Assembly: GCF_963921235.1 (NCBI RefSeq)
Contig: NC_086097.1
Span: 87,856,001 to 87,920,000 of the forward strand
Reading direction: 5' to 3'
Source: Mobula hypostoma
Lineage: Eukaryota
Length of the DNA stretch: 64,000 nt
The notes below the pieces were generated by a model, which did not search any database, was not told the origin of the DNA, and saw nothing but the letters and a program-made list of their open reading frames with translations. The position numbers and the translations under genes were made by a program. Each line of letters starts with the position of its first letter. Within the stretch, counting starts at the first letter, position 1. Below, in pieces: positions 1 through 64,000 of the stretch.

Positions 1-72
1 AATATGTTGCTTCAAATCTTTACATAACATGATTTTGTCTAGTTCTGAATCTTGATGAGATGGATTTAGGTT

Positions 73-340
73 GGCACAGTGGACCTTCTGGTATAGCTGC
101 TGCCTAACATTTCCGGTGACGCAGGTTCAATCCTGATCTCCAGTGTGGAATTTACACGTTCTCCCTGTAGGTTAATTGTTCATTATAAATTGCCCTCACT
201 TTAGGGGTGAGTGACAGAACCTGTGAATAGTTGAGGGGAATATGGGGAGAACAAAGTGGGGATTAGTCCAAATGGGTGCTTGATGTTTGATGTGGACTTT
301 GTGAACCAAAGGGTTTGTTTCTGTGCTGAATGGCTGTAAA
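73..340 (+). mobile_element. Degenerate tRNA-derived SINE (V-SINE/HE1-like)
   Basis: ggcacagtgg...gctgctgcct...ggttcaatcc (box B-like) head, acgttctccctgt core, CR1-type tail. Similar to 41648-41980. Confidence 0.65.
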
Positions 341-1279
341 TCCATTTTTAAGGTTCCTGAGATTGTTGTTCATTTTGCCACAGTAGAGACATTTCTTTTA
401 GCCATTAATGATTGTTTTCGGCTTTCAGAAGTCCTTCAGGTTGGATATAAGGATCGCATATGAGAGTATGTGCGACAAGTATAGATGAGTACGTGATAGT
501 TAGAATTAATGCGGTGTTTTTATGCTGTATGACTCTATCACATAATTGCTGATGGCTTGGAAACAACTGAGGTCTGCTCACCTTTGACTTAATCCATTAG
601 TGAAAGCATGTCACCTACATCAGTCGGATAATCTGCCCACATCTGAAGAGATGACTAATTAGGCTGTCTTCTCTGGATGAGCAACTCGCACATTGTGCTA
701 CTTTCTGGTTTACAAGGGTACAGAGAACTGTAATGTTTCAAACGGGGGACTCTCCCACAGACACCCTCTGCAGAAATACTCCCTAATGCTTAAGCTATAG
801 TTAGTTCAGCTTGCTTGCCAAAGGAATACTTTTGTTCACTCAGAACTCATGCAAACTATAGTATCTAAAATCAGCAATCATTTTCAAATGCCTCAATTCT
901 GTGTCCCTGGGATCACTACAGCTGAATTACAATGAGTGGGAAATCTCATGTTTACTGTGCCATTTTCAGGAAGGGCCCAGTTTGTGATTTGTGTCTTAAA
1001 ATTACAAATGCCTTTTCAGATAAAATAAAATTATGTGCAGACTTCAGAACCAATATCAAAATAACATTTTAAAGGGGATGAATGAGCACTGAGACCTTAA
1101 ATGTTTATGAAAACTTTTATAATGGTAGGTCAAATTGATATGCCTAGTTCTTTTTAGAAAAAAAGTATACATTTTACAAACGGGTGTAGAGCAAACAAAA
1201 AGCAGCCATCCAAACTAATGCTTACATTTCTGAATGAGAACTGTGTTCAATTGTATGAACTACCCTTTATGAATAATGT

Positions 1280-1600
1280 TAAGGCCTTGAAAGGATGTCA
1301 TGAGAATTCCAAGAATGTTATCGGAATGAGGGGGTCCAGTCCTCTGCAATATCTGACATTACTCTCCTTTAAGCAAAGAAGTTGAAGAGAAGACTTATTG
1401 AAATGTTCAAAATCAAGGTGCTATGATAGAGTGGAAAATTTGTCTTTTAGCACAGGAGTTAATCAAAAAAGCTCAGATTTAATGTAATAGCCAAAAACTA
1501 AAAGGTAGAATGAGATTTTGCTTTGTACAAACACACTGAAAGGCTAATGGAAGCAAATTCAGTAACAGTTTTGGAAGGTCTTATTGGGTAGTGCTACTCC
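1280..1600 (+). mobile_element. Old CR1 LINE 3' fragment
   Basis: Degenerate similarity to the CR1 RT C-terminus (aggccttgaaagg...gagaagacttattgaaatgttcaaaat) seen intact at 35800-36150. Confidence 0.55.
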
Positions 1601-2619
1601 AAAGAAAGTTGATGTGCTTGAGTGCTTTTAGTTCTAGAGTCTGAACATTCACACGTATGCACCAACTACACTTTTGTAAAAAGACATCCACTTGGGCTAC
1701 ACATTGTTCATTTCTGGACTGTGAACCTTGTCCAAATCCTGGTCAGGGCATTCCTGTAGCAAAGACACATCACTGCAGGGCTTGGTGTAGAATCAAGCAA
1801 TGAGGCATTCTGCAGAGTCTGCCTGAAAAGGATGTTGCTGGGTTGACCAGGATGAGATGCTCAGTGTCTGATGAAAGATCCGTCGCTCCTTGTTTTTGCT
1901 TGGCTATGCAGCTTTCCCCAAGCTGGAGCTTTCTCAATGAACGACCAGGGATCACCTTTTGAGCCTATTACCATGGAGCCATCTTCAGGCTTGGGAGAGT
2001 TATGCAGACAGGCAAAAATGCGAATACATCACTTCAATAGGAGTAGTGAAGGAGACATAGGATCTGGGCCTTATGCCAACACGCTGCTGCTAGTCCCACA
2101 CTCGCCCTACTGGGGAGAGTGTAGCCTTGAATCCTGCAGTTTGGCATTGACAGGCATAAGCAGCCATCACATGTTGCAGTGAGATCATTTTAACTGTTAC
2201 ATCACTGTGTGAGTTCCAGTGGAGGCCTGAGGCCTCAACCAGGTTCCCGGCACAGTAGCAGTAGCATATCTTTTACCACCGATTGATTTCCCCAAGACTC
2301 GTGATTCCTGAGTGTGTAATGAGATAATTACTGGCAAGGAAAAAGAACATGATAGTGGGACTCTTTGGATCTTAGATGAGCTCAGTGGGTTTGCTTTCTG
2401 TTGTATGATCTTTCGATTTTAAAACTGTACCTGAAAATTTCATCAGTAGTGGTAGAAAGACAGAGCTGTATTGTGAGGTTTCAGGTCATTTTAACCATTG
2501 AGAGATTGTGGTTGATTTTTTTCTGTAGACTAAAACTTTCATAAGCACTGTTAACTTCTCGGAAGCTGCTTAGTGTCGGACAGATCTGTTGGAATTCTTT
2601 GAGGAAGTAATAAGCAGGA

Positions 2620-3690
2620 TGTTTGTTACTTGAGTTTTCAGAAGACCTTTGACAATGTGCGCACGTGAAGTGGATAAACAAGATCTGAAGATTGGCAGAC
2701 TATTGGAAGGCAGAGAGTGGGAATAAAGGGGGCCTTTTCTGGTTAGCTACCAGTAGTTTTTCATGTTCTATGTTAATGATCTGGATGACGGAATTGATGG
2801 TTTTGTGGCCAGGTTTGCGGATGATGCAAAGATAGGTGGAGGGACAGACAGTGTTGAGGAAGCAATAAGTCTGCAGAAAGACTTGTACAGAAGGTGAAGA
2901 AGTGGCAGATGGAATACAATATAGGGCAGTGCACCTTGGTAGAAGAAATAAGGGAATAAGACTATTATCTAAATGTGGAAAGAGTTCAGAAATTGGAGAT
3001 GCAAAGGGATTGGGAGTCCTAGTGCATGATTTTCTAAAGGTTAACTTGTAGGTTGAGTTGGTGGTAAGGAAGCAAATGCTTGCTCTTGAAAGGACAAGAA
3101 TATAAAAGCAAGGCTGTAATGCTGAGATTTTATAAGGCATTAATCAGACTGCATTATTGTGAACATTTTTTGGCTCCTTATTTAAGAAAAGATGTGCTGA
3201 TGTTGGAGAGGGTTCAGAGGAGGATTACAAGAATGGTCCCAGGGATAATAGATTAATGTATAAGGAGCGTTTAATGTTTCTGTGCCTGTACTCAATGGAG
3301 TTTAGAAGGATGAGAGGGTGGGGGAAGGAATCTTATTGAAACCTACCTACCGAATATTGAAAGGTCTGGGCAAAGTGTGGAGAGGATGTTTTAAGTATGT
3401 AGGAGAATCCAAGACCAGAGTGCATGGCCTTTGAATTAACGTACATCCCATTAAAGCAGAGATGAAGAGAAATTTCTTTGACCAGAGGGTAGAGAATCTG
3501 TGGAATTCATTGTCACAGAGGGCTGCAGGGACCAAGTCATTGGGTATATTTAAAGTGGAGGCTATGGATTCATGATTAGTAATGGGAAGAATACAGAAGA
3601 ATGCAGATGAGAGGGGAAAACTATATCAGCCATGTAGCAGTGGTAGGCTCGATGGGCTGAATAGCCTAATTCAGCTCCTATGTCTTATTC
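2620..3690 (+). mobile_element. CR1 LINE (HER1-like), 5'-truncated, degenerate
   Basis: RT motifs FQKTFD and FADDAKI (tttgcggatgatgcaaagata), plus 3' tail gatgggctgaatagcctaattcagctcctatgtctt. Confidence 0.85.
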
Positions 3691-6600
3691 ATGCTCTTAG
3701 TTGCCTTTACTTTAGACAATTTGTGATCAAGGTAGGATGACTTGTAATATCTGTATGATCCAATGCCCTGGTCAGGAAGTCCACCTGGCAGATGATATGG
3801 CATGGTAATGAAGTGACCTTGCATTGTGGCACACTTGTCCAGAACCAGACTTACAGTTTGAACTGATCTTAAAACCATTTTGCCTTTGGAGGTATTTGTG
3901 AGGTCATGCAGAATAATGCTGCCACTCCCAAAGCAGTGCTGCAATTCACCACTGGGTGAATCTTTCATCCTGGCGTACAACTTGACTTTCGATTACCATT
4001 CTTTCCACTTCCCTGTCTGCTCAGTCAGTCAGTTCTGATCAAGAGCTGCAGTGTTCTTACTGCGCAAGCAATCATCTCTGCACCTCAGCCTCAGAATTAA
4101 ATTGCATGGGTCGAATTGAAACCTCAGATGTTTGCAAATGATCTGTTTGGTCCTTTTTACCAGGACTTGGATTTTTGAGTTATTTTCAATTCAGCTCGGG
4201 AGTTCTCTTTTGGTTATGGTGATTCTTTGGCAAAATCACCCATCGTTAAGTAAAAGCTTCAAACAAATCAATTGGCTTTCAGCTTCTATAATAAATGTCT
4301 TCTGAGTTGATCATGTGAGTGATAATCTTCATCCATTGCTGCCAACTTTTTTATTGTCTTACAAATCTCTGGCCAGCCAAAAGTTCTGGATTGTATACTT
4401 GGTCAGTAGTCATTGGACAAAAGCCACATTCATATAGCAAAATGCAGAGTAAACTTTGCAAAAGATTCTGCCAGTTCCAGTTTTATCATGGTTTGGTGGC
4501 ATTGTTTCAAGTTATTCTTTTAAAACTGAAGAATTCAATCCTGCCTTGAACAGCACATCTTGTGCATAATTAAACTTGTTATTACACAGTTCAGTGGGCA
4601 TCATTCTTGTGTACAGAGTACATGGTTGTGCAATTCAGTTATCAAATGCCTCTGTCATTCAGCTGAACCACGGTCCTACCTCTGAAACTTTCGAAGGAAC
4701 AATACAAAAGTTGTTGAAGGCAGCAGTGACTGAGAACTGTTGCCTTCTGAAGGCACAGCTTCAGCTCCAGAATGCCTGAACCACTCTTCCCACAGTTGTT
4801 TTGAATTCCTCAGTGTCCAGCTCATTTCAACCAGCAGCCAATGTGGCTATTTGCAGCAAACCGCAGGAGCAATTTCACCAGTTCCCTCTACTACTCATTC
4901 TGGTGCCAGGGTCAGCACAAAGCATCCTGCTACATTACCCCACTCTCCTAAGCACAGTAATTAACTCTCAACCTGCATCACCTCAACAGGCAAGAGCACT
5001 TACCATGTGGATCTTTTAATATTTCCAAGGTGGAGTGACAGTCTGCCAGTATCCTTGTTTGGTAACCTTTTCCCATTCCTTCATTCTATTGTCTTCCTCC
5101 ACAAGAACTGTAGGACAGAAAGACAGGGGTAGGTCCTCAACATCTGCTGGCAATTAAGGATTTTAGAGAATTAAGAGAAAACGGAACATGCAAAACGATA
5201 AATTTATTTTTTTTATCCTTTCTTTTCTGGTGTCCCCTTTGGCACAGATTATGAAAGCAAATCAGTAAGTCTATACATTCAATCAAATGAAAGAATAATA
5301 CTGTTGTTAACACAGCACTCTTGAACATCATCTTCCATCCTGTTTGCCTTTCCTAATGCTTTTATAGTAGCTATAGCAGATGTTAGTGGATAATTGCAGG
5401 CAAAGAGGCTACAAATTGCCTCGAAGATTGATCACCTTTGCATTATCTTACCATGGCAGACAACAACAGTCTGGACTAGTAGACTAGGAGGCAACTATAT
5501 TTTGCATTGGTGGATTCATGAAGAATGTCTTTATGTGTGAATGACTTGCTAAGCAGTCAACCTCCGCTGGATGTGCTTTGAAAGTGGTAAAGACCGCTAA
5601 ACCTTAATGGTGGATATTGGGCTGGCAAATAACATCAGTTTCATTTTAACTTATCCCATTTGTTCCATGAAAGAACTGAGGCAAGAATGAAGATAAATAC
5701 ATTTTTTACAATACAAAACCAGAAGGAAAGGAAGTGCTCTCATGAAAAGAAGCAGCCAACACGTGGGAATATGCAACATTTTAAACGGGCTAAAACCATG
5801 AAAAAATAGTGTCTGCTTTTCTTTGCTGATTATTTCTACCAAGAAAGATTTGATCGCTGCAGGGAAGTCCTACATTTTATTTTTAAAAAAGTAATCATCA
5901 CTGTTTGGTTTATTGATTTTACCATCAAAAGAGAAGACTTTTGAAGCTAATGTACCGCATTGCCTCAATGTGGAATATGCTTTCACAACCTCAGCTCTAA
6001 AGGAGTGTGCATATGGAACACACAAATTAACAAAACTGACTTGTTCAAGGAGAAGAGCCAAATCTACATGCAGGTTTGAAAAGGGAGAGGGGATCAATTA
6101 AACAGAGCATTTATAATGAGAACTTCCAGCTACCAGTCAACATTAGTGTCATTATAATGGTGCCTGGAAGCCAGATGTATCTCCTTTGCCTGTTATACAT
6201 CTGTGATCCCTGCCCTTTGGTAAATAGATATTGGGCATGAATTTGAAGCATCAGAAGCTAATTATGAAAGTCATTGCAAACAGGGATCACCTTATTCCCT
6301 GTGTTGGAGCTCCAGTGCTGAATTAATTATTAATCATCTTAATACTTTTTTCCCCCCAGAGTAAAGTTGTTTTACCCTCCCAGATCTCTGAATATAGTTG
6401 CTGTAGTAAACAGAGTTTGCCTGATAAAATAAATATAGACCTGTCTTAATATAGAATGAAATGCAAAACACTGCATCAATAGGCATTGAGTATTAATTCA
6501 AAGTATCTTTATTATATTTACTGTAGTTAATATGTCTTTTTGTTCTTGTCAGTATTTTTCACAGGTAACCATGATCGTTGTCTGGTTGATAAGACTCTCT

Positions 6601-7984
6601 AAAAGATACTGAACTACTTACAATACTCCATGCATAGATTCTCAGATGGATTAGGCAACCAGGAGGCAGCTGCTGGTTCTGCTTTCGGATACAAAATTAG
6701 TTTAAGCAGGGGCTTGCGGGCAGTGAATCTCCTGGGTGATACATCCCTTACGTGGTCGTTCTTGCTGCATTTTATATATAATATGTTTCATATTCTCTTT
6801 TTCTAAATGCACTGAACTATTGTGCTGATGTGATTTGTGATGAGTTGGAAACATTTCACATCAGGAATATAAAATCGCTTCTGTCGTTCACCTGTCTTAC
6901 ACATTCTGTTAAATTAGGATGCAGTACAAATAACAGATGAGTTGATGACATGTCTAATCTTATTCTTTGCAGCTTTGCTTTATAAACTGTTCACTTCACA
7001 AAAAATTAACTTTACTGCTTGGTGGCATTATCTAATGATTGATTGAATATCATAACAGTTTGATTTCTAAATCCGTTTCTGACTTGAGAGTGAAAAATTT
7101 ATCCAGAGACAGAACACAAATATTATATTCAAAATAACATTTAAGCTTTTTCTTTGAGTACTTTGTAGTGGCTTCTTGAATTGTTCACTAATTCCAAACA
7201 TGGACCCTAGCACTTTCTGTGGAAAATAAATAGTACAGGCTGAAGGGACAAAATAAAGTGCTTAATCACTGGAATACTGGATGATGAACTGTCAACCACA
7301 ACAAAATCAGAGACAATAATCTGAGTTTCTGTTCTTTTTGAGTAAATACTGATGCATGTCTACATTAGCTGATAGCTATTTCGTGCATGCTGCAAATGTC
7401 TGCACAATAAAAGATCTTTTCATTGGCTTACATATTGCAAACCTTTGGAACCACAAGTGAAACATGTTGCACAAGTAAAAGAGAAGTTGTACTGCTGCTG
7501 ATTTCTAGTGATTTTAGCCAGCAAAAGCACACACAAGTTTGCTTAGAAAGGAATATACTGAAAGCATGCAATACAGGAGAGGTGGGGGGTGGGGAAAGCC
7601 ACAGTCCCTTAGCTTAGTCTCTCAAGTGAGCTTCAAAAGTCGTAAGGTATTTCCTTTGACCTGGGGAAGTGTCCAAAGGCAATAAATTGTTGATGAAGAT
7701 CAAGAATGAATTCAGTTTTCCTGACCTTGGAGTAGGGAAAGTTTCAGCTCATACAGGGCTAGAGACCGGACATGCCATCTGAGCCAACCAAATGTTGTGG
7801 TTGAGCTCAGCAGAAGCTGTGCTGGATCCTACTGGAGACTATGGGAGCTGATTTTGTGTATCATAAAGATTGGAATTTACATTAAGGGAACGAATTGGCA
7901 GTAGATTCTGGAGAAGGTGAGAAGTGTAGTGATTGATCTGTGTTAGAATACTGCAGAACAAAACTATAAAAATGGAGTAGCTCT

Positions 7985-8400
7985 TCATGCATGGTGGGGT
8001 GGAGGTGCATTTCTACTAAAGGAGGTGCATTTCTACTAAAGGAGGTGCAAGGTGCTCTTTCCTTCTGCTGGCCTGCAGGTCATCCTTGGACAAGGTGTAA
8101 CACCAACTTAGGGCCCCCCCCCCCGATCAAGGTCACATGAAGCCATGGTGCAGGTGGTGGATGGTCCTATGAGCAACTGGTGCATAGCAAAAGTCCTGGC
8201 TACATGACAACTGACACCAGGCAGACAATTTCTGAAGAGTATTGATAATGGCTGGGCTCACCCATCTTGTAAAGGCACTGCCCACAAGAAAGCAATGGCA
8301 AACCAGTTTGTAGAAAACTTTTGCCAAGAACAATCATGGTCATGGAAAGACCTTGATTGCCCACGTCATACGGCGTGGCACATAACAAACGATGAATGAG
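7985..8400 (+). mobile_element. RTE-type non-autonomous element/SINE with a 20-bp tandem duplication at 8001-8040
   Basis: gaaagcaatggcaaacca resembles the BovB/RTE-type motif, with RTE-like 3' end catggaaagacc...ggcacataacaaacgatgaatga. ggaggtgcatttctactaaa occurs twice. Confidence 0.55.
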
Positions 8401-9055
8401 CTTCATGGTAATGAACAGAAACATTGGAGGAGGAGCACATGATGGACCTTGATAAAGTTAGGAATTCAAGGAAGTAGCATACATCTTGGTTATTGCCACC
8501 AGAAAAAAAAAGTATTTGTCATATTGATTTGGATAGTTTCCGTGATGTGATAGAGATCAGAAAAGTCATTGGAGGAGGTTGATGGGGAATGCAAAAAGCC
8601 AGAAGCAAATTAGCTGGTGAAGACCTAATTAAAGAAATGGTGAGCAAAGGGCAGCAAATGGTTGTAGCTAAGAGGATCAAGGGTCAATACTTTTGAAGAA
8701 GAAAATTCGCACAATCAGCAAGTTGGTTGCAGTGGGCTTGAGAGAGGATGGGGTAGAAACCCCATAGAATCCAGGAAATGTCAAAGGCTCTGGACCTGAG
8801 ATAATACTAGATTTCGTATGGCAATGGCTGAGGATGTGAGCTGATGGTTGTCTTTCTAATCAAGAAGTAAAGAGAGACCAGTTAACAAATAGCTAGGGAA
8901 ATTTCAGAAATAATCTGTGAACTAAGGTTTATGATCAACCATGTACTGAGATTGGCAATGGAAATCTGTCTTTGTTTCAGCTGTTTGCAACAATAATTAT
9001 GTGTCCGTGGTGTAATGAAATATTTCAAAAGAATTTTCCCTTGTTCTGATTTTAG

Positions 9056-9328
9056 GGGCTGTTCAGAGATGTACCGCATGCCTGTAATGGAATACAAAGT
9101 AAACAATGAAGGGATTCCATATGAGTTTAAACTGCCATTCAAAAATAGCAATAAGTGGCAGCGGGGAGTTCCGTCATCCCATAGTACAGTTCAATCCCAA
9201 TCCCAGACACAAAGTGAATCTGCAAACAGGATGATGTCAGCATCAGGCAGCAGGACCCAGCCACAAGAACGCAGCTCTGCCATGCCACGCAGTGCTTCTA
9301 GTGATGGACGTTCATTGGACACCAAGAG
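9056..9328 (+). CDS. SIPA1L1: SIPA1L1 internal coding exon (first exon after the PDZ domain), 273 nt, phase 2/2
   Basis: Acceptor tttag|G at 9054-55, donor AG|gtttgt at 9329. Encodes GCSEMYRMPVMEYKVNNEGIPYEFKLPFKNSNKWQR...PRSASSDGRSLDTK, matching mammalian SIPA1L1 as I recall it (GCSETYRMPVMEYK...PRSISSDGRPLE). Confidence 0.93.
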
Positions 9329-9974
9329 GTTTGTCATTTTCTTTTTTTCGGGCGCAATGTAGCAAAATGTCAAGTTTAAAATAATAATTTTGTAGAAGCT
9401 GTGTTTAGTTAAAAGTTCAATAATGTAATTAAATTCTAAAAATGCATAATTATCTAAGACAAAACTTGTATTCTTGTCTGTACCTCAAATGTGGGGGAAA
9501 ACACTGAGCAATGAAAAAGAAATTTAAATGATTTCTATTAGGTTTAATGTTTTTTCTGGAAACCTTGCTATGTGGGAAGCATATATTGTCTGGAGATGCT
9601 CTGTCTCAGATTCATCAATGTGAAGCTGGGCTTAAAGGGTTACTTTTCGTGTGTGTACAGATGCATAGACTGATTTTGGTTTCCCTTTCAAAAGTTTTAA
9701 GTAAACTTGGGACTATTGTACCAAGATTGGTATATGGAGTTATGGTACAGGTCGTTCAGCTGTTTGATATGTCTCAGTTGATAGCATTGTGCATTCAAGT
9801 CACAGAGTCTTAAACACAAAAGTCTAGGCTTCAGTGTAATGTTGAATTGGATTCCCATCTTTTGGGTCAGGAACTGTACTGAAGCTTAATCTTCCCTCTC
9901 AAATGGAAATAATGGAAGATATCATGCTATGTTGAAGAAGAGATTTCCCTGGTATTCTGTTCAAGATTTATCCA

Positions 9975-11440
9975 TCAGACTCAGGTTTAATATCACTGGC
10001 ATATGTCATAAATTTTGTTGTTTTGCAGCTGCAGTACAGTGCAATTTAGGAAAAAAAATTAAAAATCACAATAATAAATAAATAAAATTAAATAATTAGT
10101 GCAAAAAGAGAGCAAAAAAGGTGAGGTAGTGTTCTTAATATGGTTTATTTCCTGTTTAGAAACCTGATGGTGGAGGGCAAGAAGTTGTTCCTAAAATGTT
10201 GAGTATGTGTCTTTAGGCTCCTGTACCATTTCCTTGATGGTCTGTCTGTCTGTCTAGGTACCATATCTGATGCGGACTTTGGTGACCATGGTTTTTCATA
10301 TAGATCTATCCTTTGTTTTTGGGATGACTTCCATTTTCTCGATGTGTAGCCACCTGGCTATGCTTTTGATGTACATAAGCCGAGGTCTTCCTCTAGGTTT
10401 ACTCCCCGCAATCTTTCCAGAGAGTATGAGTTTTTCTAGTTCATCTTTCTGCATTATGTGTCCTAGGAATCTGAGTTGTCTTTCTCTCATTGTTGGTATG
10501 AGTGATCGAACTGCTTGGCCTCTTCTGAGAACTTCTTCATTTGATGTATGTGTGGTCCATGATATTTTTAACATTCTCCTGTAGAACCATAATTCAGCTG
10601 CTTCTAGTCTGTTTTCCATTGCTGGAGAAATGGTCCAGCATTCACTTCCATAAGTCAGGATAGAATAAATGTAGCACTGCAGTATTCTGCTCATCTTTCT
10701 GTCTGTTAATATGATCTTCATTTTTTGGAAAGCTTCTTTCGCCATTGCTATTCTGTATTTGATATCTGTGTCACACCTGCCATTACTTGTTATTAGGCTG
10801 CCAAGATATTTGAATTTGTTGACTTGTTTGATGTTTGTATTTCCGATCTTGATCACACATTGTGGGATGTTTGTCTTTCTGGAGATGACCTTGCTTTCTG
10901 TCTTCTTGGTGTTGATTGAGAGGCCTCTGCGATTACTTTCTGCTGCCACTATAGTGAGTAGTTCTTGAAGTTTTGTTTCTGAGTCAGCTATTAGTACAAT
11001 GTCATCAGCATATCTGATATTTATATTATGGCCTCCAATTGTGAATCCTTTGATGTCTTTGATACTTCTCAAGATATTTTCACTATACAGGTTGAATAAG
11101 TCTGGTGAAAAGACACAACCTTGCCTGACTCCTCTCATGATATTCAGATACTCACTCACTTCTCCTTCTATTCTGACGGGTGCGGTCTGGTCCCAGTATA
11201 AGTTTCTTAAGAAACATATATATTTCCCATCTATGTCAAGATCTTGAAGCATTTCCGGAAGATCTTACTGTCTGACAGTGTCAAAAGCTTTTGTATAGTC
11301 AATGAAACATAGGTAGATGTCTTCTTGTACCTGGATGGCTTGTTTGCAGATCACCCGTAGCATAAAAATTGCATGGTAGCAATAAGAAGAGGGCATGTCC
11401 TGGGTGATAGGGATCCTTAATGATGGATGCTGGGTTTTTT
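9975..11440 (-). mobile_element. Rex1/Babar-like LINE 3' fragment interrupted by the RTE element
   Basis: Begins tcagactcaggtttaatatcactggcat (family tail). Sequence ...ccttgatgg resumes as tagcaataagaagagggcatgtcctggg after 11372, as in the uninterrupted copy at 25788-26590. Confidence 0.75.
10242..11372 (-). mobile_element. RTE-clade LINE, 5'-truncated, RT C-terminal half still open (318 aa)
   Basis: ORF 10296-11252 with GVRQGCVFSPDLFNLY, RYADD, FKYLGS and GSKPRGRPR. (AGAC)n tail at 10242-10256, atggt repeated on both sides. Confidence 0.9.
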
Positions 11441-11714
11441 TTCTAAATCCTACTTTTGCCAGACATAATACTGGTTGTGGGAGCTGGCTATATATTCAGC
11501 TCCCAAAATCAAAATCAATAACGTTACTACTTGACTATACTTCAGAAGTACTTCACTGATTATCAAGCACTTTGTCATTTATAGAAAAATGCTAATCTGT
11601 TTTCATTTGCTGGTTGAGATGTGGGCTGGCCTCTGTGACTGGAGAAGGAACATGAAAAGTATAACACACAGAAACAGGAAAACAATAAAAAAAAATCTTA
11701 AAATAACCAAGTAA

Positions 11715-11800
11715 CTCACAGAAAATGCTGGAGGAACTGAGCAGGCCAGGCAGCATCTATGGAAAAGAGTATAGTCGACATTTCAGGCCGAGACCCTTCA
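11715..11800 (-). mobile_element. Short PLE-derived terminal fragment with a truncated hammerhead
   Basis: aaaatgctggaggaactgagcaggccaggcagcatct...gtcgacatttcaggccgagacccttca matches the PLE terminus at 17751-17848. Confidence 0.7.
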
Positions 11801-13154
11801 TAGCTCTGTACAAAATCTGGGTGACACCCACTACAGTAAAATTATAGTAATGACAATGAATATGAGAAAATGTTCAAGACTGCAACACATATACTAGGTT
11901 CATAACACAATGAATTTTAATCCTGTGGTGAGTGGTGCCTTCCATTCCCACTTCATTTTGTTGGATTTAGTGTTATTTTATTAGGAGTTCAAAAGGAATG
12001 GAAGATTGTTTCAGGATGTAGTCCAACTAATGTGCATGGCAAGAGGCATCTAATAGCTTATGCAAACTAAATAGAATCTATGACTCGGTAATAAATCAAC
12101 TAGAAGTGTTTGCAAGGAATTTGTGGTTCCTAAATTCTAAATGGTGCTTAATCTATGGTGGATAGAGTCTAATTGGTGCTAAAGTTAATTGTTGCAACCT
12201 GGGAGAGGTGCCAAATTGCCAAGGGTACAGTACTTGGCTTGCGCACATGTTTCTGTATCTTTATGTTTGTGTGTGGCTATGTATATACATGGTGTAAATG
12301 TGATATGGTCCAGTTTAAGGACCTCTTAGATCAGGGATTCCCAACCTGGAATCCACCCACTCCTCATGGCATTAAAAAGGATTGGGACCTAGATGGAAGA
12401 GATCTAAAGATTGGTCATTTGGACAATATTGGGAGCCTCTGATTATTATGCTGCAATGGAAGAAGTAGAGAAATGATTATAATTAAACCACATGTCCCTT
12501 TAATCTGCATTTCAGGTCACTTTAAGCAAAAAGGTATAGTGCAGCAAAAATTGGTAGTGGCCAAATGCATCATGAATTTTTATAAGGATAATTGGGGTTT
12601 TCTACCTCTTGGCGACTGATATTTGGATACATTATGTTAATTTAGCAATGCATCTGAATTTGGTGTTTCAATCAATTCAGCTTCTTCTTCCATTTTCTGT
12701 AATGGAACCTTTTGGAAGGTTGATGATAACCTGCTGGTGTTTTCTGCCATAACCTGGCAAAAGGCTTGAATAAATTCCTTGATTACTTAGGATGATATTC
12801 AAAAGTGTCGTGCTTGCAATTCCATCTGCATGTACCAGTGAAAACGGAAAGTGGAAGTGCCCAGCAGCACAGAGAGAAGAACATTTCAGAGAAGTGACTT
12901 CTTATCCTGACAAGAATTAACTGGTTTTTCTCTCAGCCTGAATACTGCTCAGCCTGTTGCTTCCAATATTTTCTTTTTTAATTCCAGGTTTACACCATCT
13001 GGAGTATTTTAGTTTTTGATTTCTGCCTGTTGAACTTGTGTTTCATGGCACCCCCTCCACGGTTATCCTTCTGAATTGAACCTCCAAATTGAAGTTGATG
13101 GATGAAATCAGTTGGATCTTTTTCAAAAAAAAAAGTATGTGGGGAATTGATTAG

Positions 13155-13645
13155 GTTCAAAGTAAATTTATTATCAAAGTGCATACATGTCACTTTATAC
13201 AACCTTGAGATTAATTTTCTTGTGGACACGCTCAATAAATCTATAGAATAATAAACAACAGAATTCATGAAAGACCATGCAACTAGGGCATTCATTCAGG
13301 CTGCAGAAGACAGCAAACTGTGCAAATACAAAAAAAGAAATAATAAAAATAAATAAATTAGTAATAAATATTTAGAACATGAAATGATGAGTCCAAGAAA
13401 GTGAGTCCATTGGTTGTGCGAACATTTCAATGATGACGATGAATGAAGTTATTCCCTTTGGTTCAAGAGCCTGATTGTTGATGGGTAGTAACTGCTCTTG
13501 AACCTGGTGGTCTGAGTCCTGAGGATCCTGTACCTGGCAGCAGTGAGAAGAGAGCATGTTCTGGGTCTTGGGGGTCCCTGCTTTCCTAAGGCAATGTTCG
13601 ATACAAATATGCTCAATGGTGGGGAAAGCTTTACCACTGATACCC
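13155..13645 (-). mobile_element. Rex1/Babar-like LINE 3' fragment
   Basis: Minus-strand RYRILRTQTTRFKSSYYPSTIRLLN and EHICIEHCLRKA are RT C-terminus remnants. Confidence 0.75.
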
Positions 13646-15022
13646 ACTTATTTTTAATTTCTCACCCAGACATCTTTTTTTTCAGTATTTGTCCCTAAAA
13701 AGCCTGCAGAAGGATACTTTGTGCTGTTTACAGCACCGGTAAGAAATTGATTGACTATCTCATTGTGGTTCATGAGGTCTTGTCACAGATAACAACAAGC
13801 CACATTTGAACGAGCTCAGTCAATGGTTGTGAAGCACTTTTTGGGACGTTCTGAGGCATGAAAGGGACATTGTTTGTAGTGTTCCACAGAAAATATAGAA
13901 ATGATCAAAACACATTTGTCAAACTGAGCTGATAATGGAAGTACTGAATGCAAAGAAAGCTTCAATAATGGTAGTTGGAAAGTGAAGGAAATGGATATAA
14001 CTGCCACCATCGACAAAGATAGTGTACTGAGTGGAGTGACAGTGCATGTTACAGTTTGAAAATAGAGACTCCGGCTCTACTGATGTGTTTCAGCAGGTCT
14101 CAGGTAGGTACTGAACAAAAAACGTATGTATTATGTCCTTGAAGTGTCTGTTTACTCACTTCAGTAATTACTAGCTCATAGTCTTCACTTCAAATTACTT
14201 TCACATTAAGGATTACTCTGCAACACTGGAATACATGCCTTAAATAGAAATAAATCACAAATGTTCATATATGCTAGTTAACTGAAACTGACAGATACTG
14301 GTGACAATCACTGAAGCACGCAGTAAAAATCTTGTGGAGAACAGACAAGTTGAAGTTATTAAATTGCAACTGGGAAATTGCATTTTTTTCACCATGGATG
14401 CCAGCTGACTTGCTGCTTAGTTCCAACATCTTCAGCTTTTGTTTTGGCCTTCTTGAAACTGAGCGTGAAATGATACACAAAAAGATGAACTAAAATACTA
14501 AGACAGGAAAACTTAACTTCTCCGTATTTATGTTTGTGGTTGAATGAACCCTAAAACAAATGCATTTGTTGAAGCTGGTCTCAGTAAAAACAACAGTTCA
14601 GATAGGAGTTGTCTACTGAGGAAGTGTTGGGGATTTTTAGTTATTTTGTTCTTTATGCTGTTTCAGAATCAGTACCAGGTTTAATATCACTGGCATATAT
14701 CATGATTTTTTTTTTGGTTTTGCGGCAGGAGTACATAATTTTTTTTAAAAACTGTTGAACCTTTGGATGTGTACCTGAGAGATTTCTGGTAGTCACCAAA
14801 TTGCTCTGGGAGAAGTTGACCCTGTTGAGAAAAGTGCAACAAATTAAGTTTAGCTGGATGGAATTAAACTTGCTTTGAATTAAGTCAGTTGCCAGCATAA
14901 TCTTTGCTTTAGGTTTGTTGTAGTTAGCTCTTTATTATCATTAGAGACATTGGAGTGCATTGGAGCCAGAACTCATTGGAGACATAACTGTATGGTTACA
15001 GCAGCGAATGAATTGTAATATA

Positions 15023-16638
15023 CAGTGACTATAAAAAAAGTATTCACCTCCCTTGGAAGTTTTCATGTTTTACTGTTTTACAACATTGAATTACTGTTTA
15101 GCTTTTTTTGACACTGATCAACAGAAAAAGATTCTTTCTTGTCAAAGTGAAAACAGATCTCTACGAAGTGATCTACATTAATTACAAATATAAACTAGTG
15201 AAATGGAGACACCTCTTTTTCCCTTATTGGGGGGGAGAGAGAGAGAGAGAGCCTGTGGTATGTTGAATTACCGGGTCAATGAGTAGTCTTTGGGGTACTG
15301 CAAGTCTGTGTCTTTATTGATGCTTTGCTGCAAGTTTAAGTGCTCTGGTGGAGGGTGCAGATGCTTTTTTTTTGGTGGTGGGGGAGGGGAGGTCGTTACT
15401 TTGCTGTTGCTTATGCATGGGAAGGGGAGCTGCAGGTGCTTCGGGGTTCTAACTTTTAACTGTCATTCATTCTTTGGGGCACTCCTCTGTCAGGAGATAG
15501 ATATAAGAACATTTCCAAGTCACCGAATATTCCTTGGAGTACAGTTAAGTCAATTGTCAAGAAATAAAAGACTATGGAACAGCTATAAATCTGCCTAGAA
15601 CGGGCCGTCCTCAAAAGCTGAGTGACCGTGCGAGAAGTGGACTAGTGAGATAAGCCACCAAGAGGCCTACGACAACTATGGAGGAGTTACAAGCTTCAGA
15701 GGCTGAGATGGGAGAGACTGCGCATACAATAGCTGTTACCCGGTTGCTTCACCTGTTGCAGCTTTATGGGAAAGTGGCAAAGAGAAAGCCACTGTTGGGG
15801 GAAAAAACTCACATGAAATCACAGCTAGAGTTTGCCCGAAGGCATGTGGGTGACTCTGAAGTCAGCTGGTAGAAAGTTTTATGGTTTGATGAAAGCAAAA
15901 TTAAGTTTTTTAGCTATCAGAATAAATGTTCGGCATATCATCAAAAACACATCATCCCTACTGTGAAGCATGGTGGAGGCTGTATCATTCTGTGGGGATG
16001 CTTCACTGCAGCAGGCCCCGGAAGACTTGTGAAGGTAGAGGGTAAAATGACTGCAGCAAAATACAGGGAAATCCTGAAGGAAAACCTGATGCAGTCTGCA
16101 AAAGAACTGTGACTTGGGAGATTTGTTTTCCAGCAAATCAATGACTTGAAGCAGAAAGCCAAAGCTACACAGGAATGGCTTAAAAAAACAAAGTTACTGT
16201 CCTGGAGTGGCCAAGTCAGAGTCCAGACCTCAATCCAATTGAGAATTTGTAGCTGGATTTGAAAAGGGCTCTGCACTCACAATCCCCATGCAATCTTACA
16301 GAGCTCGAGTGGTTTTGTAAAGAAGAATGGGGAAAATTACAGTGTGCAGATGTCCAAAGCTGATAGAGACCTATCCACACAGCTCAAAGTTGTAATTGCT
16401 GCCAAAGGTGCATCCACTAAACACTGACTTGAAGGGGGTGAATACTTATGCAATCTATTGTTTTATGTTTGTAATTAATTTAGATCACTTTGTCAAGATC
16501 TATTTTCACTTTGACACAAAGAGTCTGTTTCTGTTGATCAGTTTCAAAAAAAACAAATTAAATCCACTGCGATTCAATGTTGTAAAATATTAAAACATGA
16601 AAACTTACGAGGGACATGAATACTTTTTATAGGCACTG
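15023..16638 (+). mobile_element. Tc1-like DNA transposon, degenerate, long TIRs, TA TSD
   Basis: TA|cagtgactataaaaa...gtattca at left and tgaatactttttataggcactg|TA at right. Transposase remnants GRPQKL, KRKPLL, VKHGGG-I-LWG, W(P)SQSPDLNPIENL. Confidence 0.92.
15195..15490. repeat. Unclassified interspersed repeat inside the Tc1, includes (GA)n
   Basis: Absent from the sister Tc1 at 32753-34339, where it corresponds to roughly 260 bp of Tc1 5' sequence that is missing here. Confidence 0.55.
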
Positions 16639-16768
16639 TATAGACTCAGCTTCATGAGCTTAAAAAAAGGCATATTTGTTTTAAAATTTAATTTTGTTTA
16701 AACATTCATATTATTATTAGGTTATTGCCATACAGTCTACTTTTTTATCTTTCTGATTCAGTGCAACT

Positions 16769-17465
16769 TCAGAATCCGAATCAGGTTTATTATCACTGAC
16801 CTATGTCATGAAATTTTTGGTTTTGTGGCAGCAGTACAGTGCAAGACATAAATTACTATGCATTACAAAAATAAATAAATAATGTGAAAGGGGAATAACA
16901 AGGTAGTGTTCATGGTCTTATGGACCGTTCAGATATCTGATGGTAGAGAGTAAGAAGATGTTCCTGAAGTGTTGAGTGTAGGTCTTCAGCCTCCTGTACC
17001 TCCTCCCTAATGGTATTAACGAGAAGAGAGCATGTTGCAGATTGTGAGGGTCTTTCATGATGGATGCTGTTTCCTTGAGGCACTGCTTCTTGAAGATGTC
17101 CTAGATGGTGGAGATGGTTATGCACATGATGGAGCGACTGAGTGTACAATCTGCAGCCTTTTGCGATCCTGCACATTGGAGCTGCCATGCTAGGTGATGC
17201 AGCAACCAGTGAGAATGCTCTCCACTGTACATGCGTAAAAGTTCATAAGAGTCTTTGCTGAAGTGGAGCTGCTGTCATGCCATCTTCATGTTTGCATCAA
17301 TGTCTTGGGCCCAAGATGGATCCTCTGAAATGTTGATACCCAGGAACTTGAAGCTGCTCACTGCTTCACATAAGACCCCTCAATGGGTGTGTGTTCTCCT
17401 GACTTCCCCTTCCTGAAGTCCACAATCTTGGTCTTGCTGATACTTAGTGCAAGGTTGTTTTGAGA
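16769..17465 (-). mobile_element. Rex1/Babar-like LINE 3' fragment
   Basis: tcagaatccgaatcaggtttattatcactg tail, homologous to 25788-26590. Confidence 0.75.
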
Positions 17466-17750
17466 CTGCTCCCTGGATAATATAGTTTGTTGAAATTTTA
17501 AAGAAGGTTCAAAGGTTAATTTTATTTCAAAGTATGCATGTACAATACTACTTTGATATTCTTTGTCTTCAGATAGCCATGAAATATAGACAAACCATGG
17601 CTGTTGTTGAAAATAAATTAATTATGGCATTGATTTCAAAAACTGTCTTTCTAACTGTTCTGTAGTTGAATATATCAATGCAACTTACAGAAGCACTTCA
17701 GATGCCCAGTGCAAATGTCAGTGACATGCAGAAAATAATTTCTACATAAG

Positions 17751-18837
17751 CAACACACATCAAAGTTGCTGGTGAACGCAGCAGGCCAGGCAGCATCTCT
17801 AGGAAGAGGTACAGTCGACGTTTCAGGCTGAGACCCTTCGTCAGGACTAACTGAAGGAAGAGCTAGTAAGAGATTTGAAAGTGGGAGGTGGAGGGGGAGA
17901 TCCAAAATGATAGGAGAGGACAGGAGGGGGAAGGATGGAGCCAAGAGCTGGACAGGTGATAGGCAAAAGGTATATGAGAGGATCATGGGACAGGAGGCCC
18001 AGGGAGAAGTAAAAGGGGGAAGGGGGGAAAAACCCAGAGGATGGGCAAGGGGTAGGGACAGAGGGAGAAAAAGGAGAGTGAGAGAAAGAATGTGTGTATA
18101 TAAATAACGGATGGGGTACGAGGGGGAGGTGGGGCATTAGCAGAAGTAGAGAAGTCAATGTTCATGCCATCAGGCTGGAGGCTACCCAGACAGAATATAA
18201 GGTGTTGTTCCTCCAACCTGAATGTGGCTTCATCTTTACAGTAGAGGAGGCCGTGGATAGACATGTCAGAATGGGAATGGGATGTGGAATTAAAATGTGT
18301 GGTCACTGGGAGATCCTGCTTTCTCTGGCGGACAGAGCGTAGGTGTTCAGCAAAACGATCTCCCAGTCTCCATCGGGTCTCGCCAATATATAGAAGGCCA
18401 CATCGGGAGCACCGGACGCAGTATATCACCCCAGCCGATTCACAGGTGAGGTGTCACCTCACCTGGAAAGACTGTCTGGGGCCCTGAATGGTGGTAAGGG
18501 AGGAAGTGTAAGGGCATGTGTAGCACTTGTTCCGCTTACAAGGATAAGTGCCAGGAGGGAGATCAGTAGGGAGGGGTGGGGACGGTGAATGGACAAGGGA
18601 GTCGTGTAGGGAGCGATCCCTGCGGAAAGTGGCCGGGGGGGGAGGGAAAGATGTGCTTAGTGGTGGGTTCCCGTTGGAGATGGCGGAAGTTACAGAGAAT
18701 AGTATGTTGGACCCAGAGGCTGGTGGGGTGGTAGGTGAGGACCAGGGGAACCCTATTCCTAGTGGGGTGGCAGGAAGATGGAGTGAGAGCAGATGTGCGT
18801 GAAATCTTTCCAGCCTCTGCAGATTTCCTCGTGTTTG
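17751..18837 (-). mobile_element. Penelope-like element (Neptune-like), 5'-truncated: Cys linker, GIY-YIG endonuclease, pLTR
   Basis: IYCVRCSRCGLLYIGETRWRLGDRFAEH (GIY-YIG) and YPCKRNKCYTCPY linker. 14-bp direct repeat aatttctacataag at 17737-50 and 18838-51. Confidence 0.92.
17813..17848 (-). ncRNA. Minimal type I hammerhead ribozyme motif in PLE pLTR
   Basis: Reverse complement reads agtc-CTGACGA-agggtctcagcct-GAAA-CGTC-gact: core boxes intact, stems I and II pair. Confidence 0.75.
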
Positions 18838-18850
18838 AATTTCTACATAA

Positions 18851-20475
18851 GGTGGCATCAAGATTCATCGTCACCGAGGAGGACGTTAGAAAGGCCTTCC
18901 TGAAGATAAATCCAAGGAAGGCGACGGGCCCAGATGGCGTCCCGGGACGGGTTCTCCGGGCCTGTGCAAGCAAGCTAGCTGGAGTGTTTGCTGACATCTT
19001 CAACTGATTCTTGCTTCAGTCTAAGATCCCCTCGTGTTTTAAGAAGGCAACGATAATCCCAGTGCCGAAGAAGAGCAAGGTGGCATGCCTGAATGACTAT
19101 CAACCTGTGGCTCTGAGATCAATTGCTGTGAAGTGCTTCGAGAGATTGGTTATGGCACACATCAACCACAGCTGACCGGTCAACCTCGACACTTTGCAAT
19201 TCGCCTACTGGAGCAGCAGGTCAACAGCAGATGCCGTTTCTCTGGCCTTACATTCCTCCTTAGAACATCTGGAGAATAAAGACGCATATGTAAGGGTCCT
19301 TTTCATTGACTACAGCTCTGCCTTTAATACCATCATTACAAATAAACTGATTCCTAAGCTCCGGAACCTGGGTCTTAGCACTCAGATCTGCAGCTGGATC
19401 TTCAACTTCCTCACAGACAGGACCCAGGCTGTAAAAATAGGGGACAAGCTCTCCTCTACAATCACTCTGAGCACCGGTGCCCCACAAGGCTGTGTACTCA
19501 CTATATACCCATGATTGTGTAGCCAAGTTTCCATCAAACTCAATATATAAGTTTGCTGATGACACAACAATTATAGGCCATATCTCGGGTAATGATGAGT
19601 TTGAGTACAGAGAGAAAATTGAGATCCTGTTGGCATGGTGCGAAGACAATAACCTATCCCTCAACGTCAGCAAGACGAAGGAATTGGTTGTTGAATTCAG
19701 AAGGAGTAGTGGACCGTACGACCCAATTTACATCGGTGGTGCACAAGTGGAACAGGTCAAAAGCTTTAAGTTTCTTGGGGTCAGTATCACAAATGACCTG
19801 ACTTGGTCCAACCAAGCAGGGTTCACTGCCAAGAAGGCCCACCAGCGCCTTTACTTCCTGAGAAAGCTAAAGAAATTTGGCCTGTCCCCAAAAACTCTCA
19901 CTAATTTTTATAGATGCACCGTAGAAAGCATTCTTCTAGGGTGCATCGCAACCTGGTATGGAAGTTGTCCTGTCCAAGACCGGAAGAAGCTGCAGAAGAT
20001 CATGAACACGGCGGAGCACATCACACAAATTAATCTTCTGCCCTTGGACTCACTTTACACCGCACGCTGTCGGAGCAGTGCCAGGATAATCAAGGACATG
20101 ACCCACCCAGCCAACACACCTTTCATCCCTCTTCCCTCCGGGAGAAGGCTCAGGAGCTTGAAGACTCGTACGGCCAGATTTGGGAACAGCTTCTTTCCAA
20201 CTGTGATAAGACTGCTGAATGGATCCTGACCCGGATCTGGGCCGTACCCTCCAAATATCCGGACCTGCCTCTCGGTTTTTTTGCACTACCTTACTTTCCA
20301 TTTTTCTATTTTCTATTTATGATTTATAATTTAAATTTTTAATATTTACTTATTTTTACTATTTTTGATATTTAATATTTGTAATCCAGGGAGCGGAAAG
20401 CGCAGAATCAAATATCGTTGTGATGATTGTACATTTAGTATCAATTGTTTGGCAACAATAAAGTATAAAGTATAA
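18851..20475 (+). mobile_element. Rex1/Babar LINE, 5'-truncated, young
   Basis: RT motifs [45 protein letters not shown]. Tail aataaagtataaagtataa. Confidence 0.93.
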
Positions 20476-21364
20476 TCTTTAGCACTTCTACCAGATATCA
20501 ATTTTTTTTTTAAAAGCTTATCCATGAATTCCTTTGCTTTTAGACAAAATAAAATAATAGTGGAAGGTGGAAGATCTTACACCAAATGGATCTTTTTGTT
20601 TCTATTTAAAGAGCCTATCTTGGCAATGCAGAAAACTTAAATCTCCATGTTTGGAATGTGGTGCCTAAGGCACCATGCCATAACACAACTAAATACTCAT
20701 TATACCAGTAGTGACTTGATAGATAAGTGGGGAAGTGAATGGCTAAACCAAGTCAATATCATTCTTGCCAGACATGAAATCACCATTTAGTAAGAAGCAG
20801 GAAATGTGGCTTATTTTAATCTATTTGAATGGTATTGATAGTATTATCATCTGACGCTCATTCCTTGGCTAGAATAAGTTAATTCTGTTCTGACAGAAAT
20901 TTAAAGCCACAGTCTTCGGGGTCAGTCAAATTTAGTTTCGTAAAGTTATAAACAGGATAAAGTATTTCAAACAAAAGTCATCAAATTGATTGGCTTGTCT
21001 TAATAACCGTTCAAATGTATTCCAAGGAGCACGGAAGCAATCATTTTTATGAATCCTAACATCATAGTAAATGGAGAAAGTGTTTGCGTAATCGAAGAGA
21101 TTGGAGTGTAAAGAATCTTAAGTTTTGACATGTTATAATTAAATTGAATGAAGTGTGCTGAATGAATAGTAAATTAATCTGGCTGGGAAAAGATACTTTT
21201 ACGTATATCTTGAAAAGTAGTATAAATGGTGATTTATATTATAATTGGATTTCCAGGGAAGTAAGCACATTGAATATAAACATGCTTTTTTTTTTCTTTA
21301 GAGTAATGTATTATTCCTGAAGATGACTTTGCTGAAATTTAGCTGTGTTAATATATTTTGATTT

Positions 21365-23590
21365 AGACCATAAGACATAGGAGCAGAATGAAGCCATTCA
21401 GTCCATTGAGTCTGCTCCACGATTCCATCATGGCTGATTTATTATCGCTTTTTTTCTGGCGTGTGCGTCTGTCTGTGTGCGATGTTGGTGGGACGATGTC
21501 TTTTTTTTCATGCCTTTACAAGGCACAGAGCCAGAGACTGTGTGGCGTGCCATTCCTCATACAGGCATTTCGCGGTATTTTTCCTTTTATTTTACGAGGT
21601 TGAGTTGCGATCTTGACACTCAACCCGGCACGGGTGGAAAGCGTAATCGGGAGCGTCCCTGACTGGATTCGTACCCGGGAACTTTCGTTCCAGAGTCCGG
21701 CGCTGATGTCATTGCCGGCCCGATTTATTATCGCTCTCAACCCCATTTTCCTGCCTTCTACCCATAACTTTAGACACCCTTACTAATATAGAATCTATCA
21801 GCCCCCGCCTTAAATATGCCCAGTGGCTTGGCTTGCACTACCGTCTGTGGCAATGAATTCCCTAGATTCACCACCCTCTGGCTAAAGAAATCATTACTCA
21901 TCTCTGTTCTAAATGGATGCCCCTCAACCCTGAGGCTGTGCCCTCTGGTCCAAGACATCCTCGCCACATCCACTTTATTTAGGCCTTTCAATATTTGATA
22001 GGTTTAAATGAGATCTCCCCCCCCCCACCCCCGCCCCACGGGCCAATCTTCTAAATTCTAGCAAGTATGAGCCCAGACCTATCAAATGTTCCTCATGTTA
22101 ACCCTCTCATTCCTGGGATCATTCTCGTGCACCTTTACTGGACCCTCTCCAATGCCAGTACATCTTAGATAAGAGTATTGCTCACAATACTCCAAGTGCA
22201 GTCTGACCAGTCTGACCAGTGCCTTATAAAACCTCAGCATTACATCCGTGCTTTCATATTCTAGTCCTCTGGAAATGAATGCTAACCTTACATTTGCTTC
22301 CTTACCATCAACTTAAACTGCAAGGTTTAACCTTTAGGGAATCCTGCATGAAGACTCCAAGGTCATTTTGCACCTGATTTTTGAATCTTCTCCACATTTA
22401 GAAAACGGTCTACTCCTTTATTCCTTCTGCCTGAGTGCATGAACGTGCACTTCCCTACACAATATTCCATCTGCCACTTCGTTGCTCATTTCCCCCCCGT
22501 CTGAGACCTCTGGCAGGCACCCTGCTTCCTCAACACTACCTGCCCCTCCAACTATCTTTGTATTGTCCACAAACTTGGTCAGAAAGCCATTAATTCCTTC
22601 ATCCAAATCATTGACGTATAACGTGAAAAGAAGCAATCCCAACACCAACTTCTGTTGCACAGCACTAGTCACCAGCAGCCAACCAGAAAAGCTCACCCTT
22701 TATTCCCACTCATTGCCTCCTGCCAGTCAGACAATCTTCTGTCTAGGCCAGTATCTTTCCTGTAATACTATGTGCCTTTCATCCTGTTAAGCAGCCCCGT
22801 GTGGCACCTTGTCAAAGGCCTTCTGAAAATCCAAATAACATACACTGACTCTCCTTTGCCTATCCTGCCTGCAAGTTCTTTGATGAATCACAACAAATTT
22901 GTCAGGCAAGATTTCCCTTTTTTGAAACCATGTTGAATTCAGTCTATGTTATCAAGTACTCTGAAACGTCATCCTTAGTAATCGACGCCAACATCTTTCC
23001 AGCCACTGTAGTCAGACTAACTGTTCTATAATTTCCATTCTTCTGCCTCTCTCCTTTCTTAAAGAGTGGAATAACATTTGATGTATTCCAGCCCTCCGGA
23101 ACCATTGCAGAATCTAAGTGATACTTGAAAGATCATTACGAATGCCTCTACAATCCCTTCAGCTACCTCTTTCAGAATCATGGGGTATAGTCTATTGGTC
23201 CTAGCGACTTATCTACTTTCAGACTCTTTAAGCTTCTGAAGCACTTTCTCCTTAGCTATGATATTCACTTCCAGCCCCGACCTCGCATTTCTGGCATTCT
23301 GCTCATGCCCTCCGTAGGAAGACTGACGCAAAATACTTATTCAGTTTGACCTCCATTTTTTTGTGCCCTTTTACTACCTCTCCTGTGTCATTTTCCAGTG
23401 GTCCAATATCAGCTCTTGTCTCTCTTTTACTCTTTATATATCTGGAAAAAATAATTTGTGTCCTCTTTTATATTATTGGCTAGCTTACCAATATTTTATC
23501 TTTTCTTACTTTATGGCTGTTTTAGTTGCTTCCTGTTGGTTTTTAAAACCTTCCCACTAATTTTTGCTATATTATATGCCCTCTTTTTAG
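21365..23590 (-). mobile_element. CR1 LINE, degenerate, interrupted by a SINE
   Basis: Minus-strand LFTLYVNDLDEG..KFVDNTKI and TRGHSLRVEG..FFSQRVVNL. Tail accataagacataggagcagaa. Confidence 0.88.
21450..21721 (-). mobile_element. Young tRNA-derived SINE with 14-bp TSD
   Basis: TSD gatttattatcgct at 21436-49 and 21722-35. tRNA-like head (cagcgccggactctgga...gggtacgaatcc), short A tail, CpG-rich. Confidence 0.8.
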
Positions 23591-24479
23591 CTTATATGCT
23601 TTTTTTTTGTTTTTTGCACAACATTATCTGACATTCAGTAAAATAACCTTGAGGGTTATTTACTACAAATAATTGACTATTTTAATTTTAACCAATAATA
23701 TTTTCACATTTATCTTTTCATTCAAAAATAAATTTCCAATCATACAAGCCCTTGGCAGAGATTGGAATTAATGTGAATGAAGAAGTCTATCAAAGATTCT
23801 TTTTTGTTGGTTACTAAGGATTATGTAATATATTTAACAAAAACGGAATGTTTATATGAACAAGTTCAGTAAACACTTTTATGGTGAGTGGTTACCGTTT
23901 TTGAGCTCTCTAACAGCAAAATACTCTTGACCTGTGTATTGTTTTGGTCTGAAGCCCAGAGAAATGCTTCAATTTTGCAGAATTTAATAGGAGCCCTCTG
24001 CTGTTTTAAGGCAATTGGGATGGTTTTAACTCTTTGGTAACAACTTAGAAAATGGAAAAGGAGTTTATGATGTAGTGGGGGGGGGGCACTAATTATTTTT
24101 TGATCCTTTCCATAACTCAACTTTGAAATGGATTAATTAAACTTCATTCTTTTCTCTTAAAATCTGTTTTTTGATGAAACTTGAACAGATCACCAGGTGA
24201 GGTTAGACTGAACATATTTTTTGGGGGTTTGTGTATTGCAGTGTGGAGGTAGAGATTGCTTGTGTTTGTTGTTTCTCAGATCAGGCTTGCTGACAGCAGT
24301 GACTTCCACTTGCCTCAAAAAGCTCTGTGGACTGAGTGATATATTTGTTTAAGAAGGCTGGACAGCCTGAAGGCTTGTGATGACATCTAAAGCAAACATT
24401 GTGAAGTATTTTACTATTTGTCTACTTTTTGGTGTATGTACATTTTGACTTTGCAGTATGTTTATCATTTTTCAATGAA

Positions 24480-24900
24480 ACCCATATGAAGTGTGGGATA
24501 CAAGAGCAGGAAGGTTAGAGCACATCTATGTAAACCATTAGTTTGGCCACAGCTGGAGTACTGTGTGCAGTTCTAATTGCTACAAAATAGCATGAGATTC
24601 CACTAGAGAATTTACTAAGGATAATTGCCAGGTAGTCACTTGGAGTGCAACTTTTCAGTTATGGCAAGGTTCAGGATAGTCTGAGTTTGTTTACTTTGGA
24701 GTGGAGGAAGCTGGTTATGATAAACAAAACTTTAGGGTATGCTCAGGATACACAGCGAGAAACGTACCCGCCCACCCCCATAACCAGATAGCAGTGATTT
24801 AAAGCAAGGCTTAGAAGATTTGAGTAATAATTCTTTTTACTCAGAATGCAGTTGGTATCATTTAGTAGGATTGCAAGTCTATCTCGTGAGGGGATGTTGT
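24480..24900 (+). mobile_element. Old CR1 LINE fragment
   Basis: ggccacagctggagtactgtgtgcagttct encodes the (R)PQLEYCVQF motif. Confidence 0.65.
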
Positions 24901-25169
24901 GTATGGAAACATAACTGCAACCTGGTCCACTCATATTTACTCAGGCAGTGCATTACCTCTTTTCATTTCATCAGATGAATACTAAGTGTTTCTTTCCTGC
25001 TCGATATTAAAGGATTGATTATATCTCAAATAGCTGACATCAAGCTGGTGTGCAATAAACTGAAACATAAACCACGTTATGCTTTATTTAATAAAGGAAA
25101 TTAGTATTACCAAAACTGCAATAAACTGAAATCAGATCAAGCAACAATAATAATTGGATGCATTTTGAC

Positions 25170-25787
25170 TTTCTACTCAGATTCACTTGGGCCGTTTCTA
25201 ACACCTCTCTTCCTTTCTCGATCTCTGGAGTCAGGTTGCCGACTGATATCTTTTCTAAACCTACTGGCTCTCTCGGCTATTTTCACTATACTTCTTTCCA
25301 CCCTCTGACTTGTAAAAATGCTGTTCCCTTTTCCTAGTTCCTCCGTCTCTACTGCACCTGTTCCCAGAATGAGCCTTTCCTTTCTAGAATATTGGAGATG
25401 TTGTCCTCCTTTCAATAAGTGGAGTTTCCTCCACCATTGATGTTGCCTTTAGCTGCATCTCGTCATTTCTCGGACAGCCAGCTTCACTCCATTTTCCCAC
25501 TGCCCTAAGAAGGATGGTCCTTCCCATGCCTGCCACATCATGAACTTCTGCATCCAGCACATTATTCTCCACAACTTCCACCACTTTCAACGGATCCTAC
25601 CACCAAACACACCTTTAACACCACCCCCATCCCCACTCACTGCTTTCCACAGTGATTGCTGTCTCTCACTCTCTCTGATTCCCTTGTCTATTCGTCCATC
25701 CCCACTATCTCCCTCCTGGCACATATCCTGCAAGTGGAAGAAATGCTTTCCATCTCCTTCACCTCCATTGAGAGCCCAAAACAGCAG
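25170..25787 (+). mobile_element. Old Penelope-like RT/linker fragment
   Basis: Degenerate homology to 44750-45370 (cctttctcgatct, ccagcacattattctccacaacttccaccac, gcacatatcctgcaagtggaagaaatgc). Confidence 0.7.
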
Positions 25788-26590
25788 TCAGAATCAGAAT
25801 CGGGTTTATTAGCTCCAGCATGTGTCATGAAATCTGTTAACTTAGCAGCAGCAGTTCAATGCAATACATAATGTAGAAGGAGGAGGAAAAATATAATAAT
25901 AAAATAATAATAAATAAATCAATTACAGTGCATGTATATTGAATAGATTAAAAAATGTGCAAAAGCAGAATATATATTTAAAAAGTGAGGTAGTGTTCAC
26001 GGGTTCAATGTCCATTTAAGAATTGGATGGCAGAGGGGAAGAAGCTGTTCCTGAATCGCTGAGTGTGTGCCTTCAGGCTTCTGTATCTCCTACCTGATGG
26101 TGACAGTGAGAAAAGGGCATGCCCTGGGTGCTGGCGGTCCTTAATAATGGATGCTGCCTTTCTGAGACACCACTCCTTGAAGATGCCCTGGGTACTTTGT
26201 AGGCTAGCACCCAAGGTGGAGCCAACTAAACTTACAACCCTCTGTAGCTTCTTTCGGTCCTGTGCAGTAGCTCCCCCTCCCATACCAGACAGTGATGCAG
26301 CCTGTCAGAATGCTCTCCATGGCACATCTATAGAAGTTTTTGAGTGTATTTGTTGACGTACCAAATCTCTTCAAACTCCTAATGAAGTAGAGTCGCTGTC
26401 TTGCCTTCTTTACAACTGCATCAATATGTTGGGCCCTCAGAGATCTCGACACTCAGGAATTTGAAACTGCTCACTCTCTTCACTTCTGATCCCTCTATGA
26501 GGATTGGTATGTGTTCCTTCATCTTACCCTTCCTGAAGTCCACAGTCAGCTCTTTTGTCTTACTGACGTTGCTGTGACACCACTCCACTG
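25788..26590 (-). mobile_element. Rex1/Babar-like LINE 3' fragment
   Basis: KKARQRLYFIRSLKRFG and DRKKLQRVV...PSGRRYRSLKAHTQRFRNSFFPSAI, with (ctgatt)n tail. Confidence 0.88.
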
Positions 26591-26847
26591 GTCAGAGTCT
26601 GTATGATGCAACTTTAACTGTACAGCGTACGTATATGGAGAAGAGTAGGTAAACAACAACCACCAGCGTCTTCAGGAGTAGGTTGTGAGAAAAGGGAACT
26701 TTAAGACACAAAGGTGATACAATATTTGTTTTCATTTTTATTCTTAAAATAGATAACAATTTTATTCTGGAAAATGTATTGGGAAGAGAAGAAGGAGTTA
26801 TTTGAACTCAAATATAACAGTTGTTTGCCTCCTATTGACCGCTGCAG

Positions 26848-27003
26848 GTTGATATCTTCAATGGACAGTCCTTATGTCTCAGCAGCATCGGTCTCTATGG
26901 GACGAAACCAGCATAGCCGCAATTCTCCCAGCAATCTATCTTCTTCCAGTGATGCAGGATCCGGCGGTGGCAGCCATCGAAGGCAAAAGTCCATCCCTGA
27001 TGG
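26848..27003 (+). CDS. SIPA1L1: SIPA1L1 internal coding exon, 156 nt, phase 2/2
   Basis: ctgcag|G acceptor, GG|gtacgt donor. Encodes LISSMDSPYVSAASVSMGRNQHSRNSPSNLSSSSDAGSGGGSHRRQKSIPDG (cf. SIPA1L1 RNSPSNLSSSSDTGS...RQKSMPEG). Frame continues from the previous exon. Confidence 0.93.
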
Positions 27004-27844
27004 GTACGTCTAATCGCAGTTAGTCATTCAGTTGGCAGCCCCTGGCAGTACATTAAAGAGCAGTGTTCAGTTAGTACAAATTGCCTGTGCCCTGCTGAGC
27101 AGACTAACTGAGAGACTGATGTGATGGATATCTGCTGTTAGGTACTCATTTCCTGTTAATTGTTGGCTCTGACATTAGACTGAAATAAAGTAGAAATAAT
27201 TCATGTGCTGCTTGCACCCACTAATTGCATGCTAGGCAATCCTTCAGAAGTAATCCACACAGGGTCTACTGTAGACACAGTAGATCGCTCCAAACTCATG
27301 ATGCCAATATTTATCTGTCATTCAATAAAGTAACTCTCATCACGATATACAATACTGATCTCCTGCCCTCAGCTGGCCTAGCACCAATAACCTTGTGTGT
27401 ATTTTGCAATTAAAAAAAATTTTTTTTACATGAATTCTTTTTTCTCTCTCTCTCATTTTTCTTACTAACTTCCTTTCATTTGCTCTTACTTTCTCATTCT
27501 TGTTTTCACTCCATTATTTTAATCTCGTGACCTTTGTTTGTTCTTTTGCTCTGTCTCCCATCTTTTCCAACATCTATTTCTTCCCTCCTCCTCTCACTTT
27601 GTCCTTCATCCTGCTGCTTTTGCAGCCTTTCCCATACCTGCTGACCTCGTGCTCCACCTCTGTGTACGTCATCTTCATGCTCCCTTTTGCTCTCCTACAC
27701 TCAATCATTGTCTTAACTCTTGTCTTTATTGTACCGTCCATGTGTTTTTCCTGTGATCTTCTCAATCCTACCAACCACAGTAAAAATAATCCCATCTATA
27801 TGTACTGTATTCCCATAACCTGTGTCCTCAGGTGATGAAATAGA

Positions 27845-28290
27845 TCACTGATTTTTAAACAATAGTTACCATCAATCATTAAAGACACTCACTATCAAAG
27901 CACTGAAGCAGCATCCGTCATCAAAAATCCCCACCATCTGCACCATGGCCCTTCTCAATACCATTGTGCAGGAGGTACAGACGCCTTAGATTCTACACCA
28001 CCAAGTTCAGGAACAGTTATTACTCTACAGCTATCAGGTGCTGAATTGGAATGAATAAATTCAATCATCACTACTCTAATTCTATGACCTTTTACAACTC
28101 TTGTTTTCAATATTGTTTTATTTGCACCATTTGTCTTTTACATATTGGTTGTCTGTCAGCATTTGTCTGATTATAGTTTTTTAAATTCTATTGTATTTAT
28201 TTTTTCCTTTGTAAATACTTGCAAGGAAATGAATCACAAGGTAGTATATGGTAGCATATACATTAAATTTATTTTGAACTTTGAACAAAA
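27845..28290 (+). mobile_element. Rex1/Babar-like LINE 3' fragment (sense)
   Basis: gcagcatccgtcatcaaaaatccccaccat...ggaggtacag...ttcaggaacagttattac, ending in a ttttgaactttga tail. Confidence 0.7.
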
Positions 28291-29874
28291 TAGGTCAATG
28301 AAGAGAAAGACATCCTTTCGAAGACCTTGATGACTATCTTTAACAAGTAATAAAATTGGAATAATATTTGTGACTCAGTTGACAATTGAGAATGTATAAT
28401 TAGTATTTGAGAACAGTGTGCATAAATGCCAGTTTTAAGTGTTTAGTTAAGTATTCATGTATTTGAATGAATATATCACATTTTTCTTGGTAGAAGAAGG
28501 GTAATAAAAAATATTGGGACAAAATTGAGCCAATATTTACCTGAATATCAGAAAACCAATTCTGTCCATCTTGTCAGCTAACCTGTGAGTTTAGTTACTG
28601 AATCACAATGACTACTTGCCAAATTTAATCTTGGGATGGATTCATGGGGAACTTCTTTATTTGCTAACCTATGTGGATTTGGGAATCATCATATTTAAGA
28701 ATCTTGATTGCAAAATTGTTATTAGCTTCCTGAATTAGATCCAAGGTTATGCTGAATTATAAGTAGTTTTGTGCCATGAGTGCACACTCAAGGCTGCCTA
28801 GCATCATCCTTTTTGAGTCCAGTATAGATGTGCAACAAAATATTGGTAGCCTAAGCAGAATTTATATTTAATGAGGGAGAAAATAAAGAGTAGTGCCTCC
28901 TCACTTTCTGCATTGGTCACGCACTCTGCACATTTTAACATGAACATGAAATAGTATAAGGCAGGAATGAGAGTGTAGGCCATTCAACGTGTTTAAAAAA
29001 AAACAACTGTAATGTATTGTGCAACATCCTGTATGCATTTGTTTTCCAACTCAGAAACCATATGTAATCACCTGAGAGAGGCAGAAAAATGTATTTAAAA
29101 TCCCAGTCACATCAAGCCAGAGATGGGGGAGAGGTAAGAGATTAATGAGGTGTCAAACTGGTGAAGCTAAACATCAGTACAGTAGCACTAATTTTCTTGC
29201 AGCTGATCTCAAAAGCTTTCTTACATCTCATCAGATAAAACCTCTGCAATCATGCCACATTCAGCCAGAAATGATGGAGGATGGTTGATTAACCAGTGGG
29301 AGGAGTTCTCATCATGATTGTCTCCATCCTAAATGATGGCAGAATCTAGGACTTGCATACAAGAGACAATCTTGGGTGTTAGGTGATCAATCAAAGTTTC
29401 CCACACAAAGCAGCCTACCACCAATTCAAATCACACCTTCCAGAGGTGCAGTCATAAACGAAAGTGTGTTGGAACCTACACAACTTGGCTGCAGTGCCAA
29501 ATACTTGTGGTTCATAACTAGACAGTCTTCTGGACTACCTCACTGACAATGTGGGGAAATTGTTGCACTTTTAAAAATCAGGACAGATCTAATCCAACCA
29601 AATACCAACACCCTTCAGCAAAATGATGAAAATGGTCATTAATATCAAATCAATTTCTGTTTAATCATCCAGCGTCTGCAAAACAGTTTGGGCTCTTCGT
29701 GAGCTGCTCTGCTTCAGACCTTATCACTGTCTTCGTCCACAGGCTAATCAAATGAGTTGAGTTCCAGAAATTCAAAGTGATCACTCAATACACCCACTTC
29801 AAAGATAGGCAGTAAATGCTGGTTTATTTCATTACTTCCCACTTCCTATGAATTGATTCTCATTCACAAGTTCA

Positions 29875-30985
29875 TTAAGGCTTTGATCGACATTGGCAGA
29901 TATTGGTCTCTTGGGCACGGTGATCTGCATCCGAACTTATCAAGCTAAAACTGATGAGGTGCTATAGAGATCAGTGCTGGGTTCAACCATTAACAGTCTC
30001 TATATGGATAAAGGGATAAAGTATAGTTCTTCACAATTATTGAGGATGCAAAGGTAGTTGGGAAATCAAATGATGAAGAGGGCATTGACTGCAAATAAAT
30101 AGATAAATAATTCAGTGGAAAAGATTTGACAGATAGAGTATAATAAGGAAAAGTGTGAGTTTTTGCGGTTGGAGGGAAGAAGATTGCTGCAGTGAGCAGG
30201 GCCTAAGGAACGCTGCAGTGCAGATGGATCTGAGTGTTCTTGTACAGGAAACACTTAAGTTAGCATGAAGTACATTTAGTAATTATGAGGGCAAAAGAGA
30301 GGGTGTACAAAAGTAAGGAGATCTTCAAATTCATATTTAATTATCATTCAACCATACATGAATATAGCCAAACGAAACCGTGTTCCTCCAGGGCCAAGGT
30401 GCAAAACATATTGCACACAGCACACAGTGCACCACACATCGCACAAATAGTACATATGGTTACAATAGATGGTCGCTATAATTATATAAGGTTTTGTTAA
30501 AACTATACTTGGGTACTGTGCACAGTTCTGGTGACCTTACTTAAGAACGATATACTTCCATTAGAGGCAGGTCAAAGGAGAGTCAGTATGTTGATTCCTG
30601 AAATGAAGGGATTGGTATGGAACAAAAGTTTGATTGGGTTGTGCCTGTGCCTACTCAAGATTAGAAGAATGAGACATGATTTTATTGAAATGTCAAATTC
30701 TAAGAAGGGTCCTTGGGAAGATTGAAAACTAAGAACCATCGTCTCACCTTCTTAAGACTAAAATTGAGTGGGGGTGGGGAGAGGTGGAATTTCTTCTCAA
30801 AAGATACTCTGTACTTCAGGAAAGCCACGGGAACTCAGACTTTGAATATATTCAAGTCTGAGGTAAATTATTGGACTAAGCTGACAGAGAATAGAAGAAA
30901 AATGAGGCTGAGGCCAAGTGCAAGCATAATCTTATTAATGGCTCACAAACTTGAGAGGCCATATCATCTGCTCTTTCTTCCGTTT
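29875..30985 (+). mobile_element. Old CR1 LINE fragment with a small internal insertion (~30325-30470)
   Basis: gatcagtgctggg, gaggatgcaaag, gtactgtgcacagttctgg, agaatgagacatgattttattgaa are degenerate CR1 RT motifs. Confidence 0.65.
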
Positions 30986-32574
30986 CAGTCAGAAGTGTAT
31001 TATAAAGAATTAAGGCAGCTGGTGTTCCTATAAACCCTTTGGGTGGTTTCAAACATCTATTGTGTGATACCCCACTATCTCAGAATCTGTTTGATGAATC
31101 CCTGTGTGCTGTTTGCCAAAAATGTGTAATCTATTATGAAGATCATCAAATGGACATGACGAACAACCTCCTAAGTTTTTTTTCTCTTTCGCATCATTTT
31201 TAGACAATCAGTTCTTGAGATGCTTGTCTAGCACATAGCATTACTGATTATTTTGGAATGTGCAAATGAGCTACACAGCTGCAAATCTGTGGGAAAAGTC
31301 TAGTCTATTTAATGTTGCTATTTATGTACTTTTAATACTAGTTATTTATGTATTTTCCATGAACAACCACATTAGTCTGGGTACAGTTCCTTCAGTTTGG
31401 TAACAGAAGCATAGGTTTTGTTAAACCTATTAGCCAATTGAAATAATCAAAATGATCATTTGAGATTTTGTACTGTGAAGTTGCACAACACCGATCTCCT
31501 CCATGCATTGATTTTATAAATCTGGATGGAAAATGTGTATAATAATTATATTCTTCTCATAGGTACCCCATGTACAATTTAATCTCCAGGATGATTATTT
31601 AAACTTTGATAACTTACAACAAAGCAATTTCAATGGTGGGGAAGGGGAAAACACTGGAAGAAACACTGTTTGTAATCATTAGCTCCTTCCCTCTCTCCTA
31701 AAAATGTTAAATAAGTTGATTTTTTTTGTTTCGCTGTATGATTTCCTTGACAAAGGTTTATATCATCGCTGGCAGCAGTTGCCCATAATCCAGCAACATG
31801 TTGTTGAATATTGAAAGGAAATGTGTTTTTATTGCAAAAATATTTTATTTAAAATAGAAATAATGTGCCTAAAGTCAATAAATAAAGAAAACTGCAGAAG
31901 GCTTGACAATTGTATATAAACTATGTATTAGTAGTGCCAACTCAAACAAATATACATACATATTCAAACTATTTAGAAAATGTTGCCAGTAATTCTGTTT
32001 GTTATATTGTCATATTGCTATGCTGTCTAGATTAACTATTAATAATGCTTCAAGCTAATTGCATAGCCCAGGCTTTCTGAAATGTCACAATTGATGGATT
32101 GAAGTCTAAATTATGACTAAACAGCAGAGGTTTATCAGCAAATTTAGAGATAGTGTTTAAACTGTGCCTAGCTTATGCAGTCATGAGTGTAGAGGAAGAA
32201 GCGCAGGGTTCAAAGAGAAATTTAAAGAAAGTCTGAGGGGCATCTTTTTCACAGAGGATGATAACGAAGGTCTGGAATCAGTTGCCAGGATGGCTATTGG
32301 GTGCACAGTTCCAACATTTCGGCTGTCCTTCAGAACTCCAGCACAATCACTCGAAATTGTAAATAGCATTCGTTGATGTAGTAAAGATTCTGGAATAAGA
32401 TAATGGAGAACAAATTTTAATCTGGTAATTAAGAAAAGTATGACCATCTTGTTCATCTTTTGAAAAACATTGTCAATAATACAGAAATTAACTGCTTTGA
32501 AATATAATTTAGTGACCTAATTGTTTACTTCACAAGCCAGTAATCCTGTTCCTTTTCTTCATTTCCGTCTACAG

Positions 32575-32702
32575 ATTTGGTCTTAACCGGAGGTCTCCTG
32601 GGTCAGTTGATCGTCTGAGCTTTAATGAGGGCAGTGGTAGTGGTAAATCCACACCCATCTGGCAGAAGAGTGAGGATGGCAACATTGAGAAAACCACAGC
32701 AG
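32575..32702 (+). CDS. SIPA1L1: SIPA1L1 internal coding exon, 128 nt, phase 2/1 (not shown in the ORF track)
   Basis: Polypyrimidine tract plus ctacag|A acceptor, G|gttagt donor. Encodes FGLNRRSPGSVDRLSFNEGSGSGKSTPIWQKSEDGNIEKTTA (cf. FGVSRRSPASIDR...GSGKSTPSWQRSED). Confidence 0.92.
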
Positions 32703-32752
32703 GTTAGTGTGACGTCAGCTATGTGTTCGCTGTTCAATGTCAACACTATATA

Positions 32753-34339
32753 CAGTGCATATAAAAGGTATTCAGCCCCCTTGGTAGTTTATATGTTTTG
32801 TTGTTTTACAACATTGAATCACAATGGATTTAATTGGTTGTAACACTGACGGGCAGAAAAAGACTCCTTCGTGTCAAAGTGAAAACAGATCTCTACGAAG
32901 TGATCTAAATGAACTCCAAATATAGAACACAAAATAATTGATTGCAGACGTATTCACCCTCTTTAATATGACACACCAGATCTTTACTGGTGCAGCCAAA
33001 TGGTTTTGGGAGTCACATAATTAGTTAAATAGAGATCTGTTTTTGGAGACATGTCTGCAGTCAAGGTGTTTCGATTGCATTAAAAATATGCCTGTATCAG
33101 GAAGGTACATCTGCGGTGAGTCAGTATCCTGGCAAAAACTACACAGTGAAGACAAAAGAACACTCCAAGCAAAGGTTATTGAATAGCACATCAGGAGAAG
33201 GATACAAGAAAATTTCCAAGTCACTGACTATCCCTTGAAGTACAGTTAAGTCAATCACCAAGAGATGGAAGGCATTTGGTACAGATGTAAATCTGCCTAG
33301 ACCAGGCCGTTCTCAAAAACTCTGTGACCGTGCAAGTAGGGGACTAGTGGGGCAGGCCATCAAGAAACCTATGACAACTGTGGAGGACTTACAAGCTTCA
33401 GTGGTTGAGATCGGGGAGATGGCACATACAACAGCTGTTGCCCAAGTGCTTCCCCAGTTGCAGCTTTATGGGAGGATGGCAAAAGGAAAGCCACTGTCAG
33501 GGGAAAAAAAAAACTCACATGAAATCTCAGCTAAAGTTTGCCAGAAGGCATGAAGAAAACTGCTGGAAGAAGGTTCTGTGGCCTGATGAAACCAAAATTG
33601 AGCTTTTTGACCATCAGACTAAATGGTAGGTTTGGCATAAAACAAACACAGCACGTCATCAGAAACGCACCATCCCTACTGTGAAGCATGGTAGTGGCTG
33701 CAACATGCTGTGGGGATGCTTCACTGCAGCAGGACCTGGAAGGCTTGTGAAGGTAGAGCGTAAAATGACTGCAGCAAAATACAAGGAAATCCTGGAGGGA
33801 AATCTGCAAGAGAACTGCAACTTTGAAGATTTCCAGCAAGACAGTGACCCAAGCATAAAGCCAAAGCTACACAGAAATGGCTTAAAAACAATGAAGTTAA
33901 AGTCCTGGAGTGGCCATGTCAGAGTTCAGACCTCAATCCTATTGAAGGTTTGTGACTGGCTTGAAAATGGTTCTACACCCACAATCCCCATGCAATCTGA
34001 CAGAGCTTGAGCAGTTTTATAAAGAAAAATGGGGAAAATTGCAGTGTCCAGATGTGCAAAGTCGATAGAGGCCTATCCACATAGACTCAAGACTGTAATT
34101 GCTATGAAAAGTACATCTACTAAATACTGACTTGAAGGAGTAAGTATGCAATCAATTATTTTGTGTTTAATAATTGTAATCAATTTAGACTAATTTGTAG
34201 AAGTGTGTTTTCACTTTGACACAAGAGTCTTTTCTCTTGATCAGTGTCAAAAAGCCAAAATAAGTCCTATGTGATTCAATGTTATAAAGCAATAAACATG
34301 AAGACTTCCAAGGAGGGTGAATCCTTTTTACAGGCACTG
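32753..34339 (+). mobile_element. Tc1-like DNA transposon, degenerate, long TIRs
   Basis: TA|cagtgcatataaaaggtattca at left and tgaatcctttttacaggcactg at right. WKKVLWPDETKIELF, KHGSG-NMLWGCF, FQQDSDP. Same family as 15023-16638. Confidence 0.92.
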
Positions 34340-35100
34340 TGTTTTTTGACTGGGTATTATTCAATTGTTCTATATTAAATTTTCTGCAATTATTACATAA
34401 CTGGTTATTTTAATATGTTTATTATGGTGTTCATAACCAAACAAAGCACGTGTCCCCTAGTTCTAGTCCCTCTTCGCTTTAATCATTATTAAAGCTATAG
34501 CTGGTCTCAAATTTCTCAGATTCAAGCACTGTTTTTGGAAAACAATAAAAAATTTTCAACAATTCCTTATTTGTCACCCACTGCCAAGGGAAAGGCAGAC
34601 TGCAGGGACAAAAGAATGTAGGCTACTGTGACTCAGATGATGCAGTTGCAGAATGAATGGAAATTGGAATGCTTGTTTTTTTAAATGTTTACTTCTGCAC
34701 ATCATAGCCAACACTTTCCAAGCCAAACTGTATGCATCTGTATGTAAAGCACCCATTCATTTGTCAGCCAGCCTGTTTAATTGTTTAAAAAAATACAAAA
34801 AGTACCAGAAGTACTCTGCAAGCATATTGACTTTGGGAGAGAGAAAAAGAATAACATTTTGATTATTGGTGCTGAGGGATGAATCATTTATTTTACTTGT
34901 GTACAGGCACACAAAAGAAGGGAAAGGACGGAAGCAAATAATCAAATGAAAGTCACAGCAGGGTAGATTGTGGTGACAGAGATCAAGCATCAAGATGTTC
35001 TAGACTTTTGTGCCTCCTTCTTTCTTCCACGCAGAACTAAAGAACAGATTGGTGGTTAGATTCCAGGTCAAGTCAGTGAACCAAATGGGCAGGTGTGCCC

Positions 35101-36296
35101 ATAGAGATCCAGTGGATGTGGTGTACCTTGACTTTCAGAAGGCATTTGATAAGGTACCACATAGGAGATTGGTGGGTAAAATCAGAGCTCATGGCATTGG
35201 GGGGAGGTTATTGACATGGATAGAAAACTGGTTAGCAGATAGAAAGCAAAGGGTGGAAGTGAATGGGTCTTTCTCGGAATGGCAGGTGGTGACTAGTGGG
35301 GTGCCACAGGGCTCAGTATTGGGACCACAGCTGTTTACGATTTACGTCAATGATTTAGAGGAAGGCATTGTGAATAACATCAGCAAGTTTGCTGATGATA
35401 CTAAGCTGGGTGGCAGTGTGACATGTGATGAGGATGTTAGGAGAATTCAAGGTGACTTAGATAGGCTGGGTGAGTGGGCAGAAACTTGGCAGATGGCGTT
35501 TAATGTGAATAAGTGTGAGCAAGAACAGGAAGGCAGATTATTATGTGAACGGTGTGGAGTTAGGTAAGGGTGAAATACAAAGAGATCTAGGAGTACTTGT
35601 TCATCAGTCTCTGAAGGTGAATGAGCAAGTGCAGCAGGCAGTGAAGAAGGCTAATGGAATGTTGGCCTTTATTACAAAGGAACTTGAGTACAAGAGCAAG
35701 GAAATCCTTTTGCACTTGTACAGGGCCCTGGTGAGACCACACCTGGAGTATTGTGTGCAGTTTTGGTCTCCAGGGTTAAGGAAGGACATCCTGGCTGTGG
35801 AGGAGGTGCAGCGTAGGTTCACTAGGTTAATTCCTGGGGTGTCCGGACTGTCTTACGCAGAGAGGGTAGAGAGACTGGGCTTGTACACGCTGGGATTAAG
35901 GAGATTGAGGGGGGATCTGATTGAGACATATAAGATTATTAAGGGATTGGACAAGATAGAGGCAGGAAATATGTTCCAGATGCTGGGAGAGTCCAGTACC
36001 AGAGGGCATGGTTTAAGAATAAGGAGTAGGTCATTTAGGACAGAGTTGAGGAGAAACTTCTTCTCCCAGAGAGTTGTGGAGGTGTGGAACGTGCTGCCTC
36101 AGAAGGCAGTGGAGGCCAATTCTCTGGATGCTTTCAAGAAGGAGCTAGATAGGTATCTTATGGATAGGGGAATCAAGGGTTATGGGGACAAGGCAGGAAC
36201 CGGGTATTGTTAGTAGATGATCAGCCATGATCTCAGAATGGTGGTGCAGGCTCGAAGGGCCGAATGGTCTACTTCTGCACCTATTGTCTATTGTCT
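35101..36296 (+). mobile_element. CR1 LINE (HER1-like), 5'-truncated, young
   Basis: VDVVYLDFQKAFDKVPH, SGVPQGSVLGP, KFADDTK, RPHLEYCVQFWSP. One frameshifting deletion near 35520, tail ctattgtctattgtct. Confidence 0.95.
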
Positions 36297-36961
36297 GTTG
36301 TTGCACCCTCAGCTTAAGACAGCCACAGTTATGCCATCTAAACCAGTTCCCACTTTTTTGATCAGTGACATTGATCTTATTAAAGCTGTGTGACTTTTAA
36401 CAATTTAACAATTTTGTCAGTTAACTTGTTTTAAGGGAATTTATTAATTTTCATGTTACATTAATGTTTTTACTTGTTAATTATTTTGATGCATTCACCT
36501 CTGTCTCTGATATCAGAGAAATTTAGAAAAAGTGGAGAATGCCAGACCTGATTACGCTGCCAGGCTGTTCTACCTCACAGAAGTGCCAGCATGACTCTAG
36601 GAGCTGCATAAATAGAAAAGATTGTGCAAAGGTCAGACCAGTGCAATGGTTGGGATGGGGTTAGGGGGTGAATGCAATTTAAACATACCACAATAAAGTG
36701 ATGAACAGAACACCTTCAAGGTTAGCACCCACTAATCAAACAGAAATCTTGGTCGAAATCTGAGAATGTTTTTGCAGACGTACCAAATCTTCTTAAACTC
36801 CTAATGAAATATAGCCACTGTCATGTCTTCTTTGTAGCTGCATCGACATGTTGGGTCCAGGTTAGATCCTTAGAGATATTGACACCCAGGAATTAAAAAC
36901 TGCTCACTCTTTCTACTCCATATGTTCAGAGGTAAAAAACCAATACATACGATGAACTCAT

Positions 36962-37127
36962 AAACAAGAGAGAATCTGCTAATGCTGGAAATCCAAGCAA
37001 CACACACAAAATGCTGGAGGAACTCAGGAGGCCAGGCAGCATCTAAAGAAAAGAATACAGCCGATGACTTGGGCCAAGACCTATCAGCAGGAACCCCTCA
37101 GAGTTCCTCCAGCATTTTGTGTGTGTT
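36962..37127. mobile_element. Short PLE-derived element with a perfect 27-bp inverted repeat
   Basis: aacacacacaaaatgctggaggaactc (36999-37025) versus gagttcctccagcattttgtgtgtgtt (37101-37127), with a decayed hammerhead between them. Confidence 0.75.
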
Positions 37128-38042
37128 ACATACAACAGACTTTTTGGGAATCTTAATGCTGCTGCATTTTTTGTAAAAAAAAACATGACTCCTGTCCTAC
37201 AAATGTCAGAATTCTCATGCTCTTCCATAATCCTTTTTTTTTCTTACCATGGAAAAGTGTTACTATTCTTTCCTGGATAATTTACAGTGTTTTAGTAAGG
37301 AAGCAACTTGTCACATCCTGCCAATCAGAGAATGTCTTCTTAATCCTTGCTCTGCTTCATCATCCACCAGTTGAGCAATTATGAGCCTATTTCACAAGTT
37401 TAAACTTCCTATGCTTTCATGTTTCCAAATGATCTCCTGTGTAGAAATGATCTCTTCTGCAGAGCATTTTCAGTTGTTTACTGGAAACTGATGTTAGGAG
37501 CACTCACACAATTAATGACTTCAAAAAAAAGCTTAAGTTACTCCAGTACAATCTACTTATCACAAGTCCATGGTATCTCTTCCTAATAAACATATATTTG
37601 TCAATTATTCTGCAGAAACCTTTCTCTGGCCATCAATATTTGGGTTAAGGGTTTTAAGTGAGTGTAACCATTCGGTTAGCAATCTCTGCAGAATAAGTTG
37701 CTTATTTATTATTGTACTCAGAAAATTTTACTTTTGTTTGGACAGCTTTGCCCTCACAAATTTGTAGCAATTAAGCACCAAGTTATATTACAAGCTATAA
37801 TTATTGAAATTGGTAGGATATTGCTTGACAGTGGAGCACTGAACATTTCTGATTGCTGTTGAGACCCCAATTGAATACGAAGGTCAACCGATGTTAAATT
37901 TGTAAGAGAAACATTCCTTAGATGTAATGAGGGAAAAAATGTAATATATTTCTTACTTTTATGTCTTTTGTCTTTAGTTTTACAGTTTAAGGGAAATCTT
38001 TGAATTAATTATAATTGTTACAAAATAAATTTTAGTTAGGGT

Positions 38043-38905
38043 GTCCAGTATAGAAACAGGCCCTTATGCGTAACTACTTATCAAACCTACTTCAGCTAGT
38101 CCCATTTGCTTCCGTTTGGCCTATATTCCTCTTAACCGTTCCAATATCTGTAACTCTCTAAATGTCTTTTGGACATTATAATTGTACCATTTCCACTGGC
38201 ATCTCATTCCGCACACACCACCCTCTGTGAAAAGGTTGCCCACCAGGTTCCCTTCAAATCTTTCCACTGTGAACATTCACATAATCTATACCATCCTTGA
38301 TTTTGTACATTGTACCTCTCTAAGGTCAACTTTCAGGTCCCCTTTAAATCTTTTCACTCTCACCTCAAGCCTGTGTATGCTCTTTGGCCTTAGTCTCCCC
38401 CACTGTGAACATTCACCTTATCTTTAACCCTCTTGATTTTGTATAGCTCTGTCTACACTCCAGAGAAAAAAGACACAGCTTATTCAATCCTTCCTTAAGC
38501 CCTCCGTTCCCAGCCCAATTTTTGTGAATCTTTTCTGCACCCCTTCTAGCTTAATGATGTTCTTGCAACAGCAAGGTGACAAGGACTGCACACATTACTC
38601 CATGTGGTCTTATCAACATCTTGTGTAGTTGTTAAATAATGTTCCAACTCTTGTGCTCAGTAGCCTGATCAATTAATACAACTGCGCCTAGCGTCTTCTT
38701 CATCACCCTACCTACCTGTGTCACCATTTTCAGGGACCTATGTAATGTGCCCTTGGGTCTCTGCTTAACAATACTCACCAGGGCCCTGCCCTTTCTTGTT
38801 TAAGTCCAGACCTGGTTTAATTTCCCAAAGCACAACACTTCGCACTTGTCTGAGAGAAATTGAATCTGCTACTCATTCACCCACTTTCTTAGTTGGTGTC
38901 TTATT
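38043..38905 (-). mobile_element. Old CR1 LINE fragment
   Basis: agaaacaggccc tail, accaccctctgtgaaaa, gtgaatcttttctgcaccc, actgcacacattactcc (reverse of EYCVQ). Confidence 0.75.
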
Positions 38906-38989
38906 CTGTAAACAATAATAAAAAGTCTACTTACCAGCTTATTAGCTGACATGTTTAATATGAAGTGTTTAGATGAGTGATCTACAGAT

Positions 38990-41643
38990 TGTGGTCGGGC
39001 AAGACGACGGGAGGTGGTGTCTGCCTACTGATCAACACTGGGTGATGCTCAGACACAGTGGCACTGACAAGCTCCTGCAGCCCGGACCTGGAACACCTAT
39101 CGGTGAAGTGTCGTCCCTACTATCTGCCACGGGAATTCACCTACTGACAGCGTCATATTGACATAGGTCTACATTCCACCCCCCCCCCCCTTAACCAGGC
39201 TCTGAACATACTGTATGCCAACATCAGTGAACTTGAGACCAGGGATCCAGAGGCTTTGCTCATTACAGCCGGGGACTTTAACCAGGCCAACCTCAGAAAG
39301 GCGCTGCCAAAGTTATACCAACATGTCTCCTGCCCCACTAGAGGCCCGAATATACTTGACCACTGCTACACAGCAGTCAAGGATGCCTACCGTTCCGTCC
39401 CATGACCTCGCTTCGGAAAATCGGACCATCAGGCCATACTCCTCCTCCCGGCTTACAAACAGAAACTGAAGCAGGAGGTCACGGTGTCAAAAGTAGTGTC
39501 GCGTTGGACGGAGGAAACGGATGAGGTCCTCCGTGACTGCTTTGAATCAGTGGACTGGTTAGTATTCAAGGACTCGGCAGCTAACCTCGATGAGTATGCC
39601 TCAGCTGTCACGGACTTTATTTGGAAATGCACGGAAGATTGTGTGTCTTGCAAGATGATCCAGATATTCCCTAACTGGAAACCTTGGATGAATTATGAGG
39701 TCAACTCCCTTTTAAAGGCTAGAGCTGTGGCTTTTAGGTCCGGGGATACCAGTCGCAACACAGAATTCAGGCGTGAACTCCGGAAAGCCATTAAGGGTGC
39801 CAAGAGGCAATATCGAGCCAAGTTGGAAGCCCAGGCTAACCAAAGGGATGCCAGTAGACTATGGCAGGGTCTAAATGAAATCACTGGGCGCAAAGAAAAG
39901 GCTGGGAATATCAATAACTGTGGCGCTTCTCTTCCTGATGAACTTAAGATTTGAACAGAAGTGGAGTGTCCCGCTCCCTCCGGATGAACCGGACCTGGTG
40001 GCATTGAGATTCATCGTCACCGAGGAGGATGTTAGAAGAGCCTTCCTGAAGATAAATCCAAGGAAGGCGACGGGCCCAGATGGCGGCCCAGACGGGTTCT
40101 CCGGGCCTGTGCAAGCGAGCTAGCTGGAGTGTTTGCTGACATCTTCAACTGCTCCTTGCTTCAGTCTAAGATCCCCTCGTGCTTTCAGAAGGCAACGATA
40201 ATCCCAGTGCCAAAGAAGAGCAAGGTGGCATGTCTGAATGACTATCGACCTGTGGCTCTGACATCAATTGCTATGAAGTGCTTTGAGAGATTGGTTATGG
40301 CACACACCAACCACAGCCTACCGGTCAACCTCGACGCTTTGCAATTCGCCTACCGGAGCAACAGGTCAATGGCAGATACCATCTCTCTGGCCCTGCGTTC
40401 CTCCTTAGAACACCTGGAGAATAAAGACGCATACGTAAGGCTCCTTTTCATTGACTACAGCTCTGCCTTTAATACCATCATTCCAAATAAACTGATTACT
40501 AAGCTCTGGAACCTGGGCCTTGGCACTCAGATCTGCAGCTGGATCTTCAACTTCCTCACAGACAGGACCCAGGCTGTAAAAATAGGGGACAAGCTCTCCT
40601 CTACAATCACTCTGAGCACCGGTGCCCCACAAGGCTGTGTACTTAGCCCCCTGCTGTACTCACTGTATGCCCATGATTGTGTAGCCAAGTTTCCATCAAA
40701 CTCAATATATAAGTTTGCTGATGACACAACGACTGTAGGCCATATCTTGGGTAATGATGAGTTTGAGTACAGAGAGGAAATTAAGAACCTGGAGGCATGG
40801 TGCGAAGACATTAACCTATCCCTCAACGTCAGCAAGATGAAGGAATTGGTTGTTGACTTCAGAAGGAGTAGCGGACCGCATGACCCAATTTACATCGGTG
40901 GTGCGCAAGTGGAACAGGTCAAAAGCTTTAAGTTCCTCGGAGTGAATATCACAAATGACCTGACTTGGTCCAACCAAGCAGAGTTCACTGCCAAGAAGGC
41001 CCACCAGCGCCTTTACTTCCTGAGAAAACTAAAGAAATTTGGCCTGTCCCCTAAAACCCTCACTAATTTTTCTAGATGCACTGTAGAAAGCATTCTTCTA
41101 GGGTGCATCACAACCTGGTATGGAAGTTGTCTTGTCCAAGACCAAAAGAAGCTGCAGAAGATTGTGAACACGGCGCAGCACATAACACAAACCAATCTTC
41201 TGTCCTTGGACTCACTTTACACCGCACGCTGTCGGAGCAGTGCCAGGATAATCAAGGACATGACCCACCCAGCCAACACACCTTTCATCCCTCTTCCCTC
41301 TGGGAGAAGGCTCAGGAGCTTGAAGACTCGTACGGCCAGATTTGGGAACAGCTTCTTTCCAACTGTGATAAGACTGCTGAACGGATCCTGACCCGGATCT
41401 GGGCCGTACCCTCCAAATATCCGGACCTGCCTCTCGGTTTTTTTGCACTACCCTACTTCCCATTTTTCTATTTTCTATTTATGATTTATAATTTAAATTT
41501 TTAATATTTACTAATTTTAACTTTTTAATATTTATAATATTTAATATTTGTAATCCAGGGAGTGTGAAGTGCAGAATCAAATATCGCTGTGATGATTGTA
41601 CGTTCTAGTACCAATTGTTTGGCGACAATAAAGTATAAAGTAT
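38990..41643 (+). mobile_element. Rex1/Babar LINE, longer copy: APE endonuclease remnant plus nearly intact RT (420-aa ORF 40129-41391)
   Basis: APE motifs AGDFNQ, ILDHCY and FGKSDH. RT motifs [26 protein letters not shown] and KFADDTT. Tail aataaagtataaagtat. Confidence 0.95.
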
Positions 41644-41647
41644 TTCG

Positions 41648-41980
41648 GAGCGGCACAGTGGTGTAACTAGTAGAAGTGCTGCCTCACAGCCTCCAGAGGT
41701 CTGGGTTTAATCCTGATCTCTGCTGCTGTTTGTGGAGCTTCTCCCAATGATGGTGTGAATTTCCTCCACCTGCTTCAGTTTCCTCCTGCAGCTCGGAGGC
41801 ATGGGGGCTGATAGGCTAATTGACAGCTTGAGATTGACCCTTGTGCAGTTGAGTGGGAGGATCTGGGGAAAATTGATAGGAATGCGGGAAGAATAAAATG
41901 GGATTAATTAAGATTAGTATAAATGGTCAGCGCCGTCTCATTGTGGGCCAAAGGACCTGCTTCCATGCTGTATTACTTTT
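41648..41980 (+). mobile_element. Degenerate tRNA-derived SINE (V-SINE/HE1-like)
   Basis: gcggcacagtggtgtaactagtag (box A-like), gggtttaatcc (box B-like), V-domain-like gtttcctcc, CR1-type tail tgggccaaaggacctgcttccatgctgtatt. Confidence 0.7.
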
Positions 41981-42211
41981 AAATTTTGGCCATGGGTTTA
42001 GTTATTGAAGTGAAAATGCATTTCAGTATTGAGAGCTTGAACAAGCCAGCATCCTAAACTTATTCCAAATATTTGAAGGGTCTTCTATTGCCAAAAGGCT
42101 TTTGTCCTTATTTCAATATTAAAACACGTTTCTAGTTACATGTGGTGTTCTCATGTTCCCTTTCTTCTCTTTCCCTATTCTCTGACCTACCATCTGTTCT
42201 GTCTGCAAAAG

Positions 42212-42280
42212 CCTGTCATTATCATGTGCATCAAATTGCAGTGTGTTTGACAGGGTGGAGTTTAGCTCTGAAGATTCATG
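42212..42280 (+). CDS. Candidate SIPA1L1 cassette exon, 69 nt, phase 1/1
   Basis: Pyrimidine tract plus caaaag| acceptor, ATG|gtaatt donor, open in the correct frame (ACHYHVHQIAVCLTGWSLALKIH). Lies in the intron where mammalian SIPA1L1 has an alternative ~21-aa exon. Confidence 0.4.
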
Positions 42281-43864
42281 GTAATTGTGATGACAATAAT
42301 GAATGTAAAACCACCCATCCCCCTGCTGTGTATCTGTAGCCATCGAAGTGGCTCTGCAACACCCAGCAACTAATGATGCAGGTTTATTATTTAAATTGCA
42401 CTCAACAACAGAGGACTTTGGAAAAGTCAACAGTGTCATCGATCAGCTTATACCGATGGCACTCTGCTCTAATGAAGTATTTGTCCGTCAGCTTTATTTT
42501 TAAGGAATAGTGATTGTGTTTAATCATCCGCTGCTGAGCAGCAGTGTTTTGTAATTAATTTGTCTTGGTCTTTGTAGCCCAACCTGTAAATGCACATTAT
42601 GAGTCTTCCAATATGGTTGCTTAATGTGTGTCATTTTGGTTGGTAATTCAGATCCCAATAAAACCTTCCAATTGTTTACACTGGAAGGATTAATCATTCC
42701 TTCTTAGAGGCAGCAGAACATTTTCTATTAAAGAAAGTGGTGGATAACTCATTTATGATCACTGCAAACATATCAGCTTGTGCTTGTTTTCATCGTTGGA
42801 GTCAGTCCAATCCAAGTCCAGATTTGAATTCCTGAGACAGAGTGCTATGTGCAGCCTTGTGCCATATCATCTCATTTAACAAGCAACCAGGGTTGAATTT
42901 CTAGCTGGTGATGTTTAAATATTTATAATTAATTATATGTGCATTGATTTTATAACTGTAATGGAACTGATGCCTTGAATATTGAATTAATGCTTTTTTA
43001 ATTTGTGTTGAAATTATTTTATGCTACAGAACTTGCTGTTAAACTTTTAAATGACTTTCCAGTGCTGATAACTGTGAATCTTAGGGAAAAATCTGAATCC
43101 GCAGAATGTTATGCAGTGTGTGACAAGCCCAGTTACTGATGGTTGTCTCCGTTTTGGAAATATGCCGAACATCCTGTAGCCAGAGGGGAAGGGGTTTACA
43201 CTCTGTGAGGATTTAGCAAGTTTTCTTAGTAAATTTTTGGGCTGTATGTACACTGGCTTCCAATTTTTGAGATAGCTCTACTTGCACTGTACATCCCTCC
43301 TTCTGCCTTTCAGCCATCTCCATCAACATGGGAACTAATCAGTGATATTGGATATTTCCACATTAACAAAAGGAATTGCATCAATGGCTTCAGTTTATCA
43401 GGCCAGTTCACATGACTTGAAACCCCAACTCTCTCACTGCTTAGTTACCACTGCAATGTGTCCTTCTTTTTTGCACCCGCTGAATGAAGGCTGAGATTCT
43501 GGCAAATTGTGTGTTGCTCGATGATTGTTAGCATGCTGGGATTGGATCGCTTAACAGCCTCTTGCATTTGCTGATGTTTCAGTTTCCTTTGTTTCACAGG
43601 TGACTGAAGTGAAAACTCCTGCTGATAGCCCTCAACTTTATTTTCAGGAATGAAGTAGTCTTTTATCCGTTCTTACCCTTGCCCTAGCAAAGGGCACAGC
43701 TGAAAAATGTCCCTGGGCTTTCTTTGCCAATAATATGGGAGGAAGCAGGAATTTGAAATTAAAAATAAACTATGATATAGAGTATATTATAATCCTTTGT
43801 TCAGGGTATGCATGCCTATTAGCTGATACTTTGTGCTGTTGTCCACTCAGCATTCAGAAAATAT

Positions 43865-44660
43865 ACTCACAGAACATAGGATAGTTCAGCTAAGGAACAG
43901 GCCCTTTGCCCAACCATGTCTCTGCTGATTATGTACCTATCTAAACTAGTATCATCTGCCCGATATCGCTCTGTTTCCAGCCTGTTCACATATCTGTTTA
44001 AATGTCTCCTAAACTTTACTGTTATATCTGCATCTACCATCTCCCATAGCAAAGCCCTTCAGGGACCTACCACTTACCCTGTGTAATAAAAAACAAAACG
44101 CCTCATAAATCTCCTTTGACCTTTCCTCCCCCCACCTTAATCCTATGCCCTCTAGTATTTGATAACTACAGCCAGGGAAAAAGCCTCCAACCATTTATCC
44201 TGTCTATGCATCTCAGAATCAAAATCAGGTTTATTACAATAATATTACAGGTTCATTATAATAAATTTATTCACTCATTCTAAGTCACACGTCAGCCTTC
44301 TACACTCCACTCCATGCAATGTACTGGTGAACCTTTTTTAAAGCCTCTCCTCATCCTTCCAAAAACGCAGTGACCAGAAATGCCCACACACTCCTCTAAA
44401 TGTGGCCAAACCTAAGCTGCGATATGACTTCCTAGCTTTTCTACCCAGTGCCTGGACCAATGAAGTCATGCATGTTGTACACCTTCTTTACCACTCTATC
44501 CACTTGTGATGCCTCTGAAGATCCCTCATTAATGCTTCCAAGGCATTGACTATATACTGTACTTCCCTCTTACATTTGATCCTCAAAAATGAACACCTCA
44601 TAGTTCTCTGCATTTTTCACCCAGATTTTCAACAGATCTGTACCTGCTCTATCCTTTGAC
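43865..44660 (-). mobile_element. Old CR1 LINE 3' fragment
   Basis: agaacatagga...ggaacaggccc tail, atgccctctagt (TRGH), gaccagaaatgc. Confidence 0.75.
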
Positions 44661-44687
44661 AGTGAAACAAGATGGTTTATTTTTCAT

Positions 44688-46084
44688 TTTTAACTTTGCC
44701 TCCAACTTTCACTCTGCCCTCAAGTTTACCTGGTCCATTTCCAACACCTCCCTCCCCTTTCTAGATCTTTCTGTCTCTGTCTCTGGAGACAGCTTATCCA
44801 CTGATGTTTACTATAAGCCTACTGACTCTCACAGCTATCTGGACTATTCCTCTTCTCACCCTGTCTCTTGCAAAAACGCCATCCCCTTCTCGCAATTCCT
44901 CCGTCTCCGCCGCATCTGCTCTCAGGATGTGGCTTTTCATTCTAGGACAAGGGAGATGTCTTCCTTTTTTAAAGAAAGGGGCTTCCCTTCCTCCACGATC
45001 AACTCCGCTCTTAAACGCATCTCCCCCATTTCACGTACATCTGCTCTCACTCCATCCTCCCACCACCCCACTAGGAATAGGGTTCCCCTGGTCCTCACCT
45101 ACCACCCCACCAGCCTCCGGGTCCAACATATTATTCTCCGTAACTTCCGCCACCTCCAACGGGATCCCACCACTAAGCACATCTTTCCCTCCGCCCCCCT
45201 GTGTATTCCGCAGGGATCGCTCCCTACGCAACTCCCTTGTCCATTCATCCCCCCCCATCCCTCCCCACTGATCTCCCTCCTGGCACTTATCCGTCTAAGC
45301 GGAACAAGTGCTACACATGCCCCTACACTTCCTCCCTTACCACCATTCAGGGCCCCAAACAGTCCTTCCAGGTGAGGCAACACTTCACCTGTGAGTCGAC
45401 TGGGGTGATATACTGCGTCCGGTGCTCCCGATGTGGCCTTTTATATATTGGCAAGACCCGACGCAGACTGGAGACCGCTTTGCTGAACATCTACGCTCTG
45501 TCCGCCAGAGAAAGCAGGATCTCCCAGTGGCCACATATTTTAATTCCACATCCCATTCCCATTCTGACATGTCTATCCACGGCCTCCTCTACTGTAAAGA
45601 TGAAGCCACACTCAGGTTGGAGGAACAACACCTTATATTCCGTCTGGGTAGCCTCCAACCTGATGGCATGAACATCGACTTCCCTAACTTCCGCTAAGGC
45701 CCCACCTCCCCCTCGTACCCCATCTGTTACTTATTTTTATGCACACATTCTTTCTCTCACTCTCCTTTTTCTCCCTCTGTCCCTCTGAATATACCTCTTG
45801 CCCATCCTCTGGGGCCCCCCCTTGTCTTTCTTTCCGGAGCTCCTCTCCCATGATCCTCTCGTATCCCCTTTTGCCTATCACCTGTCCAGCTCTTGGCTCT
45901 ATCCCTCCCCCTCCTGTCTTCTCCTATTATTTTGGATCTCCCCCTCCCCCTCCAACTTTCAAATCCCTTACTTACTCTTCCTTCAGTTAGTCCTGATGAA
46001 GGGTCTCGGCCTGAAACGTCGACTGCACCTCTTCCTACAGATGCTGCCTGGCCTGCTGCGTTCACCAGCAACTTTGATGTGTGT
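44688..46084 (+). mobile_element. Penelope-like element (Neptune-like): RT C-terminus, Cys linker, GIY-YIG, pLTR
   Basis: LPFLDL..TDVYYKPTDSHSYLDYSSSHP (PLE RT) and VIYCVRCSRCGLLYIGKT. 15-bp direct repeat tggtttatttttcat at 44673-87 and 46085-99. Confidence 0.93.
45989..46024 (+). ncRNA. Minimal type I hammerhead ribozyme motif in PLE pLTR
   Basis: agtc-CTGATGA-agggtctcggcct-GAAA-CGTC-gact. Predicted cleavage after GUC at 46020. Confidence 0.78.
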
Positions 46085-46103
46085 TGGTTTATTTTTCATA
46101 TTG

Positions 46104-48377
46104 CGCTCAGACCCCGCTTCACTCAGAGGTGGAGCACCATGTGAATCAGTGCTATGTGAGGTCATTAAAACATTACGTAAATGGACACGTGTGCCTGATT
46201 TTAAAAAATATTGAACCTGAGATGTAGGGTATATTATTTTATGTGTACACTGTAATTCATGGAGTAACAAACAGGCAAATGGGCCTAACTTGTACATCAT
46301 GACCTTAAACATAAAGCATTGTTGGTGCTTGATGATGCCCCAGGCCACCCTGAAAATCTTGACATGCTTCGGACCTGCATTCATGAAGCACCCAACACCA
46401 CCTCATTACTCCAACCAATGGATCAAGGAGTAATATCGGATTTTAAAGCCTACTACCTTCGCATCGCACATCGCAGCAGCAGCTGAGGGAAGTGGGTGGT
46501 GGTTACGTCTTATAGAGGAAGGACCAGGCTGTAGGTCCTCCTCGAAGTTCGGCGGCTTCTTCAAGTAGGCATTGAGATTTGACTGCCTCTCGTAAAGCAG
46601 TTCTCAGTAGAAGGGAATTGTGTCGAGAACATCTCTCTTTGCCTTACTGCTTCGCTCCCAGTCAGGGTCGTTATTGATTCGGGTGATCATGGTGATACCA
46701 GTGCTGAGGAATTTTGTGGTGATGTTTCTCGCTGGTGTTATCTCTTCTCTATCCATGTTCTCAGCTTCACCCAAGATGAGTTGCTCTATGAATTCTTGAA
46801 GCTCTTCATTATTAAAGCTCTCACCATGAGGATGCAGTAACTCTTCAACATTGCCATCATAATAACATCCTCTAATCCTGCTTCATTGGCCTTATGTTTT
46901 GGATGACTGGTTCTGCCTGAAATCCTAGGATGCCATTGCTGCTTCCACGCTCCGTTCATGAAGTTTGAAGTTATTTCATTCCAGGCTGCTTTGATATTGT
47001 CTTCAGCTTTCATGATGTTGTCAAAATGGCCTGATGGATTGTTTGTCTTGACCTTTTGTTTCCTCTGCAGGTTGTTTGAATGTGCGAGGAAGGTAGTAGG
47101 CTTTAAAATCCGATATTACTCCTTGATCCATTGGTTGGAGTAATGAGGTGGTGTTGGGTGCTTCACGAATGCAGGTCCGAAGCATGTCAAGATTTTCAGG
47201 GTGGCCTGGGGCAGTATCAAGCACCAACAATGCTTTATGTTTAAGGTCATGATCCTCACAATACCACTTGACTGCTTGACAAAGTGTGAAACAATCCAAC
47301 TTTGGAAAATCTCAATTGTCACTCAGGCTTTCTTGTTTGATTTCCAAATCACTGATGGACTTAACTTTAAATGCCTTTCATTGCTCATGGTGTTTCAGCG
47401 TGACACACAATCATAGGCTTTAACCTAAAGTCATGTTTAGCATTGCCTCCTGGTCCTTCACAGCCTCGAACCCAGGTGCATGTCTCTCTTCTCAGGAGAT
47501 GAAGGTACGAGAAAGCATTCTTTTCCAAAATAGACCCATTTCATGCACATTAAAGACCAGCTCAGGAGGATAATCATCCATTTCAATTATGCCCTTCAGT
47601 GCTGCAGGAAAATCCTGGGCTGCCTTGCTGTCTGCACTTGCCGTTTCATCAGAGATGCATACACCAAAGAGGTCACTGCGATGCTTAAATCTATCAAACC
47701 AACCTTTGCTGGCTGTGAATGCTCCCGACATTCTTCTTGAATATGATTGAAGATGCTTCTTACCTTTCCAATATCATCAGCTAGCTTTGAGGCATGTTTC
47801 GTTGTATTTGGTCATCCACCAATATTTAGTCAATTTTCTAGTTTTTTCAAGCAAACGGCTCCTTGAACAAGTCATTTTCGTTGATGATAACATTGGGGTA
47901 CTAATTGGAGAAGCTTTTATCTTGTTTGCATTTTTATATAGTAGTTCTGATCGTTGGTGTAACCAATTTCAAAGAGGCGCCAACATCAACCTGACGCTCA
48001 CCAGCTTCCAAATACCTTATCACTTGCAGTTTCACATCCGTGCTAATGCTTTTCCTAGATATCTTAGATGTACCACCCTTACTGGAAGTTGCTTGCCATT
48101 TTCCAGACATTATGGGTGAAAAAAGGAATAAATTAGCGAGTGAGTAAGAGTGTTTACACATGCAGGGAAGGCAGAGCGTGAAGTAATACATGATTGGCTG
48201 TGAATGGCTCAGAGCGTATCTGAAGCGCTCTCATTGGCTGATTGAATATTTACTGTAATCGCAGCTGCTCTTGAGAAATTTTAAGTGTTTAGAATAAATT
48301 TAGTGTCATTTTAAAAATTTCAATGAAGAATTGAATAACCATGTTGTAATGAATCAGCGCTACGTGGGGTCTGAGTG
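46104..48377 (-). mobile_element. Tigger/pogo-like DNA transposon, degenerate
   Basis: CENP-B HTH (RKSISTDVKLQVI), FTASKGWFDRFKHR, VFNVHEMGLFWKRM, LLVLDTAPGHP, PNTTSLLQPMDQGVI. Imperfect TIRs cgctcagaccccgc and gtggggtctgagtg|TA. Confidence 0.9.
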
Positions 48378-49638
48378 TACTGTCCTGTTGCATTCTTTGT
48401 GAATATGAATAATTTTTAAAATATTTTCCTGCATAAATTTCAATTTCCTGCTGCAACTGGGCATTTCATATCAATGAAATTGAACAAAAAAGACATTTTA
48501 ATTGGGTATATATTTTTGCATTATTGAAACTACTGACCGTATTTCAGCTTTTAGAATCAGCTGAACTATCTTCCAGTATTTCTTTTTCTCACTAGTTTTA
48601 GAATATATTTACCCCAGAGCAATATGTTCAAGGCAGAACTGAGGAGAAAACAGCACAGCCCACTGCCTCAGGCATAAATCTGAAATAAAATCATCAAATG
48701 CTGAGAATGAGATTGGTGAGCTGTGATTGTTTGTAAGATAACCTAGTCAGGTACTGAATTTCTTTTTAAATATTGCAATGAGGAATCCTTGATTTGGTTC
48801 AATAAACAGATCTACAGGTTTGATTGCACTTTAAAAGGTTGTCATATCTTTCAAACTTTGCATTAATTTTTTATTACGTAATAAGATTAACAAATTAGAA
48901 GTATTTTTGAAACAAAAGCCGTATTGTATCTCAGCTCACGGTTTACTTGCAAATACTAATGCTGAGACACATGGAAGTGTTTGATCATTAGTAGGTAATT
49001 AAGATTGAATAACTAATGAGGCAGCCCATTCCTCTCTGATGTGAGGTAGTTTTTGGAGTCCAGAGTGTTTGCTCTGGTAAGGAATGTACACAGATTGAAT
49101 GGACTATCAGTATATTTCTTATGATACTTGTTACTTCTGCATCTGCGGAAAAATTAGCATTTGCCGTCTTAATTGTATTTACCTTGTCATCTTGTGGTTC
49201 TCCAAAATGTTGCCTCATTGATCCACAGAATGCACATTCTTTGCTACAATGAACTATTCTATTTTGATCATAGTTTTGGAAAAATATTCCTTTGTACAGA
49301 GGTTAAAATGCAGTTGTAGTTCTTTTGAGATTGACCTATTTTTCAATTCTGGGACTTGCAAACAGCTCACACAAAACTGCTGCTAAATGCATTTTCAAAA
49401 GCTTCTATTAATTAATTGCAGCATCTGAAATTATAATTGTAGCAGTTTCTGGATCCAATTTCCAACACGAATGTACTCTGTATAACTTCAGTAGTAGAGA
49501 TTACAGCTCCTTCAGCTTCCTTGCTATGCCAGTTTAAAGTCTAATTAAAGCTGGGAATGTTTACAAATCACACTTGGGTCAGAGGAAGAAGAAATCCTCT
49601 AATAGGTTTTTTAAAAAAAGTATTGAAATATATTTCAG

Positions 49639-49757
49639 AGCCAACTTGGCATATCCCGTCGGTATCGAAGGTAACATCTGCACTCAGAGATAGCCCCAGT
49701 GGGAGACTGGTGAGGCAGGAAGTTGTGGACCACGTTTCGCCAGTCAAACATGGACAG
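49639..49757 (+). CDS. SIPA1L1: SIPA1L1 internal coding exon, 119 nt, phase 1/0
   Basis: tttcag|AG acceptor, CAG|gtaaac donor. Encodes [40 protein letters not shown] (cf. [28 protein letters not shown]). Confidence 0.92.
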
Positions 49758-51404
49758 GTAAACAAGTTAAAACTTCTTATGTGCCAGGTTTATGTCTGTG
49801 CCAGCATAATAGGAGTGATCTCTCCTCCTCACCCCCCATGCCTCCATCTTCAGCATTCTTATTAAAGACTTGTTGTGCAGAACAAACTGTGAAGGTTTAT
49901 AGATGCTTCCAACTCTTAATACACAGAGAATTATTGAAACCCTTGCAGTGATTTTCGAGGTAACAGAGTTCGATTTGACATGTTGACGTTTGATGAAACA
50001 GCCTCACGTTCAGCTAGTTAAACAGCTTCTTTGCAGCTCCTGAAATTGAATCTTGGGCTCAGTATACCTCAATCTGTTTTTAAAAAATGGATGTATTTTT
50101 ATTCTTGGTTGTTTGTACTCATTACATTTTTGAGTTACTACTGGAGCTCAGGTTCTGCCACATTCTTTGACGTGACATTATATTGTCTTGACAAAGAAGG
50201 CTGAGTGGGGGAATGCCCAAGTTTAAAAAAGATCCTAATTTGCATTCATGGGGGTGAGTTTCCTTTCATAAAAAAGGAAGGGAAGAGGAAGCAAAGCCAA
50301 GGGAATGAATTCCAGAAAGCATATTTTCTCAAGTACTTTCCTCATGGGCAGTGCATAGGCAGTAGGAAAATGGCAAACTCAAATGATTTGAGAATGTGGG
50401 CCAGTTCATACAACTGGTAGATTGAAATGCATGAAGTGCTCAAAGGTTTATTTTAGAAGTTATCATTTTAAAACATTGCTTACAAAGTTCACAGAAATTC
50501 AATATACAAAAAGTCAAAGGAAGAGAAAAACAGTAGAATATACAGGCTCTCAAGGCAAAAACCTTCAGGGTACCAGGAAAGAAAAGTGAAGTGATTTAGG
50601 GAAAGAGGACTCTTCACTGGGTTAAATACATTCAAATTAAATGTTATTGTCTTCACATGTAGCCTCACGTTCCTTTTTCCATCCCGCCCCAATAAACTGC
50701 ATGACATGAAAAAAGCTGTATTGCTAAAACTTCTTATCCACCTGGGAAGCACAAAATGTTAAAGCAAAGTGCTTGAGAAATCAAATGAAGGATTGATCTT
50801 TTACTACCTGGCGAAGGAGCAGCGATGAACCAGACATTTCTGTAAGGAAAATTGCTTGAGGAATATTTGTTTATGGCAATAACTTTGAATTATTGTCTTT
50901 ACAGTCCAGGGTTGCCTACAAAGAGAAGGGAAGAGAAGACCATCTTGAAACTATTTGAGTTCAATGCAAAACACAGAGCATTCCATGATTTTTACCTTGT
51001 ATAGACACTGCATTGCTGAAACATTGTGTTTTATGTGAATCAGTTATCTCTCCCATCCACTTCCCTCCCATCTCACGTACACTAGTACAGGAACATTGCA
51101 TCATGTCCCAGCATTTATGGTCCCTCCTGACATTTGGAGTACTGTCACTATTACTCGATAGCATCATGATACACTGAACTTTAAAAATGGAGGTTATTAT
51201 GATTTAGTGTCTCTTAGTTAAAACATTCAGGTTGATAGACAGGTATGAGATTCTTAACTGACCTGAAGTCTTGTTTTTAAGAATTCAGTTACAGATCATC
51301 TTTTAGATGATATGTTTTGAACTGTGCATTATGTTAAATAAACTGTAGTTATTAAATAGTTTAGAGTCTTGACCAATGACACTATTTCCTTCTCCACTTT
51401 CCAG

Positions 51405-51880
51405 TCTGAAGCTCAATATTCAAGCCATTCAAGCAGCAACACACTTTCCAGCAATGCTTCAAGCGCTCACAGTGATGAGAAATGGTATGACACAGGGGAC
51501 CGGACGGAATCTGAACTAAATGGTTATAACTACATTCAGGGTACATCTGCAGACAGTGGCATTGATACAACCTCTTACGGGCCATGCCATGGCAGCATGC
51601 TGTCCGCAGGAACCCCAGCTGCTCCAACAAATTCTTTGAGGTCTGCACCAACAAAAGAGAAAACGGCTTCTCCTTGGCCTGGTCCAAATGACAATGGCAT
51701 GCACTGCAGCAGATTAGGAGATCGAGGCTCCCACAGTTATGAGAGGAGGGGCGCACTCTCACCGGCACTAAGCACAGAAAGTCAAAGCAGATGTTACGGA
51801 GGGTTGGTCCATAGTGTTTCAAGTGCATCAGCTCAAGAAAGCAGAGCGTATAGCCTCAGTGATACCTCCTCTCAGTCCAG
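51405..51880 (+). CDS. SIPA1L1: SIPA1L1 internal coding exon, 476 nt, phase 0/2
   Basis: ttccag|TCT acceptor, AG|gtaatt donor. Encodes [29 protein letters not shown]...[15 protein letters not shown], including the DSGIDT phosphodegron known for SPAR/SIPA1L proteins. Confidence 0.95.
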
Positions 51881-51997
51881 GTAATTAATTTGTGATTATG
51901 TGTCATTTGTGTTTCTTCTGAGTTTGTCCCAGTTTCCCACCTACACTAATAGTCTTGGTGACAGCCCGTCAAGGCTGGCATTCTCCTCTCCCTTCAG

Positions 51998-52039
51998 CCA
52001 CAAGAAACACTTACAAAAAAAAGGTGCATTTGGCAGAAG
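51998..52039 (+). CDS. Candidate SIPA1L1 cassette exon, 42 nt, phase 2/2
   Basis: cactaat branch-like motif (~51945), ttctcctctcccttcag| acceptor, AAG|gtaaag donor. In frame and stop-free: (S)HKKHLQKKGAFGR(S). Confidence 0.5.
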
Positions 52040-53202
52040 GTAAAGTGCCTGTTCTAACCTTTTCCAAAGTGTGAGCATGTGTCTAAGTTTTCATGGATAG
52101 ATCTATGAGAGAGTAATCGAGGATAACCACTTCTGCAATGTCATGGCAGTAATGTAGCTGGAAATGAGTAGGTAAATCTTCTTCCAATATTGGCTTCCCT
52201 TTTGGTTGTATTTCCATCACTCCCTTCGCCTGGTAATGCATGAGAATCACCACACATCGTAACAACAGATACTGTGTTAGAAATACGTAATTGTTCAGAG
52301 TACGAATCTTAATGTGTATATAATTTACATGAAAATCATTATATATTTTGTGAAAGCATGTTGTGTTCAGCATGTCAGTATAATTGATATGTGTTGAGAA
52401 TGTGTAATTTGGCTCATTTGCCTGAAGTCATTCATTTTGCCACTTAATATGTTACAATTTGATTAATAACTTGCAGGTTAATTCTGGTTGGAACAGTTCA
52501 CAAAGGAAGATTATGTACATATTTTGTGCTGATTGATTGCCATTTACCTGTCACCCTTTTGTCTTTACCAGTCTAAAGTGGTTCCGGTCCTTTATTTGAC
52601 AGGTTTATATCATCATGGCTCTATTCCTCAAAAAAAATCTCCCTTTCTTTGCATGCCTTAATTCACATTGTCTCAAACTCTGGAACTTTTTCTTTAAACT
52701 CATATCCCTCTTCAATTCCTGCTTTTGATGACTCAATGCTCTTTTCCCCTTGGCTAGAATTATTAGTCATCCTGGTGTGGTAAAAATGTCCATTATATTC
52801 TTATATCCGAGGTCTTTGATGAACAAACAGAATCCTTATTAATGACATACAACGTTTGACCACATTCACTCAAGGTGTTAATATGCAGCTGAGGATAACA
52901 AATCCCACCTCTTTAAAAGGTGAAGACCACTCCTTGCCTGCTGTCAACAGTTGTCATCCATGTTTGCACACTGCAAATTTTTCCACTGCAAATGAGCAAA
53001 GTGAGCAATCTGTTCTTAGACAATTCAGATCACTGAGTAATTTAATAACATCAATAATTTATTTTAAGAGGGGAAAATATGCAGACTAAAAGTGATATTT
53101 TGACTAAAACAGTGGATCCATGTAATGGCCAACTTGTGAGATGGAAGTTCTTCATTCTCAAAATGCATACTCCTTGTAATGGGGAATTTATTTATTTTCC
53201 AG

Positions 53203-53433
53203 TACTCTGAGTTCAAGGCATTCCATTAGTCCAGTGGTCTTTACACACAGTAGGAGTTCACCCCACGATGAGACTCAGCCAACTCCTTCACCCCAGGCGT
53301 CACACCATTCATCCTCCACATCTGGGCCCAGAACATTTTATCCTCGCCAAGGAGCCACCAGCAAATATTTAATAGGCTGGAAAAAGCCAGAAGGGACTAC
53401 CATTAACTCTGTTGGATTTGTGGATTCAAGAAA
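53203..53433 (+). CDS. SIPA1L1: SIPA1L1 internal coding exon, 231 nt, phase 2/2
   Basis: ttttccag|T acceptor, AA|gtaaga donor. Encodes [14 protein letters not shown]...[37 protein letters not shown], a motif diagnostic of SIPA1L1. Confidence 0.95.
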
Positions 53434-55033
53434 GTAAGATGCTAAGTTTTTCTCTGATTCTCTGAAGTGTTCTGTAATCCATTCTCTGTCAGCAGTTTAA
53501 ATACTTATGTATGGACCACAAATCAAGCAATTCTTGAATCTCTGTGCCCACACTTATTTCAGCAGAGTTTGCTGGGTCATATATTGCCCCTCCGAAGCAG
53601 AGAGAGTGGTTCAGGTGAGGGTGTCTGGGCATGACGTGTGTGTACTGAGACAAGTACAAATCACTTGCTACCCATGTACGTGAAGGTACAACTGTGACCG
53701 AAGATGTGTATCAATTACTGCTATAATCAAACTAAATAACTCAGTCAACAATTCAGAAAACTGCTCCATATAGGTGTGTAATTGAAAGATTGATAGCAAA
53801 TAGCACCAACAGAATGTTAGCAAGGGAAGTTGTTTTCTGTTTGAAATCTGATTTAGGCTTCATGATAATGAGAAACAGGAATGCTGAAAAGGGAATCAGA
53901 TCAATTTCTTAGAGGGTATATGACATATATAAATGCAGAATTGGGATGTGTTTTAGGAAAAATAGGCTCATCCATACAAGAAAATCTGTAATTCCCCCTA
54001 TTCATCTATGCATTGTTACTTGCATATGAGTACAACATTATGAAGAACTGATCAGAGGTTTTGTTGAAGTGCAAATATTGATTTGTTTTTCAGTGAAGAA
54101 TTTGTGTTTTCAGGTATAATTAAACTTTTTTTTAGTGCCCTGCTTTTCTTTCACATTAAAGCTTAAAGTAATATCTGAATTTTGCTTTTAGCCCTGGTGC
54201 CTTCAGATATCTATGACAAAAGGAAGATAGTTGTGAAGCTGTACTTGGGGTGCAAGATAATGTTAGAGGAGTTGCTCTTACCAGGGCATCTTTAGTTCAG
54301 TACTGATAACTAACATGAGGGTAGGTGAGAAGAAGAATAGCAAATTCCTTTATAATAGAGTACTGTAAAGATCATTTAAGAACCCATATGTTAAATAGTC
54401 AGCTAAGTCTGCTCTGATATTACAAAGAAAACTGATAGCAAGTGCAGCTTAAACTTGTTACAAAAACAGGATCGATCTTCAGTCACGTTGCCATTATTGG
54501 CTGAATCATACCGTCAAACTATAAGCTGACATCCAATAGATGCTTGCAAATAGATTTCCAGTGGCATAAGTATTTGAATTCCTTTATATGTGTCAAGTGC
54601 ACGAGAAAGGACAAAGATACTTGTTTCTTGACTATTCCTTTCTATTTAGATTTCCTGCTGTGTTGTCACTGTTAGTGACCCTGCGACAAAAGAGGAAATT
54701 AGCACAGGTTGATGGGAACTGTCATGCGGGCTCCCTGCACCTACAGTGTTTTTGATAGTGACAATAGAAGACAGTATTGTAAAACCCATGTAATAGACAG
54801 CCCAGACAATTTTCATGTTTGCAGTTGACCTGTTGACTGCTGTATATTTTATTGAGTTTTGAGAAAATCTGCCACATGTTATTCCTTATGTAATGTACCT
54901 CATTCCAGTTAATGAATTCCATCTTTATCACAATGCATGCATGGCTACAGTAGGTGACGATCATGACTCTATTTAATTGTTAAATACAGAAACTTGTACA
55001 TAAATTATTTATATTTACTCTTTTTCTCAAAAG

Positions 55034-55072
55034 GAAATATCCTGCAGCCCTTAATGTCTGGTGGAATGTCAG
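55034..55072 (+). CDS. Candidate SIPA1L1 cassette microexon, 39 nt, phase 2/2
   Basis: tttactctttttctcaaaag| acceptor, CAG|gtagtt donor. In frame and stop-free: (K)KYPAALNVWWNV. Flanked by several (T)GCATG motifs. Confidence 0.5.
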
Positions 55073-55890
55073 GTAGTTGAGTGTTCACGACATACATTCA
55101 AAGAACAAGCTTGGTTTGTTGTTTGAGCCACGGTTGCTTTTCATTAGCCACGCATGTGATTTTGTCATGTCAATTGCAGTATATATACGTAATCGAGCAT
55201 GGGCTTTGTTGTGTAAATTGTGAATGGCATGAAGGCATTTGACGTACACTGAATTGTAACTAGGGTACTAGGGCAAAAGAAAATGAAAATCTGAAAAGTT
55301 GCAGCTGCTCAAAATCTGAAGTAAAAGCAGAAGGTGCTGGAGACATGCAGCAGGTCAGACAGCATCTATAGAAAAATTCAGATTGAAGACCTGCTGCTTC
55401 CAGCATTTTCTGTTTTCCATGGGGAAGTGTCAGTTCATTAGCAGCACTGCGATTGCAAGTGAAACGCCAATCTGCTTTGTAAATCAATCGTCCTTTTTTC
55501 ACTAAGCACAGTGGGAAAATTTCAACAAGGACCGCAACTGGCTAGGGTCACCAGCAGCCTGGGGTCAAGGGTAATTTGATGCTGACTTCTCTGGTAACCC
55601 TCAATTCCCAAGAGAGGAGACTGAGGGAGAATAATGGCCTATGAGTTTCAACGCAGAGTGACACTTTTTTTTCCAGTGTTGTGTGTAGAAGTCAATGTGT
55701 TCCCCAGCCCCTACGCCCTCAAGATTTGAATGCAGTTATGATTGTTTACGGATTGAATCATGCCACTCTGGAAATTCAAACAGGCATTTCCAATCACAAC
55801 TTGCGTATGTGAACATTTTATAGTCTTGCCTGACAAGTACAACCTTGTGATTCTAAAACACTCGTCAGTGGGTACTTTCAAACCAACAGG

Positions 55891-56280
55891 GTCAGAATCA
55901 AAATCAGGTTTAATATCACTGGCACATGTCGTGAAATTCATTAATTTAATGGCATCAGTACAATGCAATACATGATAAATATAGAAACTTAAATGAATTA
56001 CAGTAAGTATATATGTATGTTAAATAGTTAAATTTAAAATAGTCGTGCAGAAGCAAAAGTAATTTTTAAAAAGTGAGGTAGTGTTCATAGGTTCAGTGTT
56101 CATTTAGATATCAGATGGCACAGGGTAAGAAGCTTTTCCTGAATCTCTGAGTATGTGCTTTCATGCTTCTGTACCTCCTTCCTGACAATAACAATGAGAA
56201 GAGGGCATGTCCTGGGTGATGGGGGGAGTGGGGAGGGTTGGTTCTTGATAATAGATGCCTTTCTGAAGCACTGCTTGATG
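55891..56280 (-). mobile_element. Rex1/Babar-like LINE 3' fragment
   Basis: tcagaatcaaaatcaggtttaatatcactggc tail, homologous to 25788-26170. Confidence 0.8.
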
Positions 56281-56659
56281 TCTTGGTGTTGATTGTTCTG
56301 CTGAAATCACAACGGTATGATAAGAATCTATTGACAGCATCTCTCCACCTATCTCAACCATAACCTCTAATATACCAATCCAATAGCAGTTGACATCCTG
56401 CAACTCAGGAAATGTGCTTTCAAATATTCCACTCATTGATGAAGAAATATTTGGTTTTATCAGATTGATTTCATGCCTTCAGCAACCAGAGTTACATGAC
56501 CTCATTTTTTGGGATCTGGGCATACTGGCCAAGCCATCTCTAGTCACCATTGATCTTGGTGTGCCTTTTCAGATTAATAGGTAACTATTTTGTGTGGGTC
56601 TCTGCCTCGAATATCCCCATGGGCAGAATATTCCAGATTTTGTGATTCAAAGATTGTGA

Positions 56660-56787
56660 CTAATATTGTACCACTCCTTCACCATTCCCCATCCCCTTCT
56701 CTCTCTCTATCTCTCTATCTACCTCTATCTCTATCTCTCTATCTTCCTCTCTCTCTATCTCTCTCCGTGTCTCTCTCTCTCTCTCTG

Positions 56788-56818
<31 letters not shown>

Positions 56819-56819
56819 A

Positions 56820-56892
<73 letters not shown>

Positions 56893-57275
56893 ATTTCTCT
56901 TTATCTCTCTCTTTATCTCCTTGCCTGCCCATAGCCTCCATCTGGTGCTCCTCTCCACCCGCCCCCCCTTCCATATCTGGTGCTCCTCTCCACCCGCCCC
57001 CCCTTCCATGACCTTCTGTCCTCTCCTATTAGATTCCCCCTTTTCCAATCAAGTATCTCTTTCACCAATCTACTTCCCAGCTCTTTACTTCACCCCCCTC
57101 TCAGTTTCACCTATCACCTTGTGTTTCTCCCTCCCCTCCCCCCACTTTTTAATTCTACTCCTCGTCTTTTTTTCGCCAGTCCAGCTGAAAGTTCTCGGCC
57201 TGAAACGTTAACTGTTCTCTTTTCCGTAGATGCTGCCAGGGCTGCTGAGTTCCTCCAGCATTTTGTGTGTGTCAC
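56660..57275 (+). mobile_element. PLE-derived 3' region/pLTR containing the microsatellite, a ~30-bp tandem duplication (56939-57004) and a decayed hammerhead
   Basis: ctcggcctgaaacgttaactg...gatgctgcc...gagttcctccagcattttgtgtgtg terminus. Confidence 0.7.
56697..56915 (+). repeat. Imperfect (CT)n microsatellite with ctat interruptions
   Basis: Read directly from the sequence. Confidence 0.97.
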
Positions 57276-58849
57276 CACAAATATCTGCTGAGTTCCTTGC
57301 TGTTCATTACAAAAATTTACGATTTGGATGTAAATCTTGTAGGTATGATTAGTGAATAAGCAGAAGATGCGAAAATTGGAGCTGGTGGTGATGGTGAGAA
57401 GGATAATCTACAGAGTGATGTCGATAACTGGCAAATTGGGCAGAGCAAAAGCAGATAGAGTTTAACTCTGAAAAGCATGAGCTAATTTTGGGAGGTCAAA
57501 TTAGGGAAGGGCATGCACCATAAATGCAAGGGCCTTGGGAAGCACTGAAGGGTAAAAGGACATAGGTGTACTATGTGCTGTATAGTCCATAACAATCTGA
57601 TTTCCAGCATACTTTCCCTCTCTGTCAATGCTCGTTAACTTACTGAGTAAATTTTCAGATTTCCATTGTTTGTTTTTAGAGTGAACGTAATTTGTCACCT
57701 GATCCAGGTTTTGACCCGCATTAGTTGTGCAGTGTGATGCATTATGCATATCCAAAATAGGACAACATTACCATCAGTATAATGCTCAAATTAGCACAAA
57801 AAAACGTTCATTGTTATTCAGATGGATTACCACAGGTTTTAAGTACATGTTATCAACAAGCTGAAGCATGATGAACATCAGTAGATGGCAGGGGAATAGT
57901 TCAATTATGTACTGAAGCTTAGTCTTGAGACTATGTTGCTCTGTCACAGAGAACTGCAGGAACTAATGGTAGTCTGGATAAAATGGCACTCAGTACTTTG
58001 ATACCCTGCAGGCTAACTTGGAAATGGAATGGTGTTAGCTGAAGCAGGAGAAACATTTGCTGCAGAAATTATGTTCTGATATCCACATGGAAATCGAGTG
58101 CTTTGTGAATTGAGCTGTGCAGCTATAGAATACCCTCAAGAAAAAAAGACTACTCAGTCAGTTCATCATTCAAAGGATGCAATTTAATAAAACTGTTCAT
58201 CGCAATCAGCATAGCCTTTAGCTTTAGTAATCTTAAAGAGATGCAAGTTTTTAACCTGTACTGCAGATAGACTTTTAAACAAATTTGCAAAAAGCTCAAG
58301 GAATGTGAATGGTCTTTAAACACAAATAATGTATCCTCATCATTTATTTGGTTTTGACTTGTTTACTTGGAATGCCGCCCTAATTTAGACTCAAATTACC
58401 TAAGTACCCCTAAGAATGATTAAGCAGTACTGAGGTCCAAAACCTTGTCTCAAATTTTGATTTTAGTTTTCCTTTTATAAGTTTTGAGGGGAGAGGCACT
58501 GCTTATTTCCTGCTGTCTCTCCCATTAAGTTTCCCATTTTATATATAGTGAAATACTGTAAATAGGACAAGCATGAATGTTACAAGGCATTAGTGCTGCC
58601 ATTCACGTGAAGATTGATATAGACAACCTCATAAGATTTTAGGCATTTGTTCCATGTGTTGCTGTTGCTCAAACATTTTCAAAGTGTGGGTATTCTTTAA
58701 AATTATGTAGGTGTATGCTTTCACTATAGAGCTACTTTAGCTAATTATAAACTATACGTTAAAAATCAAAACCCCTAGAAATGCAAAGAAAAGGCATTTC
58801 AGGATGTATATTGTATACATTTCTCTGACATTAAATTGGACCTTTGAAC

Positions 58850-59005
58850 CTTTGATTCTGCACATTCTGGAGATCTAGAGCAGCAGACATAAAATGCTGG
58901 AATAATTTAGTAAGTCCATTTATGGAGGGAAATAAACAGTCGACATTTTGGGCTGAGACCCTTTGCCAGGATTCAGTCTTGATGAAGGGTCTCAGCTTGA
59001 ACTGC
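58850..59005. mobile_element. Short PLE-derived element with two back-to-back decayed hammerhead motifs
   Basis: gggctgagacccttt...cagga followed by its inverse agtcttgatgaagggtctcagctt. Confidence 0.65.
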
Positions 59006-60431
59006 TTTTGTGTTTTGCTCTGCTTGAATGGAGAAAGGAGCATCCCTTTTAGCAAGTATGTGATCGGACTGGTCAATATCCATTCACAAAATAGTTATCG
59101 TCAACTGTCTGTAAGCCACGTGGTTTGGTTTCTGATTGTGTAAGTTTGTAAGTGTGCTCACTGGCTTTCAAGGCTGTCTAAGTTGAAATTTATCATCCTC
59201 ACATACATTTTCTTTGAAACGTCCCCTGGGTGTGCAAAAAAGAAAAAAAAACATGATTTTTAAAAGATTAGAAAATTGTAGAATTGGACGGAATTGAGGG
59301 CTTAGTGCTTGAAAAATGCTAAGCTGAAGGTTATAAATCTTTAAAATTTTCTGAACTCCAAGTTGTGGATGCTTAGTCATTGAGTATTTTCAAGGTTGAT
59401 TTTTGTTTCTAAGGGCAATGGAGGGTAACAGCATCAAACAGAATAGTGAATGAGAAATGGCTCCTTAGAATGAGAAACTGGTGAGATCAGAAACCATGGA
59501 ATGTCGAAATGTTGAATCCAAGTAGAGAAATTAGTAAAACCAAGAAGAGAATTCCAAATGAAATTGATAAGTAAGTGAAAATGTACTGTTTTCTTTTATC
59601 CAAGAAGTGTGGAGATTTTGTGTTACATGAGATTAAGGTGAGAGCAGACAAGGTGCACAACAGGGAGGCGATACTGAAGAACAGATTGAGTGAAGCAGTG
59701 ACAGGGCTGAATGAGTTAAAATGAGTAGAGTGGATTGGACTAGGCTTGTATTCCCCGTGGTATAGGAGATCAAAGGCTGAGATGAGAGTTTTTTTAAGAT
59801 ATTAAAGGATTTCAGAAAGGGGCATTGAGTGTTGCTTTTCTCTGGTGGTTGGGGAATGGAGAACATGGGGTCTTAACCTTTAAAATTATTGAGCCATTCC
59901 AGAGTGACATCAGGAAACACTTATTTATGCACATGGGATTGGGAATCTGGAATAAAAACAATGTTGAAATGCTCATCTGGTCAGGAAGTATCTGGATTTT
60001 TGTTCAAAGCATGGTTGCTTAAAGATAAACAATGAGTTTTAAAGATCTGCATATCCAGGAAGTATGAAATAAATCAATAGTATCATAGATGCTAACAAAT
60101 CTTTTGTTGAAAGGGATTCGGGCACCTTATTCTGCCTATGAGCCCATAAAATATAAAAATAACTGGATACTAGTTTCTCCTGTATCTGTAAATGGTTTAA
60201 CAATTCCTACATGAGCAGCATGATGGCCAGCTTTCCTAATTGGTGGAGTCATAATGTCATAGACATACATTTCACAAGTAAAAGCCTTTCAGCACTAACC
60301 AGTAACCACTCATTTACACTATCCCTACATTCATCCTTCCCTGAATTTGTCCTCGCCAATAACTGGACTCAGAACGTGCGGACATTTACTGCTCAATCAT
60401 ACTTTATTTTACTTGTGTACAAGGAGAATAA

Positions 60432-60840
60432 ACTCAGGTTGGAGGAGCAACACCTCATATACAGTCTAGGTAGTCTCCAGCCCCTTGGTATGAACATAGA
60501 ATTCTCAAACTTCCAGTAATTCCCTCCCCCTCCCTTCCTCTATCCCTATTTCACATCACCTCCCTCATAGTTCCGCCTCCTTCTACTACTTCGCATTGTT
60601 CTCCTGCCAATCACCTCCCTGCTTCCCCTCCCCCACTCCTTTGTCTTTAAAATTACTGTTTTTTTTTCAACTACCAGCATTCTTCAAACCCTCCCCAAAG
60701 TTCTTCCTTCAGTTCTGACGAAGGGTTTTGTCCCGAAACGTCGACTAATCTTTTCAACTGATGCTGACTGACCTGCTGAGTTCCTCCGGCGCATTGTGAA
60801 TGTTCCTTTGACAACAGCATCTGCAGATTATTTAGTGTTT
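60432..60840 (+). mobile_element. Penelope-like element 3' fragment with 10-bp TSD and hammerhead core (60711-60746)
   Basis: LRLEEQHLIYSLGSLQPLGMNIEFSNF, TSD aggagaataa at 60422-31 and 60841-50, and agtt-CTGACGA-agggttttgtccc-GAAA-CGTC-gact. Confidence 0.85.
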
Positions 60841-60939
60841 AGGAGAATAAGTGAATGCTTAAGGTGAAGATCATGAATTCAGTCCATTAACCCTTATCAT
60901 CAATGTTCTTCTGGCCACCTGTTCCCTGGTCCAGTGGCA

Positions 60940-62810
60940 CAGCTGACTTAAAGTGAGAGGCATGTTATCCATGTTGGCTTTTCTTGAAACTTTAAGGCAG
61001 AATATGTGGTCAGCAACACTTGGAATGGAATGGACCTTCCTAGCAAGGCTCCAGTAGGCTCTCACCAGTGCCCAGTTTCCTGGCTGGTTGGTGTGGCACT
61101 CTGCAGCTAGTACGATCTTCTCAGCTTCAGGAACCTGTAGATGGGAACCTTTAATACTTGTGTTAGTGCTCTATGATTCTGCAGCATGCTTCCACTCATA
61201 CTATGGATGTTCATCTATTTGATTAAAAAGAGAGGGACAGCTGACAAGTCCAAAACTATCTCATGTGGAGAGAGGCCTGTTACACTATTCAGAGCACAGT
61301 GCCTTGTCACGAGAACCAGTGGAAGCACCTCTGGCCACTTCCGCTTGGTCATGTCACGCCATGTAGCTAACCTGCATTTCAGGGCCCCTTTCTGCTTTTT
61401 AGCTGCCCCATAAGATTGAGGGTGGTAAGGGCAGGTTAAGTGATGTTTACATTGCAAGTCTTTTGTCAATACCAGTAAAGTGGGCACTGTTATCACTTGA
61501 AATTTTTCTCAGGGACTGCAAACCTAGGAATAAACTCTCATAATTAAAAAAAAACAGGCAACTGTTACAGCATCATTTCTCTATGTTGGACAGTTTTTAC
61601 CCATGGTGTTAGCAAATTTAAGGAAGCTTATGGGGTGTTAGCTTTCTTAAGTCGAGGGATAGAGTTTAAGAGTCACGAGGTAATGATGCAGCTCTATAAA
61701 ACTCTGGTTAGGCCACACTTGGAGTACTGTGTCCAGTTCTGGTCACCTTACTATAGGAAGGATGTGGAAGCATTGGAAAGGGTACAGAGGAGATTTACTA
61801 GGATGCTGTCTGGTTTAGAGAGTATGGATTATGATCAGAGATTAAGGGAGCTAGGGCTTTACTCTTTGGAGAGAAGGAGGATGAGAGGAGACATGATAGA
61901 GGTATACAAGATATGAAGATGAATAGATAGAGTGGATAGCCAGCGCCTCTTCCCCAGGGCACCACTGCTCAATACAAGAGGACATGGCTTTAAGGTAAGG
62001 GGTGGGAAGTTCAAGGGGGATATTAGAGGAAGGTTTTTTAACTCAGAGAGTGGTTGGTGCGTGGAATGCACTGCCAGAGTCAGTGGTGGAGGCAAATACA
62101 CTAGTGAAATTTAAGAGACTACTAGACAGGTATATAGTGGAGTTTAAGGTGGAGGGGCTTATATGGGAGGCAGGATTTGAGGGTTGGCACAACAGTGTGG
62201 GCCGAAGGGTCTGTACTGTGCTGTACTACTATTCTATTCTATTCAAACACAATCACAAGTGCTTAATCAGAATGCATACATTTAGGTAATTGCATACAAT
62301 CCATTTGGAGATGCAAGGGCCCAGCAGTGGCAGATACTGGCAGTGTCTTTCCGGATTATGTCTCTGGCAAATCATACAGTTGCTGCTACTTTTCTCGCTA
62401 TGGTCGAGAATCTCTCACTTTCAATTATACCTATCATCCTTTATAGCCTCACACATAGTAGGCTTGAGTTCATAAAACCTTTTTCATCTACCGATGCATC
62501 ACGCTTTAATTGTATTAGTTCATAAAAGAATTTGGAAAGTGTTGGCAGCCTGATCACACTACGAAGCCATAAAGATCTGCTCTCGCTGTTTTAGCAACAG
62601 AGTCGGCCTGTTTGTTCTCTCTAGTTATCTCATCCTTCCTGTTAGTATGAGCCACATAGTTAATAACAGCAATTGCAGTAGGTAATTAAAAAACAGGGAA
62701 AAGTGTTGGTGATGGTGGAGGTAGTAACTGTTGTCAAAATTGGGTTTGCACTGAGGCACTTTGAGCCCAGCAGCCAAGTAGTCCACAGGCATAAACATAC
62801 CCCTTGCGGA
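60940..62810 (-). mobile_element. Degenerate class I (gamma/epsilon-like) endogenous retrovirus: possible gag zinc knuckle, RNase H end, integrase
   Basis: Minus strand: LPTAIAVINYVAHTNRKDEITRENKQADSVAKTA (RNase H), CMICQRHNP, GPLHLQMDCMQLPKC, FIPRFAVPEKISSDN, CPYHPQSYG, WPEVLPLVL, TGLSPHEI, EGPF-QVLLTTYSALKFQEKPTWI-ASHFK. Confidence 0.85.
61618..62243 (+). mobile_element. CR1 LINE 3' fragment (young) inserted in the ERV integrase
   Basis: LYKTLVRPHLEYCVQFWSP, ERVQRRFTRM, TRGHGFKV, and (attct)n tail. Confidence 0.93.
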
Positions 62811-64000
62811 CATCACTGCATTCTACTCCTTCCATGCCCACAGTCCCATTTTCATGTTTATTGACATGAATCAAAGAACTATAAAAATCATACATTTAGA
62901 ATGACATTATCTAAAATATATCTACGCTGTTCGAAACAAAGATAGCATCAGTCACAAGTGGGTCACATGAGCCATATGTGTAGAAAGCAGGTAATGTTAA
63001 ACCAAAGTCTACAGTGAAATTTTAAGCAGAAATTAATCTGGTAATGATTAACCAAAATTTGGTCGCTGTCAATTTAGTTAAATATAAAACAAAGCTACAA
63101 GTTAAAATGACATTCAAATTGTATAGGACAGCTGTCACAATACTTATAAAGCAATGTACAATATTTCCCAGAGGCTATAGTGGAGCAACCCAGGAAGTGT
63201 TACTCAAGTACTGCCTCCATTCCCCTTAGCTTTAATCCTTTGATGTTGTAATTGTTTTTGGCGATATTGTAAAACACTCACAATTTTGCTTAACTCTCTC
63301 AACTCACACAAGTAACAGTATATGTTTTCCTTTACCTAGGTTGCAACTTACTTACAATAACATGTATTAAGATGGGTGTCCCCTCTTATAACCATATAAC
63401 AATTACAGCACGGAAACAGACCATCTCGGCCCTTCTAGTCCGTGCCAAACTAGAGTGAATCCGGAATACGTTTGAAAATATTTACACGTGTGTTCAACAT
63501 ATTAATTAACATCATTGTCTCCTGTCCAACACTTTATTTTTATGCCAATCTACAATGCGAGGGAAAAATTTTGTTAGAACTTCTACTACAGCAGCTCAGG
63601 GTTCATTTAAATCAACATATCACTCATCCTCTCTGCACCCCTCTGCCTTCTGTCTCCTGTAGTGCTGACATTCTTCAACGAGTACTTGAGGTGTGTGCCT
63701 TGTTGAAACATTGCCTGGGAAGGTGGGGTACAGCATATAGTTCATTCTCAGACTCTGGTGCCAGTAGATTCTTTTTTTAATCACTGAGGTCAACACTGTT
63801 ATACCTTGTCTGTTCTTTCTGTGTCGTTTCTTCATGTAACTTTGATTCACATTCTCAGCTTTTTTACATCTAGATTGAACAAACACAGGCTACCCTACAG
63901 ATTTCTTACGTTTTCCTTTCACGAACAACACATCTGCAACCGCTCAAGTAGTCCATTCCACCCATACAGTACAGTATATTTCTCAACATACTTAATGTTT

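Follow-up and report, generated by a model that had tools for sequence, protein, structure and literature searches.

A decayed class I, probably epsilon-like, endogenous retrovirus remnant in a presumed intron of Mobula hypostoma

Features of the locus

The window analyzed here is the whole stretch of 64,000 nucleotides from contig NC_086097.1 of Mobula hypostoma (positions 87,856,001 to 87,920,000 of the forward strand). Its plus strand carries coding exons at ~8997-9362, ~51360-51880, and 53203-53433, which we take to belong to a SIPA1L1-like (Rap GAP) gene; a Pfam search of these exons returned no meaningful family, and none of six downstream motifs expected of that gene was found in the window. 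Because no later exon was recognized in the window, the remnant described below, which reads on the minus strand, would lie antisense in the intron that follows the exon at 53203-53433. Antisense is the usual orientation of fixed intronic endogenous retroviruses (ERVs). The window also contains open reading frames of decayed LINE-type reverse transcriptases, Penelope-like elements, and Tc1-like transposases (10296-11264, 17675-20229, 35004-36213, 39406-41391, 44593-45671, and 33630-34010), ordinary repeats with putative family names, and, at 56660-57010, a microsatellite rich in CT (period 12 bases), behind which 35 bases are duplicated exactly in tandem (56940-57009). The features that concern the remnant are the following:

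53203..53433, plus strand: final host exon recognized in the window, with a GT donor at its end (sequence reading)
60400..60870, no strand assigned: high-copy host repeats bounding the 3' end of the remnant (depth)
60920..61612, minus strand: integrase core and class I (MLVIN_C-type) C-terminal domain (frameshift-aware profile, 167.7 bits)
61618..62243, plus strand: 5'-truncated end of a CR1-type LINE with a short tandem tail, inside the integrase (depth, loose ends, open reading frame)
62248..62580, minus strand: shortened RNase H-integrase linker, Cys half of the zinc finger, and first catalytic Asp region (profile, 46.0 bits)
62584..62685, minus strand: retroviral-type RNase H C-terminal end (tblastn and profile, 49.4 bits)
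62700..62830, minus strand: junction zone holding a proposed knuckle (knuckle and mid-RNase H profiles at chance level; apparently locus-private)
62830..63334, no strand assigned: repeated block with a divergence like that of the Pol part (38-58 contigs per listed site in run X1, 82-85% identical)
63388..63450, minus strand: another high-copy 3' fragment of LINE type, short and with approximate limits (depth peak in bin 63382-63538, and sequence)
63540..64000, no strand assigned: lower-copy repeated block that runs off the window (6-7 contigs per site at 63836-63942 in X1)

The Pol pieces, the CR1 insert, and the flanks

The Pol remnant is real. The original prediction had read, across frameshifts, an RNase H end, an integrase zinc finger with the first catalytic Asp region, and an integrase core with its C-terminus, and all of these were borne out. 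With a class I Pol profile, the best scores in the window on both strands were obtained by the RNase H end at 62685-62584 (49.4 bits versus an unrelated maximum of 17.9), the integrase N-terminal part at ~62580-62248 (46.0 versus 22.2), and the integrase core (118.5 versus 21.1), while a profile of MLVIN_C-bearing proteins did the same for the integrase C-terminus (54.5 versus 18.3). The frameshift-aware search that had been proposed as a check was conducted with a frameshift-tolerant aligner and a profile built from 13 epsilon-like proteins, each segment being shuffled 25 times; it gave 56.2 bits for 62256-63000 versus a shuffle maximum of 18.1, and 167.7 bits for 60880-61600 versus 17.5. The four pieces are collinear with one Pol and keep its order on the minus strand: RNase H end, integrase N-terminal part, core, and C-terminus.

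The alignment path contains ~9 frameshifts (three in the upstream piece and ~6 in the downstream one), one stop, and several deletions; the ~6 downstream frameshifts and the stop break the integrase core and C-terminus, and the third catalytic position of the core is not acidic. The stretch that separates RNase H from the first catalytic Asp lacks ~50 profile positions; the zinc finger of the integrase keeps its Cys half but apparently not its His half.

A search of one natural frame over 60960-61619 against 1.84 billion proteins identified 162 at E 0.001 or better, of which the best 150 were examined. The top match is a sawshark protein (E 2.7e-15, 39% identity), and proteins of coelacanth, newt, tuna, and frog are also among the best matches. 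In 12 of the best 150 relatives, tblastn found a second match at 62685-62584, collinear and upstream of the integrase match, which falls within the Pfam RNase_H domain of the full-length relatives P0022 and P0031; the remnant C-terminus aligns to the MLVIN_C domain of the best-matching proteins. The Pfam scan covered 30 of the best 150 matches, picked by rank and length, and among the best 15 it assigned MLVIN_C to eight, Ty3/Gypsy-type or repeated-core content to six, and a core only to one. Solved (PDB) integrases match the core piece as well, at a best E of 3e-4, foamy integrases being the best of them. Pfam returned no family for any of 12 read-through frames of the remnant, nor for its broken piece P0004, and none of the 255 candidates from a word-index search with the core piece reached E 0.001.

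The integrase is interrupted by an insert at 61618-62243, as had been claimed; CR1 as its family name is our assumption. Summed read depth over the insert is ~1e6, versus ~10 for single-copy sequence, and loose contig ends at 61618 and 62225, in agreement with the CR1 limits, occur in all four runs. In run X5, a related copy lacks the CR1 and has 61582 joined to 62255, which would make the insertion younger than the element itself. The ends of the CR1 show no target-site duplication. The region also contains an open reading frame (61548-61916), and pieces similar to the insert occur elsewhere in the window.

In the junction zone, the original prediction fared differently. It had placed a decayed CCHC-like knuckle at 62751-62802, which does resemble by eye that of the newt relative P0157. 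A profile of 22 knuckles, from distant references, reached at most 12.0 bits in 62680-62900, when chance sites in the window reach 23.7, and the knuckle claim is therefore not confirmed; nor is the literal reading of gag joined to RNase H, which depends on it, and only the absence of protease and reverse transcriptase (RT) stands. One tblastn alignment (P0032) read the same stretch as mid-RNase H, a reading that likewise stayed at chance level (9.9 bits versus a background of 19.5). Upstream of RNase H, protease and RT profiles reached 15.8 bits at best, inside the shuffle range of 13.4-21.5, in line with the predicted loss of both. An assembly error at the junction that lacks protease and RT can be discounted, since a contig from the same species runs across 62366-62978 without a mismatch, apart from a 13-base gap relative to the window. 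The contigs of organism A (X1 and X9) show 0 substitutions over this interval, and the 13-base gap is either an indel allele or an assembly difference.

Upstream of the Pol pieces, repeated family-like DNA, absent from the original prediction, runs from ~62830 to the end of the window. Its first block, 62830-63334, had no match among reference Gag, Env, protease, and RT proteins; it is possibly a decayed gag, a leader, or a neighboring repeat, and may be part of the same element. Across 62830-64000, relatives 82-85% identical occur in all three DNA-type runs, again with no match to a reference retroviral protein. An LTR reading of 62830-63334, with an AATAAA at 62862, was considered and rejected, as there is no depth step at a plausible start and copies continue past 63538. 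The stretch 63001-63200 is T-rich on the minus strand (40%). In other copies the block at 63540-64000 is linked to that at 62830-63334, the joint 63334-63538 being present in three X5 contigs; between them in the window lies the fragment at 63388-63450, whose assignment to a LINE family is likewise putative. A faint likeness to an epsilon capsid near 63580-63530 was seen by eye and is not significant. A capsid profile reached 15.6 bits upstream versus a background of 25.1 with distant references, and only three epsilon-like Gag proteins were found, too few for a sensitive profile.

On the other side, family-level depth stops by ~60870, and 59457-60241 lies at or below single-copy depth. Six reference Env open reading frames and a TM profile had no match on the flanks; because family DNA stops near ~60870, env is missing from this copy, which says nothing of the family. 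The 24 reference open reading frames compared with the two flanks reached at most 26.3 bits versus shuffle maxima of up to 24.5, and no cyclin or other accessory gene was matched there. As the original prediction had recognized no LTR, so our repeat search of 50000-64000 found neither an LTR pair nor a long direct repeat, and no primer-binding site was recognized; the 3' end is truncated, with no 3' LTR after it, and the 5' end lies beyond the window.

Related copies and other organisms

Contigs from four of the 24 listed runs were compared with the window across 59300-64000. In X1, own-locus contigs have a depth of 9-10, and the depths of all contigs add up to 149-256 across the downstream integrase, 324-757 on the RNase H side, 840-998 at 62911-63381, 88-254 at 63539-64000, and 0-3 at 59457-60241. 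Depth itself is not a copy number; it is because X1 holds 6-58 distinct contigs per listed site, together with five long pieces 82-85% identical, that the remnant is recognized as one copy of a dispersed multi-copy family. Run X9, considered RNA only by guess, shows an own-locus depth of 3-4 in the remnant and in plain intron alike, which is uninformative on expression.

Near-identical copies of the remnant are present elsewhere. Three pieces from organism B differ at 8/431, 3/276, and 9/543 positions (98-99% identical), and a piece from organism C, at single-copy depth, differs at 36/551 (93%); a further organism C contig lies over 62743. These pieces appear to be orthologous to the remnant, with no contig bridging the integration junction in either organism. 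Copies of the family differ by 15-18% among themselves versus 6.5% between organisms A and C, which fits an insertion before the species split. The insertion may be tens of millions of years old or more.

The copies also bear on whether protease and RT were lost at this locus or earlier. Under an alternative that we consider improbable, the remnant would derive from a non-autonomous family already devoid of protease and RT and mobilized in trans, with the upstream block and the RNase H-integrase part joined in many copies. The upstream block and the Pol pieces are indeed alike in divergence and in contig counts, and the lack of any reference protein match for that block would also suit such a family. 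Against it, position 62743 is covered in X1 by the own-locus contig only, with no related copy (X5 and X11 have one contig each), and related contigs end near 62668 and 62828 and then run on in other sequence, although contigs show presence and not absence and this junction evidence comes from part of the contig tables. Since no related copy covers 62743 in X1, the data suggest instead a deletion of protease and RT private to this locus.

Placement among retroviruses and proposed history

Reference viruses were taken from a viral collection, in which WDSV was confirmed by name; the labels Xenopus ERV, WEHV, snakehead, gamma, and foamy are ours, presumed from Pfam content and tree grouping among other features. 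A quick 64-row tree assigns the window row to class I (SH-aLRT 98) and groups it there with proteins of sawshark and elephant shark (86). A more careful tree, limited to 36 of the 64 rows, supports class I to the exclusion of foamy and snakehead (97/96), an epsilon-like clade uniting the window row with WDSV, WEHV, and Xenopus ERV (96/95), and an elephant shark protein as sister to the window row (99/82); the neighbors are epsilon-like elements of sawshark, elephant shark, coelacanth, turtles, and amphibians. AU tests on this tree gave p values of 0.023 against grouping with Gypsy, 0.012 with foamy and snakehead, 0.0095 with snakehead, and 0.006 with gamma. A control tree, restricted to the integrase core and C-terminus and built from a profile-free alignment, recovers class I (84/94), with the window row in a polytomy within it and no shark sister; here the AU p values were 0.19 for Gypsy (not rejected), 0.044 for snakehead, and 0.024 for gamma. 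In all three trees the window row stands outside WDSV and WEHV, which form a 100/100 clade of their own, and its branch is long (1.05-1.17). It is important to note that the frame path of the window row was derived from an epsilon-like profile and leans that way.

Pairwise scores against 29 single references are free of the profile. For the downstream part they are 75-175 bits for epsilon-like references (n=12), 56-67 for gamma (n=5), 50-65 for Ty3/Gypsy (n=7), 40-48 for foamy (n=4), and 33 for snakehead, the lowest of the 29; turtle protein P0184 leads with 175 bits, followed by coelacanth (144) and sawshark (139). The RNase H-integrase piece scores 24-50 bits in 11 of the 12 epsilon-like references, the twelfth being without that region, and 14-21 bits, which is chance level, in all seven Gypsy-type references. 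From the careful tree, the control tree, and the pairwise scores, the remnant has class I affinity, and a class I retroviral origin is well supported by these sequence comparisons; an epsilon-like position within class I is likely, and the data do not establish a lineage confined to cartilaginous fishes. The original prediction of a gamma- or epsilon-like element holds as to class I and can be narrowed to a probably epsilon-like one, grouping with gamma being rejected in both tests. The integrase phylogeny proposed along with it places the row in class I in all free trees, with Gypsy rejected on the longer alignment but not on integrase alone.

That last result is one of the points that speak for a Ty3/Gypsy LTR retrotransposon rather than a retrovirus, together with the absence of a visible env and the six Gypsy-type or repeated-core proteins among the best 15 matches, one of them ranked second. 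Such matches cover the core only, however, and several rank high through repeated integrase copies; the RNase H piece is matched by none of the seven Gypsy-type references, and the C-terminus fits the class I profile. An RNase H directly before the integrase separates retroviruses from most Ty3/Gypsy elements, and a retroviral-type RNase H (Pfam RNase_H) is present directly upstream of the integrase in the remnant. We regard a Gypsy origin as very unlikely. We hold it equally unlikely, as judged against snakehead and foamy references, that the element is snakehead-like, foamy-like, or lokiretrovirus-like and not class I. Snakehead-like ERVs are present in elephant shark (PMC4422223), a hagfish protein occurs among the relatives, foamy integrases lead the PDB matches, and the snakehead Pol also shows a weak MLVIN_C match; set against this are the snakehead and foamy scores and the AU values for snakehead given above, and the report of an epsilon ERV from hagfish (PMC10699275).

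The remnant is, very probably, a dead, neutrally decayed, and internally deleted copy of an epsilon-like class I ERV, antisense in a SIPA1L1-like intron. On this account, an epsilon-like retrovirus (class I, 'clade Mu') would have entered an ancestral germ line and multiplied until it occupied tens of loci or more; one of its copies would have inserted antisense in the SIPA1L1-like intron and become fixed. In the neutral decay that ensued, a seemingly locus-private deletion would have taken away protease and RT together with most of RNase H, env and the 3' LTR would have been lost, and ~9 frameshifts, internal deletions, and CR1-type insertions would have accumulated, leaving a remnant that presumably encodes nothing and has no known function. 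Co-option by the host gene as coding or regulatory sequence, for which the intronic position and the 93-99% identity kept in two other organisms could be cited, is the least credible reading, given the frameshifts, the stop, the internal deletions, the CR1 insert, and a divergence in organism B that is even across pieces (1.1-1.9%), as for neutral DNA.

Elements of this kind are already known from cartilaginous fishes, and the family may be uncatalogued. The original prediction had called the ERVs of these animals sparsely described and the lineage possibly uncharacterized. The first point needs qualification, since epsilon-like ERVs of cartilaginous fishes are already published (PMC4422223, PMC6001957, bioRxiv 10.1101/2021.11.23.469661); the second may hold at the family level, although the shark link (99/82) is lost in the control tree. 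In published work, elephant shark has three CmiERV lineages, two of them epsilon-related, with many short fragments (PMC4422223); clade Mu includes the epsilonretroviruses and infects nearly all jawed vertebrates, and cartilaginous fish ERVs are scattered through the retroviral tree (PMC6001957); ERVs occur in six cartilaginous fishes, three with >500 copies, and form 46 orthologous groups in Chiloscyllium (bioRxiv 10.1101/2021.11.23.469661); 12 chondrichthyan genomes have been screened for ERVs (PMC10699275); and fish genomes carry epsilon-like elements as a major class (PMC4977317). Our literature searches, which covered mainly freely available papers and the main text of preprints, found no ERV survey of rays, and one genome preprint has no mention of 'ERV' or 'retrovir'.

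The remnant shares with the epsilon-like class I ERVs of clade Mu (PMC6001957) and the Pol-LE groups (bioRxiv 10.1101/2021.11.23.469661) an RNase H directly before an MLVIN_C-ended integrase and a tree placement with WDSV, WEHV, Xenopus ERV, and elements of fish, amphibians, turtles, and coelacanth; by contrast, no protease, RT, gag, env, or LTR could be detected in this copy, which hence has no RT-based subgroup. CmiERV lineages II and III of elephant shark are likewise epsilon-related, mostly short fragments, and tens of millions of years old (PMC4422223). The elephant shark ERV protein P0054, which may belong to one of these lineages, is 42% identical to the remnant over 219 columns and is its sister in the 36-row tree but not in the control, whereas the highest pairwise score belongs to the turtle protein P0184. 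Epsilonretrovirus (WDSV, WEHV-1, and WEHV-2) and Xenopus ERV are the best named-virus matches (E 6e-10) and fall in the same broad clade; the epsilonretroviruses, however, are only ~26-30% identical and keep their own clade, and no cyclin or other accessory gene was matched in the remnant. Gammaretrovirus (MLV, FeLV, GALV, REV, and BaEV) shares the class I integrase C-terminus but differs in its lower scores and in the rejected grouping.

By itself the remnant means little; its use is that of a marker, as an insertion common to three organisms could date the epsilon-like lineage by orthology. The family could also help to test co-divergence against host switches of cartilaginous-fish epsilon-like retroviruses, the latter being argued in PMC6001957. 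A tentative and rather doubtful extension is that the family is undescribed, limited to one cartilaginous group, and related to the ERVs of sharks and chimaeras, that it numbers tens of copies and has an insertion common to at least three species, and that the 1.2 kb upstream block is perhaps a gag or accessory region too divergent to be matched by current references; if true, a minimum age could be read directly from the shared insertion, and long co-divergence could be tested. Finally, the epsilon-like ERV Pols of turtle, hagfish, elephant shark, and frog (P0184, P0186, P0054, and P0192) are filed as 'protein NYNRIN-like' and those of newt as 'Gypsy retrotransposon integrase-like', labels that hide ERVs.
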